Virus record (IMG/VR): IMGVR_UViG_3300008459_000008
Location: 1 to 64,000 of that record
Length of the DNA stretch: 64,000 nt
Strand: one strand, 5' to 3'
From: a virus
Shown here: positions 1 through 64,000 of the stretch, piece by piece
How positions within the stretch are numbered: position 1 is the first letter of the stretch
Layout: each line of letters starts with the position of its first letter
Notes under the pieces: generated by a model
What the model saw: only the letters and a program-made list of their open reading frames with translations
Told to the model about the DNA's origin: nothing
Database searches by the model: none
Position numbers and translations under genes: made by a program

Positions 1-1641
1 AGCGAAAGTAGCTTCGGAGATAAGGCTGATAGACTGAGCCATTAAGTAAGGTACGAAGATAAGACCTGGTTGGTCAGCATTGTTCTTTCTACCAAGAACG
101 ATTCTGTTATCGTTGTACTTCATATATGGATCAACATAAATCTGAATGTCACCGATTTGACCAACTGGATAAAGCTGACCAGAACCATTGATTTTGGATT
201 TAGTTGGGTTGATAGTATAACCAGCGATATCCATAAGAGCTGCTGCAAGACCCCCGTTAGTAACAGCGTACTGTGCAGGACCCACACGACCTTCAGTTGC
301 GATGTAGTTAGAAGCGTGTACCATTTTAGTGATAAGCTTTCTTTGTACAGCGTGTGTAGTTTCACCACCTGGGAACGAAGCGTAAGCAGTATCTAAATCG
401 AAGATAGTCGTAGCAGTAAGACCAGCAGTTCCGTAAGAAGTATAACCACTCTTAAGAGGAGCAGAAGATCTGTTATTATCTCCTAAATTGAAGATATTAG
501 CAACGATTTGCTTGGAGATAGTCTGAGAAAGTTCGTTTACGAGGATTGACTCCATCTTTTGAACGATATCCATACCAGTGTTAGCTTTGATATCTTCGAT
601 TTCAGTTCTTCTAAGAGCTGAAGATACTTCAATAGTACCAACTGCGATAGACTTAGAAGAAATCTTCGGTCCGATTACACCAGAGTATGTGTTATCATCG
701 GTATCACGGGACATTGGATAGAAACCAGAAGCTGAATTTGTTGGTCCGAACCAGTTAGCAGAGAAACCAGGAAGATGATCTTCAAGTGCAGACACTAGTT
801 CAATAGTGGTATCATTTGTTGTCAATGAATAAGTTCCGAGAAGCTTTAACTGATCTTTCATAGACTGTGTAGGACTTACGAATGTATTCTGAGAAGCATC
901 GAATGTGTAAGCATAGTTACCATCAACTCTTTCAGAATTTGCTTGTCTGTACGCTCTGAAGATAGGGTTTCCATCAATACGAGAGAAACCTAAGAATTCT
1001 ACAGCACCACCATAAACAGTTGGTTCAACTTGTGCGATAGCAGTTTCACCAGCAGCACCTTTCCAATAAATACCAGCAGCACCAGTAGCTACTGTCAACC
1101 AAACTCTACCACCTCTAAGACCATCTGCGGTAGGATATACACCAGATAGAGCTAATTGAGCCGGATAGTTTGCTTTGAAAGATGCAAGAGATGTAGCAGC
1201 AGTTACTTTGAATACTTGTGGACGACCAGTCGTTCCACCATTTTTAAGATCATCATATTGGAAATCAATATAAAGGAGATCTAATTTTGGACCTGGTGAA
1301 GGCTTTACAGCAACAAGGTCAAGACCAATTGTTTGAGCTGCAATCTTCATAGCTACAGGAAGGAGGTTTTGACCAAGGTCACCAGAACCTTGTACACCAA
1401 AGTTACTGGAACCACTTGCTACAGCGTTGATTGTGCTACCAGCGTAGATAGATGGTTGAGGAGAGGTTACAGAACCCATACCTGCTAATGTTGCGTTTAC
1501 ATACGCGTTTTCGTTGATTGAGTGAAACTCGGCATACTCAGACATCCAATCAAGTCTATCTTCGCCCGCAACACCCATGTTCTCAAGAACTGGAGCCCAC
1601 TTCTTAAGAGCTTTTGATTTGTCAATTCTAATGTGTGACAT
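1..1641 (-). CDS. gp23: Major capsid protein, T4 gp23-like (3' end runs off the left edge; not in the ORF track)
   Basis: Manual translation from ATG at 1641: MSHIRIDKSKALKKWAPVLE...NLLPVAMKIAAQTIGLDLVAVKP...; at the left edge, same frame: GQIGDIQIYVDPY...GRKNNADQPGLIFVPYLMAQ...EATFA. These are gp23-type motifs. Lies directly downstream of the prohead protease. Confidence 0.93.
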   Translation of the reverse strand, partial: MSHIRIDKSKALKKWAPVLENMGVAGEDRLDWMSEYAEFHSINENAYVNATLAGMGSVTSPQPSIYAGSTINAVASGSSNFGVQGSGDLGQNLLPVAMKIAAQTIGLDLVAVKPSPGPKLDLLYIDFQYDDLKNGGTTGRPQVFKVTAATSLASFKANYPAQLALSGVYPTADGLRGGRVWLTVATGAAGIYWKGAAGETAIAQVEPTVYGGAVEFLGFSRIDGNPIFRAYRQANSERVDGNYAYTFDASQNTFVSPTQSMKDQLKLLGTYSLTTNDTTIELVSALEDHLPGFSANWFGPTNSASGFYPMSRDTDDNTYSGVIGPKISSKSIAVGTIEVSSALRRTEIEDIKANTGMDIVQKMESILVNELSQTISKQIVANIFNLGDNNRSSAPLKSGYTSYGTAGLTATTIFDLDTAYASFPGGETTHAVQRKLITKMVHASNYIATEGRVGPAQYAVTNGGLAAALMDIAGYTINPTKSKINGSGQLYPVGQIGDIQIYVDPYMKYNDNRIVLGRKNNADQPGLIFVPYLMAQSISLISEATFA

Positions 1642-1714
1642 AGTGTTTTTTTATTTTTTTTTTATTATCTATATATAAATCCCTTATTTTTACCTTTTTT
1701 TAGACGTGGATTTT

Positions 1715-3811
1715 TTATAGATTTTTGAATCTTTCTAAGATTGATTTCATTTCATTTTCTGCTAATCTATCTTCTTGGATTAATGGTTCAGATGTTAAAA
1801 GAGTTTTCGATGTTTGCTCTTTTTTCTTCATGTTCCTTGTCATCCAGAAGTGTTCGATATTAGCTTCAGTTGTCAGGTCAGGATAAAGTCTAGCCTGTGA
1901 AATTACGGATCTCTTAGTAGATTCGTTTAGTTGGGACCAGATTGGCTTAATGTTTTCGGGCATCAATCTAATCAATCTCTCTTCAAGAGATTCATTTTGA
2001 GCTGATAACGCTTCTTGAATAAGTCTTAAAACATCAGTGCCTGTAAAATAACTCTTTTCGTTTATGTAAAGTTTTACTTGCTCTTGTTCGTCTTGTGATA
2101 GATTATAGTAACTATCAACCTGACGTTTGTTCAAAAACCTCAAGAAATGTAACTCATTTGTTTCAGAAACTTTGCGTTTTGTAGCTTCTAATATAAGTTT
2201 GTCAATTTGTTTGGATAGGTCAGTATCCGAATTTTTTTCATATTTCATTTCAGAAGGTTCATCCATCATTTCTTCACCTTCTTCACCTTCTTCTTCATCA
2301 CCAGTTTCCATCATTTCCATACCCTCTTCATCAGACGACATTTCATCATCCTCCATATTCATAAGGTAAGATGTTTCTTCCTCATCATCCTCCTCGGAGT
2401 ACATATCTTCTTCTGGCATTTCATCCTCTTCTGGCATTTCTTCAAACCCGAATTCTTCTAATGTAGGTATGAATTTATTGTCCTTACTTTCATTAACTTT
2501 ATTGGAATTCAATTTTTCTGCAATCATACCAGCATAAGAAACGGTTTTGTCTAAATTCTCTGCTAAATATTCCGAATAAGAAATATTATCATCAAGATGC
2601 TCAGCGATATATTCAGAATATGCGATGTTGCCCTCAACGTGTTCAGCTAGGTATTCTGAATAAGCGATTGAATTGTCAAGGTGTTCAGCTAGGTATTCTG
2701 AATAAGAAATACCCTTATCAAGATTTTCTGCGATATACTCTGAATAAGCAATATTCTTATCGAGATTTTCTGCGATATACTCTGAATAAGCAATATTCTT
2801 ATCGAGGTTTTCTGCTAGGTACTCAGAGTAGGAAATATTCTTATCGAGGTTTTCTGCTAGGTACTCAGAGTAGGAAATATTCTTATCGAGATTTTCTGCT
2901 AGGTACTCAGAATAATTAATTGCTTTTTCTAAATTCTCAGCTAAATAATCATTATGTGAAATTAACTTCTCAGCAGTTGATTTTAGAGAAGTGTTTTCAT
3001 TTACAACAACCTGAACTCTCTCTGCTAAATAATCGAGATACTTAACAATTTGAGTATTTGTGTTATTCAACTCTTCATAATATTCTAAGAGTTGCTCTAA
3101 TTTTTTTGGTGCCATGTTACCTGTCTTCACAGCATTCTTAACTTCTTTTTTAGCAGAAGCAATCTCATTGATAAGATACTTCGAATAGTCAGTTAGTTGT
3201 TGTTTGGTAACGTATTCATTCTTGTTCATATTGAATAGATCGTTTATTTTTGACTCGTCGGACATTTCATATATCCTAAAGTTAGTTTCTTTTTTGAATC
3301 CAAGTGATTCGTTGATAGAACTCATTCTCGCAGAAGCAAATCCAGGATCAGCAACTATATCATAAGTAAAAAGTTTTTTAAGAGTGACTGTTCCGTCATT
3401 CTCAGTTACACCAGCGGCTCTTGAAGAAACAAAAACTGGACAACCATCTTCTACAAGAGATTGTGCTTCTTTTCCCCAATAGGTATTAAGTAATTTGATT
3501 TCACCCTCTACACGATTAGATTCTTTTATAAAGTTAGCTTTTCTGATAGTGTGTGAAGCTCTTGATAGAGATGTATCAAAAACATCGGGATGGTCAAATT
3601 CACCGTATACTACACCCATGGTGTTGATACGTTCATTCAGTTCTTTGAGACAAGGGATAAATTTCTCAGCCGTATAAATTCTCTCGTTACGATTTTTTAC
3701 ACCGAACTCGGTAAATATACCACCAAGGACATATTCCTTTTTGCCTCCAGAAACCTGTACATTCTCCTTCAAAGGAGTTGTATTGTTTTCAACAATTAGG
3801 ATTGGTTTCAT
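1715..3811 (-). CDS. gp21: Prohead protease (T4 gp21-like) fused to a coiled-coil/acidic scaffold-like region
   Basis: GIF..NRNERIY, YGEFDHP (His), VSSRAAG (Ser), TYDIVADPGF (Asp), then 14-aa repeats and an E/D-rich tract; located between portal and capsid genes. Confidence 0.9.
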   Translation of the reverse strand: MKPILIVENNTTPLKENVQVSGGKKEYVLGGIFTEFGVKNRNERIYTAEKFIPCLKELNERINTMGVVYGEFDHPDVFDTSLSRASHTIRKANFIKESNRVEGEIKLLNTYWGKEAQSLVEDGCPVFVSSRAAGVTENDGTVTLKKLFTYDIVADPGFASARMSSINESLGFKKETNFRIYEMSDESKINDLFNMNKNEYVTKQQLTDYSKYLINEIASAKKEVKNAVKTGNMAPKKLEQLLEYYEELNNTNTQIVKYLDYLAERVQVVVNENTSLKSTAEKLISHNDYLAENLEKAINYSEYLAENLDKNISYSEYLAENLDKNISYSEYLAENLDKNIAYSEYIAENLDKNIAYSEYIAENLDKGISYSEYLAEHLDNSIAYSEYLAEHVEGNIAYSEYIAEHLDDNISYSEYLAENLDKTVSYAGMIAEKLNSNKVNESKDNKFIPTLEEFGFEEMPEEDEMPEEDMYSEEDDEEETSYLMNMEDDEMSSDEEGMEMMETGDEEEGEEGEEMMDEPSEMKYEKNSDTDLSKQIDKLILEATKRKVSETNELHFLRFLNKRQVDSYYNLSQDEQEQVKLYINEKSYFTGTDVLRLIQEALSAQNESLEERLIRLMPENIKPIWSQLNESTKRSVISQARLYPDLTTEANIEHFWMTRNMKKKEQTSKTLLTSEPLIQEDRLAENEMKSILERFKNL
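2510..2955 (-). repeat. About 11 tandem 42-nt repeats encoding YSEY(L/I)AE(N/H)LDKNI(S/A)
   Basis: Near-identical 42-nt units visible in the DNA and in the translation. Confidence 0.95.
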
Positions 3812-3937
3812 GTATATGATTTTATTTTTATTTTTATTATATATTAGGTCTTAAAAAACCTTATTTTTTTAAGGAGGATTTTTTATGGAGGAGTATAAAA
3901 CTTAATTTAAGTTCAATATATAAGGCTTAAACACACC

Positions 3938-4369
3938 ATGTATAAAGTTGAAATATTTCCAAAAAAAGAGACCTTTTTTGATGACCTTTTAATTTTTTTA
4001 TCCGAAAAATCTTCTCAATTCAGAAGAGATTTTTCTATTCATAATATATTAAACGATAGTCTATCCCTCGATAAAAAAAGAGAATATTTCACTATTAATA
4101 ATAAAATCAAATTAGAAAAAGTTTATGGGAGCACTTTTCAATCCTATCTCAGAGGAAATGATAATATTTATGCAATATCTCACACCATAACCTTTTTAGA
4201 ATTTGATACCGACAAAATTTATGGAATTTTGGAACCTTCAGATTACGGTGATGTCATAGATTTTTCCAAAGGTATATTGCAACCTGTTTACTATAGACCC
4301 GATAAAAATTCTAATTGGAAAATTGCAACTTTTGATATAGATTTTAATATAAGTAACATCGCGGCATGA
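3938..4369 (+). CDS. Hypothetical protein; possible degenerate prohead-protease paralog
   Basis: VYG...SHTI...G...YG...KIATFDI parallels VYG...SHTI...G...WG...KLFTYDI of the neighbouring protease; preceded by AATATATA. Confidence 0.5.
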   Translation: MYKVEIFPKKETFFDDLLIFLSEKSSQFRRDFSIHNILNDSLSLDKKREYFTINNKIKLEKVYGSTFQSYLRGNDNIYAISHTITFLEFDTDKIYGILEPSDYGDVIDFSKGILQPVYYRPDKNSNWKIATFDIDFNISNIAA

Positions 4370-4770
4370 TCCTCACTAGAGAAATACTCATAAAAATAAA
4401 TGAGTCCAATTATTCCTACTATGAAGAATTGGGTTATGATGTAACGATTGGAGAAACTATAGAAATTCCTATAGAATTATTGTCTACTGGTAGTCACTAT
4501 AAAATTGAATGTAAATGTGATGGATGTGGTAAACATAAAGATGTAATTTTCAAAAATTACATAAAATATGGTAATCGTTGGGGAGAATATTATTGTCGTA
4601 AATGTTCCGAATCAAAAAGAAAAGCCACGTTAGTCCAAAATTTTGGTGTTGAGTATCCAATACAAAATAAGGATATCAGAAAAAAAATCGAAACAACTAT
4701 GATACAAAAGTTCGGAGTAGATAATCCATCAAAATCCAAAGAATTGATTAACAAAAAAATCAAATCTTAA
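4366..4770 (+). CDS. Zinc-ribbon protein with (K/N)FGV(E/D)xP repeats; homing-endonuclease-associated type but with no nuclease domain
   Basis: CKCDGC...YYCRKC plus two FGVEYP/FGVDNP repeats; ATGA overlap with the upstream gene. Confidence 0.6.
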   Translation: MILTREILIKINESNYSYYEELGYDVTIGETIEIPIELLSTGSHYKIECKCDGCGKHKDVIFKNYIKYGNRWGEYYCRKCSESKRKATLVQNFGVEYPIQNKDIRKKIETTMIQKFGVDNPSKSKELINKKIKS

Positions 4771-6506
4771 AACTCAAATTCTCCACCCCCACCAGCTTGG
4801 GCTCCTCCTTGAGCTGGAGCTGCCTGAGCCCCTCCTTGAGCTGGAGCTGCCTGAGCCCCTCCTTGAGCTGGAGCGGTTTCAGCAGAAGCTTCTGCTCCAC
4901 CACCGGCTTCAGCCCCACCTTCAGCACCAGCCCCACCTTCAGCTCCACCCCCTTCTGGAGCACTACCACCACCTTGAGCCGACTTAATCCAATAAGCCTT
5001 GTTCTCCTCTTTTTCCTCAGGTGTGAGTTTGAGTATTTTATCTACAAGGTAATCAATGTGAAAATAAGGTGTTCCATCAGCTTTGACAATTCCCAACAAA
5101 GTAGATAGGAGACCAGAACGTTTTTCCAAATTACCTAGTTTTTTCCACTCTTCGAATAGTTGATTAGAATGGAAAATTACATCAACCTGATTAAGAAAAA
5201 CCTCATCATCTTTGAGTTCTGGAAATTCAATACACATCTGTAATTTGATCGGCTTTACAATAATTTCTTTATAATTTGCTCTTATTCGACTTATGAAATT
5301 ATTGAATTTAACCTCGTCTCTTGTCATCGAGGCTGCATCATCAAATACTGTTCCTCCTCCATTTTCCTTATCAAATCTCTGGAATGGAATTTTAGAAGCT
5401 CTTTTCAACGCATTGAAAAACCAGGTCAACATATCATTCTCATTTAAATTGTGACCCTCCGGACTGACTAATTCCATAGCTGGTGTGCCAGCATCTCCCT
5501 CGGGAAACCAAATCTGTTTATTGTATGGTAAGTGTTTTTTTCCATTTATTGTAACAGTACCTAAAGTATCATCCCACTCAATCTCCTCTGAATAGTCAGC
5601 AATCAACTGACCTATTTGTTCTTCAGCACGTTGTCTTGGGAGACCCTTGATTGGTATGGTAAACTTCTGATAAATTGTAGCATTTATGATATTAAACATA
5701 ATTCTTGTTTGCTCAAGAATTTTTAGTTGATTATATGGTCTTATGAGGCCCTCTACATAAGATGTTTCTGAATAATCATTTTGAGTGGAATACGATACGA
5801 AAACAATTTGTGAATCTAAGAATATTCTCCTCAACTGAGGGTCTTCTGGAAATTGTATCCACAAATTACCTATTGCTGGCTCATAAGCAGGCACAAGTGT
5901 TTCTGGTCTCAATCTATTGAAATAGATAATATTCTTTTTTTTATCATCCCAAACAATTTCGAGTGCGACATATCCATCAATCATATAATCCCTCATCATG
6001 TTCCAAGCTGTTATACCATCTGAAAATCCGAACTTATTGTAAATCTTTTCAAAGAATTCTTGGTATTTGTCTTTTATCTCTTGAGAATAATCATTAGAGA
6101 TGGGACTTGGTGAACAGAAATCTTGCTCATCATCATAATCTATAGCTTCATCACAAACCGCTGATACAAAATCTCTGATTTCATCTTTTATAGAATATTC
6201 TCTGAGTATTCTTCTTTTGTCAGCGTATGACCTATCTAAATAAGGTATGGATTTTCTATTCAAAACGGAAGCCACAGCTTTTTGAGAAAAGAAATCATAC
6301 ATGGAGTTATTCTTCTGAGAATATGGATCCTCATTCATACCAACACCAATAGTATTTCTGATGATCATATCATCATACTTCATACCGAAATTCGATAGGC
6401 TTCTCAAAAGTCTATTAAATAAACCTTTGTTCTCAACAGAAGAGGATACTAGATTACTAGTACCTTGATTTTGTTGTTGATTTAGTGGGTTATAACTTCC
6501 AGCCAT
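4767..6506 (-). CDS. gp20: Portal protein, T4 gp20-like
   Basis: DYMIDG, LIRPYNQLKILE, GLPRQRAEEQI, LKRASKIPFQRF, RDEVKFNNFISRIR motifs; Gly/Ala/Gln-rich C-terminal tail. Confidence 0.92.
   Translation of the reverse strand: MAGSYNPLNQQQNQGTSNLVSSSVENKGLFNRLLRSLSNFGMKYDDMIIRNTIGVGMNEDPYSQKNNSMYDFFSQKAVASVLNRKSIPYLDRSYADKRRILREYSIKDEIRDFVSAVCDEAIDYDDEQDFCSPSPISNDYSQEIKDKYQEFFEKIYNKFGFSDGITAWNMMRDYMIDGYVALEIVWDDKKKNIIYFNRLRPETLVPAYEPAIGNLWIQFPEDPQLRRIFLDSQIVFVSYSTQNDYSETSYVEGLIRPYNQLKILEQTRIMFNIINATIYQKFTIPIKGLPRQRAEEQIGQLIADYSEEIEWDDTLGTVTINGKKHLPYNKQIWFPEGDAGTPAMELVSPEGHNLNENDMLTWFFNALKRASKIPFQRFDKENGGGTVFDDAASMTRDEVKFNNFISRIRANYKEIIVKPIKLQMCIEFPELKDDEVFLNQVDVIFHSNQLFEEWKKLGNLEKRSGLLSTLLGIVKADGTPYFHIDYLVDKILKLTPEEKEENKAYWIKSAQGGGSAPEGGGAEGGAGAEGGAEAGGGAEASAETAPAQGGAQAAPAQGGAQAAPAQGGAQAGGGGEFEF
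4800..4872 (-). repeat. 27-nt tandem repeat encoding AQAAPAQGG in the portal C-terminal tail
   Basis: Repeated cctccttgagctggagctgcctgagcc units. Confidence 0.85.
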
Positions 6507-6555
6507 TAAGGGTCACAAATTTGTTTTATATATTAAATTTATGAATATTCATAAT

Positions 6556-7254
6556 TTAAGTTGGCCTTCCATATTTATTAAAGCTATTCTGTAATCTTTG
6601 GATGTGATTTTTCAAAACTGTATAATTTTCATTCACATCATCTGTCATTTTGTAAAAGTCTTTTATCAAAGCTTGTGACATTTCTTGGTCCCTTTGATAT
6701 TTTGTTTTAAGTTTTACTTTCCAAATGTCATAAAGTTTTTCAGGATCATATTTATTGATTGGATGGCCAGCATAAAGGAATGTTGGGACCTTCTCCATAT
6801 TAATTCTATGAACAAATACTAATTGAGAAATATTGTACTCTACTATAGAATACTCAAAACTATATCTGAACAATTCATCATACGTTCCCTTAAATTCAAC
6901 ATTTAGTGGTCTATCAAGGTCTATGTCCTTATCAGTAAAAAATTGGTCAAAAAAACTTGCTCTTATTTGAATTGGAATAAAATTTAAATTTATTGCTAGA
7001 ATAATAGTTAAATTTTCAAACTTTTTCTGAGCTACTGTAAAAACAGGTGAATATTTCATCCAATTAGAATCATCTTTATAATGAAAAAAATAAAAACGAC
7101 CCATTTGTATATCAGTTATTCTTGTACTTTGTACATTTTCATCTGATTTTTGATATTTGTCATAATAATAAAGTGAATTATTTTTATAATTATCCGCAAT
7201 TCCATTGCCATAAACTTTCAAAGATTCATTTACTTTTTCCAAAAGAACACCCAT
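6556..7254 (-). CDS. gp2: DNA end protector protein, T4 gp2-like
   Basis: GRFYFFHY..YSPVF...AINLNFIP..IR pattern; divergent from the gp4-like gene. Confidence 0.65.
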   Translation of the reverse strand: MGVLLEKVNESLKVYGNGIADNYKNNSLYYYDKYQKSDENVQSTRITDIQMGRFYFFHYKDDSNWMKYSPVFTVAQKKFENLTIILAINLNFIPIQIRASFFDQFFTDKDIDLDRPLNVEFKGTYDELFRYSFEYSIVEYNISQLVFVHRINMEKVPTFLYAGHPINKYDPEKLYDIWKVKLKTKYQRDQEMSQALIKDFYKMTDDVNENYTVLKNHIQRLQNSFNKYGRPT

Positions 7255-7257
7255 AAC

Positions 7258-7267
7258 AATATATATT
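7258..7267. promoter_or_regulatory. Palindromic late-promoter motif AATATATATT shared by divergent gp2-like and gp4-like genes
   Basis: AATATATA on both strands in a 30-nt intergenic gap. Confidence 0.7.
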
Positions 7268-7284
7268 CAAAATCAAATAGAGTA

Positions 7285-7788
7285 GTGATCAACAGCGCAC
7301 CAAGACAACCCACCAAATATAAACAAGGGCTCTTTACTCCAAACAACAAAGATAAAGTGATAAAACTTAATTCACAAGGAGGTCTATACTATAGATCTGG
7401 ACTTGAACAAAAAATGATGATTTATTTAGATAATAATTCCAAAATAATCCATTGGGGAGCTGAACATTTGAGAATACCCTATGTAAAAACCGAATGGGTA
7501 AGTGAGACACAAGAATTCAAAACATCAGAACACAGTTACTATCCTGATTTTTATTATGAACTATTGAGAGAAGATGGTACTATTTCTAGGGTAGTAGCCG
7601 AAGTTAAACCTAATTCTGAAACAAAGGAACCTAGATTACAAGATAAACCAACTACAAAACAACTAAAAAATTTCGAATATGCTCTAAAAATGTATAATAA
7701 AAATTTGAGTAAGTGGAAATATATGATTGAATACTGTGATAGGAAAGATTTCCAATTTATAATAATAACAGAAGAACACCTTGGATAA
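7285..7788 (+). CDS. gp4: Head completion nuclease, T4 gp4-like (TnsA-type PD-(D/E)xK)
   Basis: YRSGLE, WGAE..IPY, YYPDF, EVKP, N..KW....YC....F.IITE. Confidence 0.88.
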   Translation: MINSAPRQPTKYKQGLFTPNNKDKVIKLNSQGGLYYRSGLEQKMMIYLDNNSKIIHWGAEHLRIPYVKTEWVSETQEFKTSEHSYYPDFYYELLREDGTISRVVAEVKPNSETKEPRLQDKPTTKQLKNFEYALKMYNKNLSKWKYMIEYCDRKDFQFIIITEEHLG

Positions 7789-8104
7789 AAATTGTTAAAT
7801 AAATAACAATGTTTGTAAATGTCGCAATAAGAGAATAAAAATTTATAATTTTGAAATTCTTGAGACTCAAAATGGGAAATTTTAAAAACTCGATAAAAAT
7901 TATACAAGCATAGTAAATCCAAAAAGGAGTTGATAAACCTAATAAAACACAGATAATATTCATCAATTTCGATAACGAAAAAATGAATAAATGTAAATGT
8001 TGTTTATCATCTATAATTTTTTTATAGACCACATTTTTTTTTGTTATTTGTGTCCATTCTACCCACACAAATAAAAGTGATATCGTATAGAGTATAATTT
8101 TCAT
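7757..8104 (-). CDS. Small membrane protein
   Basis: Several hydrophobic segments; the ATG at 8104, just after the gp55-like stop, is preferred to the track start at 8149. Confidence 0.6.
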   Translation of the reverse strand: MKIILYTISLLFVWVEWTQITKKNVVYKKIIDDKQHLHLFIFSLSKLMNIICVLLGLSTPFWIYYACIIFIEFLKFPILSLKNFKIINFYSLIATFTNIVIYLTIFIQGVLLLLL

Positions 8105-8108
8105 ATAA

Positions 8109-8474
8109 TCATAATGAATGTAGTCCCATACCATCATTAGATGATTCAATTGAGATTAACCTAATCTGATGGTCATTATCACCCTTTTTCTTATATAATT
8201 CGTTGAAACCCTTAGCTAGACCCCTTTTAAATATTTCGGTGAAGTATGCGAAAGCATTATCCGATTTTTCCTCGTTGAAATTATACCAATTTGAAAACAT
8301 ATCCAATAAACCAGACTGATAACAATCCATTCTATCATCATTGTTATAATAACGCATTTTTTTAATTGTTCTTTTTGCTAGGGTCTCTAACATTAATTTA
8401 GAGTTTCTTGTCAATTTTCCTTGTGCTTTTGATATAATTATTTCTACATATAGATCTTTATTCTGAAGGTACAT
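8109..8474 (-). CDS. gp55: Late-transcription sigma factor, T4 gp55-like
   Basis: YLQNKDL...DDRMDC...WYNFNEEKSDNAFAYFTEI matches the gp55 NF..KS.N.FAYFT.I signature. Confidence 0.82.
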   Translation of the reverse strand: MYLQNKDLYVEIIISKAQGKLTRNSKLMLETLAKRTIKKMRYYNNDDRMDCYQSGLLDMFSNWYNFNEEKSDNAFAYFTEIFKRGLAKGFNELYKKKGDNDHQIRLISIESSNDGMGLHSL

Positions 8475-8489
8475 AAATGAAATTATTTT

Positions 8490-8509
8490 TTAAGAATTTA
8501 AATTCTTAA
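8490..8509. promoter_or_regulatory. Perfect 20-bp palindrome TTAAGAATTTAAATTCTTAA upstream of the gp55-like gene
   Basis: Self-complementary sequence 16-35 nt before the ATG; function unknown. Confidence 0.4.
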
Positions 8510-8551
8510 TAATTTCTATAGTAAGTATACTATTGTTTTTAAATTTGTTTA

Positions 8552-8587
8552 TAATAAAAAAACCTCCAAAAGGAGGTTTTTTTATTA
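8552..8587. terminator. Intrinsic terminator hairpin
   Basis: taataaaaaaacctcc-aaaa-ggaggtttttttatta at the end of gene 8585..9877. Confidence 0.85.
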
Positions 8588-9877
8588 CATTAATCTTTCT
8601 TTTTCTCTTTCTCTATATTGTAATTCCCTAACAGATAAAAGGTCTTTTTCAAGTTGGTCCTTTCTCTTTGCTAAATTACCCAAAGCAACTTGTAAGGAAT
8701 TTGATTCACCAAGCATTTGTAGTGAATTTTGAATTTTTTCAATGTTTAATTGTACATCTTCTAATTTCAAAGTTATTTCTCTTTCTTTGTCTTCAAGTTT
8801 TCTTTTTGTAACAATTTCTTTTTCAAGATTATTTTCATAGAAATATGTTAAATCAAAATTTAATTCATTTTTAACTTCATTTACTAACTCGATAGCTGAT
8901 TCATATTTGAAGAACGAGTTACCATATCTCTGGTCACATCTATAAAGATAAATAGCATTTTTGTAGTTAAATGCATAAACTTCAAGGTGTGGATTAACAA
9001 GATTTGAAACTCTTTTGATAACATCCATTTCGACAAATTTATTCAGATTGTGGGATGTCTCTAAAAGAACAGGATAGAAGTTCTTATTTACGATAGGAAT
9101 GATTGGGGATGAGAATAAACTTTCTAAAGTTGTCTCCTTATTCATTTCATCATCATTAATATAAATTATACCTTTCTTGTTTACAGATAAACCAATTGTT
9201 AAATTTTCAGAAATTCTAAAATTAATTTTTTCATCGTTAAGACTTGCAAATCTCATACCGATTTCTAAATTTCTTAATGTTTTAAGTTTTTCAGAATCCA
9301 CCACGTGAGTTTCAAGAAGAGTTTTTTCGATATTGTCATCGGTAAGTAAAAACCAAGAATCTCTTATCATACAAAGATATCCATCTTCAACTTGTTCTAC
9401 AATTGTATATACTGACTCAGCATTACCACCGGATAGAAGGTTTGTTTTTTGTTCTGGATTTTTTGTCAAATTATGAACAAATAATTTAATCTCAGGAACC
9501 CAGTCATAGACAGCTAATTCATTGAGAATTTTTGACATCCGATCTTGATCTGAATCAAGATTGATTGTTTGTAAGAGCACATTGATTGGTTGTCTGTAAA
9601 GTTGTCCTTGGTTTTTGCTGTCCAAAACATTGTATAAATGTTTTAACTCATATACAAGTTGATATTGGTTCATATCATCAGTTAATGATTCTAAGAAACC
9701 TTTCACTTGTTTGTCGTAAGTGAATGGCTTAAGTTTTTCATTCAATGAATTAATTACAACCTTCTCCGATAATTCATTACAAGCATTCATATGTCCCTCA
9801 AGCACCGTAGAAATTTCCATTTGGTCCACAGTTAAGGATTTTCTAAAATTGAATAACTCCATTTTGAGATTCTTCAT
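8585..9877 (-). CDS. Hypothetical protein with C-terminal coiled coil (probably late/virion)
   Basis: 430-aa ORF; two AATATATA motifs upstream (9911-9918, 9965-9972). Confidence 0.7.
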   Translation of the reverse strand: MKNLKMELFNFRKSLTVDQMEISTVLEGHMNACNELSEKVVINSLNEKLKPFTYDKQVKGFLESLTDDMNQYQLVYELKHLYNVLDSKNQGQLYRQPINVLLQTINLDSDQDRMSKILNELAVYDWVPEIKLFVHNLTKNPEQKTNLLSGGNAESVYTIVEQVEDGYLCMIRDSWFLLTDDNIEKTLLETHVVDSEKLKTLRNLEIGMRFASLNDEKINFRISENLTIGLSVNKKGIIYINDDEMNKETTLESLFSSPIIPIVNKNFYPVLLETSHNLNKFVEMDVIKRVSNLVNPHLEVYAFNYKNAIYLYRCDQRYGNSFFKYESAIELVNEVKNELNFDLTYFYENNLEKEIVTKRKLEDKEREITLKLEDVQLNIEKIQNSLQMLGESNSLQVALGNLAKRKDQLEKDLLSVRELQYREREKERLM

Positions 9878-9985
9878 AATGACAAAAATTAATTTTTTAG
9901 TTTTCTAAAGTATATATTATATAAAAAATATGTGTTTTTTACAATTTTATATCTCTATGAGGTTTATATATTAAATTTATATTTT

Positions 9986-10735
9986 TTATTTTCTTTTGGA
10001 TAACTTTGTAGCATCTGTACGTGGTAAATTTGATTTATCACTCCTAGCATTACTCTTCATTTGTAGATACCACCTAGTGCCCTTTGGATAGATTATTGGA
10101 TCTGGATCTTTACGGTAAGCTGGGTAATATGTTTGTACCTCAAATGAAACAGTCAATTTTATTGTATTATCTGATGTTAGATTTTTTTCTCTTTGAATCT
10201 CTACTTGGTTGGTATCTGGTATTAACATGACCGCGTCTATATTCATAAAATTATGCTCAAAATACATAAATCTATAAACCCACAATGTGTCCATTATAGC
10301 TTGTGAACACTTAAAAACATCGATCTCACTAGATAAGAGTATTGATAAATCATACTTTACTGAAACTGGTACAGCTCTGACTTTAGTCAACATTTTTCTA
10401 ATTTCATCGTCTTTTTCTATGACCATCCTTAACCAAACATTAGGATTTGCAAATTCATCTGCTCTGATGTCATAAGAGGTGAGTGTCAGATGACCTCTAG
10501 GTATCTTATCTGTATTCAATTCAACAAATCTGTTATTAGATACAACATCATCTGAAAATGAATCCAATAAAAATCTGTCATCTCCCGCCATCGAATAGTA
10601 GAAGGGTACACTAACTTTTATATCTCCACTAGTGAATTTATTTGTCCAATTGATTTCACCCTCCAAAGTGTCTAAAACACAAATTGTGAGGTCCCTAAAA
10701 AAAACATCTTCGAAGTTAAATCTTTCACCTATCAT
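9986..10735 (-). CDS. gp15: Tail terminator / sheath stabiliser, T4 gp15-like
   Basis: VSVPFYY...RFL, IPRG.L.L, AVPVSVKYDLSI, LTVSFEVQTY motifs. Confidence 0.72.
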   Translation of the reverse strand: MIGERFNFEDVFFRDLTICVLDTLEGEINWTNKFTSGDIKVSVPFYYSMAGDDRFLLDSFSDDVVSNNRFVELNTDKIPRGHLTLTSYDIRADEFANPNVWLRMVIEKDDEIRKMLTKVRAVPVSVKYDLSILLSSEIDVFKCSQAIMDTLWVYRFMYFEHNFMNIDAVMLIPDTNQVEIQREKNLTSDNTIKLTVSFEVQTYYPAYRKDPDPIIYPKGTRWYLQMKSNARSDKSNLPRTDATKLSKRK

Positions 10736-10783
10736 AAACTTATATATTGAAAACTTATCCTTTTACCGAACCTATAAAAAATC

Positions 10784-11767
10784 ATGAAAAATCTACTTTT
10801 ATCCGAAAGATGGAGGCCAAAAACTTTGGAAGATACCATTCTACTGCCTAGAATTCGTAAACTATTCGAAAATGGTGTTCAACAAAATGTTATCCTCTAT
10901 GGTAACTTTGGTACGGGTAAGACCACACTTGCGAGAATTTTGATCGGTAAGTATTCAAAAAATAAACCTTTTTTGGAATTAAATAGTTCTTTTTATACAT
11001 CAATTGATACACTTAGAAACAAGATCGATGAATTTTGTTCTAAAGTTTATATGGGTCTCGATTTAGTAGAAGATTTACCTAGGGATACAATCAAGTACGT
11101 ATTTCTAGATGAGTTTGATAGAACTTCAATACAATATCAAGATGCATTAAAAGCTTATATAGAAGAATTTTCAAGTAAAAATGTCAGATTTATATTGACT
11201 ACAAATCACATTAATAAAGTTAGTCCAGGTATAAGGTCAAGACTGGTTGAAATTAATTTCGATTGTCAAAATGCTGAAGAAGAAAAGTATTTAAAAACAG
11301 AAATTTTCAAAAAAATTACAAAACAAATTTGTCAAATTGAAAATTTTACAATACCAAAAGAAATATTGGTTAAAATTATAAATAAAAAATTTCCAGATTT
11401 TAGGTCTATATTGATTGAAGTGGACCAATTCAAATTAACTGGTCACTCTACCCAAAACAATACTGGATCAAATATCAAAATAAGACAAGATTTATATAAT
11501 CTGATTTTTGATAAAACAATTACATTTGAAGATACATTCACTTTTTTGATGGAAAATTTTGGACCTGAAAGGATTGATGTTTTATTCGAATTACTATCAA
11601 AGCCCTTCATCGAGTATTGTATGAATGAAAGAAAAGATTGTGATCAAAATTTATTTCATCATACTTACATAATATGTGAACATCAAAAATTATTAGAAAC
11701 CAACACAGATCCGATAATTTTAGGTATGACAGTAGTGGGTAAAACTAGAGACCTATTTCTGAACTAA
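10784..11767 (+). CDS. gp44: Sliding-clamp loader large subunit (RFC/gp44-like AAA+)
   Basis: ERWRPKTLED, Walker A GNFGTGKTT, Walker B FLDEFD, FILTTN, IRSRL, FPDFR. Confidence 0.92.
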   Translation: MKNLLLSERWRPKTLEDTILLPRIRKLFENGVQQNVILYGNFGTGKTTLARILIGKYSKNKPFLELNSSFYTSIDTLRNKIDEFCSKVYMGLDLVEDLPRDTIKYVFLDEFDRTSIQYQDALKAYIEEFSSKNVRFILTTNHINKVSPGIRSRLVEINFDCQNAEEEKYLKTEIFKKITKQICQIENFTIPKEILVKIINKKFPDFRSILIEVDQFKLTGHSTQNNTGSNIKIRQDLYNLIFDKTITFEDTFTFLMENFGPERIDVLFELLSKPFIEYCMNERKDCDQNLFHHTYIICEHQKLLETNTDPIILGMTVVGKTRDLFLN

Positions 11768-11777
11768 TATATAGGTT

Positions 11778-12164
11778 ATGGCTGCTTTTGATTATACCGA
11801 CTTTTATATTTTGGATCCGTCTTTCAATAAGTTCAACGACACCGAACTTATTGAAGATGATTTAATTAGATTGATTATACAGAAATATCAAGTTTTGGTT
11901 TATACGAACAAAGGTGATGTATTAGGTGATGTTAATATTGGAACAAATTTATTGGAACTACTATATCAGACAAAGTTATCCTCTGGTCCAACCCAAGAAA
12001 AAATAAATCAACAAATAGTTTCATACATACCAGAAATATCACAAACACCATATGAATTACAGGTTGTATTCGAGCAAGATCCTGAAAATTTTCAGGAAAT
12101 AATGTTAATAAGTTTTAAATTAGATGAATTTGAAATAGTGAATCAAATTGGAACTTATCTATAA
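11778..12164 (+). CDS. gp25: Baseplate wedge protein, gp25/GPW-like
   Basis: TNKGDVLGDVNIGTNLLELLY...QIVSYIPEI resembles the gp25 T.KGE....P.FG..L...LF...YEP motif. Confidence 0.68.
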   Translation: MAAFDYTDFYILDPSFNKFNDTELIEDDLIRLIIQKYQVLVYTNKGDVLGDVNIGTNLLELLYQTKLSSGPTQEKINQQIVSYIPEISQTPYELQVVFEQDPENFQEIMLISFKLDEFEIVNQIGTYL

Positions 12165-12176
12165 TATATACATTAT

Positions 12177-12806
12177 ATGAGATATATTTATCAATTTGAA
12201 AAATTCAATTCTACAAAATCAGTATTGATAATAGTAGATGTGCAAAAATCCTTCAAAAAATATTTTACTGATAATTATATAAAATCGATTAAAGATTTAT
12301 CGACAAAATATGGCAGTGTCTATCAAATTTTTGATAATCATCACGAAGGTAAAAATGTTGACAAAGACTATTTATATGATAATAAGCCAACTTTAGACAA
12401 TAAATCGGACTTGTACACATTTCCAAATCAAAGAGACCTGATTGAAAAAAGGTATAATTATGATGTAGACGCTAATTTTTATAAAAAAATTCTTGATGAT
12501 GAGATTTATCAGAAAATAAAAGATAACGAAAAAAATCTATCCAAAGGTCAATACTTTCCAACAACTGAGGGAACCATAATTGTTTATATAGGAAATAATC
12601 ATAAGTGGTTCCACGTCCCCAAAAAATTGTATGATCTTTTAAATGAATTAAAACAAGCACAATCAGAAAACACAACTATACATATAGTTGGTGGGGCTAA
12701 GGGTGAATGTTTGGATGACATTATAACGACTTGTGAATCTCTAGGACTGGATATATCAAAAATTGATGAATATATTTATTCCGCGACACACTGTCCAATA
12801 AAATAA
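12177..12806 (+). CDS. Isochorismatase/cysteine hydrolase family protein
   Basis: VLIIVDVQ (Asp), IEKRY (Lys), IVGGAKGECL (Cys). Confidence 0.72.
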   Translation: MRYIYQFEKFNSTKSVLIIVDVQKSFKKYFTDNYIKSIKDLSTKYGSVYQIFDNHHEGKNVDKDYLYDNKPTLDNKSDLYTFPNQRDLIEKRYNYDVDANFYKKILDDEIYQKIKDNEKNLSKGQYFPTTEGTIIVYIGNNHKWFHVPKKLYDLLNELKQAQSENTTIHIVGGAKGECLDDIITTCESLGLDISKIDEYIYSATHCPIK

Positions 12807-12830
12807 AAACCCATCCGAAGATGGGTTTTT
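12805..12830. terminator. Bidirectional intrinsic terminator
   Basis: aaaaacccatc-cgaa-gatgggttttt between convergent genes. Confidence 0.88.
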
Positions 12831-12837
12831 TTATGAT

Positions 12838-13386
12838 TTATGCTGTAGGTAGTTCTTCTTCTTCACCCTCTTCCTCTTCCTCCTCTTCTTCACCTTGAGC
12901 CTGTCCTTGTCCCTGTGGTTGAGCTTGAATTTGTCCTTGTCCCTGTGGTTGAGCTTGAATTTGTCCTTGTCCCTGTGGTTGAGCTTGAACCTCTTCGAAA
13001 TCCTGAGCGGGTTCGGTTTGAACTTGAGCTTGTTGTGATTGTCCTTGCATTTGTGCCTGTGGTTGAGCTTGAGCCTGTCCTTGTCCTTGAGCCTGTCCTT
13101 GAGCACCACCAACTAAGATTGTTGCTGGTATATTATCAACGTTCATACCAGTTTCAACTACGTGTTTAACAAGTTCCTCGACAATATCCATATCACTATA
13201 AAAATCTCTTAGATTTTTTTGTGTATTATCGGATACCTTCTTTATATAGGAATTAACCATCGTTTTTTTAACATCTACAATAACACGTACTTTGTAATTG
13301 TCATCAACTTGAAGAACCGATTCTTTAACAACTTGGGTTGGGTTCTTTTTAGATTTATAGGATAAAAATTTTCTGATATGATTCAT
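12838..13386 (-). CDS. Hypothetical protein with Gln/Gly repeats and acidic tail
   Basis: 30-nt repeats encoding QAQPQGQGQI (about 12900-12990), poly-E C-terminus, AATATATA upstream. Confidence 0.75.
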   Translation of the reverse strand: MNHIRKFLSYKSKKNPTQVVKESVLQVDDNYKVRVIVDVKKTMVNSYIKKVSDNTQKNLRDFYSDMDIVEELVKHVVETGMNVDNIPATILVGGAQGQAQGQGQAQAQPQAQMQGQSQQAQVQTEPAQDFEEVQAQPQGQGQIQAQPQGQGQIQAQPQGQGQAQGEEEEEEEEGEEEELPTA

Positions 13387-13441
13387 TATCTTAATAATAT
13401 TTTTTATTGACTTATATATTCTATTTTTAAAACGATTTTTA

Positions 13442-13948
13442 TTAATTCACCAAAGTTCCAAGGAGAAATAGTGATAGTGCTCCAAATCCAACAGTTCCTC
13501 CAATCAACCACCTCCTTTCAGATTGTAATTGTTCCACAATCTTATTAAAATTTTCGATTTGACCAGATTGTAATTTTCCTTGATCATCACATTTTTTCAA
13601 ATCAGCTTCCAAATTCAATATTTTTTTATCTTGGGTTTGAATGCTTAATTCATTATCTTTGATGCTCTTTTCATATTGATCAATCAATAGTTTATCAACT
13701 AGTTGTTTTTGTTCATATTTATTGACAACTACAAAAAATCTTTTGAGTAAACTATCACATCCTAGTCTAACATCTTTAAAAAGTGATAGAAGAACTTCAT
13801 GATTATAAATCTTTTGTACCTGTTCTATTGTGTAAATAACACCTATTGTATCACCATTTTGAATATAGTATTTAGGAAATTCTTCTTGTTGCGCTTTTAA
13901 TGAAAAGTGACAAAATAAGATTACTATTAAGCAAAGTATTTTTCTCAT
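13442..13948 (-). CDS. Secreted coiled-coil protein with C-terminal membrane anchor (spanin-like candidate)
   Basis: Signal peptide ending LKA|QQ, coiled coil, C-terminal hydrophobic helix. Confidence 0.55.
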   Translation of the reverse strand: MRKILCLIVILFCHFSLKAQQEEFPKYYIQNGDTIGVIYTIEQVQKIYNHEVLLSLFKDVRLGCDSLLKRFFVVVNKYEQKQLVDKLLIDQYEKSIKDNELSIQTQDKKILNLEADLKKCDDQGKLQSGQIENFNKIVEQLQSERRWLIGGTVGFGALSLFLLGTLVN

Positions 13949-13951
13949 CTA

Positions 13952-14383
13952 TTATTTTAATTTTTCTGCAGTTTTTTCTACCAATTTTGATTTTGGTAGA
14001 ACAATAGGTTTATCTATAAGATCATCTATTTCTTTTTTTCTCCTAGCCAACATTTCATTATACAACTTGAGATCTTCTCTCAGGTTTATAATTTCCGAAT
14101 CTTTTGATTTTGCAATTTTTTTATAAAAATTTATTGTATCAGATCTTAAATATGATAGTTGTCTCAATCTATTTAACTCGATGTCCAATATTTTTCTTTC
14201 TACAAGTAGAGAGTCTCTCTCTTTTTGAATTTTCGATATGTCTTGTTGTTTGGTCGAATTGTCATCTTGAAGATTATCTATTTTTTTACTATCAAATGGT
14301 TTGAAATATATCCAAATACAAACACACAATAGTACTATAATAAATAAATCTTTCCATTCGACAACAATTTTTTTAGGAACCAT
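13952..14383 (-). CDS. N-terminally anchored coiled-coil protein (i-spanin-like candidate)
   Basis: One N-terminal TM segment followed by a heptad-rich region; 3 nt from the next gene. Confidence 0.55.
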   Translation of the reverse strand: MVPKKIVVEWKDLFIIVLLCVCIWIYFKPFDSKKIDNLQDDNSTKQQDISKIQKERDSLLVERKILDIELNRLRQLSYLRSDTINFYKKIAKSKDSEIINLREDLKLYNEMLARRKKEIDDLIDKPIVLPKSKLVEKTAEKLK

Positions 14384-14414
14384 TTGTAATTATAATAATT
14401 TTTTCTTACCTTTG
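14383..14414 (+). promoter_or_regulatory. Bacteroidota housekeeping-sigma promoter for clpS
   Basis: TTTG (14383-14386), 20-nt spacer, TACCTTTG (14407-14414); matches TTTG-N19-21-TAnnTTTG. Confidence 0.7.
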
Positions 14415-14439
14415 TATATATAATAAAATATAAATTTCT

Positions 14440-14721
14440 ATGGCTACAATTACAAAATCAAAGACAGATAAACAACTTGAAAAAGTTTTGAGTGAACCAT
14501 TTATACTCATACTGCATAATGATGATTATAATACCTTTGAATGGGTCATTGAATGTCTAATCAAAATTTGTAAACATGAGCCAAATCAAGCTTCTCAATG
14601 TGCTCATATAGTTCATTTTACAGGAAAATGTGACGTAAAAAGAGGAGATCATGACACAATTATGCCAATGTATAACAAGTTGAAATCTTGTGGTCTTAAC
14701 GTAACTATGGAAATGTCTTAA
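14440..14721 (+). CDS. clpS: ATP-dependent Clp protease adaptor ClpS
   Basis: LILHNDDYNTFEWVIECL...QASQCAHIVHFTGKCDVK.G. Confidence 0.92.
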   Translation: MATITKSKTDKQLEKVLSEPFILILHNDDYNTFEWVIECLIKICKHEPNQASQCAHIVHFTGKCDVKRGDHDTIMPMYNKLKSCGLNVTMEMS

Positions 14722-16856
14722 TTCCACAAATTTCTCGTATTGGACTCCTGATATTGTTGGTACATTCTTCGTTGCCTTCTAACATTCAATAGAGCTCGAT
14801 AATCTGTAGCTTCTTGGTAGTCAACATTTTTCAAAATATCCCTATAGTGACTCAATAGATATGTGTCCAAAATATTAGGAGCGTAATCTTCAACCATTTC
14901 CTTCCAAGAATGTTTTGAAAATACACTACTTGTATTGACCAATGTCATTACACAATCATCATTTCCGATATCCGCAGCATATCTGACGTTACCAGATGGT
15001 GTTATGTGTTTCACAAATGTCGTGATTTCTTTAATTGTATCCTCATTGTTTATCAGAAAATTCCTTTTGTCCATACATTCTTGATAGTCTTTGACCAATA
15101 TGTTTTTATTCTCACCAACTTTTAGACCAATTTTTTCATCTACAGCATCAACACGATGTTTGTATCTAAAAAATACACTTGAACCATAATTATTTTTACC
15201 ATCAAATATATTTGGTAAATGTGCTAAAAATTCATTACCGTAATTATTTAATTCTAGAACCACCTTGAAATTTTCATAGTCAAAATACTCAAATAGTAAA
15301 CAATAAAAAACCTCAGATAATTGTTTGACTGATACTAAATTTGATCGGAATATTCCTATTTGTTCCAAACAGAAAAAATCTGATAAATGTGTATATTTAA
15401 ATTTATTCTGCTCAACATACTCTTGATTTTTTGGTGAAATTTTAAAAATATTAATTATGGAATAATCTTGACCTAAACCCTCTGATATATCTACAGAAAT
15501 TACACCCCTTATTGATTTTCTCATAATTGGTGAAAATATATCATCATCATCAATCCACTTCAAACCTTCATATGAGAACTTCAATCTATCATCCAATTCT
15601 TGAATTTTTTCATAAACATAATTTTTCTTATTGTTCATCAGGTTTTCGATTACGCTCTCATCGAGCAAAGACCTAGTAGCATTTACAAACCTCAGACCAT
15701 ACTCTTGGTTGAAAGCATCTTCACCACCAATATCCTTTATTGCTTCTTCTTTCCAAGTAGTTAACTCACAAAATGATTGTATCGGTATTTCTCTACCATC
15801 ATCATCTTTATATTGAAAAGTTCTAACTAACTTATCAGAACAATTATCATTATTGAATACATGAATTACATCCTTCATTAAGTCGGTATTAAATCTTAAT
15901 TCAACTTTAGTAATATCGGAAAATTCTTCGTTGACTTGTTTTAACAGGTTATCCTTACTAACTCCATGTTCATGCATTTTGTGTGGATTTAATCTCAGAT
16001 AAGTTACAAATCTACCTGGAACTTGATACCAATAAACTCTTTTAGCCTTGTAGTTATTTTTGAGTGGGTCACCATCTGGCCTCTCAGCATCGGTTAATAA
16101 TTTGTAAAATAAGTTCATACCATTTGGGGTGGAGGTGATTACAATTTTAGAGTTTTCAACTGCTGATACCACAGGAAAAACCGCGGTGTAGTATGGTTCT
16201 ATTATATTTGAGGGAATGTGTGCAAATTCATCTAGATACAAGAAGTCAATTGTAAAACCAATTGCTGGTGTCTTACTTCTTGCGGATGATTTTATTCTAC
16301 ATCCATTTTCAAAAATAATAGTTCTTTGATTCCAGTTTTTTAAACCGACTTTTAGAAAAAACGGTAATTGTTGGTAAATTGATTTTATCTTATCAATGAT
16401 TTCTATTGTAGTTCCGGCTATGTTAGCAACAATCATAATGTTTTTATCATTATTAAATGTCACATAGTGTAACATGGTTATGGCAGCATTAATAGTTTTT
16501 CCTATTTGTCTCGACCCCATAAGAATGCTAAACCTATTATTGTTATATAGATTGAGGATTTCTTTTTGATAATCTCTTAATTTTATATTTTGAATTGAAC
16601 CATCCTCTGTTTTAATTCTACAATACTTTTCAGCAAAATAATGAATATCCAATTTGCATTTGATGTATTCTTGAATTTCATCTTCGGCCATCATGAAGGT
16701 GATGCCCGATTTACGTAAACCTATTTCACTGGAAAACCAAGGATTTTGAAACCTTTTTATTACAACCCCGTCGTTGATTTTTTCAGTAACCTCATCGACA
16801 AGTTTGGTTGTAAAAATGAATTTCCTCTCCTCTTCTTTTTGTTTTTGTTGAGCCAT
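14718..16856 (-). CDS. gp17: Terminase large subunit, T4 gp17-like
   Basis: LRDYQ, SRQIGKT (Walker A), YLDEFAH (Walker B), ITSTPNG; nuclease motifs VDISEGLGQDYS, ELNNYG, NDDCVM. Confidence 0.95.
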   Translation of the reverse strand: MAQQKQKEEERKFIFTTKLVDEVTEKINDGVVIKRFQNPWFSSEIGLRKSGITFMMAEDEIQEYIKCKLDIHYFAEKYCRIKTEDGSIQNIKLRDYQKEILNLYNNNRFSILMGSRQIGKTINAAITMLHYVTFNNDKNIMIVANIAGTTIEIIDKIKSIYQQLPFFLKVGLKNWNQRTIIFENGCRIKSSARSKTPAIGFTIDFLYLDEFAHIPSNIIEPYYTAVFPVVSAVENSKIVITSTPNGMNLFYKLLTDAERPDGDPLKNNYKAKRVYWYQVPGRFVTYLRLNPHKMHEHGVSKDNLLKQVNEEFSDITKVELRFNTDLMKDVIHVFNNDNCSDKLVRTFQYKDDDGREIPIQSFCELTTWKEEAIKDIGGEDAFNQEYGLRFVNATRSLLDESVIENLMNNKKNYVYEKIQELDDRLKFSYEGLKWIDDDDIFSPIMRKSIRGVISVDISEGLGQDYSIINIFKISPKNQEYVEQNKFKYTHLSDFFCLEQIGIFRSNLVSVKQLSEVFYCLLFEYFDYENFKVVLELNNYGNEFLAHLPNIFDGKNNYGSSVFFRYKHRVDAVDEKIGLKVGENKNILVKDYQECMDKRNFLINNEDTIKEITTFVKHITPSGNVRYAADIGNDDCVMTLVNTSSVFSKHSWKEMVEDYAPNILDTYLLSHYRDILKNVDYQEATDYRALLNVRRQRRMYQQYQESNTRNLWN

Positions 16857-16876
16857 GAGGAATTAGTAATTTAGGA

Positions 16877-16884
16877 TATATATA
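16877..16884. promoter_or_regulatory. Palindromic TATATATA late-promoter motif between divergent terminase genes
   Basis: Sole motif in the short gap between terL and the terS candidate. Confidence 0.6.
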
Positions 16885-16902
16885 CCAAATTCTTTGACCC
16901 GA

Positions 16903-17520
16903 ATGTCTAAAAAAGAGGAAAAAATACAGAATCTACAAGATGAGTTCTCCAGAATTCAAGAGGATAACAAAGATTTGGATGTATCAAAATATCTAGCAAA
17001 AAGAGAAGACCATTTACCAGACTTGGGCACAATCCAAATATATGACTATGATAAGGACATCGATGAAACAAAAGAGCAAGCGGATGAAGTTTTGGAATCG
17101 ATGGTCGATTTATATCTAGGTGATTATCCTGATTTGATACATCACAAATACGTTCAGCAAAAAATGAAGGAAGACGCTAAAGTTTATGCAGACACTTTAT
17201 TTTTACAAAAAATGACAAGACGCAATTTTTTGACACAATTAAAACAAGTTGATAACGGAGATAATTCAGCGAGGATGCACGAAGTTGTAAACCAATCTGT
17301 ATCACAGATAAGAGACAATATAAAATTTTCCCAAACTCAAAGAACAGAGTTTGAAAAATTTTGGAAAGATATGAGGAAGGATTTGGGTCTCAACGAGCTT
17401 TCTGAAATGATGGAACAGAAAAATCAACCAATTGTGGATGAAGAAAATGAGACTGGTAAAATAGTAGACTCTAGGAGTTTGAATGAGATGATTGACAAAG
17501 TAATCAAAGGTAAGATTTAA
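16903..17520 (+). CDS. gp16: Probable terminase small subunit, T4 gp16-like
   Basis: SARMHEVVNQ resembles the gp16 PRAYEV..QL motif; C-terminal IVDSRSLNEMI; divergent from terL. ATG 16903 preferred to TTG 16894. Confidence 0.58.
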   Translation: MSKKEEKIQNLQDEFSRIQEDNKDLDVSKYLAKREDHLPDLGTIQIYDYDKDIDETKEQADEVLESMVDLYLGDYPDLIHHKYVQQKMKEDAKVYADTLFLQKMTRRNFLTQLKQVDNGDNSARMHEVVNQSVSQIRDNIKFSQTQRTEFEKFWKDMRKDLGLNELSEMMEQKNQPIVDEENETGKIVDSRSLNEMIDKVIKGKI

Positions 17521-18367
17521 AATTATCAAAAGCTTCAAATCTTTTGATGAGGTGGGGTAGAGACAAATCAATTTTGTCAATGTGTGTTGGGTTATATTCA
17601 TTATCTTCAATCCTATGGATATAGATTGAGGGGTTTGAAATGGTGAAATCATCTTTTATAACATCAGATAAGCCCTTCTCTGTATTCCTCATCATAGATG
17701 TAAAGATATGTTTTATCGAAGATGATAAATTTAGTTTTGGTAAAGATTTATCATATAAATGTATGAAGTCATATTTAGTTATTTCAAAATCCGTAAATTT
17801 ATCTGTATCGCTTTTATATCCAACACTGTGTTGAAGGAGTAGTTTTATTTTTTTGAAATAGAGTTCATCAGAATTTTGATTTAGAAAATTTTCATTCAAA
17901 TAGTAAAAATTTTTGATTTTGATCCCATTTATTCTCAATTCTTCAACAATTTCTTCGATCAATTTCTGATACAAATTTCTTGTTTGTTTGGAACAAATTA
18001 TATAAATATCATCCATTTCATTTTTCAAATCTAAAATCTGTTTTAATTTCAATTCATAATCCATTTCTTCTATGAGTTCTTTATTCAAAAACTCTTGTAG
18101 GCTTATTACAAAATCAGATAAATTAATCCGATTTTTTGATGATAAAACTTTAAGTTTATTCCAAAGATTATCAGGCAGGTAGTAATTTGTTCCGTTAAAT
18201 TCTATTTTATTACCTTGTTTTTGATAAATACCATTTTTAATAAGTCTGAATTCTGACGGTGATAATTTGTATAGTGGTTGGTTTGGATTTTTTTTATTAA
18301 CAATCCATGCCTTTTGGTTTGTATCCAATAAACAATTTAGATCAAAAAAATGAGCCTTATTTGACAT
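17504..18367 (-). CDS. Hypothetical protein (degenerate HAD-like N-terminus)
   Basis: FFDLNCLLD near the N-terminus; AATATATA 5 nt before the ATG. Confidence 0.6.
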   Translation of the reverse strand: MSNKAHFFDLNCLLDTNQKAWIVNKKNPNQPLYKLSPSEFRLIKNGIYQKQGNKIEFNGTNYYLPDNLWNKLKVLSSKNRINLSDFVISLQEFLNKELIEEMDYELKLKQILDLKNEMDDIYIICSKQTRNLYQKLIEEIVEELRINGIKIKNFYYLNENFLNQNSDELYFKKIKLLLQHSVGYKSDTDKFTDFEITKYDFIHLYDKSLPKLNLSSSIKHIFTSMMRNTEKGLSDVIKDDFTISNPSIYIHRIEDNEYNPTHIDKIDLSLPHLIKRFEAFDNFKSYL

Positions 18368-18405
18368 AAGTGTATATATTAAATAATCTTAGTGAAAGAT
18401 CGTAA

Positions 18406-18861
18406 TCAAATTATATCTCTACTTAAAGAAAATTCATAGAAAACTGGCAAATTCAAAAATTTATTAAAACCATTTTTTAAATCCCCTAGAGTTCTAGACT
18501 TTTTGTAAATTACCAAAACTGTCACACCAAATTCCTCTTGAAAAAGCAGGTCACATTCATTCCAAGGTCTTTTATAGAAAGTTCTCTTATCCCACTCATC
18601 ATCTCCACCAGAAAGCCAATATAAACATTTTTTAGTATCAACGTGATCAATGTCCAAAAATTTTGTTATATCTCTGTTCCAAATATTGGGATCTGTGATT
18701 TTATTTCTCATCATGAGTGCGACACCTTCACATATATCTGTGGTACAAAAATCACCTATTTCAAAAAATAAGCAATTACCAGCACCCTCACTTACCTCAA
18801 CGGACTGACTATTCATTAAAAAGTCAATTTCGTTTGTTTTGGTGAACTTTCTTTTTCCCAT
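18406..18861 (-). CDS. Hypothetical protein
   Basis: ORF; ATG at 18861 (MGKRKF) avoids overlap with the upstream gene. Confidence 0.6.
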   Translation of the reverse strand: MGKRKFTKTNEIDFLMNSQSVEVSEGAGNCLFFEIGDFCTTDICEGVALMMRNKITDPNIWNRDITKFLDIDHVDTKKCLYWLSGGDDEWDKRTFYKRPWNECDLLFQEEFGVTVLVIYKKSRTLGDLKNGFNKFLNLPVFYEFSLSRDII

Positions 18862-18886
18862 AACAAAAAAATTATTTTTTTTACTT

Positions 18887-19171
18887 TTACATTTTGATAC
18901 CACTCAAAAATTTACCTTCAAAATTTCCATTTTCGAAAATTCCATTTTCGAAAATTCCGTAAAAGTTACCTGATTTAAAAATACCATAATGCCAAGATCC
19001 TGAATAAAAATCTCCACCATTCCATATCAATGTGTTGTTTTTTAGTTCTAAGTCCGCATCTTCTATCTCGGAGTCTATCAACCAATCAAAACCATTTTGT
19101 TCTAGAAGTTCTAGTATGGATTTTTGATTTGTGATTTTTTTATCACCTACTACAATTTGTTTAAATCTCAT
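18887..19171 (-). CDS. Small protein with pentapeptide GxFxN repeats
   Basis: GIFKSGNFYGIFENGIFENGNFEG; 15-nt DNA repeat at about 18922-18958. Confidence 0.7.
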   Translation of the reverse strand: MRFKQIVVGDKKITNQKSILELLEQNGFDWLIDSEIEDADLELKNNTLIWNGGDFYSGSWHYGIFKSGNFYGIFENGIFENGNFEGKFLSGIKM

Positions 19172-19306
19172 AATTATTATTACAAAATTATATATTCAAC
19201 CAATATTATACTTAATTCCTATATCACTGATATTTTCAAAAAAATAATACATCATTTTATTTTTATCTTGAAGACGTTTTAATATATAAAAAAAATTAAA
19301 ATAATA

Positions 19307-22231
19307 ATGAAATTTCTTAAATACAGAAATGATTTTATTCATAATCAAACAGATTTCAAATCACAGATCGAAAATTCGAATTTAGTTAATGAATTTTTAC
19401 AAAATGATTATAAATTTGGAGATACCTATTTTGGTAGATTGGTAAATTCCACTATCCAAATGTTTAAAAGAGCTTATAAGAGAGCAGAAATATCTTTATT
19501 ATTGGGAGATTTGGAAGACAGTCTACAAATAATGGTAGACAGACTCAAATTTGAACAAATAACAAGGGAATATCCAACTTTATATCTGAAGTCTACTTTG
19601 GAGGAAATTAAAAATGTATGTATAAGTACCCTCAATGATGATGAAAAGTTGAAGATTTTGATAGGATGGGATGGTGTGAAAACAACATATAATCCAAAAG
19701 ATCCAAAAGCTGATATACCTGGTTATTACAGAAAAAGAAAAATAATTGTACCTTGCTTAGTACAAAAATGTTATGATAAAATTGCTCGTAATAAAATGAG
19801 GGAAAGATTAGAGGGATCATTTAATCCAACCATAATCAAGAACTATCTTGATACACTTTCTGATTTTATGGATGAGTTGAGGAGATTAGCTTATGAGATA
19901 CAACACCCAAACACTCCTCTATCAACTAGTACAGCAAAACCATTTAACCTAGAATTACTACCAGTATTGAAAAAATTGACACAATTGAATTTACAAAATG
20001 AAAGTTCCAAACAATCAAAGTTTTTATCATACTACGATTTTATTAAAGAAAACCAAGAGGGTGAGATTGAAATGGTAAATCTTAAAAAGTTAAAAGATTT
20101 ATCGGACAAACTAATTCTTTTATTAGATGAGAACCCAGATCAAAAATTAGAAGATAGTGGCGAGTATATTGAATTTGTTAAAACTTTAAAAAATTTAAAT
20201 ACTGATGAATTAAACTATTTGGAAGAAAATGGTCTTATAGATGATTTAAAACAGGTCACAAAAATAGAATTCCAAAATAATACAGAAAAGTCATCACAGA
20301 TAAAAACACCGGAAACCATCAAAGAAAAGCCAATTTTCAAAGATGATTCGGAAGACGTTCCTCAAGAAAAAATAGAAAATCCAACTCAAACAAAACCTGT
20401 TATAGAACCAACTGAACAAGTACAGATGTCAAAAAAAGAAGATAAACCTGGTGATTTGGATACTCAAACACAAACCTCATCAAAACCAACTACCGAACCA
20501 TCTATAATTGATGACTCAGAGGAGGAAGTTAAAGCTGAAAATGATGAAGAAATTATTAAAAGTGTACAATCTGAGGAGGATAAAAAATTTGAAAGATATA
20601 ATACAAGATATAGTACTTATATCAAAATGATTCTTGAAGATACGGTTGGTAGGACCGAAGAAATATTAACAGAAGAAGTTAAGAGAAAAGCTAAATTAGC
20701 TAAGAGAGTCAGAGGGGGAGCACCAGCTCCACCTGCTCCGGTACCCACTCCAACTCCGTCTCCTGTACCGTCACCACCTGCTCCAAGTCCAACACCTGCT
20801 CCTGCTCCACCTGCTCCGTCTCCTGTACCGGCACCACCTGCTCCAAGTCCAACACCTACTCCAAGTCCATCGACTGTGAATGTCCCAAGAGTTGAGGAAT
20901 TATGGAACAACTTTTTTGAGACGGTTAATGAAATCTTACCAGCTAAAATGACGTTGGATGATGTGAAAAAATTAAAAAGTTTCAAACCAAAAGATTTGGA
21001 TTTAGCTTATTCTATCCAAAAAGAGCCAGAACCTTTAATAAAAATTATCAGGCTTTTTGAGTTAGCTAATTCAATATACACAACACCAGTTATTCCATCA
21101 GGAAGATCTGGTGGTGAGGTTTGGCCAGTGACCTACAGAAAGTATGCATTTGTTGGGTCTGGTACACCCGGTGGACCTACTAGACCGGGAGCGGCTCCTG
21201 GTGGATCTATATGGGTTTATAAACCATTTTTCAATGCTTGGAAAGAGGGTGTTTATGAGATGATGGCAAACCCTAAATTCAAAGACATATTCAAGAATGT
21301 AAAAAACATGATTGAAAATATAAAGGTTGATATTGAATACTTTGATAAAATCAATGAACAAGATACCAATAAAGTTTCTGATATGAATAAATCGGTTATA
21401 CCATCCAATGAAATACTGAAAGAATTTGTAATAGATATGCTTAGGTTGAAAAATCAAGCTGACTTTGATGAGTATGTTTCCAAATCTTTAAGAAGATTTT
21501 TTGGTCTAAATGTTGAATCTTCCAATTTGAGAGCATCTGGTGTAAAAGAACGTCAAGAAATACCAATGAGTAAAAATGATATAGAACCAAATACTTGTGT
21601 ATGGGAACCTTTCAAACAAAATTCATTTCAGAAATCCGATGAGAATAAACTGTTTGCGGTACCAGTAAAGGATTTACGGAAGTCACAGACACCAAATACT
21701 CATACCGTCCTATTCGTGAGACCAATCTCAGTTACAACTAGAAAAGTTGAAATTAAATTCACGGTTAATTATCAAGATGAAGTTAATGACAATGTAGAAA
21801 AAATGATCAATTACAAAAAAACTGATTGGTCTTCGGATGGAGGGTCTAAAGGTCAAAATGTTTATTATGGCATTATGAAAAATGATTTTACATCTGGATT
21901 TGAAATAACCTTTGCGAATGTATCTGGTAGTTTGAGTGCAGGTTTTGAAGCGGATCCATCCATAGGAGAACCAAAAACAAAAAATAGTTCGAATTATCAA
22001 ATCAACCGAGATAAAATAAAATTAAACTCCGGTGAGAGTTCAAATTTATTCTTTGCTAAATTAATTTCTTATGACAAAGATAAGAAAAAGCAAGATGTTA
22101 CTTCAAACAAAGATATAGAAGTTAACAAAGAAAAATATGATAGAGATTTAGGTAAACTAAATACTAAATCAAAAACCAAACTTTATGACGAACTTTTGAA
22201 GAGGGGTAAGGACGATTTTGGTTGGACCTAA
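19307..22231 (+). CDS. Large hypothetical protein with Pro-rich linker (possible internal virion protein)
   Basis: 974 aa; PAPPAPSPVP repeats at about 20720-20870; late motif upstream and terminator downstream. Confidence 0.75.
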   Translation: MKFLKYRNDFIHNQTDFKSQIENSNLVNEFLQNDYKFGDTYFGRLVNSTIQMFKRAYKRAEISLLLGDLEDSLQIMVDRLKFEQITREYPTLYLKSTLEEIKNVCISTLNDDEKLKILIGWDGVKTTYNPKDPKADIPGYYRKRKIIVPCLVQKCYDKIARNKMRERLEGSFNPTIIKNYLDTLSDFMDELRRLAYEIQHPNTPLSTSTAKPFNLELLPVLKKLTQLNLQNESSKQSKFLSYYDFIKENQEGEIEMVNLKKLKDLSDKLILLLDENPDQKLEDSGEYIEFVKTLKNLNTDELNYLEENGLIDDLKQVTKIEFQNNTEKSSQIKTPETIKEKPIFKDDSEDVPQEKIENPTQTKPVIEPTEQVQMSKKEDKPGDLDTQTQTSSKPTTEPSIIDDSEEEVKAENDEEIIKSVQSEEDKKFERYNTRYSTYIKMILEDTVGRTEEILTEEVKRKAKLAKRVRGGAPAPPAPVPTPTPSPVPSPPAPSPTPAPAPPAPSPVPAPPAPSPTPTPSPSTVNVPRVEELWNNFFETVNEILPAKMTLDDVKKLKSFKPKDLDLAYSIQKEPEPLIKIIRLFELANSIYTTPVIPSGRSGGEVWPVTYRKYAFVGSGTPGGPTRPGAAPGGSIWVYKPFFNAWKEGVYEMMANPKFKDIFKNVKNMIENIKVDIEYFDKINEQDTNKVSDMNKSVIPSNEILKEFVIDMLRLKNQADFDEYVSKSLRRFFGLNVESSNLRASGVKERQEIPMSKNDIEPNTCVWEPFKQNSFQKSDENKLFAVPVKDLRKSQTPNTHTVLFVRPISVTTRKVEIKFTVNYQDEVNDNVEKMINYKKTDWSSDGGSKGQNVYYGIMKNDFTSGFEITFANVSGSLSAGFEADPSIGEPKTKNSSNYQINRDKIKLNSGESSNLFFAKLISYDKDKKKQDVTSNKDIEVNKEKYDRDLGKLNTKSKTKLYDELLKRGKDDFGWT

Positions 22232-22235
22232 TGTC

Positions 22236-22266
22236 AATTTAAACCCGATTAAGTCGGGTTTAAATT
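22236..22266 (+). terminator. Intrinsic terminator
   Basis: aatttaaacccga-ttaag-tcgggtttaaatt followed by a T run. Confidence 0.8.
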
Positions 22267-22299
22267 TTTTATAAAATCACCAAATCAATATATACATTT

Positions 22300-22854
22300 A
22301 TGAAATTTATTAGTCTGTATAGAGATTTTATTTTAGAACAAACTTCCAATGAAGTCGACCCAATGGTTGCTAGTAGGTCATTTAACAAGAAAGACTTACA
22401 AGATAAGATCAAAGAATACCAAAATCAAATAACTAAAGTCAGAACTGTTTTCTCAAATGATAAGTTATCGGATGTTGATATTCCAAATCAATTAAAAGAT
22501 TTTTTAAAAGATAAAGATACTAAGAAATTTGTGTTTGATAATGAACTCACTCAATTAGAAGTCGATGTCTGCAATATTTCAAGACAACTGAGAAAAAAAG
22601 AACTCGAACTTAATAAATTGAAACAAGATGTTAAAACACAACGGACTAATATATCTCCATTAGAACCACAGTCAAAAGAGAATAGTGAAGAAAATATTAC
22701 CAAAATACAAACAGATCAATCTAATATTCAAAAAGAATTACAGAGACTTCGTGAATTACTACTTAAAAAAGAAAAAAATAAAAATGATGTAGTCAGGGAT
22801 TATGAAGAAAAACTCAAAAATATTGAAAAGGAGATCAGATCTGATAATTTGTAA
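22300..22854 (+). CDS. Coiled-coil hypothetical protein
   Basis: K/E/Q-rich heptads; N-terminus MKFISLYRDFILE. Confidence 0.72.
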   Translation: MKFISLYRDFILEQTSNEVDPMVASRSFNKKDLQDKIKEYQNQITKVRTVFSNDKLSDVDIPNQLKDFLKDKDTKKFVFDNELTQLEVDVCNISRQLRKKELELNKLKQDVKTQRTNISPLEPQSKENSEENITKIQTDQSNIQKELQRLRELLLKKEKNKNDVVRDYEEKLKNIEKEIRSDNL

Positions 22855-22882
22855 AATTTAGAAAAATATAATTTTTTCTTTT

Positions 22883-22890
22883 AATATATA
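22883..22890 (+). promoter_or_regulatory. Late-promoter motif AATATATA (sheath gene; representative of more than 20 copies)
   Basis: The same octamer precedes the protease, portal, gp15, gp25, tube, baseplate and other genes. Confidence 0.7.
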
Positions 22891-22917
22891 CTTTTAAATA
22901 AAAAATATCGAACTAAT

Positions 22918-25900
22918 ATGGCAATTCAAATCGGTAAATACAAAAGACCAGGTATCTTTGTAGAAGAATTCGATGCATCTATAATCACCTCACCAGCAAT
23001 AACAGGTGGTATAGTATCCTTAGTTTTAGGATTCTCGAAAAAGGGACCTGTAAATACCCCTGTATTACTACAAAATACAAGGGATTTAGAAAATATATTC
23101 GGCGCACTTGACAGAAATCTTGAAAGAAAGGGTTCTTTCTTTCACAGAACAATATCTAAAATGTTAGAATCAAGTCCAGTTTATGCAATAAATCTTATGC
23201 TAACTTCTGATACGTTAGACCAGATTGAATATCAGTCTGTATCAACTCGTACAGATGCTTACAATGATGTAAAAAGACTAGGACCGTATAGAAGGTTTTT
23301 CAACACCACAGGGTTTTGGAAACGTGATACTGAGACTTTCAATAATCTTGTGAAGGATGATCCTGGAGCTGCTGGTAGGTTACTTTCATTCACAAATCTT
23401 TCTGATAGATATGTAACATTGTTTATCTTCAAGGCCGCTAATACATTTGGTTTCGATAGGAGTTTATTGGAGGCTTATGGTACGGCAGAAAAAGTTCCTT
23501 TATATCTTAATCCGATGGATTATGCTTCTGATTACTTAGTCGATGTTTTAATTGTTACTGGAGACTGGACAAATTACGCTGAATTATCTGTCGATACAAA
23601 ATGGTCACAATATTTTACACCTGATGGACTTAGGAAAACTAGAGTTCGTGACTTTGCTAATGATAGAAATATAACTTTATTAAATTTTTATGAAGGTATA
23701 TCAATGATACCATACTTTAAAGATAATAATGGTAGAAACATTTTTATTGAGAATGTCATCAATGATGACACTGATTCAACTGGTGTGTTCTGCACATTTG
23801 ACGTTGATAAATTGGAAGGAGACTTCCCTAATGGCATGGTTGATTTGGTTGGCAACAACCTTGTGGTAAATAATTCATTAGTTGATACTGAACAAGATAC
23901 CGTTTCTTTTCTCTCATACAATGAGACAATTGCTGAAACCTTAACATATGAACATACACCTTTGGATGTAGCTGGTGGTGCTAATGGACAGAGTGTCATA
24001 GCATTTGGACCAACAATATCATTTTTCAACGGTGGTGTTTGGGGTGGTCAAGGTGGTGTACAAAGAACTGCATTATTAAGAGAAGGTTTCATAAATGGAG
24101 TTGGTTATCATGAACCATCTGCATTTTTTAGTAGTACATCTTCATTCACAATTGGATTTGAAACAATTATGCCCGATGCTTACAGCGGTGCTCCAACATC
24201 TTGGGGTCCATATGCGGTGATTGGGGGAGAACAAATCTTCATCAACTCAGGTTCAGCTGCTGTGTTTACTTATTCTATTCCGAGAACAAATTATACTGGA
24301 ATTACAGGAACTTCGTCATTTATTTCAGTAGCTTACGTAGATTCTAATAGTGGTAATATTACAATTAAAAATTCAGCTGCTTCAGCACCTAGTGTCCAAC
24401 CTTCGGTTGGAATCAACGATTTAGTATTAGGTTACTTAAGTTTTACTGTAAGTAATGGATATTTCTTAGCTAGTCAGGTTTCTTGGACCAACGTTGGTAT
24501 AAACGGCACTTATGGAACTCCAAAAGAGTTTACAGTTGGAACATTTAGTACCAACGACTACACGATTACAGATTTGGGTAGTGGATCCTTCAGATTACAA
24601 TTTACAGACACAGATGGTGCAAATCTAAACGGTGGTAGTCTCGGAAATTATGAAAGACATAGAAAGATTGATATATTCAATAAAATCGTTGATATTTTGG
24701 ACTCAACTGATTCTGAAAAAGCAACAATGATTATTGATTTTGCGACTGGTAGAAAGTATTCAGCTCAATCAGTTTCAGTATCTTCGGTAAATTCTAGCAC
24801 TTTAGCTGACAGAAGTCTAGTAATCAATCTTGGAACTTCTTCAGTTCCATCAGATATAAGGGATGGTAATTTTGTTCTATACAGAGAGGATAGTGAATTT
24901 ACACTTGGTGAGATTGGTGTAAAGACCCAAGACATCCAAGGTATTGGAACAGCATCTGGGACTATCGGTAAATATTCTGATTTTTACTTAGCTTTCCAAA
25001 ATGGTCAAATTAATACTGGTGACTGGTTCTATCAAAATCTTCTAGAGGCAGAGATACCACAAATTACATTTACAAGAAATAATGGATTTGATGTAATTGT
25101 TTTTTCTGATACAAACGGATTTATGACATTCAATGGTAATGAATCATTAAGGATACCAAGCTCAATTTATAATTCGGGCATTTTCACTTTAACTGGTGAG
25201 ACAGCTTCACAAGGAATTGAAAATCCTATCACCGGTACATATTTTGCCTCTGGTCTTGATGCTTACACAATTACTAGTGATTTAGTAACTGATGAAACAT
25301 TGTACAATGTTTCTAGAATAGAGGATACATCTGAAAAAGTTTACTTAGATATGCAGTTTGATACTTTTGGGAATATGGACTTGAGATTTACAGATTACAC
25401 TCTCGATTCATCAAATAATATAGAACCTTCAACTGATGGTATTCAATATAAAGATGGTAGATTGAGGATTAGAACTGATAAAACAAACTACAAACAGACA
25501 GTCGAAATCGAAATGCCTGCTGGATATACACCAGTAGCAAATAAAATTTTAATTAACGCATCAAGATATACTGAATTGAAAGTTGGTGATTTCTTAGAGG
25601 CTGCGGTTGATGAAACAATGTTAGAGAACGGTGAGGTACCAAAGAAATTAGCTAGAATTCAGAGAAAAAGATCGTACACACCTGATCCAACTCTGACTGA
25701 AATAAGCACAGATATTGCAATCAATAAAGTGAGCAGGAGAGGTGACCTACAAACTCTAAGATATGTCCCTATTACTGACTATGCGTCTACTTACAAAGGA
25801 ATTACCCTTAAAGGATTTAGAGTTAGAGAAGACTCAATACCAGATGGTACTGAGGAAAGACAAAGCGCTATCTTGAACCTTGTGTCACGTGGTACATCTC

Positions 25901-26838
25901 TATTTGGAGCACTTATCAATAAGGAAGCATTCGATTTCAGATATCTTGTAGATGCATTTGGTCTTGGTTTGACAGAAAGATCAAAACAACAATTAGTGGA
26001 TATTTGTGGTGAAAGATTAGATGCTATGGGTATATTGAACATGCCAAGTAACAAGATGTTTAGAGACTCAACAGCTGTAAATTTCACAGATAGTGAGGGA
26101 GTGGTTCAAACATCATTCATAGCTGTAGGTGGAGATCCAGAATCAAATCCAGCTTTCCTTTACTCATTTGGTGATGGAAGAGGAGCTAGTTGTGTTGGAT
26201 ATTTTTATCCATATGTAACAGTGAACGATAATGGAAGACCTGTTAACGTCCCACCATCAGCTTACGTGGCAACAACTTACATGAGAAAACAAACATCTGC
26301 TCTTACAACAATTACTCCTTGGACAATTGCTGCGGGTGTTACTAATGGTAGAGTTACTAATATCGCTGGTGTTGAAGTCAACTTTAGTCCAACTGATATC
26401 GAAAACTTGAACGGTGCACAAGTCAATCCGATTGTGTTCAAGAGAAATAGAGGATTTGTAATTGAGACCGAAAATACTGGTCAAACACTTTACAAATCTG
26501 CACTTTCTTACCTACACGTTAGAGAGGTACTCATTGAACTTGAAAGAGAGCTATCAGCGATGTTACTAGAATTCCAATGGAGATTTAATACTGCTGATGT
26601 CAGAGCTGAAATCAAGTTGAGAGCTGATAGTATTTGTGAAAAGTATGTAAATAGAAATGGTCTCTATAACTACTTCAATAAGTGTGATGAGGAGAACAAC
26701 ACACCAGAAATAATAGATAATCAAATTGGTGTACTTGATACATATGTAGAACCAATTAAGGGTATGGGTATTATTGTAAATAATATCACAATTCTTAGAA
26801 CTGGAGCAATCCAAGCTGGTGGTTTCATACAATCATAA
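22918..26838 (+). CDS. gp18: Contractile tail sheath protein, gp18-like, with large insertion
   Basis: RPGIFVEEFD, GFSKKGPVNTP, VPPSAYVA, PWTIAAGVTNG, LHVREVLI, FNKCDEENNTPEIID, YVEPIKG. Confidence 0.94.
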   Translation: MAIQIGKYKRPGIFVEEFDASIITSPAITGGIVSLVLGFSKKGPVNTPVLLQNTRDLENIFGALDRNLERKGSFFHRTISKMLESSPVYAINLMLTSDTLDQIEYQSVSTRTDAYNDVKRLGPYRRFFNTTGFWKRDTETFNNLVKDDPGAAGRLLSFTNLSDRYVTLFIFKAANTFGFDRSLLEAYGTAEKVPLYLNPMDYASDYLVDVLIVTGDWTNYAELSVDTKWSQYFTPDGLRKTRVRDFANDRNITLLNFYEGISMIPYFKDNNGRNIFIENVINDDTDSTGVFCTFDVDKLEGDFPNGMVDLVGNNLVVNNSLVDTEQDTVSFLSYNETIAETLTYEHTPLDVAGGANGQSVIAFGPTISFFNGGVWGGQGGVQRTALLREGFINGVGYHEPSAFFSSTSSFTIGFETIMPDAYSGAPTSWGPYAVIGGEQIFINSGSAAVFTYSIPRTNYTGITGTSSFISVAYVDSNSGNITIKNSAASAPSVQPSVGINDLVLGYLSFTVSNGYFLASQVSWTNVGINGTYGTPKEFTVGTFSTNDYTITDLGSGSFRLQFTDTDGANLNGGSLGNYERHRKIDIFNKIVDILDSTDSEKATMIIDFATGRKYSAQSVSVSSVNSSTLADRSLVINLGTSSVPSDIRDGNFVLYREDSEFTLGEIGVKTQDIQGIGTASGTIGKYSDFYLAFQNGQINTGDWFYQNLLEAEIPQITFTRNNGFDVIVFSDTNGFMTFNGNESLRIPSSIYNSGIFTLTGETASQGIENPITGTYFASGLDAYTITSDLVTDETLYNVSRIEDTSEKVYLDMQFDTFGNMDLRFTDYTLDSSNNIEPSTDGIQYKDGRLRIRTDKTNYKQTVEIEMPAGYTPVANKILINASRYTELKVGDFLEAAVDETMLENGEVPKKLARIQRKRSYTPDPTLTEISTDIAINKVSRRGDLQTLRYVPITDYASTYKGITLKGFRVREDSIPDGTEERQSAILNLVSRGTSLFGALINKEAFDFRYLVDAFGLGLTERSKQQLVDICGERLDAMGILNMPSNKMFRDSTAVNFTDSEGVVQTSFIAVGGDPESNPAFLYSFGDGRGASCVGYFYPYVTVNDNGRPVNVPPSAYVATTYMRKQTSALTTITPWTIAAGVTNGRVTNIAGVEVNFSPTDIENLNGAQVNPIVFKRNRGFVIETENTGQTLYKSALSYLHVREVLIELERELSAMLLEFQWRFNTADVRAEIKLRADSICEKYVNRNGLYNYFNKCDEENNTPEIIDNQIGVLDTYVEPIKGMGIIVNNITILRTGAIQAGGFIQS

Positions 26839-26857
26839 TCAACATGAACAAAAAATT

Positions 26858-26883
26858 AAAACCCCTCAAATTTGAGGGGTTTT
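26858..26883. terminator. Bidirectional intrinsic terminator
   Basis: aaaacccctcaaa/tttgaggggtttt between convergent genes. Confidence 0.88.
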
Positions 26884-26884
26884 T

Positions 26885-27157
26885 TTATTTATTTTTAATT
26901 TGTAAGAGTAATTCAAGATTGTCCTTGTTGAAATCTCGTAGATTAGGATCTATAGGTCCCCTCTTTGATGTTTCATTATACAATTCCAAAAAATCCGACA
27001 TAGAATAAAATAAACCATCCGAACCCTCTATTAAAGTAGTTTGATCCTTCGTAATGGTTTGTGGTGATTTTTGTTGTGGATAATTTGGTCCCATATCTTT
27101 ACCAACTAATTCCCAACCACTTATAGATTCTATAAATTTAGTCCAATTTTTAATCAT
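26885..27157 (-). CDS. Hypothetical protein
   Basis: 90-aa ORF, N-terminus MIKNWTKFIES. Confidence 0.65.
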   Translation of the reverse strand: MIKNWTKFIESISGWELVGKDMGPNYPQQKSPQTITKDQTTLIEGSDGLFYSMSDFLELYNETSKRGPIDPNLRDFNKDNLELLLQIKNK

Positions 27158-27599
27158 TATCTAGAGTTATTTTTTCATAATATTCGCTTTCTATATCTAA
27201 TGAATAATTATCATGTTTGAATTCATAAATCAATTTATAAAGATAATTATCTGTTAGTACCAAATTTCCATGTTTCAAACCAAGTTCTATTTTACAATCA
27301 TCGTGGTTATATTCAATTGAGACAATTTGATCATTAATTTTACCGTTTTTATCTTTTATATCACAGTAAATAATTTTGTCAATTTGAGTTACTAAGTAAA
27401 ATAAATCAAGTAAACTTAGATAATTGTAGTCCTTTAAATCTTTATCGTCTATAGAATTGAACTTATCCAAGAATTCAATTTCTCTATCGGATAAATTATT
27501 CCGCATGGATATTTTGTCCAAAATTTGATTGAGTTCATTAATTTTTGGATTATCTTTGGATTTGAAACTAATTCCAAGTTTACGAGCCATAGTTATCAT
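27150..27599 (-). CDS. Hypothetical protein
   Basis: 149-aa ORF; AATATATA at 27612-27619. Confidence 0.65.
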   Translation of the reverse strand: MITMARKLGISFKSKDNPKINELNQILDKISMRNNLSDREIEFLDKFNSIDDKDLKDYNYLSLLDLFYLVTQIDKIIYCDIKDKNGKINDQIVSIEYNHDDCKIELGLKHGNLVLTDNYLYKLIYEFKHDNYSLDIESEYYEKITLDND

Positions 27600-27673
27600 A
27601 AAGTTATATTGTATATATTCTAGGGTTTTGACCGAAATTTATATATATCTCACAAATTAAGTTTTTATCAATA

Positions 27674-29530
27674 GTGTTGGATATAACAATAGGATTAAAT
27701 AATTTTTCCAAAAGTCTTGAGGAAATTATTAATAGTTATGAAGATCATCTTTATGATATACCAAAAGAGTTGAATTTCATAGATTTATTGTCAATAGACG
27801 ATAATTCTGACTTAAATAAAGAAGATTCAGATGAAATTGTAGAAAAAAATGATTTAAATAAAATTTTCTCTATAGAGGATTTAAGTAAACAAATTTTGAA
27901 ATTACAAAATGCGATTACAGAAAGATTGGATATAAATAATGGTTTTTTGAAAGATCAGAAACAAAATACAAGTATATTTGGTTATCAAAATACTATATTG
28001 GTAACACCAATAACACAAAATTTTGATCCAATAACAAAAGATTTTACAAAAGATGAAAAAAATTTAACTGATAGTGAAACCCCTATAATATTTAATAATC
28101 CTCCTCAGACATCAATAATACCAACTAATTTGGAATTACAAAAATTAAAAATTGACTTTAGCAATCTTGATATTTTAAAATCACTAGATAGTTCTATTGA
28201 TATTTCAACTAATTTTGGAAATTTGGAATTATATAAAGATGTATTGAAAAATGATGTAATCCAAAAAAGTATATTAACAAAATTTGAATATGAAAATCAA
28301 CCGAATATTAGTAAAAATTTGAGTTCAGAAATTTCTGTTATTTATAGTATAAATGATAATTTTCCAAACTTAGACACAAAAAAAATAATTATACCTGTAA
28401 TATATGATGAAATTTCAGAATTTAAAAAATCTGCATTTGAATCTATAAAATTACCAATAGAGTATGACTATTTGTCAAATCCAAAAATTCTTAACTTGAA
28501 TCCGATAATACAACCAGTTTTTAACTATATTGATGAATTAAGAAAAATAACTACTAAAAGTTTTTACGAGGGTATTTATACACAAAATATAAAAACACAA
28601 AATGATTATGTTGATAAATACAATCAAATTAAAACAATTGACAATGTTTTTGAAAATCTAATCACCCCCCAATTTGGTACAATTCAAATTCCCATAGAGT
28701 ATAAGTACGACGATATTAATAACCCACCTAAATTACCAAGTAAAAATAGTGATTTACAAAATTTTGAAAATATATCGGACAAAATTAAGAGCAACATCAT
28801 ATATGACTACTTAATCGACAAATCCGAATCAAAAATTATTAATTATAATAATCAGACTTTTCCATCCTTACTCATTGAAAAAAACTTAGAGTTTTTGGAA
28901 ATAAAAAAAGAAAATGGATACAAAAAGAGTGAATTTGAAAATATAGATTTTTCAAAACTATACAACGTCAATAGTCTTGAATTTGATATTAATACTTCAA
29001 ATTTTGAAGATGGTTTTATTGGATTAATTGACAATATGTCTTCATTTTTAAACACATTTGTTGAAAAAGTAGATAATTTTGAATCTTATAGTTTAATAGA
29101 TCCTTTGGATCGAATGACTTTATCCACTAATAATATAAATAATATAAATCAACAAATTACATCGAGTGTTGACTTCGATAAATTAAATAAATTGGGAAAA
29201 AAATCTATTTCACAATCTATGATTTCAACCATGGACAACAAACAATTTAGTTTATTGATGAATAATTTAGAAAAAAATTCTAATTTGATATCTGAGAGTT
29301 TGAAAAAATCAAAAAGTGAGACTAATAATAGTTCAACAACAAATGTTGTGACAATTCAACCTACGAATAAAAATGAAAAGAGTAAAGACAATACTGATAA
29401 GTTGATAAAAATTATGTCTAGTTTAGACGATAAAATGAGCATCATGATTTTATCACTGAATTCGATCTCATCAAAATTTGATGTAAACCGAAATGTCTCT
29501 ACCAGTCTTAGACCATATAAACATTTTTAA
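27674..29530 (+). CDS. Low-complexity Asn/Ile/Lys-rich hypothetical protein
   Basis: 618-aa open frame, very AT-rich; start uncertain (GTG). Confidence 0.6.
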   Translation: MLDITIGLNNFSKSLEEIINSYEDHLYDIPKELNFIDLLSIDDNSDLNKEDSDEIVEKNDLNKIFSIEDLSKQILKLQNAITERLDINNGFLKDQKQNTSIFGYQNTILVTPITQNFDPITKDFTKDEKNLTDSETPIIFNNPPQTSIIPTNLELQKLKIDFSNLDILKSLDSSIDISTNFGNLELYKDVLKNDVIQKSILTKFEYENQPNISKNLSSEISVIYSINDNFPNLDTKKIIIPVIYDEISEFKKSAFESIKLPIEYDYLSNPKILNLNPIIQPVFNYIDELRKITTKSFYEGIYTQNIKTQNDYVDKYNQIKTIDNVFENLITPQFGTIQIPIEYKYDDINNPPKLPSKNSDLQNFENISDKIKSNIIYDYLIDKSESKIINYNNQTFPSLLIEKNLEFLEIKKENGYKKSEFENIDFSKLYNVNSLEFDINTSNFEDGFIGLIDNMSSFLNTFVEKVDNFESYSLIDPLDRMTLSTNNINNINQQITSSVDFDKLNKLGKKSISQSMISTMDNKQFSLLMNNLEKNSNLISESLKKSKSETNNSSTTNVVTIQPTNKNEKSKDNTDKLIKIMSSLDDKMSIMILSLNSISSKFDVNRNVSTSLRPYKHF

Positions 29531-29550
29531 AATTAAAAAATATAATTATA

Positions 29551-29985
29551 ATGGGGTTTTTTCGTAAAATAAATTTATTTATGACTTATAGATCTATTTT
29601 AAAATCTATTGGTAAAGAATTGGAGTTGGAATATGGTACGAGAATTGATAATATTTACAGGATGTATACTGTTCTCAATTTGCCTGAAAATTTATTTGAA
29701 GAGCCTTACAACTTGAGAAAGGCTGATATTGATAATATTTCAAGGAACTATATATTAGAGTTCAGAAAAAATATGTCTTCATTCTTAGTCAGTAAGGGAC
29801 TTTTGGAACTTTTCGATACTTATGAAGTTAGAAAAGTTGATAAATTTAGTTATTTGATTATCATGGGATATTCTTTATTTGACACAAAAAAAGTAGCCAA
29901 TAATTTGATATCTTTTGGTATAATTTTATTATTTTTAATAATTATTATGGGTACTGGTATTTTATTATACAAAACTTTAGGATAA
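29551..29985 (+). CDS. Hypothetical protein with C-terminal TM helix
   Basis: Hydrophobic C-terminus LISFGIILLFLIIIMGTGILL. Confidence 0.7.
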   Translation: MGFFRKINLFMTYRSILKSIGKELELEYGTRIDNIYRMYTVLNLPENLFEEPYNLRKADIDNISRNYILEFRKNMSSFLVSKGLLELFDTYEVRKVDKFSYLIIMGYSLFDTKKVANNLISFGIILLFLIIIMGTGILLYKTLG

Positions 29986-30016
29986 AATAAAATTATAACT
30001 TAAAATCGAATATAAT

Positions 30017-30445
30017 ATGAGTAAATTTTATAAATTATCAGACGAAACCATAGGAACTTTTAAACAAATTTATAACAGGAAATCCTTTCCATTCAATATA
30101 GGTTTTGAGTTTATTGGCTCAGAGTCTCAAAAAAACTTGATCAAAATTACAAAGTTATCAGATCCAATCGCCTTCACTTTGGAAAAGGAGATGTTGGTTA
30201 TGTTCAACGAAAGTTTGATGAATGTTTTCGATGAAGAATCTATCAACATCTTAATTGAACAAGAATTGGATAAAATTTCCATCAATATGGACACAGGAAA
30301 AGTTAAATTGATAAAACCTGATCTAACAACTTTTTCTAGTCTAATTAATAAATATGGTATTGAAAAAATTGCTAAGGCTAACAAAGTAGAAGAATTGTAC
30401 CAACAACAACAAAAAGATAATCAAGAAATTGATTTCTTAAATTAA
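30017..30445 (+). CDS. Phage metallopeptidase-like protein, apparently inactive
   Basis: LIEQELDKI...GKVKLIKPDL..F..LI.KYG follows the phage metallopeptidase pattern, but HELxH is replaced by QELDK. Confidence 0.5.
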   Translation: MSKFYKLSDETIGTFKQIYNRKSFPFNIGFEFIGSESQKNLIKITKLSDPIAFTLEKEMLVMFNESLMNVFDEESINILIEQELDKISINMDTGKVKLIKPDLTTFSSLINKYGIEKIAKANKVEELYQQQQKDNQEIDFLN

Positions 30446-30461
30446 AAATTAAAAATTAAAT

Positions 30462-31127
30462 ATGTACAAAAAACCAGAAATTGAAACTCAGGTTGTAAAA
30501 CCAAAAATGACAACCAAATTCGATGATAAGGATTATCGATTTATGTCAGAGGAAAGTGAAAACGAATTGGACACTGCTGTAAAAAATTTAGAAAATTTTA
30601 TGGCTTTCAATCACGGACTTGGTAAATCCGAAACAGAAAAAGATAAATTGTATTCACAAGCTAAAGAACTTTGGGAAGTTTATGTCGGACATTTCAGAAA
30701 GACATCTTTGAAATTTTATTTAGATAAAAAACAATTTGATTACTTTACAGAAATTCTTAGAGATAAAATTGAATATGATGTTAATACTATATTCTTCGCA
30801 ATCGAACTCACAGATACCTTGGGTAAATGGATTACAGATAAATCATCAAAAGGTTCTAAAGAAGTTAAAAGCTATGATATCGATCCCGTGAGCGCTAACT
30901 ATCTTTATCACCTTGTATCTACTGTAAAAGTAAAAGGTCTTACTGAGGAGGCTTATTTATTTTCTCAAGTATTGAAGAAAATTCATGAGGTCATCAAAGT
31001 TGTGAATTTTTATGACAGTCATGCAAAAACACTCTCAAAAGATATTCAAGATTGGGTTGCTTCATTCGAGCCACAACAACCAAACTATAACCAATTCAAT
31101 AACAGTGGATTCCCACAGTTCATGTAA
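30462..31127 (+). CDS. Hypothetical protein
   Basis: 221-aa ORF followed by a terminator. Confidence 0.7.
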   Translation: MYKKPEIETQVVKPKMTTKFDDKDYRFMSEESENELDTAVKNLENFMAFNHGLGKSETEKDKLYSQAKELWEVYVGHFRKTSLKFYLDKKQFDYFTEILRDKIEYDVNTIFFAIELTDTLGKWITDKSSKGSKEVKSYDIDPVSANYLYHLVSTVKVKGLTEEAYLFSQVLKKIHEVIKVVNFYDSHAKTLSKDIQDWVASFEPQQPNYNQFNNSGFPQFM

Positions 31128-31141
31128 TTTTTATAAAAATT

Positions 31142-31172
31142 AAAAAAACCCTCCTAATTGGAGGGTTTTTTT
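31142..31172. terminator. Bidirectional intrinsic terminator
   Basis: aaaaaaaccctcc-taatt-ggagggttttttt. Confidence 0.88.
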
Positions 31173-34100
31173 ATAGAAATATAATTTCAATATCGAATTG
31201 ACATGGTGGGGGTTGTATAGGGGATCCATTTTGATTCCAAGATAATTTGTACTTTGATATTTGTATATTGAATCCAGCATTATCTATGATACCCTCAAAT
31301 TCACCATCAGTTGTTGAATTATAGTTTGTTATTTGAACTGAATAAATATCATCAGTAAGTGTAGTCGAAACATATAAGTCATATTGGTTTGTCGTAAAAT
31401 AAAGTGCTAAGAAAGTTACAGTTTTGTTTGATGGATTGAACACATTTGTAGTAGTGAATGTATAATTATTTGTGGTTAGATTTACATCTGTGCTATATGG
31501 ATTTGAATTAACCGTCACTCTAGCCTTATATGAATTCTGATTTATAATCATTGCGGAAACAGTACCGGAAGTTGCAACACAACTTGGATAAAGTTGTGAA
31601 GTTGATTGCAATTTGAATGCAACTTCACCCGAGGCATATTGGTTTGCCTGTATTTGTACTACACTATTTGCAGGTCCGTCTATTGAAAATACCACATCAA
31701 CATCTGCGGGTGGGACTGTCAAGTTGATTATTTCCCAGTAAACCAAATCATTTGCAATCGCTGCAATATTTGTATTACTATTTGCATTAATATTACCAAG
31801 TGGCAATAAGTTTACAAATGGTTGACCTTGTAGTGTAATAATTGGACAAACTATTTCATTGACTAATCCAACCAACGGAGATGATGTTGTGGAGAAACCT
31901 CCCTTGACAACTGCTTTTACGACTACCGCGTAGTATCCTGTCTTTGATGTTGCATCAGCAGTGACAACAACACCAACTGTAAATCTATCTTTAGCTATAA
32001 GTTTGACATCAATCAAACAAACTGATTCAGCAATTTCTACAATCTCCCAATCTAATATCTTCTGATCCGCAGTGAGGACATATTCATAGCTCTCACCGCC
32101 ATTTATTGTTGCAAATGTACTAGACGAACTAAAAGTTGGATAGGAGACACTAGTATTTTCTACAAACACTATTGGGTTAAATGGCCCCATCGGATCTCCT
32201 TTGCCTGGATCGTCAATCAGATCTTTTGTTCCTCTAATTTCGTAAGATTTTTTATTTGTATAGACTTGTCCATACCCATTATCACTTGTCACTTCGATAA
32301 GTACAAAGGGATCAAGATTGGAGTCAACTGTAAAGCTGTAGGAGTGAGTTGCTGTTCTAAATTCGGTTAGTGTCTGAACTGGTAAATAATCAACTTTTTT
32401 CCATTCGGTCATGATAATCCATCGAGCAAACGACTGATTGGTTAAAATATCAGTTACTGGTGATATTGAAAACGTACCATATATTGAGTAAGAAGATTGG
32501 GTTCCTATATATTGGTAGATATCTCTGTAATAACTAGCATAATCACCTAGATTGTAATTATTTGTTGATGACCAATCTTGAACTTTATCGTATTTTCTTG
32601 GATTTTTCAATCTATTATTATCTAAAACAGATTCATAAATCTGTTGAAAATATTGTACTTTGTCACCTTGGTTATAAAATTTAAATGGTTGCCACTCTTT
32701 ATGAGTTTGATAAGTACGGATTTTTAATCTGAAACATTCAGATGCTAAACTTAAATCGGCGACCGAAAAATCTATGACACAGTTATATACTGTTGAACCA
32801 CTGTTTATTGGCATTAAATAAGCCTCATTCAAATGAAAATCATACGGACTAAAATCTTGTTTGATCTTAATAATTCTAGTGTCATAATTTCTGTGTACTA
32901 TTGTAGTATTACCAACAAAATCAGCTCTACCTGTGATATCCAAAATCCTATGGGTAAGTGGAATAACATTTTTTTGTAACCAAATTTTCAGACCTTGTAG
33001 TTTAATCAACACTTCATTTAAAGAATAAAAAAGTAAATTAGTACCTTCTTTATCTGTAATTCTAAATGTCAAATTGAATAAATTTGTATCCTCAAAATTT
33101 GGATTCGGAAGTGTGTGTTTTATAAAATCATTTGGTGTCCATCCTGGTACGGTGTTATCGAATATATCCGGAATTTCAACTTTGAATAGTTTCTTATAAT
33201 CTTTAGATTCAACATTAATATTTCTATAATATTCATATAATTCCAAATCATTATATCCAAAGTAATTTATTGCGTTTATTATAGCTTTGTAAGAACCTAT
33301 ATAAGAATAAATTACATCGCGAACCATTAGAAGTTCCTTTCTCTTCTTATTCAAAAATGTCCAATCAATTCCTTGTTCATTAATATCATATGTTTTGAAA
33401 ATGTAGGTGTCCTCTGGTGCGATTAGTTGTCCACTGTTACCCAATTCGACTTTAAATCTTATGTCTTCGATTTCTGTTTGTCCATAGACATCAAAACTTC
33501 CTATCTCTTTATCCAATATTTGGAATATCACACTTAGATAAGTATTTTTTCCCGATTTTGGATAATTTTCAATTACTGTAAATTCATTTACAAAATTTTG
33601 ATCAATAAATTGGCCTATGATAGTTTTGTTAAATACATATTTCAACTTCATAGTAATACCGTTATTCAGTGAGATATACTTGTTTCTAGTATTTGTAATA
33701 TCAGTGATGAAGACTTTAAGTATCTGACCAGGTTTTAAACCTCGATTCATTCCTTCATCATCACTTACAAAATTCAAATCCGAATTCAAATTGAGATTTA
33801 TAACTAGAAATCCATCTTGTCTCGTATAAAATTGTAGAATATCAAAATTTGATGGAGTTGTTGTTATTGTAAAAGATATACTTTGTCTCTGATATAACTT
33901 CAATACGGAATTATTTGTACCCTCGTTTGATGAATTATATCCTATAAAAACTTCCATAGGAGATGGATCTTGCTTGATATTAGTTTCTGAGTCAATATAG
34001 TCAATCCTCTTTACTATCTCTTCAAAAATAGTTTGTTGTACTATTGAATCGTATCTTTTTGTAATATCCTTGTTTGGAGAATTATTTAACCTAATATCTT

Positions 34101-37100
34101 TCAATGGTTTAATACCCAAATAAGAATATGAACCAGAGGTTGTTAGTTGGTCACCAGAAAAATCATATAAAAATATTTCTGGTGTTTGGTCATCCACCCA
34201 TCTCCAAACCAAGTCCATCGGTACATCACCCTCGAAATTATATCTTGGTCCCCTAATATATTCTCTTACCTTTAGCCAAGTATCTTTTCTTCTCTGATGA
34301 TTTGGATCAAGAGTTCCATATAAATTATCTTCGACTGGCACGGAATCAGTGGGACCCGGTGTCAAAAACGACCCCAACGTAACTTTCAATTCAATGACTG
34401 AACTTTGTTCGAAAACACCCGATATACTCGGCACAATTCCAAAAACACTATTCCTTGATGGGTTGTAAACTATTTTTTTAATATTACCTTGAAATCTCTC
34501 ACTCCATTTGAATTTTCCTTCTAGCGTATCAAGTACCTTTAATTCTGGACCGGATGCTTGGTATACATCACCGTCATATTGATTAACAATCATGGGTCCG
34601 GGTGTTAATGTACCAACACTAGTAATAAGTCCACCATTAACATTAATTGCAGCAAACTGACTAGTTTGGGAAACTACTATTTGTTCGAGTACATTATTAT
34701 AAACATAGTAATTGTCTGTCTGAGCTGTTAAAACTCCGAATGAATAAGAAAGACCGTTATTGATTTTCCTAATCCCATATGCGTCAAATATGTAGATTGA
34801 AGATTCAGATGGTTCATAGAAAAGAGGACCAACCAAACCTTCAAACGGGTAGGATATAACCACATTCCTAGTTGAACCTTCTACACGTTGAATACTATTA
34901 TCAACTAGAGAAAAATACATATCATTCTCACTCGGGTTGAAAGATATATCAGTGATTACGGATGAAAAATTCAATGTGTAATCCGAAGTTGATGTGAAAT
35001 TATTTTGTTTCCAAATATCAGATACGGTGTCATTGTTGTAAATCAAATAAAAATCTCCATTGATTGTATTGAAGTCAAACTTTTTCGGTATACTTGTGGA
35101 TGAGAACGTAAATGAGTTTTCAATCAAATTTAACCTTGGATCTACGATGTGTAGTCCATATTCTGATAAACAATAAATATACTCATTGACTGGGTTTATA
35201 CCTATTTGTACAGGACCTGTCAACCCTGGTAAATCTATTGTGCTGGTTACTATAGCAGTATTACCATCCATGACTGTTAATTTTTCACCCAAAATATATA
35301 AATTTTCGGTTATTGGTGTATAAATTATATCTTGCAGTTTGGTATTCCCATTGATTGTATATTCTTCACCGGTATAACTGTTTGTAGTTCCAAAATTGAT
35401 CAAAAATGAATTCTGATATTCTTCCCTAGTGAATTCTCCACCTAGATCAACAGATTGTGTAATAACAATACATCCTGTAGCACCAAATCCGTCACTAAAT
35501 CCAATTATTACATAAGGCGAAACATCGCATTTTGGGTCTATTGTAGACCAGAATGGTCCACGATAGTCAAGAATCATACTTTGTGGTTCAAGTGTAATCA
35601 GATTATATTCTTGATTATTCCAAGGATAAACTGTATTATTTATGCCCAAAACTTGGCCAGTAGCAAATTGTTCTGCTTCAAAAGACCAAGTTGCTAATTG
35701 AATAATTAATTGATCTGAAGATAAACTCAAACCAGCTGGATCATTATCTATAATTGATGAGTTTTCATTTCCTTCGGGTAAGAGTATCTCATTTGAAGTA
35801 ATCAATGCACCAAATTTTCCAAAGAATTTCGGTATTATGGTGTATAATTCTTCTTGTGGTAAACTTGATTTACCTACTTGTATTTTATATTCCAGTCTTT
35901 GAGATTGAGATCTAGTCCTAAATATAAGAATATTGTTTTTATTTAATACGATTATTCCATAATCAAGTAGTTCTTCTTGATATTCCTCTACCCAATTAGC
36001 AAGTGTTGTGTCGATATCAAAGGTAAATGGTTGTGATTGGATTGGTGTTGAAGAGATACCATAACTCCTATTATTGATAGTCAATGAAATATAGTTACTA
36101 ATATCTTTGAAAATAATCTCTGAGTGTTCGATATAAAAGTCAGCTGTTATACCAACCTCAACATCAAAATCAATTGGAACATTTGGATAGACTGTAGTCA
36201 AATTGATACTATTATAATAGATCGAATTTAAACCACCAGTGAAACCGACTTTAGCTTTATATCCTATAACAAATAACCTAAGATACCATTTTTCGTACCA
36301 TTTTCTGAGTGTCTTGTCAATAGTTCTTTCAAAATTTACAGTCGAAGATTCATAAACCCATTGAATTTCTTGTTGATAAACTTGTTTGTTGATTGTAATT
36401 TTTATTCCAAAATCATCTAGATCAGTAAAAACTATGTTATATTTGAAATTTTCACAAATATCAACATTCATCTCGGTCTTCAGTGGTTCTAAAATTTCAG
36501 TATTTCTTTCATAGATAGTCCTTCTGCTCGCGTAACTTTGAGTACCTGTCGATGATAGTTGGAAATCAACCTCACAATAGTTTGTCGGATAGATTAGATC
36601 TACGTTCAGAGCACTATTTTTATAATATAAGTCTAAGTCAAATAATTTGACTTCTTCTTTATACTTTTCTATTAATGATCCCAATGTCACTGCGGAACTT
36701 TGAGTAAATGATTGTGTGTAAGAAATTACATTACTCGATAAATGAACCTCAGCGTAAAAAAGTTCCTCACTTATTAATTGGCTTGTTAAAGGTAAATAAT
36801 TTGGCTTACCCCAATACTCGATATCATCTGGAGTTACTGATGATGTGGCACTCCAAGTATGTGATTGTACACACTCATAGATTAAATTATTCCAAATGAC
36901 TTGACTTTGAGTTGCATAGTAAATTAGATTACTATTACCAAGGAAATTTGGGATGTAGTCTACGGTTAGATAATTATAATTTACGGTAGATGTAGGTATG
37001 GTGAAAACACCACCTGGTCTAAGAACCCTTGGTATTGGACCCGTAAAATATAATTTATTACCATCTGCTTTCAGACCCCCACTATAAACATTTGGTGGTT

Positions 37101-37881
37101 CTGTTTTCAAGGTAATTTTTAAAGTGAATTCGTCACTTTGGGTGAATGAACTTCTTGGAAATTCGTATTTATAATAAACTCTGTCAAAAAGGTCTTTATT
37201 TTTGATTGTTACAATCCCATCATTTTTTTCAGTATTGACTAGGTTTAATTTCCTTTTGTTGTAAAATCGATCATAAAAATCCGGTTCTGACCATTCGGAA
37301 AAGTTTTCTTTGAAATCCTCGGTGATGTAATTGTAAATACCTATTGTATTTAAACCTGATATCGTTTGGTTTTCATATGTTGCTGTCAATCCAAGAATAA
37401 GTCCATAATCTTGTTCAAATGATAGATTATCAACATTTGACAAAATCATTATCGCATTTTTCTTGGTTTCGACAACTGTGTAAGTTTGTAGAGGATTTGT
37501 GAATTCAAATAATAGTTTATCAAATTTAATTTGGGAACCTTTTGGAAACTTAGATTCAAAGTTTACTCCAAAGATCCATTTAGAATAAAAGTTTGGATCT
37601 GTGTTTGTAGTTTCTATTTTGACTATCGATTGGGTAAAACTTGTACTACCTATGAATTGAAATCTATATTCATTAAAAAGTTGGAATTTTCTTAATTTTA
37701 GATTACCGGGATTCTCATATTCAAATGGTCTTATTCTTTCGAAAGTATATAATCCAATTGTTTTATAGGTATCATCACTATTTTCATCAAACAATAAATC
37801 ACCTTCCCACCTTTCTTTATCTAAATTATAAGTAAAATTGAGATTGTCTCCTTCTTTATTAAAAAATATGAGAGATTGCAT
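31171..37881 (-). CDS. Giant baseplate/tail-associated protein with beta-propeller and CBM-like motifs
   Basis: 2236 aa; YVTN-like blades (IGINPVNEYIY, ISFNPSENDMYF, IVYNPSRNSVF), wedge-like IGSYKAIINAINYFGY, W..Y..GD.V.Y motifs. Confidence 0.65.
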   Translation of the reverse strand: MQSLIFFNKEGDNLNFTYNLDKERWEGDLLFDENSDDTYKTIGLYTFERIRPFEYENPGNLKLRKFQLFNEYRFQFIGSTSFTQSIVKIETTNTDPNFYSKWIFGVNFESKFPKGSQIKFDKLLFEFTNPLQTYTVVETKKNAIMILSNVDNLSFEQDYGLILGLTATYENQTISGLNTIGIYNYITEDFKENFSEWSEPDFYDRFYNKRKLNLVNTEKNDGIVTIKNKDLFDRVYYKYEFPRSSFTQSDEFTLKITLKTEPPNVYSGGLKADGNKLYFTGPIPRVLRPGGVFTIPTSTVNYNYLTVDYIPNFLGNSNLIYYATQSQVIWNNLIYECVQSHTWSATSSVTPDDIEYWGKPNYLPLTSQLISEELFYAEVHLSSNVISYTQSFTQSSAVTLGSLIEKYKEEVKLFDLDLYYKNSALNVDLIYPTNYCEVDFQLSSTGTQSYASRRTIYERNTEILEPLKTEMNVDICENFKYNIVFTDLDDFGIKITINKQVYQQEIQWVYESSTVNFERTIDKTLRKWYEKWYLRLFVIGYKAKVGFTGGLNSIYYNSINLTTVYPNVPIDFDVEVGITADFYIEHSEIIFKDISNYISLTINNRSYGISSTPIQSQPFTFDIDTTLANWVEEYQEELLDYGIIVLNKNNILIFRTRSQSQRLEYKIQVGKSSLPQEELYTIIPKFFGKFGALITSNEILLPEGNENSSIIDNDPAGLSLSSDQLIIQLATWSFEAEQFATGQVLGINNTVYPWNNQEYNLITLEPQSMILDYRGPFWSTIDPKCDVSPYVIIGFSDGFGATGCIVITQSVDLGGEFTREEYQNSFLINFGTTNSYTGEEYTINGNTKLQDIIYTPITENLYILGEKLTVMDGNTAIVTSTIDLPGLTGPVQIGINPVNEYIYCLSEYGLHIVDPRLNLIENSFTFSSTSIPKKFDFNTINGDFYLIYNNDTVSDIWKQNNFTSTSDYTLNFSSVITDISFNPSENDMYFSLVDNSIQRVEGSTRNVVISYPFEGLVGPLFYEPSESSIYIFDAYGIRKINNGLSYSFGVLTAQTDNYYVYNNVLEQIVVSQTSQFAAINVNGGLITSVGTLTPGPMIVNQYDGDVYQASGPELKVLDTLEGKFKWSERFQGNIKKIVYNPSRNSVFGIVPSISGVFEQSSVIELKVTLGSFLTPGPTDSVPVEDNLYGTLDPNHQRRKDTWLKVREYIRGPRYNFEGDVPMDLVWRWVDDQTPEIFLYDFSGDQLTTSGSYSYLGIKPLKDIRLNNSPNKDITKRYDSIVQQTIFEEIVKRIDYIDSETNIKQDPSPMEVFIGYNSSNEGTNNSVLKLYQRQSISFTITTTPSNFDILQFYTRQDGFLVINLNLNSDLNFVSDDEGMNRGLKPGQILKVFITDITNTRNKYISLNNGITMKLKYVFNKTIIGQFIDQNFVNEFTVIENYPKSGKNTYLSVIFQILDKEIGSFDVYGQTEIEDIRFKVELGNSGQLIAPEDTYIFKTYDINEQGIDWTFLNKKRKELLMVRDVIYSYIGSYKAIINAINYFGYNDLELYEYYRNINVESKDYKKLFKVEIPDIFDNTVPGWTPNDFIKHTLPNPNFEDTNLFNLTFRITDKEGTNLLFYSLNEVLIKLQGLKIWLQKNVIPLTHRILDITGRADFVGNTTIVHRNYDTRIIKIKQDFSPYDFHLNEAYLMPINSGSTVYNCVIDFSVADLSLASECFRLKIRTYQTHKEWQPFKFYNQGDKVQYFQQIYESVLDNNRLKNPRKYDKVQDWSSTNNYNLGDYASYYRDIYQYIGTQSSYSIYGTFSISPVTDILTNQSFARWIIMTEWKKVDYLPVQTLTEFRTATHSYSFTVDSNLDPFVLIEVTSDNGYGQVYTNKKSYEIRGTKDLIDDPGKGDPMGPFNPIVFVENTSVSYPTFSSSSTFATINGGESYEYVLTADQKILDWEIVEIAESVCLIDVKLIAKDRFTVGVVVTADATSKTGYYAVVVKAVVKGGFSTTSSPLVGLVNEIVCPIITLQGQPFVNLLPLGNINANSNTNIAAIANDLVYWEIINLTVPPADVDVVFSIDGPANSVVQIQANQYASGEVAFKLQSTSQLYPSCVATSGTVSAMIINQNSYKARVTVNSNPYSTDVNLTTNNYTFTTTNVFNPSNKTVTFLALYFTTNQYDLYVSTTLTDDIYSVQITNYNSTTDGEFEGIIDNAGFNIQISKYKLSWNQNGSPIQPPPCQFDIEIIFL

Positions 37882-37971
37882 TAAAAATTTTCAACAGTTT
37901 TTTTATATATTAAAATAGATACTTTTAATCAAATAGTTTTGAATATATAAATCAACAAATAATCTGTGAAT

Positions 37972-38550
37972 ATGAAATACATCAAGTTATTCGACAATTA
38001 CAAACCAATAAGTGAAAATTTAAAATATCACATTGATAACAATTTACCCGTATTGGAAAATATTTTTAGACCTGGTTCTGATTCTTTCTTTAACTTAATT
38101 AAGGAAGCTAGAGAATTATATGATAATGGTAATATAGAACTAATAGGAATCGATAAACAATTATTCGAAACCACAGATTTGGGAAAATTTGGAGAATTTG
38201 ATGGAGTGATTGTTCCACTTGATCTACCTTTAGAGGTAATTGATGAGGTTAATGAAGCTGAATATCATGGGAAAAAAGTACCAATTGGTAAACCTATGAG
38301 AAGCTCAGGTCCAAAGAAATATAAAGTTTATGTTATTAACCCTAAGACAAAAAAAGTAAAAGTAGTAAATTTTGGAGACGCTAAAGGTGGTTTGAGTGCT
38401 AAAGTATCTGATTCTAAAGCTAGAAAAGCTTTTGCTGCTAGACATCAGTGTCATTTGAAGAAGGACCGCACAAAACCGGGTTACTGGGCTTGTAGGGCTA
38501 ATAGATATGCTAATCTTTGGGGCGGAAAAACCTATCCTGGATACTGGTAA
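37972..38550 (+). CDS. Basic hypothetical phage protein (KVVNFGD...FAARHQC...PGYWAC)
   Basis: Motif type seen in T4-like phage small proteins; ATG 37972 preferred to GTG 37966. Confidence 0.7.
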   Translation: MKYIKLFDNYKPISENLKYHIDNNLPVLENIFRPGSDSFFNLIKEARELYDNGNIELIGIDKQLFETTDLGKFGEFDGVIVPLDLPLEVIDEVNEAEYHGKKVPIGKPMRSSGPKKYKVYVINPKTKKVKVVNFGDAKGGLSAKVSDSKARKAFAARHQCHLKKDRTKPGYWACRANRYANLWGGKTYPGYW

Positions 38551-38559
38551 TATATTCTT

Positions 38560-38829
38560 ATGTACTTACCCTTTGAAGAAGAAAATATGGGTGAAAATAC
38601 TTTCATCAGAGAATTTAAACAAAATACGGATTCCGGAGATTTTACTTGGCACCGTGACAGAGAAGATAGAATTGTCGAATCACTACACCCAACGGATTGG
38701 GAAATTCAAATTGACAATGAATTACCAAAATCTTTAAATGAAAAAGTTATTATACCAATCGGTGTTTGGCATAGAATTATAAAAGGAAATGGGGATTTAA
38801 AGATTAAATTGATAAAATTAAAAAAATAA
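38560..38829 (+). CDS. Small cupin-like protein
   Basis: WHRDREDR...IPIGVWHRIIKG (cupin motif-2-like). Confidence 0.65.
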   Translation: MYLPFEEENMGENTFIREFKQNTDSGDFTWHRDREDRIVESLHPTDWEIQIDNELPKSLNEKVIIPIGVWHRIIKGNGDLKIKLIKLKK

Positions 38830-38878
38830 ATTCTTATATATAGATATAGTAATAAATCTATAAAAAAGAATTTAAATT

Positions 38879-40618
38879 ATGAGAATAGATAATCCCCTAA
38901 TAGAGAAAATCAATGATGTGCCATTTACTTTGACCTCAAGCATAATTTCAGTAGGTCAAGGATCAACAAATTTTAATACTGGAATTGAAATAAATGCTTT
39001 TGGAACAAATGCGGCTAGTGGAAATACCGCTTCATATATTAACGCATTTGGTAATAATGCTGCATGTGGAAACACAGGAGATTATGTTGATGGGATAGGA
39101 TATCAAAGTGCATATGGTAACAGTGGTAGTAATGTAAGTGCTTTGGGTTACCAATCGGCAAAAAATAATATCGGTGATAACGTAATTGCAATAGGTGTAG
39201 GATCCTCTACAAACAATACTGGTAATTGTGTTAACTCAATAGGTCTTTGCTCAACAGTTAATAACACTGGTGATGGAGTAGTTGGGATTGGATTTGAATC
39301 AGCGTGTGAAAATACCGGCACCGGTGTAGTAGGGGTGGGGGATCGTTCATCAGTTTGTAATACCGGAAATTTAGTAGTAGGTATTGGTAATTTAGCGTCA
39401 ATGTGTAATAGTGGATATTACGTTGTTGGTGTGGGATATAGAGCAGCATGTGGTAATAGTGCAAGTTATGTTAGTGCTGTGGGTTTTGACGCAGCTTGTA
39501 ATAACCTTGGTGATAATGTTGTAGCTGTTGGATATCTTGCAGCTGCAGATAATATAGGAAGTTGTGTTGTTGGTGTGGGTATTGGAGCTGCCTGTTCTAA
39601 CTATGGTTGTAATATAGTCAGTATAGGTTATCAAGCTGGCATAACTCAATCTGGTAATTGTAACAATTTTATTGGTATGGACGCTGGTAACATCAATACA
39701 GGATCTTATGTGAATGCAATTGGATATAGAACTGGTTTAGGTAATACCGGAAGTATTGTAAATGCAATTGGATTTTGTTCAGCGTGGGGAAATTTAGGTG
39801 ATTGTGTGAATGCGTTTGGTTTATGCTCAACATCACTAAATTCTGGTAATTATGTCGATGCAATTGGGGTGTGTGCGGCTTATCAAAATACAGGAAATTG
39901 TGTTATTTCAATTGGATTGAATTCTGGATTTTGTAATTTAGGAAATTGTACAACTTTTGTTGGTCCAAACTCGGGATATTGTAACCTATGTGACAATGTT
40001 ATAGGGATTGGTGATAGCTCAGCCTATGGAAATAGTGGTAGCACTGTGACCTCGATCGGACTACAGGCTGCTTGGTATAACGAGGGTGATGGTGTGGTCG
40101 CTATGGGTGATCAAGCTGCTTATTGCAATACAGGAAGTTATATAGTTGGTGTTGGTTCTCAAGCTGGGTTTTGTAATAGTGGTTCTTTAGTCGGAGTCGG
40201 TCAAGGTGCGGGTGCTTGTAACAAGGGAAATCTGGTAGTTGCTCTTGGTATAAATGCTGCTGCTAATAATAATGGTGCCAATGTCCACTCTATGGGATAT
40301 CAAGCTGGTCTTGGAAACACAGGTAGTCATGTTACATCTATAGGATACAGATCAGGTTATCTAAACACAGGATCACATTCCATTTTCTTTGGATATTGTG
40401 CTGGCGGCACGAATTCAGGTAATCATATCATAGCAATGGGAGCAAGTGCTGGTATCGGCAACACACAAAGTAATAGATTTATTATTTCAAATTGTAACTT
40501 ACCTTCCTTTGTTGATTATGACACAGCATCTGCTTCTATTTATAGTTCAATGCCATCAGGCAATACATACTTATTCTTCAACGAATCTACTTGTGTAGTA
40601 CAAGCTGTTAGAAAATAA
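38879..40618 (+). CDS. Cys-rich beta-helical repeat protein (tail fibre/adhesin-like)
   Basis: About 30 tandem 16-aa units of type NTGxxVx(A/G)(I/V)GxxAxx, resembling YadA-head repeats. Confidence 0.7.
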   Translation: MRIDNPLIEKINDVPFTLTSSIISVGQGSTNFNTGIEINAFGTNAASGNTASYINAFGNNAACGNTGDYVDGIGYQSAYGNSGSNVSALGYQSAKNNIGDNVIAIGVGSSTNNTGNCVNSIGLCSTVNNTGDGVVGIGFESACENTGTGVVGVGDRSSVCNTGNLVVGIGNLASMCNSGYYVVGVGYRAACGNSASYVSAVGFDAACNNLGDNVVAVGYLAAADNIGSCVVGVGIGAACSNYGCNIVSIGYQAGITQSGNCNNFIGMDAGNINTGSYVNAIGYRTGLGNTGSIVNAIGFCSAWGNLGDCVNAFGLCSTSLNSGNYVDAIGVCAAYQNTGNCVISIGLNSGFCNLGNCTTFVGPNSGYCNLCDNVIGIGDSSAYGNSGSTVTSIGLQAAWYNEGDGVVAMGDQAAYCNTGSYIVGVGSQAGFCNSGSLVGVGQGAGACNKGNLVVALGINAAANNNGANVHSMGYQAGLGNTGSHVTSIGYRSGYLNTGSHSIFFGYCAGGTNSGNHIIAMGASAGIGNTQSNRFIISNCNLPSFVDYDTASASIYSSMPSGNTYLFFNESTCVVQAVRK

Positions 40619-40627
40619 TAATTAAAT

Positions 40628-40837
40628 ATGAACCATTTACTAATTTTTGAAGATTTCCAAGAAGTTCTTATAGTGGAAAAAAATACTCCAACTAATTCCA
40701 AACTTTGGAATGCTTGTAAGGCTTGGGCTAAATCTAGATATGATGTTTGGCCTTCAGCTTATGCATGTGGGGCTGCTGCTAAAAGATATAAATCTAAGGG
40801 TGGTGGTTGGAAAAAGAAAAAATCCAAGAAGAAGTAA
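40628..40837 (+). CDS. Small basic phage protein (WPSAYA...YK.KGG.W)
   Basis: 69-aa Lys-rich ORF, N-terminus MNHLLIFEDF. Confidence 0.72.
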   Translation: MNHLLIFEDFQEVLIVEKNTPTNSKLWNACKAWAKSRYDVWPSAYACGAAAKRYKSKGGGWKKKKSKKK

Positions 40838-41139
40838 TGGATCATTTACTTTTATTTGAGGATTTTATCAACGAAGAGAAATCTTATAAAGGTTCTCACG
40901 GAGGACTAGACAAGTGGTTTAAAGAAAAGTGGGTTGATATTTCCAAAACAAATAAAGATGGTTCACACCCACCTTGTGGTAGATCCGATACTAATAAAGG
41001 TGGATATCCTAAATGTAGAAAAGTAAGAGTAGCTGCTAAAATGTCAAAGAAACAGAAAAAAGCATCAGTAGCTAGAAAAAGAAAAGCTGAGAGTGAAGGA
41101 TCAAAAGGTAGTAGTAGAAAACCAAACTATTCTAAATAA
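40837..41139 (+). CDS. Small basic phage protein (WFKEKWVD..CGR..YPKC)
   Basis: Start at the TAATG overlap (MDHLLLFEDFINE) rather than TTG 40807. Confidence 0.72.
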   Translation: MDHLLLFEDFINEEKSYKGSHGGLDKWFKEKWVDISKTNKDGSHPPCGRSDTNKGGYPKCRKVRVAAKMSKKQKKASVARKRKAESEGSKGSSRKPNYSK

Positions 41140-42254
41140 CCCTCGTCATATACTCTAGCAATCTCATTAAACTCTTGTAAAACACCATTTTTAATCTTCT
41201 CACTTTCATATTTCTGATTATTAATGTATTGTCTGATCAAATCAGTATATTCAAGTTGAATTGATGGCACAACACCATTATTTAATTCATCATCAGTGAT
41301 GTCATCTATGATAGATTTTACTTCTTCATCATTTTTTTCCAAAACTAAATCATCTATGTAGTCGACGGAAGCAAAGTTTCCAGATTCCAACATCAATTCA
41401 AGTTTCCTCCTTAATTTCCTATTGTTAATTAAAAGGGAATTAGAAATAAAAAGATCTATGTAGTCTTTTGTTGAAACATTTTCAAGTGTTTCAATATCTT
41501 CTTGTGTTCTGATGTATATTTTTTTATACCTTGGGGAAACATTATTTGGTATAAAATTTTCTTCATCTGTCAATGTATCGAGAATAAATATTCCCTTTTG
41601 ATTATTTGTATCATTTCTGTCCATTTCAAAATTATTACCCACAAAAGTAAAGTTTTTAGAAACTTGTAGGATATGTATATGTCCAGAATAAACATTTTTG
41701 TATCCTGAAAATTCCTCAACATCAATTTTATCATTGTTCTTATGTGCAACAGATGTTAAGTGCATCTTAGCACCATTCAAATCAGAGTGACAAAATAGAT
41801 AATCAGCACTTTTGAATTTTTTCAAGACATTAATCTGTTCTTGTTTTTTTTCTACCCACGGTAACATCAAAATTGATTTTCCACAGAAGTCAATCTTTGT
41901 GGGTTCTTCATAAACAGTAATATTTGGAATATATTTGTATAGTTTAACAGTATTTACATCATTAGATGCTTTAGTATATAAATCATGATTTCCTATTAAA
42001 ATATGTATAGGACAAATCTTTGACAATTTTTCAAGTAAATCTTGAGCGTAGTTTAAAATGTTAATAGGCACAACAGAACGATTATCAAATAAATCACCAC
42101 AATGAACGATGATATCATTTTCACTCAGTTCTTTTTGGACAAGAGGTAGTAGAAACTTCTCGAAATATTCTTGATGGACTTTAAACCATTTATCCACTGA
42201 ATTTGGATAACCTAAACCAAGATGTGTATCACCTATAATTAAAATTTTAGACAT
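41127..42254 (-). CDS. gp47: Recombination nuclease, Mre11/SbcD (T4 gp47-like)
   Basis: GDTHLG, GDLFDNR, IGNHD, FCHSD, SGHIH metallophosphoesterase motifs. Confidence 0.93.
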   Translation of the reverse strand: MSKILIIGDTHLGLGYPNSVDKWFKVHQEYFEKFLLPLVQKELSENDIIVHCGDLFDNRSVVPINILNYAQDLLEKLSKICPIHILIGNHDLYTKASNDVNTVKLYKYIPNITVYEEPTKIDFCGKSILMLPWVEKKQEQINVLKKFKSADYLFCHSDLNGAKMHLTSVAHKNNDKIDVEEFSGYKNVYSGHIHILQVSKNFTFVGNNFEMDRNDTNNQKGIFILDTLTDEENFIPNNVSPRYKKIYIRTQEDIETLENVSTKDYIDLFISNSLLINNRKLRRKLELMLESGNFASVDYIDDLVLEKNDEEVKSIIDDITDDELNNGVVPSIQLEYTDLIRQYINNQKYESEKIKNGVLQEFNEIARVYDEGYLE

Positions 42255-42355
42255 ATAACAATTATATGTTGATATGATTAATTGTTATAAAAAACTAATT
42301 TTTACATTTTGTTTTTTGTGAAAACGATATATAAAAAAAAAGAAAAAATTAAGTA

Positions 42356-45300
42356 ATGAAAAACATTTTATTATACCTTAGTTGTTTGTTAATTACATCC
42401 AACTTATTTTCTCAAGTAAAGATGGATGTTTGGAATAAAAATCCAAACACATCTCGTACTATAGCAAAAATAAATCCATCCAAATTACCAGTGTCATTCG
42501 AATCGACTTTACCAGATGGTTCAACAGAAATTTATGATAAATGGAACGTCTCTGACATTGAAGTAGAAACATCAACAAAGAAAAAATATACTTTCAAACC
42601 AAATGCTTATAAAGCAAGAAAAAATTTAAGTATTTTGACATATACTGAAAATGGTTGGGAAGGTATGTATCAATCACCTGATGGTTCATCTTATTCAATG
42701 AATCCCACCAGTGTTACTAAAGATGATACAAGACCACAAGGAACTCTAGGTGGTTGTGAAACGATGATTCCGGCAAATATTACGATAAACAAAATACCAG
42801 AGAGAACTCCACAAACATCAAATTTATTAACAAATACTCAATATTATGACCCTGCTATAACAATAAATAAAAATTTAACAGTGTATGCAGAGGTGACAAA
42901 TGACTTACACGTTTCACTAGGAAATAATTTAACAACAACACAAAACTGGGTCACTAATTTGTTTCTTGCAGTTTCCAATATTTACGCTCAGGAAGGTCTG
43001 ACAGTCACATTGAATAAAATTTATGTCTGGCAGTCTGTTGATCCGTATGGTTATCAAACCACAACAACTTCGTCATGTATCCTAGGGGGTGGGTCCCTTT
43101 ATGGATCAGCATTCTGTACCGGTTTTACTGATAATATTAAAAATAATCTACCAGTCAATCCAAATAACACCACGACTAATGTGACATCTCATTTCAAACA
43201 TCTATTACATGGTAGAGGTTCTTTAGGTGGTATAGCTTGGTTAGGAGGCAACTCTGATGGATACAATCCTGATACTTGGAATGTAGTCGGAACGAATTTA
43301 TCAACCGCAGTGTCAGGTTTCACGAGCACGACAATCCCTTCACAAGCTACCACAGGTTATAACTGGCCAGTATATGTCACCGCACATGAGATGGGACACA
43401 ATTGTGGTTCCTCACACACACAGTTTTGTAGGTGGAGAAATGATCAAGGTGCCTATTTAGGTAGATTAGATAGCTGTTATAAAGGAGAAAATTACAATTC
43501 TACGGGATATTGTACTCAAGAAACTGTAGAACCTTGTCCTGCCAACTGTACTCAAACCACATATCTAACCACTAAACCAAATAATAATGGTACAATAATG
43601 AGTTACTGTCATTTGAATGGTTCTGTAAACTTGTCATCAAGATTTGGTAAATATCCAAGATTTGCTATGAGAAGTTCTGTGGATAGGACCCCATACATAC
43701 TCAATCCAATCTCAACTTTACCAGAAGTCGCGTCCGCAAATGTCACTTCTATAACATCTTTTACAGCTACTTGTGGAGGGAATGTGACATTTGGTGGTGG
43801 TTCAGGTGTAACCGCAAGAGGAGTATGTTGGGCCCCTTACCCAACAGAGCCTACAACCGCCAACTCTAAAACCCTCGATGGTACAGGAACTGGATCATTC
43901 ACTAGTGTTATGACTAATTTGACACCAGCGGTGACTCTTTATGTAAGAGCGTATGCAACTAATTCTGCCGGAACTTCATACGGAGGATTAAGACTTTTCA
44001 CACCAGGTCCGCCAGTACCACCAGTTTTGACAACAGTGCCTATCAATACCGTAGGACAAACAACAGCAAAATCAGGTGGTACAATTTCAAGCGGTGGTGG
44101 GGGAACTATTACTAGAAAAGGTGTTGTTTGGAGTATATTCCCCATACCTGATAATACTACTATAAACTCGGAGATTGGTAATACGAATGATGGTACTGGA
44201 ACTGCGAACTTTACAAGTTCAATAACAGGCCTTACTCTTGGTGTAACTTATTACGTGAGAGCATATGCAGAAAATGAGTATGGTGTCGGTTGGGGTAGTG
44301 AATTAACATTCACAACTAGTACTGCTACTACACCATCATTAACAACCAATTCAGTTACTACATTCACAAATACAACAGCAACTATGGGTGGTAATGTAAC
44401 TGCGTCCGGTGGAGCCTCAGTTTCAAGACGAGGTGTTTGTTATGCGACTACTCAAAATCCCACAATCGCTAATACTGTAGTAAATATAGGTACTGGTACT
44501 GGCACTTTTTCACAAAGTGTGACTGGATTGAGTCAAGGTGTAACCTATTATGTGAGAGCCTTTGCAGAAAACCAAGCTGGTCTTAATTATGGCACTCAAG
44601 TTAGTTTCAAAACATTGACTATCCCATCTGTGTCAACCACCGCAGCTACTAATTTAGCAACAACATCATTTACTACAGGTGGTAATGTAACATCTGCCGG
44701 TGGTGGCAGTCTTACTGTTACTGCTAGAGGTGTTTGTTATTCTACCTCAACTAGTCCGTCTCTGACTAATGGTACTGTGTTATCAATTGGAACCGGAACT
44801 GGCACATTCACAACAAACATCACTGCATTGACACAAGGCGTCACATACTATGTGAGAGCTTATGCAACTAATACTTATGGTACTGCTTATGGAAGTCAAA
44901 TCACTGTCAAGACACTGACTGTACCAACAGTCACTACTACGGCTTCAACAGCTCTGTCTAAGACAGGTTTCACAACTGGTGGTAATGTAACTTCAGCAGG
45001 AGGTGGTACCTTATCAGTCACTGAAAGGGGTATTGTTTATTCAACAACGGTACAAGATCCAACTACATCCAATACAAAGGTTTTAGCAGCAACACCAACA
45101 GGTACGGGATCTTATACAATAAGTTTGACGGGTTTAACACCTGGTACAATTTATTATGTTAGAGCTTATGCAATAAATTCAGTAGGTACTGGTTACGGTT
45201 CTCGTATAACAGTGACCACTCCAAGTGAACCAGTATTATCAACAACTTCGATAACATCTATATCAACTACAACAGCATCATCTGGTGGAACAATTACATC

Positions 45301-47092
45301 AAGTTCGGGATCAACAGTTACTGCTAGGGGGGTTTGTTATTCCACATCTCCAAATCCTACGACCGCAAACACAACCACAAGTAATGGGACTGGAACAGGT
45401 ACATTTACAAGTAGTCTAACTGGACTATCTCCTTCTACTACATATTATGTAAAGGCATACGCAATTAACACCACTGGTACGGGTTATGGTAATGAATTAT
45501 CATTTACTACGACATCTTCTGGATCTTTTCCATCACTAACAACTACTGCAGCAAGTGGTATATCTCAAACTACTGCATCTTCTGGTGGAAATGTGACTGC
45601 TGATGGTGGTTCAACGGTCACCGCAAGAGGAATTTGTTACGCAACCACACAAAATCCAACCCTATCAAATACGGTAGTAAATAGTGGTTCGGGTACTGGT
45701 GTTTTTACAAGTTCATTATCTGGATTGACACCAAACACTACTTATTATATCAGAGCCTTTGCTACAAATTCAAATGGAACAAATTTCGGAACACAAGTTT
45801 CTTTTACGACTTTATCCTCAATTACATTTCCCATTTTAACAACAAATACAGTGACATCCATAACTTCAACATCAGCAACTTCTGGTGGTAATATTACAAG
45901 TGATGGTGGTGCTACTGTCACTGCAAGGGGGGTTTGTTATGCCACAACACAAAATCCAACGACCTCAAATACAGTGATTACAAGTGGTTCAGGTACTGGA
46001 ACATTTTCAGTGTCGATCACTGGTCTTACAAGTGGTGTAACCTATTATGTTAGATCTTATGCTACTAATTCAGCGGGCACAAATTATGGAACCCAACAAT
46101 CTTTTACAACTTTGGTCTTTCCTTCATTATCTACTACTTCCGCGACTAGTGTCACTTCTACAACTGCGACAACCGGAGGTAATGTAACTTCAGATGGTGG
46201 GGCTACAGTAACCGCTAGAGGTGTGTGTTATGCAACAACACAAACCCCAACCCTTTCAAATTCATTCACATCAAATGGTACCGGTGTGGGATCATTTACC
46301 AGTAGTTTAACTGGTCTAACTCAGAATACTACTTACTATGTAAGAGCTTATGCGACTAATTCAGTTGGTACAAATTATGGTAGTCAAATCAGTTTTACGA
46401 CTACTACTGGTGAGACTTTACCTACTGTAACGACTACCGCAGTGACTTCTGTGACTTCGAACAGTGCCTCTTCAGGTGGAAATGTTACAAGTTCTGGTTC
46501 ACAATCTGTAACATCTAGAGGAGTAGTCTGGTCGACCTCAATAGATCCTACAGTGTCATTGACTACAAAAACTGTCAATGGTAGTGGAACAGGTACTTTC
46601 ACTAGTTCAATAACATCACTATCAGCTTCTACTACTTATTATGTAAGAGCTTATGCTACGAGTTCTGTTGGTACTGGTTATGGTAATAATGTTCAATTCA
46701 CAACATCATCATCACCTACAGCATCTTGCACAGTGACTACTTTTGCACCATACCAATTAAATGGTTTTTGGAGATTTAAATGGAATTTGAATTCGAATTG
46801 TAACAGCTACACTGTCACTGTAAGTAGATATAATTATACGAGTTCTTCTGTCCAACCTCCAGTTGGAGCAACACCTGTTGCTACAGGTGCTAGATTGACC
46901 AACTATGTTCCCACGACCAATGAAATTTCTCAAGGATTTATTGACCAACAAATGAATCCCCAACCTGCTACCACTGGATATTGGTACAGTTTTGATGTAA
47001 AATGTAATGCAACTTCTTGTAGTGGTTCAAACACTACTAGATCACCTTACTTCTATGTAGGTACTACTCCAGCATCGACAATCGGTAAATAA
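42356..47092 (+). CDS. Secreted M12B/reprolysin-like zinc metalloprotease with 10 FN3-like repeats (paralog 1)
   Basis: Signal peptide LFS|QV; HEMGHNCGSSH (43385-43417); Met-turn TIMSY; 10 repeats of about 98 aa ending YYVRAYA.N..G..YG; Cys-rich C-terminal domain. Confidence 0.88.
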   Translation: MKNILLYLSCLLITSNLFSQVKMDVWNKNPNTSRTIAKINPSKLPVSFESTLPDGSTEIYDKWNVSDIEVETSTKKKYTFKPNAYKARKNLSILTYTENGWEGMYQSPDGSSYSMNPTSVTKDDTRPQGTLGGCETMIPANITINKIPERTPQTSNLLTNTQYYDPAITINKNLTVYAEVTNDLHVSLGNNLTTTQNWVTNLFLAVSNIYAQEGLTVTLNKIYVWQSVDPYGYQTTTTSSCILGGGSLYGSAFCTGFTDNIKNNLPVNPNNTTTNVTSHFKHLLHGRGSLGGIAWLGGNSDGYNPDTWNVVGTNLSTAVSGFTSTTIPSQATTGYNWPVYVTAHEMGHNCGSSHTQFCRWRNDQGAYLGRLDSCYKGENYNSTGYCTQETVEPCPANCTQTTYLTTKPNNNGTIMSYCHLNGSVNLSSRFGKYPRFAMRSSVDRTPYILNPISTLPEVASANVTSITSFTATCGGNVTFGGGSGVTARGVCWAPYPTEPTTANSKTLDGTGTGSFTSVMTNLTPAVTLYVRAYATNSAGTSYGGLRLFTPGPPVPPVLTTVPINTVGQTTAKSGGTISSGGGGTITRKGVVWSIFPIPDNTTINSEIGNTNDGTGTANFTSSITGLTLGVTYYVRAYAENEYGVGWGSELTFTTSTATTPSLTTNSVTTFTNTTATMGGNVTASGGASVSRRGVCYATTQNPTIANTVVNIGTGTGTFSQSVTGLSQGVTYYVRAFAENQAGLNYGTQVSFKTLTIPSVSTTAATNLATTSFTTGGNVTSAGGGSLTVTARGVCYSTSTSPSLTNGTVLSIGTGTGTFTTNITALTQGVTYYVRAYATNTYGTAYGSQITVKTLTVPTVTTTASTALSKTGFTTGGNVTSAGGGTLSVTERGIVYSTTVQDPTTSNTKVLAATPTGTGSYTISLTGLTPGTIYYVRAYAINSVGTGYGSRITVTTPSEPVLSTTSITSISTTTASSGGTITSSSGSTVTARGVCYSTSPNPTTANTTTSNGTGTGTFTSSLTGLSPSTTYYVKAYAINTTGTGYGNELSFTTTSSGSFPSLTTTAASGISQTTASSGGNVTADGGSTVTARGICYATTQNPTLSNTVVNSGSGTGVFTSSLSGLTPNTTYYIRAFATNSNGTNFGTQVSFTTLSSITFPILTTNTVTSITSTSATSGGNITSDGGATVTARGVCYATTQNPTTSNTVITSGSGTGTFSVSITGLTSGVTYYVRSYATNSAGTNYGTQQSFTTLVFPSLSTTSATSVTSTTATTGGNVTSDGGATVTARGVCYATTQTPTLSNSFTSNGTGVGSFTSSLTGLTQNTTYYVRAYATNSVGTNYGSQISFTTTTGETLPTVTTTAVTSVTSNSASSGGNVTSSGSQSVTSRGVVWSTSIDPTVSLTTKTVNGSGTGTFTSSITSLSASTTYYVRAYATSSVGTGYGNNVQFTTSSSPTASCTVTTFAPYQLNGFWRFKWNLNSNCNSYTVTVSRYNYTSSSVQPPVGATPVATGARLTNYVPTTNEISQGFIDQQMNPQPATTGYWYSFDVKCNATSCSGSNTTRSPYFYVGTTPASTIGK

Positions 47093-47148
47093 GGAATTAT
47101 CCTCAAATAAAATTTGAATATATACAAAAAAAACATATCAAATACAAA

Positions 47149-50100
47149 ATGAAAAAGTTTCTGTTCTTTCTAACAAGTTTGATTTTAACGTTGAATTCGT
47201 TTGGTCAAGTGAAATTGAACGTTTGGGACAAAAATCCAAATGTATCTAAAACAATCAATAATATAAAACCGAATAATTTACCAAAAACATTCGAGTCGTT
47301 GACACCGGATGGTGAAAAAACCATCTATGATAGATGGGAAGTTCCAGCTATAACAGTTGTGTCATCTAAAGGTAAGTCATACACAACAAAACCAGTGGCT
47401 TACAAATCAAGAAATGGATTTGGTGTCTTAACCTATTCCAAAAATGGGTGGCAGGGTTTACATTCTGGTAGGAGTGGTAAATTTTACTCAATGACACCTT
47501 CAAAGGTTAATGAGGACACATCGTCATTGAGATCAGTCGAAGAATATTGTGGAGGTGCAGGTTTACAACCAAGTAGCCAAAATATTGATCAAAAAAAAGA
47601 CACAAAAAAGACTCCGTCGGTCGGTAGATTAACTAATAGTGATTTTTATAATCCATTAGTACCAATCAATAAAACTTGTAGTGTTTATGCAGAAATTGCT
47701 TTTGATCTACATACTGCGTTGGGTGGAAATCTAGCTACAACTGAAGATTGGGTTACGAGACTTTTTCTAGGTATATCACAAATCTATTTGAATGAGGGTA
47801 TAACAATATACTTGAATAAAGTTTATGTTTGGGAAGCGTTAGACCCATATGGATATACCACACAAACAGGTACACAGGATGTAGTTAGAAGTAATGTACT
47901 CAATCTATTCGGTGGAAAAATTTTAAATAATCTTCCAACCAATCCAAATTCAAACTTTAAACATTTACTTACTAATGCTACTTATGGGGGAGTTGCTTAC
48001 TACGGACCATTCACACCATCAGATGGATACACTCCCGCAAGCGATTTATTCGGTCCGACCAGTAGAGTAGGTCTATCTAGTATGAGTAACAAACTAGAGA
48101 TAGCATCAACACCAACAGATTTAAGTGTTTACAACGATAGAAGATGGTGTTTACTTGTAGTTGCTCATGAGTTAGGTCATAATTTTGGTTCAAGACACAC
48201 ACAGTGGTGTGGTTGGAAAAGTGATGTTGGTACACTAATTGGTAGACTAGACTCTTGTACAAATGGTGAAACTTCAAATCCACTAGGACCTAATTGTGGA
48301 GCAACTAGCTACCCATCATATAAACCGACCATAATGAGTTATTGTCAGTTCCATCAGAATGCTCCTGCTTTTTCACAATTTTTATCCAATGGTTTTGGAA
48401 AGTATCCTAGATTTAGTATAAGGACTGGATTAGCCAATTCATCAGACATACCTTATACAAATGCTTCGATACCAACACTTACCACAACCCCAATAGTTAC
48501 CTATACCGCTACAACTGCTACATCGGGTGGTAACATCACAAGTGATGGTGGTGCTAATGTAACCTCGAGAGGGGTGTGTTGGTCAACATCACCAAACCCG
48601 ACAATATCGGGATCAAGAACTCTTGATGGTTCCTTTTCAGGGAGTTTTACTAGTAACATCACAGGTCTTTTAGGTGGAATAACTTATTACGTCAGAGCTT
48701 ATGCAACCAATCAAGCCGGAACTGCTTATGGTAATGAAGTTAGTTTCACTACATCAGTACCCCTTGTACCAACACTATCGTCAACAACCGCCGCAACATC
48801 TATCACCAATAACAGCGCAACATCAGGTGGTAATGTGAGTGCAAATGGTGGTGGTTCAATTACCGCTAGGGGTGTTTGTTGGTCAACTTCAACAACCCCA
48901 ACAATATCAAATTCGAGAACTAATGATGCTGTAGGTACAGGTACAGGCTCTTTCACAAGTAGTTTGACGGGTCTATCAGCTGGTACAACATACTATGTAA
49001 GATCTTACGCAACAAACAGTGCAGGAACGGGTTATGGACCACAGATAACATTCTCAACATTTTCCGCATCTTCAATACTTATAAACACTACTGCTCTTAC
49101 GGGATTAGCTCCCAAAAACGTGACGACGGGTGGAACAATTACTTCAGACGGAGGTTCTGCAGTGACAGCAAGAGGGGTGTGTTGGTCAACAACAAGCCCA
49201 CCAACTATATCGAATAGTAAGGTCAATACTGGAACAGGTACAGGAACGTATACAAGTACGGTTAGTGGATTATCTCCATCTACGACATATTATTTGAGGT
49301 CATTTGCTACAAACTCTAGTGGTACAACATATGGTAATGAACTCTCCTTTACAACCACATCTGTTCCAACATTCATTAATGGTACTCCTAGTTATGTCTC
49401 ACAAACATCTATAAAAACCAATTACACTATAAGTTTTCCAAATCAATCGTTTTCCAGCCATGCTTTGGGTGCTTCAACGACAAACCCACCGGATTCCTAT
49501 AATCTGAATTCATCATCTTATACTTTTAATTCTGTATCAGGAACATACCAATCACTTCTCGGTAGAAAATCGACTTCACAAGGTCTTCAACCTTCAACGA
49601 CATATTTTATTAGACCTATAGCAACAGACATATATGATAATTTCTATTACGGACCAATAACACAAGCTACTACGCTTGCTCCTTCTCTACCTGTCTGTAC
49701 TACGTATGTTGCAACTGAAGTTAGTACCCCGACTACAAATGCATCGACCGCTAAATTGAGTGGTAAAGTTACATCAATAGGTGGGGCTATCACAGAAAGA
49801 GGTTTTTGTTATTCTACAACACAAAATCCAACCACATCAAATAGTAAAGTTACTACAACAACTTGTTCATCGGATGATGATTGTTTATTATCATTTACAA
49901 ACACAGTGGCTAATTTTACTCCTGGTACTACCTACTATGTAAGATCCTACGCGATAAATCCAAGTGGTGTTGGTTATGGGAATCAAGTATCATTCACAAC
50001 ACCGATTTATGTCTATCAAGGACCACCAATAGTCGTTATTGACTCAATCAGAAACATCTCAACTGTTGGTGCTAAACTTTATGGTCGAGTGACAAACAGA

Positions 50101-53100
50101 GGGGGTTCTGATTGTGTATTGAGTAGTGGATGTAGAGGTGTAGTTATAAGTGCAGTCACAAATAGTCCATCGAGTGGATGTGGAGTAGATGCAAACTTTG
50201 ATCCTATATGTTGGTCATTTGTTGAAACTCCAAATGTTCAAAGTATAACAGGTGCTTTTGAAGTGGATTTCCAGGCAGGCAATCAATTGATGAAAGCAAA
50301 TACAACTTATTATGTTAGGGCATACGCCACTAATTTTTTCGCAAATAACCAAAACAATTACGGATACTCCGCAACAAGTACATTTAAAACATTATTAACT
50401 GGAACAACACCCCTACTTTATACCAACACTACTGTGAGTATCACAACCACGAGCGCAACAAGTGGTGGATTTATAACTTCACAGGGTGGTGCAAGTGTCA
50501 CTCAAAAGGGAGTAGTGTGGTCTACATCTCCAAATCCAACCACATCACTTTCTACAAAAACTTCTAATGGAACAGGCACTGCAGCTTATTCAAGTAATAT
50601 GACAGGTCTCACACCTAATACTTTATACTATGTAAGAGCATACGCTGTAAATAGTTTTGGAACATCTTATGGTCCTCAAGTACAATTCACTACAAATGCG
50701 AGTGCCGGACTAGCCACATTAACAACTACATCAGTCACAAATTTATCTACAACATCGGTGACATCAGGTGGTAACATTACAAACAGTGGTGGTACAAATG
50801 TTACTGCAAGAGGCGTATGTTACTCCACATCAACTAACCCAACAATAACTAACGGCACAGTTGTCGCGAGTGGTTCTGGTACAGGATCGTTCACAACAAA
50901 TATCACTGGATTGATTCAAGGTAATACTTATTTTTTAAGGGCTTTTGCTACAAATACTTCCGGTACAAGTTATGGTAATCAAGTACAAATCACTACACTA
51001 ACACTACCATCAATAACCACTACCGTCGCAAGTAATGTAACCAGCACAACAGTAATTACTGGTGGTAATGTAACATCGGATGGTGGTTCGACTATTACGG
51101 AAAGAGGTGTCTGTTATGAAACAACACAGAACCCAACTACAGGAAATTTTAAACTAGTATCAACTGGCACGACAGGTACGTTTACATCAAACATAACTGA
51201 CTTGACACCAGGCACAACTTACTATGTAAGGGCATACGCTATAAATTCTGTAGGAACTCAATACGGAACTCAAATAAGTTTTACTACCACCGCAGCACAA
51301 ACAGTACCCACTGTGACAACAACTAATCCAACATCTATCACAACTAACACGGTAAGTAGTGGTGGTACTGTTAGTTCGGATGGTAATTCCACGGTTTCAT
51401 CAAGAGGTGTTGTTTGGTCAACATCTTCGGGTCCAACAATCAATCTTACAACTAAAACGGTTAATGGTAGTGGAACTGGTAGTTTCACAAGTTCAGTTGG
51501 AGGTCTTTTACCGGGTGTACTTTACTACATAAGAGCTTATGCTACAAATTCAATTGGTACATCTTATGGTTCAGAATTCACATTCACCACTTTAACAACT
51601 ACACCCACATTATCTTCTACCATTACAGCATCAAATATAACTCAGACCTCAGCAATCTCAGGAGGAAACGTTACAAGTGATGGTGGGATAACAATTACTG
51701 AAAGGGGGGTATGTTGGTCAACATCAAGTAATCCGACTGTTAGTCTAAGTACAAAAACAATAGATGGATCTGGTGTTGGTAGTTTTGTTAGCGATCTCAC
51801 AGGATTATCTGCGAGTACTACTTATTATGTTAGAGCTTACGCTACTAATTCAAATGGTACTAGTTATGGAACACAAATATCATTTACTACTTTATCATCA
51901 ACTACGGTTCCTACTGTCACAACCACAACCGCCTCATCAATTACATTAACATCGGCCGTATCAGGTGGTAATGTGACTTCGGACGGAGGTACTGTTGTGA
52001 CTGTGAGGGGGGTAGTTTGGTCTACATCTCCTTCACCGACAGTATCTTTAACAACTAAAACTCAAGATGGTACAGGAATTGGTACGTTTACAAGCTCTAT
52101 GACCGGTTTAACCGCGTCAACAATTTACTATTATAGAGCATATGCGACTAACTCTCAAGGGACATCATATGGTAATCAACTATCATTTACCACCACTGCA
52201 AACTTACCTGTTGTGACAACAACAAACGTAAGTTCCGTCACACTCACAGGTGCTGTTTCTGGTGGTAACGTAACATCAACTGGTGGAGCAACAGTCACAG
52301 CAAGAGGGGTATGTTGGTCAACATCACCTAATCCTACAATATTGAACTCAAAGACAACTGATGGAAGTGGGACTGGTACATTTACAAGTACTATCTCTAA
52401 TTTATCACAAAATACAACCTATTATGTCAGAGCATACGCAACTAACTCATCTGGTACCGCATATGGGACAGAATTACAATTCATCACATCAAACACATCT
52501 TTACCAACTGTTAATACAACATCTGTCACATCTATAGATTTCACAAGTGCTATATCTGGAGGTAATGTGGTATCAGACGGTAATTCAACAGTGACATCGA
52601 GAGGTGTGGTGTGGTCTGAAACACAAAATCCAACCCTTAGTAATTCATTTACAGTAGATGATAATGGTACTGGTACATTTACAAGTAATCTCACAAATTT
52701 GACTGCCGGCGTCACATATTATGTAAGAGCGTATGCAACAAATTCCTTAGGTACATCATATGGAAACCAAGTATCATTCGCAACAATACCTGGTCAAGCA
52801 CCAGAGGTATCAACAAACATTATAAATAACGTCACATCCACTAATGCTGAAGTTGTTTATAGTATAAACTCAATAGGTGGTGGAACATTATCATTAAAAG
52901 GTATTTGTTATTCTACATCTCCGAACCCCACAACATCTAATCAGAAGGTAGAAGAAGTCTGTGCAATTGAGACCCCATGTGAGATCGGTCAATATACAAT
53001 TACTTTCATAAATCCATTGTCTCCAAATGTGACTTATTATGTAAGAGCCTACGCAACAAGTGAATTTGGAACCTCATATGGAGAAGAACTTTCCTTCACA

Positions 53101-54360
53101 ACATTGATTAATTTCCCAACACTCACAACCACATCTATATCTGAAATAACATCAACTACAGCTAGTAGTGGTGGTACTATAGTAGACGTGGGTGGTGGGT
53201 CTATAAGTGCGAAGGGAGTTTGTTGGTCAACTTCATCAAATCCTACACTTAATAATTCATTCACAACTGATGGAAGTGGTCCGAATTTCTTCTCTAGTCA
53301 AATTACAGGATTATTACCTGGTGTGTTATACTATGTAAGATCATACGCCACTAATCAAACTGGTACAAATTATGGAAATCAAGTTACGTTCACTACAATA
53401 TCAGTGTCTGTACCTACACTAACAACAAATAGCGTCACTTCAATTACTAACTCATCTGCTATATCCGGTGGAAATATCACATCAGATGGGGGGTCTACTA
53501 TAACAGCAAGGGGAGTTGTTTATTCCACATCACAAAATCCAACCTTATCAAATAATAGAACGTTTGACGGTTCGGGAATTGGTTCGTTTAGTTCTTCTAT
53601 AACTGGTTTATCACCTGGTGTTACCTATTATGTTAGATCATATGCGACCACATCGGGTGGTACAGGATACGGACAACAAAATATTTTTACAACTTCTGGT
53701 TCAATTCCAACTGTATCTACCACCACAATTACAAACATTAGCTCGTCAGGTGCGACGTCTGGTGGTAATGTAACATCGTCTGGCGGATCTTCAATCACTT
53801 CTAGAGGGGTTGTTTGGTCAACATCTCCAAATCCAACTGTATCTTTATCAACCAAGACATCAAATGGAACAGGAACAGGAATATTTACAAGTACAATAAT
53901 CGGATTATCCCCATCAACACTTTATTATGTTAGATCTTACGCTACAAACAGTACAGGTACTGCATATGGTACAGAGTTAACATTTACAACTTCATTGAGT
54001 GGTGGTGGAAGTTGTGCGATTGGTGGTCTAACAGTTACAAGAGTTAATAATGCTTGGAACTTTACATTTAACATAAATCCAAATTGTACAAGTTATACGG
54101 TGAACGTGTGTAGATATTCAAATACTAACCCAGCAATACCACCAACTGCAGGTCAAACACCAGTAGCATGTGCGGTTAGAAATAACATGACTAGTTATGT
54201 ACCAACTTCTTCGGAAATAAGCGCTGGTGTTATAACAAGAGTGATGAGTCCACCACCAGCCAATACCGGTGTGTGGTACAGTGTTGACGTAACTTGTAAT
54301 GGTACTTGTACAGGTACCAAAACTACTAGGTCTGCATATTTCTATAATCCAATCCCATAA
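47149..54360 (+). CDS. Secreted M12B/reprolysin-like zinc metalloprotease with 18 FN3-like repeats (paralog 2)
   Basis: Signal peptide SFG|QV; HELGHNFGSRH (48166-48198); TIMSY; 18 repeats; same C-terminal domain. Confidence 0.88.
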   Translation: MKKFLFFLTSLILTLNSFGQVKLNVWDKNPNVSKTINNIKPNNLPKTFESLTPDGEKTIYDRWEVPAITVVSSKGKSYTTKPVAYKSRNGFGVLTYSKNGWQGLHSGRSGKFYSMTPSKVNEDTSSLRSVEEYCGGAGLQPSSQNIDQKKDTKKTPSVGRLTNSDFYNPLVPINKTCSVYAEIAFDLHTALGGNLATTEDWVTRLFLGISQIYLNEGITIYLNKVYVWEALDPYGYTTQTGTQDVVRSNVLNLFGGKILNNLPTNPNSNFKHLLTNATYGGVAYYGPFTPSDGYTPASDLFGPTSRVGLSSMSNKLEIASTPTDLSVYNDRRWCLLVVAHELGHNFGSRHTQWCGWKSDVGTLIGRLDSCTNGETSNPLGPNCGATSYPSYKPTIMSYCQFHQNAPAFSQFLSNGFGKYPRFSIRTGLANSSDIPYTNASIPTLTTTPIVTYTATTATSGGNITSDGGANVTSRGVCWSTSPNPTISGSRTLDGSFSGSFTSNITGLLGGITYYVRAYATNQAGTAYGNEVSFTTSVPLVPTLSSTTAATSITNNSATSGGNVSANGGGSITARGVCWSTSTTPTISNSRTNDAVGTGTGSFTSSLTGLSAGTTYYVRSYATNSAGTGYGPQITFSTFSASSILINTTALTGLAPKNVTTGGTITSDGGSAVTARGVCWSTTSPPTISNSKVNTGTGTGTYTSTVSGLSPSTTYYLRSFATNSSGTTYGNELSFTTTSVPTFINGTPSYVSQTSIKTNYTISFPNQSFSSHALGASTTNPPDSYNLNSSSYTFNSVSGTYQSLLGRKSTSQGLQPSTTYFIRPIATDIYDNFYYGPITQATTLAPSLPVCTTYVATEVSTPTTNASTAKLSGKVTSIGGAITERGFCYSTTQNPTTSNSKVTTTTCSSDDDCLLSFTNTVANFTPGTTYYVRSYAINPSGVGYGNQVSFTTPIYVYQGPPIVVIDSIRNISTVGAKLYGRVTNRGGSDCVLSSGCRGVVISAVTNSPSSGCGVDANFDPICWSFVETPNVQSITGAFEVDFQAGNQLMKANTTYYVRAYATNFFANNQNNYGYSATSTFKTLLTGTTPLLYTNTTVSITTTSATSGGFITSQGGASVTQKGVVWSTSPNPTTSLSTKTSNGTGTAAYSSNMTGLTPNTLYYVRAYAVNSFGTSYGPQVQFTTNASAGLATLTTTSVTNLSTTSVTSGGNITNSGGTNVTARGVCYSTSTNPTITNGTVVASGSGTGSFTTNITGLIQGNTYFLRAFATNTSGTSYGNQVQITTLTLPSITTTVASNVTSTTVITGGNVTSDGGSTITERGVCYETTQNPTTGNFKLVSTGTTGTFTSNITDLTPGTTYYVRAYAINSVGTQYGTQISFTTTAAQTVPTVTTTNPTSITTNTVSSGGTVSSDGNSTVSSRGVVWSTSSGPTINLTTKTVNGSGTGSFTSSVGGLLPGVLYYIRAYATNSIGTSYGSEFTFTTLTTTPTLSSTITASNITQTSAISGGNVTSDGGITITERGVCWSTSSNPTVSLSTKTIDGSGVGSFVSDLTGLSASTTYYVRAYATNSNGTSYGTQISFTTLSSTTVPTVTTTTASSITLTSAVSGGNVTSDGGTVVTVRGVVWSTSPSPTVSLTTKTQDGTGIGTFTSSMTGLTASTIYYYRAYATNSQGTSYGNQLSFTTTANLPVVTTTNVSSVTLTGAVSGGNVTSTGGATVTARGVCWSTSPNPTILNSKTTDGSGTGTFTSTISNLSQNTTYYVRAYATNSSGTAYGTELQFITSNTSLPTVNTTSVTSIDFTSAISGGNVVSDGNSTVTSRGVVWSETQNPTLSNSFTVDDNGTGTFTSNLTNLTAGVTYYVRAYATNSLGTSYGNQVSFATIPGQAPEVSTNIINNVTSTNAEVVYSINSIGGGTLSLKGICYSTSPNPTTSNQKVEEVCAIETPCEIGQYTITFINPLSPNVTYYVRAYATSEFGTSYGEELSFTTLINFPTLTTTSISEITSTTASSGGTIVDVGGGSISAKGVCWSTSSNPTLNNSFTTDGSGPNFFSSQITGLLPGVLYYVRSYATNQTGTNYGNQVTFTTISVSVPTLTTNSVTSITNSSAISGGNITSDGGSTITARGVVYSTSQNPTLSNNRTFDGSGIGSFSSSITGLSPGVTYYVRSYATTSGGTGYGQQNIFTTSGSIPTVSTTTITNISSSGATSGGNVTSSGGSSITSRGVVWSTSPNPTVSLSTKTSNGTGTGIFTSTIIGLSPSTLYYVRSYATNSTGTAYGTELTFTTSLSGGGSCAIGGLTVTRVNNAWNFTFNINPNCTSYTVNVCRYSNTNPAIPPTAGQTPVACAVRNNMTSYVPTSSEISAGVITRVMSPPPANTGVWYSVDVTCNGTCTGTKTTRSAYFYNPIP

Positions 54361-54375
54361 AAAAACTAAAATTGA

Positions 54376-57300
54376 ATGAAAAAGTTTCTTCTACTAATTC
54401 TATTGACACTAACTTCCGTTCTGTCCTTTGGGCAGACGGAAGTTGATATTTGGAAAAAATCCAACAAAAAAATATTTTCTCAAAGAAAATTTACATTTCC
54501 AAAAACATTTGTTTCCAAATCACCATCAGGTAAACAATTGACTTACCAACGTGTGGAACATCCATATATCAAGATAGAAACATCTAGTGGTAAGAAATGG
54601 ACAAAGAAACCAATTATTTATCAATCTACTTCAGATTTTGGTGTAATAACATATGACGGTAAAAATTGGAGTGGTATACATACAGAGGATGGATACAATG
54701 TAAGTAACTTGACGAAAGAAAAGGTTACTAATGTCAAAATGGATGCTGAAAAATTCAGTTTTGGTGAAGGAGATGTTTTACTCGCGCCCACAAAATCAAA
54801 TAAAAAGATAGGAAGGTCAATCCAAAACAATCCAAATTTTTATGATCCTTACATCAGAATTAATAAAACTTGTGGAGTTTATGTGGAAGTAACAAATGAT
54901 TTATATAAATTTTGGGGTTCAGATACTGGTAGAGTAACACAGTATGTTACAACTATACTAACAAATGTTATAGCTCTATATGACAGAGAGGGTATAAATG
55001 TCACATTGAATAAAATTTTTGTTTGGGACACACCTGATCCTTATGGAAACCCATTCGATAATACACAGTATCTAAATCAATTTACAGATAACATCAACAA
55101 AAATATACCAACTACACCAGAATCTCATTTTAAACACTTATTACACAATAAGAATTTGGGTGGTATAGCTTGGATAAATGGTGAATCAGATGGATACATC
55201 ACATCTGCAAATCTTGATCCATACTATACCTGTGCGGTCACAGGAATTGGTTCAAATATAGTAGTTAATTCTAATGTCACTTATTCTTGGCCAGTAATGT
55301 GTTTCACACATGAAATGGGACACAATCTTGGTTCAAAACATACTCATTGGTGTGGATGGAAAAATGAATCCAATCAAGCCATAGGTAGAATTGACAGTTG
55401 TTACAGAGGAGAAAGCACAGATGGGCCAGATAATTGCACGTCATCTACTTATACAGTAGTTAAATCAAACAACAGAGGCTCTGTAATGAGTTATTGTCAT
55501 CTGAATGGTGCCATAAGTTTCACAACTGGATTTGGTAGATTACCAAGATATTCAATAAGATCTAATCTAAATGATGCACCAGAGGTGCCATTTGACACAC
55601 CACAAGTTCCAACAGTAACTATTGATACTGGTACTCAAAAAACAGCTACTTCTGTTTTAATGACTGGAAATATTGTAATGACTGGAGAAACTATAATTCA
55701 AGAAAGAGGTTTCGTGTGGACAAATTCACAAATCATAATGCCTACATTGAATTTGACAACTAAAATTGCGGTCGGCTCAGGTAGTGGAACATTTCAATCA
55801 CAAATTACAACATTAACTGCAGGAGGACGTTTTTGGTTTAGGGCATATGCGAAAAATGCTACTGGAGTTTACTATAGTGATACAGTAAGGGTACAATTGG
55901 TCTCAACGTCTGTACCAAGTCTGACGACAAATCCTGTAACTCTAATTACAAATATATCGGCTCAAACTGGTGGCACATACATATCGATTGGTAATATTTC
56001 AATTCAAGAAAGAGGTATAGTGTACAGCACTTCCAATCAACTTCCTACCGTAGATGACACTAAAGTGATCACACCATCACCAAATAACACAAACTTCGTT
56101 CAGAATTTGACGGGTCTAACTCCCAACACCACTTATTACATAAGGGCTTTTGCTAGAAATAGTCCGTCAATTTTTTCTTACGGAAATGTACAAACTTTTC
56201 AAACTTTACCAAATGAGTCGGTATCTTTTGGAGTACCTTTAGCTACCGTCAATAGTAGTACACAAATAACCCCTAGTGTTTTTATCACATCTACTGGTAA
56301 TGGTGGGGTCATATCTGAAAGAGGTTTCTACATAGGAACTACACCAAATCCTGAAAATAACATACTTAATAAAAGAGTTGCGGTTTTGGGACAAGCCACT
56401 ACTATGGCATTAGCTATAATAAATCTAACACCCAATACACTTTATTATATCAAAGGTTTTGCGACCACTCAATTTGGTACTTTTTATACACCCGAATTCA
56501 CATCCACTACACTTAGGAGTATACTAGTGATGGATGAAGTTAGTGGAATAGAAGCTACTAAAGCTACGTTCAAATATACTATTGGTCCAACTACATCTAT
56601 CATACCATCATCAGGTGTTTTGTTATCAACCAACATAACACCAACTAGAGCAAACAGTCAGTTCTTTTTTCAATCGACATATGTTGGACAAGGACAAGGC
56701 ACAATTGTTGGACAAGACCTACTTCCAAATACGACTTACTATGCTAGAGGGGTAATACCATTTACTTCTGGTGATTTCTTTTCAACTAATATACTACAGT
56801 TTCAAACTACGGGAGTTGTTGGTACTCCATCGGTTAGTACTTTGGGATCACCCACAAAAACAAAAAATTCGATTGTAGTTAGAGGTGAAGTTGTGTCAAC
56901 TGGATCATCACCTGTATTTAACAGGGGAATTTGTTATTCAACCGCACCAAATCCTACTATAAATAATTCAGTTATTGTATCAGGTCAGGGGATTGGTCAA
57001 TATATTGTAACTATAAACAATTTAGTACCTAGTACAATATATTATATTAGAGCGTATGCTACCAACAAGTCCGGCACTTCTTATGGTTCAGAAATTAATA
57101 TTTCAACCAGTGGTGATATCCCAACAATCATAACAAACTCAATCAACAACATTTCATTAACCACTGCTAATGGAGGTGGTGAAATAACTCTTTCGGGTGG
57201 ACGTGTTGTTACATCTAGGGGTGTAATTTGGTCAACCAATCCCAATCCAACAATAAATTTGTCTACAAAAACAGTAGATGGTAGCGGAATTGGCATATTC

Positions 57301-58392
57301 ACAAGTGCAATCACTGGATTGGTACAGAATACGAAATATTATGTCAGAGCTTATGCCATAAATGATAATGGGGTTGGATATGGTAATGAAATTAATTTCA
57401 CTACTTTGCCTAGTCCAACTACAGCAAATGTAATAACAAATATTGTCACAAATATTTTACCAACATCAGCGACATCCGGTGGTAATGTTACTTATGATGG
57501 TGGAACACCTGTGGTATCCAAGGGGATTTGTTGGTCGACTTCTCAGAACCCAACAATCGACCTTACCACAAAAACTATGGACGGTAGTGGATTGGGTCCC
57601 TTCGTTAGTCAGATATCCAACTTGACCCTCGGCAACACTTACTATGTAAGGGCTTACGCTGTTAATTCTACTGGAACTAGTTATGGTGTACAGTATTCAT
57701 TTACAACTTCGTTAGGCATCCCAATCGTTTTGACTAATCCGGTAAGTGGGATTACAATAACATCAGCGAGTGTTGGAGGGAATGTAACTTCTTCTGGAAA
57801 TGCACCTGTAACTCAGAGAGGAATTTGTTGGTCAATAAATCAGAACCCAACAACAAGTGATAATATAGTACCAAGTGGAAACGGAACTGGAGTTTTTTCC
57901 GGAAATATATTAGGACTATCCTCCTCCACAACATATTTTATCAGAGCTTATGCTACAAACTCTTTGGGAACTTCCTATGGATCACAGATTTCATTTACCA
58001 CTTCACCACAATCTGGAGGTACTTGTCAAATATCTGGACTAACATCCTATCTAAATCAAACGAACAAATGGGAATTTAATTACAATATAAATTTAAAATG
58101 TGCTACATATTCTGTAAATGTGTGTAGGTATAATTACACAGATCCTAATAGTCAACCACCTTCAAATTTACAACCAACAAGTTGTGGAGTAAGAAATAGC
58201 ATGAATGCTTATGTACCAACAATCCAAGAAACAAATAATGGGTACATCCAAAAAGAAATGATACCTCAACCGACGGCTTCGACAAAATCTGGTTTTGGTG
58301 GATATTGGTACAGCATAGATGTCAGATGTTCATCACAAAATTGTTTGGGATCAAATTTGACTAAATACTATTTTTATGTACCAGGTATGTAA
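54376..58392 (+). CDS. Secreted M12B/reprolysin-like zinc metalloprotease with 8 FN3-like repeats (paralog 3)
   Basis: Signal peptide SFG|QT; HEMGHNLGSKH (55309-55341); SVMSY; 8 repeats; same C-terminal domain. Confidence 0.88.
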   Translation: MKKFLLLILLTLTSVLSFGQTEVDIWKKSNKKIFSQRKFTFPKTFVSKSPSGKQLTYQRVEHPYIKIETSSGKKWTKKPIIYQSTSDFGVITYDGKNWSGIHTEDGYNVSNLTKEKVTNVKMDAEKFSFGEGDVLLAPTKSNKKIGRSIQNNPNFYDPYIRINKTCGVYVEVTNDLYKFWGSDTGRVTQYVTTILTNVIALYDREGINVTLNKIFVWDTPDPYGNPFDNTQYLNQFTDNINKNIPTTPESHFKHLLHNKNLGGIAWINGESDGYITSANLDPYYTCAVTGIGSNIVVNSNVTYSWPVMCFTHEMGHNLGSKHTHWCGWKNESNQAIGRIDSCYRGESTDGPDNCTSSTYTVVKSNNRGSVMSYCHLNGAISFTTGFGRLPRYSIRSNLNDAPEVPFDTPQVPTVTIDTGTQKTATSVLMTGNIVMTGETIIQERGFVWTNSQIIMPTLNLTTKIAVGSGSGTFQSQITTLTAGGRFWFRAYAKNATGVYYSDTVRVQLVSTSVPSLTTNPVTLITNISAQTGGTYISIGNISIQERGIVYSTSNQLPTVDDTKVITPSPNNTNFVQNLTGLTPNTTYYIRAFARNSPSIFSYGNVQTFQTLPNESVSFGVPLATVNSSTQITPSVFITSTGNGGVISERGFYIGTTPNPENNILNKRVAVLGQATTMALAIINLTPNTLYYIKGFATTQFGTFYTPEFTSTTLRSILVMDEVSGIEATKATFKYTIGPTTSIIPSSGVLLSTNITPTRANSQFFFQSTYVGQGQGTIVGQDLLPNTTYYARGVIPFTSGDFFSTNILQFQTTGVVGTPSVSTLGSPTKTKNSIVVRGEVVSTGSSPVFNRGICYSTAPNPTINNSVIVSGQGIGQYIVTINNLVPSTIYYIRAYATNKSGTSYGSEINISTSGDIPTIITNSINNISLTTANGGGEITLSGGRVVTSRGVIWSTNPNPTINLSTKTVDGSGIGIFTSAITGLVQNTKYYVRAYAINDNGVGYGNEINFTTLPSPTTANVITNIVTNILPTSATSGGNVTYDGGTPVVSKGICWSTSQNPTIDLTTKTMDGSGLGPFVSQISNLTLGNTYYVRAYAVNSTGTSYGVQYSFTTSLGIPIVLTNPVSGITITSASVGGNVTSSGNAPVTQRGICWSINQNPTTSDNIVPSGNGTGVFSGNILGLSSSTTYFIRAYATNSLGTSYGSQISFTTSPQSGGTCQISGLTSYLNQTNKWEFNYNINLKCATYSVNVCRYNYTDPNSQPPSNLQPTSCGVRNSMNAYVPTIQETNNGYIQKEMIPQPTASTKSGFGGYWYSIDVRCSSQNCLGSNLTKYYFYVPGM

Positions 58393-58494
58393 TAAAAGTT
58401 ATTTTATCAAAAGAATATATAAATAGATTAATAGGAATAAAAACCGAAATAATATATAATTAAACAAAAAGATTTAAAAAAATATAAATAAGTT

Positions 58495-59118
58495 ATGGCA
58501 CTTCCACATTTTACCCAACTTCAAATGACCGGTTCACCTGGTGGACCTGGGTCTAGACCACAAGAACCAGTATATTTGAACCTGTTTGAGTGTACATTTG
58601 TCCTTCCAACAATTGTTGCAGCTCGTTATGGAACAGATGCTGGACCGGGTCTACTTTTACAACAAGCTACAAAAATAACTTTTGACGTAACTCCATCATT
58701 GGAATCAGTTGAACAGAAATTCAAATATTCTGGTAGAGCTTTTATGAAAACCCCAACAAAAACCACTACAGACTTAACTCTTGGATTCAATGTTAACGTT
58801 AATGATACTGGTAGTATGGAGACTTGGAACATTCTTAAATCATGGTATGATTTAGTCTGGAACTCTCAAAACGGATATTTGCACTACAAAGCAGATATTG
58901 TTGGAACTATCATCGTTAACCAACATGATAAAAAGGGGGTTGTTTTAAGGAGATTAACCTTTCAGAACTGTCAAATCAAATCAATTGGTAATCCAGCCTT
59001 AACTTGGGATGGTGGTGAAATTTGGAATTTTGAATCAGCATTTATAGCTGATTACTGGATTGATGAATACATCGATCAGAACTTCACAATTGTGCCGCCA
59101 CTTGTATCAGGATATTAA
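58495..59118 (+). CDS. gp19: Tail tube protein, T4 gp19-like
   Basis: EPVYLNLFE.TF..P, W..LKSWYDLVWN...G, YKAD, IVNQHDKKG...R.L, F.ADYW; multiple late motifs upstream. Confidence 0.82.
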   Translation: MALPHFTQLQMTGSPGGPGSRPQEPVYLNLFECTFVLPTIVAARYGTDAGPGLLLQQATKITFDVTPSLESVEQKFKYSGRAFMKTPTKTTTDLTLGFNVNVNDTGSMETWNILKSWYDLVWNSQNGYLHYKADIVGTIIVNQHDKKGVVLRRLTFQNCQIKSIGNPALTWDGGEIWNFESAFIADYWIDEYIDQNFTIVPPLVSGY

Positions 59119-59120
59119 TG

Positions 59121-59149
59121 AAAAAAGGACCTTAAAAAGGTCCTTTTTT
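59121..59149. terminator. Bidirectional intrinsic terminator
   Basis: aaaaaaggacctt-aaa-aaggtcctttttt. Confidence 0.85.
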
Positions 59150-59341
59150 ATTTAAATTGATTTCTTTTTTTCCCAATCTTTCCTCTTCTAATTGTTTTCT
59201 AGATTTTTCCTCCTCTTCAAATATTTCATTTACTATCTTAATATTTTCTTCAAACATCCAAAATGGCCACTCATCCATCGAGGGTTCATGTGTATTGAAA
59301 TTTTTTTGTAAAAGTAATTTATTTTTTAATAAATTGGTCAA
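59132..59341 (-). CDS. gp51: Baseplate hub assembly factor, T4 gp51-like (start uncertain: TTG 59341 or frameshift from upstream gene)
   Basis: LLQKNF...MDEWPFWMFE..I....EEEEK resembles gp51 LE.M.PWERE....L...EEE; overlaps the 3' end of the gp26-like gene. Confidence 0.5.
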   Translation of the reverse strand: MTNLLKNKLLLQKNFNTHEPSMDEWPFWMFEENIKIVNEIFEEEEKSRKQLEEERLGKKEINLNKKGPF

Positions 59342-60263
59342 ATGCGTTGTGAACAACGAAAATAGCTGACGGTCCGTTGGGAAATGACATAGGAGTGTGG
59401 ATCTCAAGACCACACTGACAATATTTTATTAATTTTTCGATACCGAAAGTCATCATTTCTACTGCTGAATTCAAAAACTGAAAAGATACATCATCTATCT
59501 TTTGAAACTTCTCCAACTCAGACTTAATTTCTTCTTGAGTTATTGATGTTTTTCCAATCAATGTAAAAGGGATAATTTTGAGAAAAGAAAGATTAGGTTT
59601 TCTTTTTTGAATATTTTCACGAATGACATATTCGGTAAAAGCTTTTTGAATACCTATACTTGGAGGTATCAAGTAAAATATCCTATCATTTGTTAACTCG
59701 AACCTAAATGAAGATGTACGTGTGTCGAAATATTGTATCAACTTTTCATTGATGTCATATTTTTTGAAGTGATTACGTACTAATTCTATAGAATTTTCTT
59801 CACCACAAGAACACTTCGCATTAGTAGATAATATTGTCCCCTTCTGGAAAGTTAATTCTCTTATTAAAAAAATTAAGTAATACCTATCTGGATCCTTGAT
59901 TTCAAGATATGAACTGATTGTACCATCAATATGTTTCATTCGAACACAAGATGAAAGCATGTCATTCATTTTTTCTATAATATCATAATAATTATTATCA
60001 TCAACCATAGAATATGATTGAATTTCTTTTACTTGAGCAGATCTGACTTGAATTATTGTTCCTTTCGGGTAAAAATAACCACACGGAAATTCTTGTACAT
60101 CAAATGAAAAATAGTGTAAATCACTTGTTTTATTTGTGTTGAAATTATTTGTATATTGTGGGGATGGTGGGATATCTAGTTTTTCAACTTTTATATTGTT
60201 GTCAAGATTTTCTAAATGAATTCTAAGATAATCCTCTTCAGTCAAAACTTTTGAGTCAGACAT
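59319..60263 (-). CDS. gp26: Baseplate hub / tail assembly chaperone, T4 gp26-like
   Basis: DRYYLIFLIRELT, CSCG, PPSIG, CQCG zinc-ribbon pattern. Confidence 0.65.
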   Translation of the reverse strand: MSDSKVLTEEDYLRIHLENLDNNIKVEKLDIPPSPQYTNNFNTNKTSDLHYFSFDVQEFPCGYFYPKGTIIQVRSAQVKEIQSYSMVDDNNYYDIIEKMNDMLSSCVRMKHIDGTISSYLEIKDPDRYYLIFLIRELTFQKGTILSTNAKCSCGEENSIELVRNHFKKYDINEKLIQYFDTRTSSFRFELTNDRIFYLIPPSIGIQKAFTEYVIRENIQKRKPNLSFLKIIPFTLIGKTSITQEEIKSELEKFQKIDDVSFQFLNSAVEMMTFGIEKLIKYCQCGLEIHTPMSFPNGPSAIFVVHNAFDQFIKK

Positions 60264-60325
60264 ATGATATATTTACTTTTTTTTTATAGTAAATTATATA
60301 TCAATAGTTCATGGGCTTCGTGAAA

Positions 60326-61018
60326 TTAACCAATGACTGTTATCCTAGCGTCGGTAAAAGTAGTATGTGATGAAACCAGTATTTGATTTGAATTTAAGAT
60401 TTCAACATTCACAGTCACAAAATTATTAATTTGTCTTACGGAATATACTATATCTTGTGTGTTCAAATTATGTGAGACGGTATAACCAGTCGGTGTGCAA
60501 ACAAAAGTTTCTTTATACTTGGTGGGTACTGTAACATAATTATATTCACCAGTTCCCGAGTAAGTACCATCAGATACAGTAGAAATTGTACCATTTATAA
60601 AATAAGCCTTACCGTCATTAACAAATGAACCAGAAGCACCTACTGTCATATTACCCCATATCAAATATTCATAGTTTACAGGCACAGATATTGTTTCACC
60701 AGTGATGTTATATTTGACAGGTATGGCATTTGAACCGGTAAAAGATGTGAAAAATCCATACCAATTTGAAGTCATGCCAACAGACCAAGTCACACCATTA
60801 CCTTCAGGTTTCAAAGCATAATATACAGCTGTATTACTTGAGGTATTTGGTATAGATACAACCATACCAGCTCTTCTTTTTTCCAGTGGTAAATCATACA
60901 TCTCTTGTGTGTTTTCCAACCCACGCATTCCATCTATCCCCAACCTCGGGTCAATTACTGGATATTTATCCGTTTCATATACAGGAGTTATCAGTCCGGT
61001 TACAGGTATTTTATTCAT
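60326..61018 (-). CDS. Putative virion structural/fibre-associated protein
   Basis: RRAGMVV motif, beta-rich, C-terminal VSHNLNTQDIVYSV module. Confidence 0.6.
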   Translation of the reverse strand: MNKIPVTGLITPVYETDKYPVIDPRLGIDGMRGLENTQEMYDLPLEKRRAGMVVSIPNTSSNTAVYYALKPEGNGVTWSVGMTSNWYGFFTSFTGSNAIPVKYNITGETISVPVNYEYLIWGNMTVGASGSFVNDGKAYFINGTISTVSDGTYSGTGEYNYVTVPTKYKETFVCTPTGYTVSHNLNTQDIVYSVRQINNFVTVNVEILNSNQILVSSHTTFTDARITVIG

Positions 61019-61019
61019 C

Positions 61020-62789
61020 TTAATTTGTAATATTTACACTTAATGTACCAGAAATTTGGTTCAATGTTCTATATATTTTATACGTAGTATTTTGACTGTA
61101 AGAGTTTGTAATACTCAACGTACCAAAATTGTTACCAAAACTATCCATAGATGTATAACTGTTTGTAGCTAAAACAACCGGTAATCCAAAATAACTAATT
61201 GACTTGAAATTATAATTAGAACTTTCCGGAAAAGCGATATATTTATATCCTTGAGAACCACCTATATTATAAGAACCAAGTGAGTATGTTACCAATTGAC
61301 TTGTCAAATTTGTCACACCACCAGCAGTCATAGTTGAATATGTAGATGATCCATAGTAAGATCTCCAAGTCCATTGGATCTCACCATACTTTCTTATAGT
61401 AGTATTATTTTTACGAAGTCCAGAGATTGAAAAAATTCTTTTATCTGGAACAATAGATGTTACTGACTGTGTATAAGAAAAAGTTCCCCCTAAATCAGTA
61501 TAATTATAAGTCAAATTTGCTGTCATCGGAGCAGGCCAAACATTAGTTGGACTAGATACTGGTGTCACGTCAGCTATAGTAACAGATGTGGCTCCAAAAT
61601 CAGTTCCTTTATCGTAAGTCCAAGAAAATGTTAGGGTACCAATCAATGTTCTACCCACATCAATAAATTTGTATTGATTGTCATTTGTTGAAGATATATT
61701 AGGATGAACAAAATTTAAAGAGGTAAAGTTTGCTAGTTTTTCCGGATAAAGTAAATCGGAAAACATATCCTGAAGACTAACATCATTAAATGATGAACCA
61801 CGATCAATTCCACCGACAGTGTTTATTGTTGGAGTTTCATCTTTGAAAAGTCCCGGTGTTTGATTTGGATTAGATTCAAAAAATAAAAAATATCCAGGAT
61901 TTATATCCACCGCCGGATTCCAAGTCAAATAGTATAAGGGACCCGCAGTCGAACCAGTACCACCTCTAATATCACCTGAGGACAATTCGTTAAGACCGGT
62001 CAGCCCATATTTGTATATACTATTTGTACCTAAATAATCTATATTCAACTTCACTGATGATGTATTACCAAAAGCAAAATCAATCAAATATAAATGATTT
62101 ACTGAATATGTAGATATAAATGGTGTAGAATTTGTTGCATAATAAGAAAGACTTGTATCTGGACCCGTAGCCGAAACTCTAATAATTTCCGGTCCTGTTG
62201 AATCCAAGGATGATAGTCTATTTCCAATATAATAATACCCAACTACTTTTGTAGGAGCTTGGTAACCACCAACTGTTACGTTATCTTGATAAAGAATTCC
62301 CGAATTATATTGGAACACCCATTCTCTAAGATCCCCTGGTGATATTTGAGTTGTGGGATAGGTTGTATAAACTTTGACTGCGTAATCTAGACCATAACTA
62401 TCTGGAACCAAATCCACAATATTATTACCCGCTGTAATATCTTTAAGAGTTCCCTCACCATATTTGAATGGTTGGTTTGTCTTTGGGTCCTTCAAATCAC
62501 CTTGTACAGACGGTGTGGATCCCCAAACTGTCTGATATGAAAGAAATTGTCCACTAGCAGCACTATCTTGTATACCAACTAAATCTGCAACTATCTGAAC
62601 AGCTACTTGGTTTTGTACTGCTAGAGCAGGATCATTGGTTGGAATCTTACTACTCCAAACATTCGTTGAAGGTACGTTGAATAAATATCCATAGAATTCG
62701 TTACCAACACCAAAATTCTTTTGTACCTGAGATTTTCCAAGTAGGTTTTTAAATGCTATTTGCGATTGTCTATCAGAACTTAAAGGCAT
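61020..62789 (-). CDS. Putative virion structural protein
   Basis: 589 aa, Ser/Thr/Gly/Tyr-rich; AATATATA at 62816-62823. Confidence 0.65.
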   Translation of the reverse strand: MPLSSDRQSQIAFKNLLGKSQVQKNFGVGNEFYGYLFNVPSTNVWSSKIPTNDPALAVQNQVAVQIVADLVGIQDSAASGQFLSYQTVWGSTPSVQGDLKDPKTNQPFKYGEGTLKDITAGNNIVDLVPDSYGLDYAVKVYTTYPTTQISPGDLREWVFQYNSGILYQDNVTVGGYQAPTKVVGYYYIGNRLSSLDSTGPEIIRVSATGPDTSLSYYATNSTPFISTYSVNHLYLIDFAFGNTSSVKLNIDYLGTNSIYKYGLTGLNELSSGDIRGGTGSTAGPLYYLTWNPAVDINPGYFLFFESNPNQTPGLFKDETPTINTVGGIDRGSSFNDVSLQDMFSDLLYPEKLANFTSLNFVHPNISSTNDNQYKFIDVGRTLIGTLTFSWTYDKGTDFGATSVTIADVTPVSSPTNVWPAPMTANLTYNYTDLGGTFSYTQSVTSIVPDKRIFSISGLRKNNTTIRKYGEIQWTWRSYYGSSTYSTMTAGGVTNLTSQLVTYSLGSYNIGGSQGYKYIAFPESSNYNFKSISYFGLPVVLATNSYTSMDSFGNNFGTLSITNSYSQNTTYKIYRTLNQISGTLSVNITN

Positions 62790-62826
62790 CGTGTTTTATT
62801 TTGTTTGACTTAGTATATATATTTTT

Positions 62827-64000
62827 TTACACTGTCAGTCCAGTGCAAGTTATGTTCTGAATGTGTCCAGTCCAAGACGATGGAGCTGTAATTCTAAATA
62901 AAATATAACCTTCGGAATAACGTGTGCTCCTACCGGATCTGAAATCCACCTCAATTACTGATGGATTGACCAAACTCGGACTACCTCTGAATGCTCCACC
63001 ACCATTGAATTGTTGATTATCAAAGGCTGGTTTTGATAAATCTAACCATCCTGTAACAGCACCACCTATAAGTCCAGCTGGAGGATTAGCTCTGTTATTA
63101 CTTTTTGGTAATTTTACTTCACACCAACACTCATTACCCTCCAATGTTGTATTTACCGGTACAAAAGTAGTATCTGTAAGTGTAAAACTAAATCTCAAAA
63201 TAGCAAAAGTTGATGAAGCATCGACTTGAAAATATCTTGTAAATGTTCTATAATTTCCAAAAGATGTATCAGTTGTTCCAAATCCAACAGTTGTTGTATT
63301 ACAAAAATCATATCTTACCGCAAGGCCAACACCTTTGTTTGGATTTGTTTCTGTAGTACCAGGATCACTATAATTAAACTTAGGGTAAACCAATTGACCA
63401 TTCAATATTTGTAAAGCATTTGTATAGCCAGATGTTTGGTTCAAACTCGAAGCACTATTCCAAGCTAAGTTAGCTAATACACTTTGTATATTATCGGTAG
63501 AGAGATCATATTTACTTGATCCATTTCTTAATCTATAATTTTCAGAAAGAAAACTCTCTGTCAATAATGATGAGGTTTCTGGATAATTATCTACAAAAAC
63601 ATTTGTTATTGTAGTAGATCCACTTGGATCCACACCCTGGACAGTCCTTAATACAGAAGTGGAAAATGAAACTGACTCATTTAGTCTTCTTACATTGGCA
63701 TTCAGTGCATAATTCCAAGTGATTAAATGTGACGTACTAGGTGATGTAACACTTGGTATAACTTTATCATCAGGTGGTCCCATTACAGGGAGTGTAGTTG
63801 TAGTGGGTTTTGAATTTATACCATTGTTTCCACCAGGAACCACGCTGGAAGAACTCAATGCGCTAGAAGAAGAATTATATGTGTTTCTTACATGGTTTTG
63901 TAGAGTAATTACATAATTTAAACCAAAGTTTTTCCAATATTTAATACCTGATAAGGTTTTTGGATTACTTCCGACAACTGTATTGATTATTGGTAATGTA
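62827..64000 (-). CDS. Putative virion structural protein (5' end beyond the right edge)
   Basis: The frame stays open upstream of the track start 63858 to the edge (TLPIINTVVGSNPKTLSGIKYW...). Confidence 0.7.
   Translation of the reverse strand, partial: TLPIINTVVGSNPKTLSGIKYWKNFGLNYVITLQNHVRNTYNSSSSALSSSSVVPGGNNGINSKPTTTTLPVMGPPDDKVIPSVTSPSTSHLITWNYALNANVRRLNESVSFSTSVLRTVQGVDPSGSTTITNVFVDNYPETSSLLTESFLSENYRLRNGSSKYDLSTDNIQSVLANLAWNSASSLNQTSGYTNALQILNGQLVYPKFNYSDPGTTETNPNKGVGLAVRYDFCNTTTVGFGTTDTSFGNYRTFTRYFQVDASSTFAILRFSFTLTDTTFVPVNTTLEGNECWCEVKLPKSNNRANPPAGLIGGAVTGWLDLSKPAFDNQQFNGGGAFRGSPSLVNPSVIEVDFRSGRSTRYSEGYILFRITAPSSWTGHIQNITCTGLTV

Follow-up and report, generated by a model that had tools for sequence, protein, structure and literature searches.

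The window analysed here, a 64,000-nucleotide stretch of DNA (positions 1 to 64,000 of IMG/VR virus record IMGVR_UViG_3300008459_000008), carries three tandem protease genes, all on the + strand, which together form a 16-kb block. It is moderately probable that they represent a phage-centred family of exported metzincin zymogens that acts outside the cytoplasm, late in infection, and is housed in an accessory island. With the same moderate confidence, the block itself is best explained as an accessory island, hypervariable in content, of a huge phage that is related to Mahaphage and infects freshwater Bacteroidota.

In the proposed course of events, the protease genes would be transcribed late, alongside the virion genes. 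The products would be exported by the host Sec system, cleaved by signal peptidase I before Gln20, and folded with disulfide formation in the periplasm. They would not be incorporated into virions in the cytoplasm. Instead, the enzymes may attack proteins of the host envelope, or proteins around it, in places beyond the cytoplasm, with release most likely brought about by lysis. The v-cathepsin/chitinase and enhancin proteins of baculoviruses are late secretory-pathway proenzymes that are kept inside until cell death and then break host barriers and spread virions. These offer an analogy only, as they come from eukaryotic viruses and belong to unrelated enzyme families that share no homology with the window proteins.

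Architecture of the three proteases

The open reading frames lie at 42356-47092 (gene 1, protein P1, 1578 aa), 47149-54360 (gene 2, P2, 2403 aa) and 54376-58392 (gene 3, P3, 1338 aa), which matches exactly the coordinates and lengths of the initial annotation. Its five-part anatomy was also recovered by Pfam, motif and repeat analysis of all three proteins, together with an AlphaFold2 model of residues 1-441 for P3. Each protein starts with a predicted signal peptide (residues 1-19, with Gln20 at the +1 position), followed by an N-domain (residues 21-167 in P1, 21-170 in P2 and 21-160 in P3) and a catalytic domain (168-455, 171-440 and 161-410). Next comes a run of 10, 18 or 8 FN3-like repeats (456-1451, 441-2283 and 411-1210), two or three of those in P2 being degenerate. 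The proteins end in a shared Cys-rich C-terminal domain (CTD), which spans residues 1452-1578 (46709-47089), 2284-2403 (53998-54357) and 1211-1338 (58006-58389), respectively.

The metzincin zinc site HExxHxxGxxH, including its catalytic Glu, is intact in all three proteins at residues 344, 340 and 312 (HEMGHNCGSSH, 43385-43417; HELGHNFGSRH, 48166-48198; HEMGHNLGSKH, 55309-55341). In an alignment of 10 family members H312, E313, G315, H316 and H322 are invariant. An (I/V)MSYC Met-turn follows about 55-70 residues C-terminal to the zinc site, at residues 414, 395 and 370 (43595-43609, 48331-48345 and 55483-55497); across the 10 members M371 is nearly invariant and S372, Y373 and C374 are invariant. 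Both elements are therefore present in every protein, as had been claimed.

The assignment to the Reprolysin/M12B group stands in part. Pfam matches exceed their cut-offs in each case: Reprolysin_3 in P1 (31.2 bits, cut-off 22.4), Reprolysin_5 in P2 (41.6 bits, cut-off 27), and both Reprolysin_5 (57.4 bits, cut-off 27) and Reprolysin PF01421 (23.4 bits, cut-off 20.8) in P3. The AlphaFold2 model of P3 has a mean pLDDT of 71, with most of the catalytic core at 80-95. In this model residues 2-18 form a helix, residues 44-121 fold with confidence into an all-beta domain, and a disordered linker (123-150) precedes the catalytic domain (164-400). The top Foldseek matches of this model were snake-venom metalloproteinases, the ADAM17 zymogen and profragilysin (E 2e-11 to 4e-9); those to snake-venom metalloproteinases and ADAMs had E values of 2e-11 to 1e-9 and TM scores of 0.70-0.78 normalised to the target. 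The catalytic domain is thus modelled with an adamalysin-type fold. The part that does not hold is the family-specific residue. In the adamalysin/M12B family the third zinc-binding His is followed by Asp (HExxHxxGxxHD), whereas all three window proteins have Thr directly after it (HT), and T323 is invariant across the 10 family members. Thr or Val at this position is a feature of pappalysins.

The adamalysin/ADAM/snake-venom metalloproteinases (MEROPS M12B), with the zymogens of ADAM17 and Bacteroides fragilis fragilysin, are accordingly the best structural matches. They share with the window proteins the zinc site, the Met-turn and a disulfide-rich catalytic domain placed after an N-terminal pro-region. 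Sequence identity to the listed matches is 10-22%, and phmmer found no matches to PDB chains. Unlike the M12B enzymes, the window proteins have Thr for Asp after the third His and no disintegrin domain, and a cysteine or aspartate latency switch in them would be a candidate feature.

The candidate switch cysteine is Cys134, a linker residue that P1 and P2 have but P3 lacks; five of the seven other aligned members have a D-E motif at the same position. In the P3 model the linker is at pLDDT <50. Structural alignment of the N-domain is weak (TM 0.3-0.47, rmsd 9-12 Å). Together with its position, this alignment suggests that the beta-rich N-domain may be a removable prodomain.

The repeat counts of 10, 18 and 8 given earlier were confirmed. 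Anchor motifs recur at a spacing of 97-106 aa and yield exactly these numbers, a repeat HMM recovers 10, 16-17 and 7-8 copies with the leftover gaps corresponding to degenerate ones, and Pfam fn3 (PF00041) scores 44.4, 44.7 and 35.0 bits in P1, P2 and P3 (cut-off 25). A further match of the repeats is to NCBIfam NF049889 (positions 35-131), the N-terminal domain of the BT0360 arabinanase model. The FN3 chain would serve as a spacer. A separate consideration, which tells against the preferred reading, is that proteins with up to 18 FN3 repeats and no recognised outer-membrane route would need to wait in the periplasm, and that a fully extended stalk would exceed its width.

Phage origin and variability of the block

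The block lies between an SbcD/gp47-like recombination nuclease gene (41127-42254, - strand; phrog_100, E 1.5e-58; 50% identity to LR756502 and LR745206) and the tail tube gene (58495-59118, + strand; phrog_45, E 5.7e-13), and these matches bear out the placement proposed from the letters of the sequence. Its overall GC content of 35-40%, against about 30-33% in the flanks, and the host-like look of the architecture might suggest a chimeric assembly, or host DNA that was captured recently and is functionless in the phage. This reading is hardly credible and already close to refuted. The GC3 of the block (0.215-0.229) equals the phage mean (0.235, sd 0.033), and the surplus GC sits wholly in codon position 2, so that it is attributed to amino-acid composition. 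All three frames are intact over up to 7.2 kb, and each paralogue has orthologues elsewhere. The identical gene 2 protein occurs on three public contigs, the longest of 111,236 bp, and the gp47-gene 1 junction is bridged by a contig from another study. Runs X2 and X3 cover block and flanks to a broadly similar depth. At least 15 studies have freshwater metagenome runs that contain the stretch, and no RNA run was among those listed. The independent assemblies L124-L127 have syntenic arrays between the same flanking genes. The proteases are, as first proposed, encoded by the phage.

The nearest relatives are ‘huge phages’ of 635 and 642 kb in which the gp47 and tube genes are adjacent and the block is absent; the gap between the two genes measures 158 bp in LR745206 and 810 bp in LR756502, and tail tube gene identity to these is 61-67%. 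A tblastn search of the protease region against 50,697 GenBank phage records gave no match. Closer relatives carry the array at the same site in differing forms, with three genes in L124, two in L126 and a form without detected FN3 repeats in L127. The tube gene is 90-93% identical in L124 and L126, while the proteases are 45-81% identical and mosaic. At this one site the number of genes, the length of the stalks and the sequences all change fast, which points to a target in an arms race, e.g., host surface proteins.

The late-type motifs reported ahead of the first two genes are both present on the + strand: GATATATA at 42326-42333 and AATATATA at 47117-47124, with the ATATATA core beginning 29 nt and 31 nt 5′ of the respective start codons. 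The same core, at like spacing (21-43 nt), precedes the genes for capsid, prohead protease, portal, terminase, sheath and tube, which agrees with the claim that the motif is of late type. Ahead of the tail tube gene ATATATA motifs occur at 58415 and 58452. It is absent from the 67 nt upstream of gp47 and is also missing upstream of the clamp loader gene. Gene 3, which begins just 15 nt beyond the end of gene 2, lacks such a motif and is therefore probably co-transcribed with gene 2. The intergenic gaps from the protease genes to the tube gene contain no terminator; the longest stem within 41000-59500, a 13-bp terminator stem at 59121-59149 (+ strand), lies 3′ of the tail tube gene. On the strength of the shared motif, the protease genes would be expressed late. 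As a further observation on the site, the tail-gene neighbourhood and a variability resembling that of tail fibres would fit a virion-associated role as well.

Predicted export signals and the C-terminal domain

The N-termini of all three proteins consist of a K-rich start, a hydrophobic core of 12-15 residues, S/G and then Gln20. Judged by inspection and a rule-based scan, these are predicted signal peptides, in line with the initial annotation, and the modelled helix at residues 2-18 coincides with this region. Gln20 is invariant across the 10 family members, and every inspected relative with an intact N-terminus has a signal-peptide-like start ending in Gln. A Gln at +1 fits the Q-rule of Bacteroidetes (PMC5837995). 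Such an N-terminus is present in 7 of the 94 ORFs of the phage, none of them a recognised virion protein. Four cysteines are invariant in the catalytic domain among the 10 members. In the CTD two cysteines covary, both being present in seven alignment rows and both absent in four, the pattern expected of a disulfide. Conserved and co-varying cysteines fit an oxidising compartment, and Sec export of the three proteins appears likely from these features of their sequences.

The CTD, the domain described earlier as shared and Cys-rich, spans ~120 aa, and its three copies in the window are 49-52% identical pairwise. Its profile matches all three window proteins and 25-30 metagenomic relatives, always at the extreme C-terminus. 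All five records covered by the HMM search, four from phages and one a MAG, gave matches (E 1e-8 to 1e-47), with one to five copies in the phage records against a single copy in the 3.9 Mb of the sole CTD-bearing bacterial genome. The domain thus seems to occur almost only in phages. It is modelled at pLDDT 90 as an FN3-like sandwich (Ig/FN3-like; best Z 9.8). None of the three CTDs matches Pfam or NCBIfam at E up to 10, including the T9SS tag models PF18962/TIGR04183 (Por_Secre_tail), TIGR04131 and NF033708. A canonical tag is recognisable on another protein of the same phage, the 311-aa L205 (Por_Secre_tail PF18962, E 3.8e-8), and the chromosomal homologues inspected end in tails of the PNP...K-I-I-K type. 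The CTD was accordingly rejected as a canonical type A, B or C T9SS tag. T9SS tags unlike types A and B do exist, e.g., on ChiA of F. johnsoniae, so a cryptic T9SS signal in the CTD is conceivable. In the preferred reading, the Cys-rich, FN3-like CTD would serve to target or anchor the proteins and would not be a T9SS tag.

A rather unlikely alternative is that the CTD works as a non-canonical signal that sorts or anchors the proteases, through T9SS or by some other route, so that infected cells display them on their outer surface ahead of lysis. There they could shave receptors or adhesins, exclude superinfecting phages and spare progeny from loss on debris. The CTD occupies the exact place of the T9SS tag in the homologues, and surface-anchored T9SS cargo has the same order of enzyme, stalk and C-terminal tag. 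The tag on L205 implies that the host has a T9SS. Solved T9SS CTDs belong to the same Ig/FN3-like beta-sandwich fold class as the CTD (PMC11285876), although sharing this class is not diagnostic. In Flavobacterium, genes for gliding and T9SS are those to which phage resistance has been mapped (bioRxiv 10.1101/2020.10.02.323337), and surface-localised phage proteins have been proposed to alter susceptibility to other phages (PMC7162821, the huge-phage paper). Against such display stand the lack of similarity to the T9SS models and the use of a canonical tag by the same phage on L205. A signal recognised by the host would also be expected on many host proteins, whereas the sole bacterial genome with a CTD has one copy.

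It is quite unlikely that the proteases are virion-associated enzymes whose CTD docks onto the capsid or tail, possibly once lysis mixes periplasm and cytoplasm, and which strip away a layer of protein while the phage adsorbs, much as tailspike depolymerases act on polysaccharide. The island adjoins the tail tube gene, shares its late motifs and has no terminator before it, its hypervariability is like that of receptor-binding genes, and the near confinement of the CTD to phages fits as well. Fraser et al. are said to have described in 2006 that Ig/FN3 domains are common on virion proteins. Nevertheless, signal peptides with an invariant +1 Gln and conserved disulfide cysteines misfit assembly in the cytoplasm, and no recognised virion protein of the phage has such an N-terminus. 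The block is dispensable for the virion, being wholly absent from the closest large relatives, and short forms of the family are located among replication genes in small phages.

A more speculative and unlikely extension is that the CTD acts as a phage-private address label for an undescribed route, which attaches periplasm-matured enzymes either to the infected-cell surface before lysis or to released virions after it. Should this apply, the gp47/tube island would be a cassette, open to exchange, whose stalked enzymes cut at surfaces and thereby determine host range or shut out competitors.

Family distribution and related systems

The family, defined by the signal peptide, N-domain, protease and CTD and by repeat numbers from 0 to 18, has further members in uncultured phages unrelated to this one, on contigs of 33 to 178 kb, and one copy is found in a Cytophagaceae chromosome. 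The three paralogues of the window are old and long diverged, and each has closer orthologues elsewhere. The initial annotation knew of no described phage system like this. No paper describing these phage proteases was found; the array, however, is not unique, since the family is present in other uncultured phages.

Bacteroidota chromosomal homologues, also anticipated earlier, do exist. At E <1e-10, about 2000 secreted proteases of Bacteroidota show a relationship to the catalytic domain. Examples of the chromosomal homologues are the T9SS-secreted M12-like metallopeptidases (Reprolysin_5/_3) of Epilithonimonas, Chryseobacterium, Emticicia and Cytophagaceae/Saprospiraceae MAGs, with 27-42% identity in the catalytic domain. 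Sec signal peptides, a large multidomain build and a beta-sandwich at the extreme C-terminus are common to both groups. The chromosomal homologues inspected carry a canonical type A T9SS tag, whereas the window proteins have the unrelated Cys-rich domain in its place, are phage-encoded, and possess a family-specific N-domain and 8-18 FN3-like repeats. This relationship, and the many host-augmenting genes of huge phages (PMC7162821), would suit nutrient-scavenging auxiliary genes by which the phage extends the secreted protease set of its host and gains amino acids for a long infection. Such a role is improbable. With a late-type motif and no recognised secretion tag the enzymes would be outside the cell too late or never, arms-race-like divergence and variation in stalk length are unexpected of a digestive enzyme, and the phage-specific N-domain and CTD separate the family from host enzymes.

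CTD-bearing clusters occur in other giant Bacteroidota phages, namely IMG/VR 3300008459_000012 (L013/G003) and L136/L137. In G003 the same CTD family is found on five genes (HMM E 1e-8 to 1e-35). Like the window, the G003, L136 and L137 arrays are tandem, lie in large phages, have signal peptides ending in Gln and include at least one protease-bearing member. They differ in that most members have no protease domain and none matches the FN3-repeat HMM, and they reside on a different phage backbone with no neighbours in common. In the window all three genes encode full proteases on FN3 stalks, at the gp47/tube island.

Two further systems bear a partial likeness. Cytophagalysin CPL1 of Cytophaga (pappalysin family M43B; PMC11674741) is likewise a large (137 kDa), multi-segment secreted Bacteroidota metzincin; it is chromosomal and of another metzincin family, and Pfam Peptidase_M43 is not among the window matches. 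Phages of Porphyromonas gingivalis also encode predicted Sec/SPI substrates with Gln at +1, which have been taken as an adaptation to the export system of the host (PMC10367356). These are reported as genes of unknown function in prophages whose insertion sites are tRNA-Pro genes, and no protease, stalk or shared CTD was reported for them (PMC10367356).

Three stalked metzincins and their family

The protease genes lie in tandem at 42356-47092 (1578 aa), 47149-54360 (2403 aa) and 54376-58392 (1338 aa), in exact agreement with the span and the lengths reported in the initial annotation. Each product contains the HExxHxxGxxH zinc site and an (I/V)MSYC Met-turn, both previously described as intact, and in a Pfam profile search all three catalytic regions matched reprolysin-like families with scores above the cut-offs. 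The repeats scored above the cut-off for fn3 in the same type of search, and in NCBIfam they matched the BT0360 arabinanase model, at its N-terminal FN3-like domain. The proposed 10, 18 and 8 repeats were reproduced by anchor motifs, with a spacing of 97-106 aa, together with a repeat HMM. The common Cys-rich C-terminal domain (CTD) was recovered as the last ~120 aa of all three proteins, with 49-52% identity between copies and no further copy elsewhere in the 106-kb record. The assignment to reprolysin/M12B stood in part. The fold and the Pfam match agree with it, but the third zinc-binding His is followed by Thr and not by the Asp typical of adamalysins, and the enzymes are therefore termed adamalysin-fold metzincins rather than M12B members.

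The three paralogues are only 38-39% identical over their first 440 aa. No ~300-nt tandem repeat was detected by Tandem Repeats Finder, for which reason a recent repeat expansion was dropped; divergence between the FN3 repeats exceeds what such a program can recognise in DNA, and the stalks are therefore old. In a quick maximum-likelihood search (IQ-TREE), a single clade (SH-aLRT 98) holds all members with FN3 repeats, the β-rich domain that follows the signal peptide (N-domain) and the CTD. Each of the three window paralogues belongs to a different subclade, where it has closer relatives from metagenomes, and the paralogues are therefore older than this phage.

A search of 1.84 billion representatives returned approximately 2000 Bacteroidota-type catalytic domains at E <1e-10, and only the top ~25-40 of these have the N-domain and CTD in common. 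The core of the family consists of signal peptide, N-domain, protease and CTD, and forms of 536-581 aa exist without any repeats. In IMG/VR, where the initial annotation had proposed to look for the array, a single-protein query gave nothing and an alignment query found relatives. The short forms found there belong to small phages, whose contigs measure 33-45 kb and also encode DNA polymerase, primase and terminase. As PHROG scans of the neighbouring genes found no lysis genes beside them, a link to lysis cassettes is unsupported. The long forms occur in large phages: one 178-kb record (G002) has two, and a 91-kb record (G003, locus L013) has five adjacent CTD-bearing genes, one of which gives a full protease-domain match. 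The CTD-bearing proteins without a protease domain in L013 and in another giant-phage locus (L136) matched no Pfam family. No neighbouring genes are common to the window and G002, G003 or the small phages with short forms.

Chromosomal homologues do exist, as the initial annotation expected. Among 79 loci from species-representative bacterial genomes the CTD was found in one, a Cytophagaceae MAG, in which the gene is a single copy in 3.9 Mb, sits amid housekeeping genes and groups with the small-phage forms in the tree. The literature search found no description of a family of phage reprolysin-like proteases with FN3 repeats, signal peptide and CTD, and the initial annotation had likewise known of no such phage system.

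Predicted export and the C-terminal domain

The Sec signal peptides that had been claimed are evident by inspection in all three proteins: a basic start, a hydrophobic core and Ser/Gly followed by Gln20. This glutamine is invariant in the family alignment, and a signal-peptide-like start ending in Gln is present in every inspected relative with an intact N-terminus. Gln at +1 is what the Bacteroidetes Q-rule expects of signal peptidase I substrates (PMC5837995), and Q-rule phage proteins are known from Porphyromonas phages (PMC10367356). Such N-termini occur in 7 of the 94 phage ORFs, none of which encodes a recognised virion protein. Three further ORFs with a signal-peptide-like N-terminus ending in Gln, all on the minus strand, match no Pfam family: a 168-aa ORF at 13442-13948 of the window and, in the full record (G000), L203 (750 aa, 100353-102605, with ATATATA 31 nt upstream) and L204 (157 aa, 103605-104078). 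The catalytic domain has four invariant cysteines in the family alignment. Two further cysteines, in the CTD, are both present in seven rows and both absent in four, a disulfide signature that would imply folding outside the cytoplasm.

The gene 3 product was modelled over aa 1-441. The model consists of a signal helix, a confident all-beta domain (44-121), a disordered linker (123-150) and then the catalytic domain. Its best structural matches in the PDB are snake-venom metalloproteinases, the ADAM17 zymogen and profragilysin; phmmer of the same residues against PDB sequences gave zero matches. Together, the model and the zymogen matches place the N-domain in the position of a prodomain, making it a candidate for conferring latency.

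The best-supported reading of the sequences is that the proteases are late, Sec-exported, disulfide-bonded zymogens that would act outside the cytoplasm. Release would probably occur by lysis. The FN3 stalk would then be a spacer, and the CTD would serve for targeting or anchoring. The proteases may instead be attached to virions, or may serve in nutrient scavenging. Polysaccharide depolymerases that are released or borne on the particle are known from tailed phages, as is the export of small proteins for exclusion and lysis; the literature search yielded no account of large, exported, stalked phage proteases. Here, 16 kb of a huge phage is spent on three of them, and related arrays exist in other uncultured Bacteroidota phages. 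If the proteins have activity, they would form a new exoenzyme class among phages and would bear on how large freshwater phages handle protein-rich cell surfaces, sheaths or aggregates.

The inspected chromosomal homologues (Epilithonimonas, Chryseobacterium, Emticicia and Cytophagaceae) end in a canonical type A tail of the type IX secretion system (T9SS), whereas the window proteases end in the CTD. The latter matched none of the Pfam and NCBIfam models at E up to 10 and, judged by its sequence, is no recognisable T9SS tag. Its model (pLDDT 90) is an ordinary FN3-like sandwich that VIA-align matched to generic FN3 domains only, with Z up to 9.8; Foldseek against the PDB gave nothing at E <=0.001, and no specific relative emerged. 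In the ESM Atlas it matched unnamed Bacteroidota clusters at 0.90, with weak Ig_J/fn3 leads. A complex prediction with three CTD copies scored 0.00 in both runs, which says nothing either way.

A canonical tag is nonetheless encoded by this phage. L205, at G000:C1:72107-73042(+), 8 kb past the end of the window, is a 311-aa protein with a signal-peptide-like N-terminus, and its residues 245-302 match Por_Secre_tail (E 3.8e-8), the canonical type A sorting domain of T9SS cargo. It appears that at least one phage protein is sent through the host type IX secretion system, implying that the host has a T9SS and that the phage can address it. Despite this, the predicted proteases carry a CTD that is almost private to phages. 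As an alternative to release by lysis, the CTD may act as a cryptic sorting signal that leads to display of the proteases on the surface. If they are active, the CTD would be a candidate for a targeting module of a new kind, in a phylum that as a rule uses the T9SS tag. The same protease core joined to either the host T9SS tag or the phage CTD constitutes a clean natural experiment.

The phage carrier and probable late expression

The window covers the initial 64 kb of an IMG/VR record of 106,239 bp, with an estimated completeness of 42% (CheckV). It encodes a major capsid protein, prohead protease, portal, clamp loader, large terminase, sheath (1306 aa), SbcD/gp47 and tail tube; the last two flank the block, as had been stated, at 41127-42254(-) and 58495-59118(+). 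The terminase shares 64% identity with its counterparts in the uncultured phages LR756502 (642 kb) and LR745206 (635 kb). The largest genomes of the huge-phage study were assigned to the 'Mahaphage' clade, and Bacteroidetes hosts were predicted for all of its genomes of at least 634 kb (PMC7162821).

A chimeric assembly as the origin of the block, which the initial annotation proposed to examine through read coverage, is close to excluded. Depth is broadly alike over block and flanks in two runs, the gp47-gene 1 junction is bridged by a contig from another study, and independent assemblies hold syntenic arrays with the same flanks. An identical gene 2 product occurs in three public contigs, the longest of 111 kb, and at least 15 studies of freshwater and lakes contributed metagenomes that contain the stretch 40500-48500. 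GC3 is 0.215-0.229 in the block and 0.235 (sd 0.033) in the other genes; the higher overall GC of the block arises at codon position 2 only, that is, from a Thr/Ser/Gly-rich composition. The Logan contigs over 40800-59800 are short; none covers the whole block, and no listed piece bridges the right-hand junction. Repeat joints in these contigs were rejected as copy-number variants, as their sides are of 21-41 nt and they may be graph artefacts.

The window contains 43 copies of the motif ATATATA, where 28.6 would be expected; nearly all are found just 5′ of a start codon and are correctly oriented. Extended by A/T-rich sequence, the motif lies 21-43 nt upstream of the capsid, prohead protease, portal, terminase, sheath, tube and large hypothetical genes, and at the same distance from protease genes 1 and 2, where a late-type motif had been noticed. 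It is absent upstream of gp47 and the clamp loader. This candidate late promoter element recalls T4 TATAAATA. Gene 3 starts 15 nt after gene 2 without a motif of its own, and the strongest terminator within 41000-59500 follows the tube gene. The motif pattern, this spacing and the terminator would fit late co-expression with the virion genes. No RNA run was among the listed runs containing 40500-48500.

ATATATA often lies inside wAATATATAaa, for example at 1670, 3838, 6527, 16877, 19282, 22884, 37904 and 58452. The sheath gene (22918-26838(+)) matches the sheath family only over aa 949-1297 of its 1306-aa product, with ~950 N-terminal residues outside the match. For a 2236-aa ORF at 31171-37881(-), which a late-type motif precedes by 29 nt, neither PHROG nor Pfam gave a match.

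The site between gp47 and the tail tube

In LR745206, gp47 and the tail tube gene lie next to each other in divergent orientation, separated by 158 bp; in LR756502 the distance between them is 810 bp. By tblastn with the protease region, no protease homologue was found in either phage or in any of 50,697 GenBank phage records, and megablast of 40000-60000 against GenBank phages gave no match. Closer relatives are found in metagenomic loci. L124, with a tube 93% identical, has three protease genes, in which no fewer than 8, 16 and 7 repeats were detected. L126 (gp47 64%, tube 90% identical) has two genes with 12 and 8 repeats, and L127 (gp47 90% identical) has a 711-aa form of N-domain, protease and CTD, in which FN3 is undetected and a different, 170-aa insert is present. 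The protease orthologues are mosaic and 45-81% identical, while the neighbouring tube gene is 90-93% identical; between gene 2 and its L124 counterpart, the protease is 48% and the CTD 76% identical. On these comparisons, the island is an insertion at a fixed, fast-changing site. Such rapid change between close relatives points to an interface with the host or competitors, and the turnover suggests an arms-race target.

The L127 insert (L127:4788-5270) replaces the FN3 repeats in the short-form protease, and a duplicated Cys-containing linker lies on both sides of it. Inspection by eye and Atlas leads at 0.86 suggest a sugar-binding module of the F5/8 type C / CBM32 (discoidin) type, a weak lead; the insert has no PDB match. 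In L126, a 280-aa ORF (L126:2974-3813(+)) lies between gp47 and the first protease, and its LLWSDGYID resembles, by the motif alone, that of LAGLIDADG homing endonucleases.

In a lake metagenome run (X8), depth over 40800-59800 is 22-36 at the gp47 and tube flanks and 0-10 over the array. Summed contig depths are a weak measure; the gap suggests that this sample is rich in relatives that have the same core but lack the island or carry another one. One contig of this run, at a depth of 3.46, joins 58477 (before the tube) to 42332 (before gene 1), with 39 other letters between. This joint could reflect a relative in which the genes are ordered differently, or an artefact of the assembly graph where promoter regions resemble each other.
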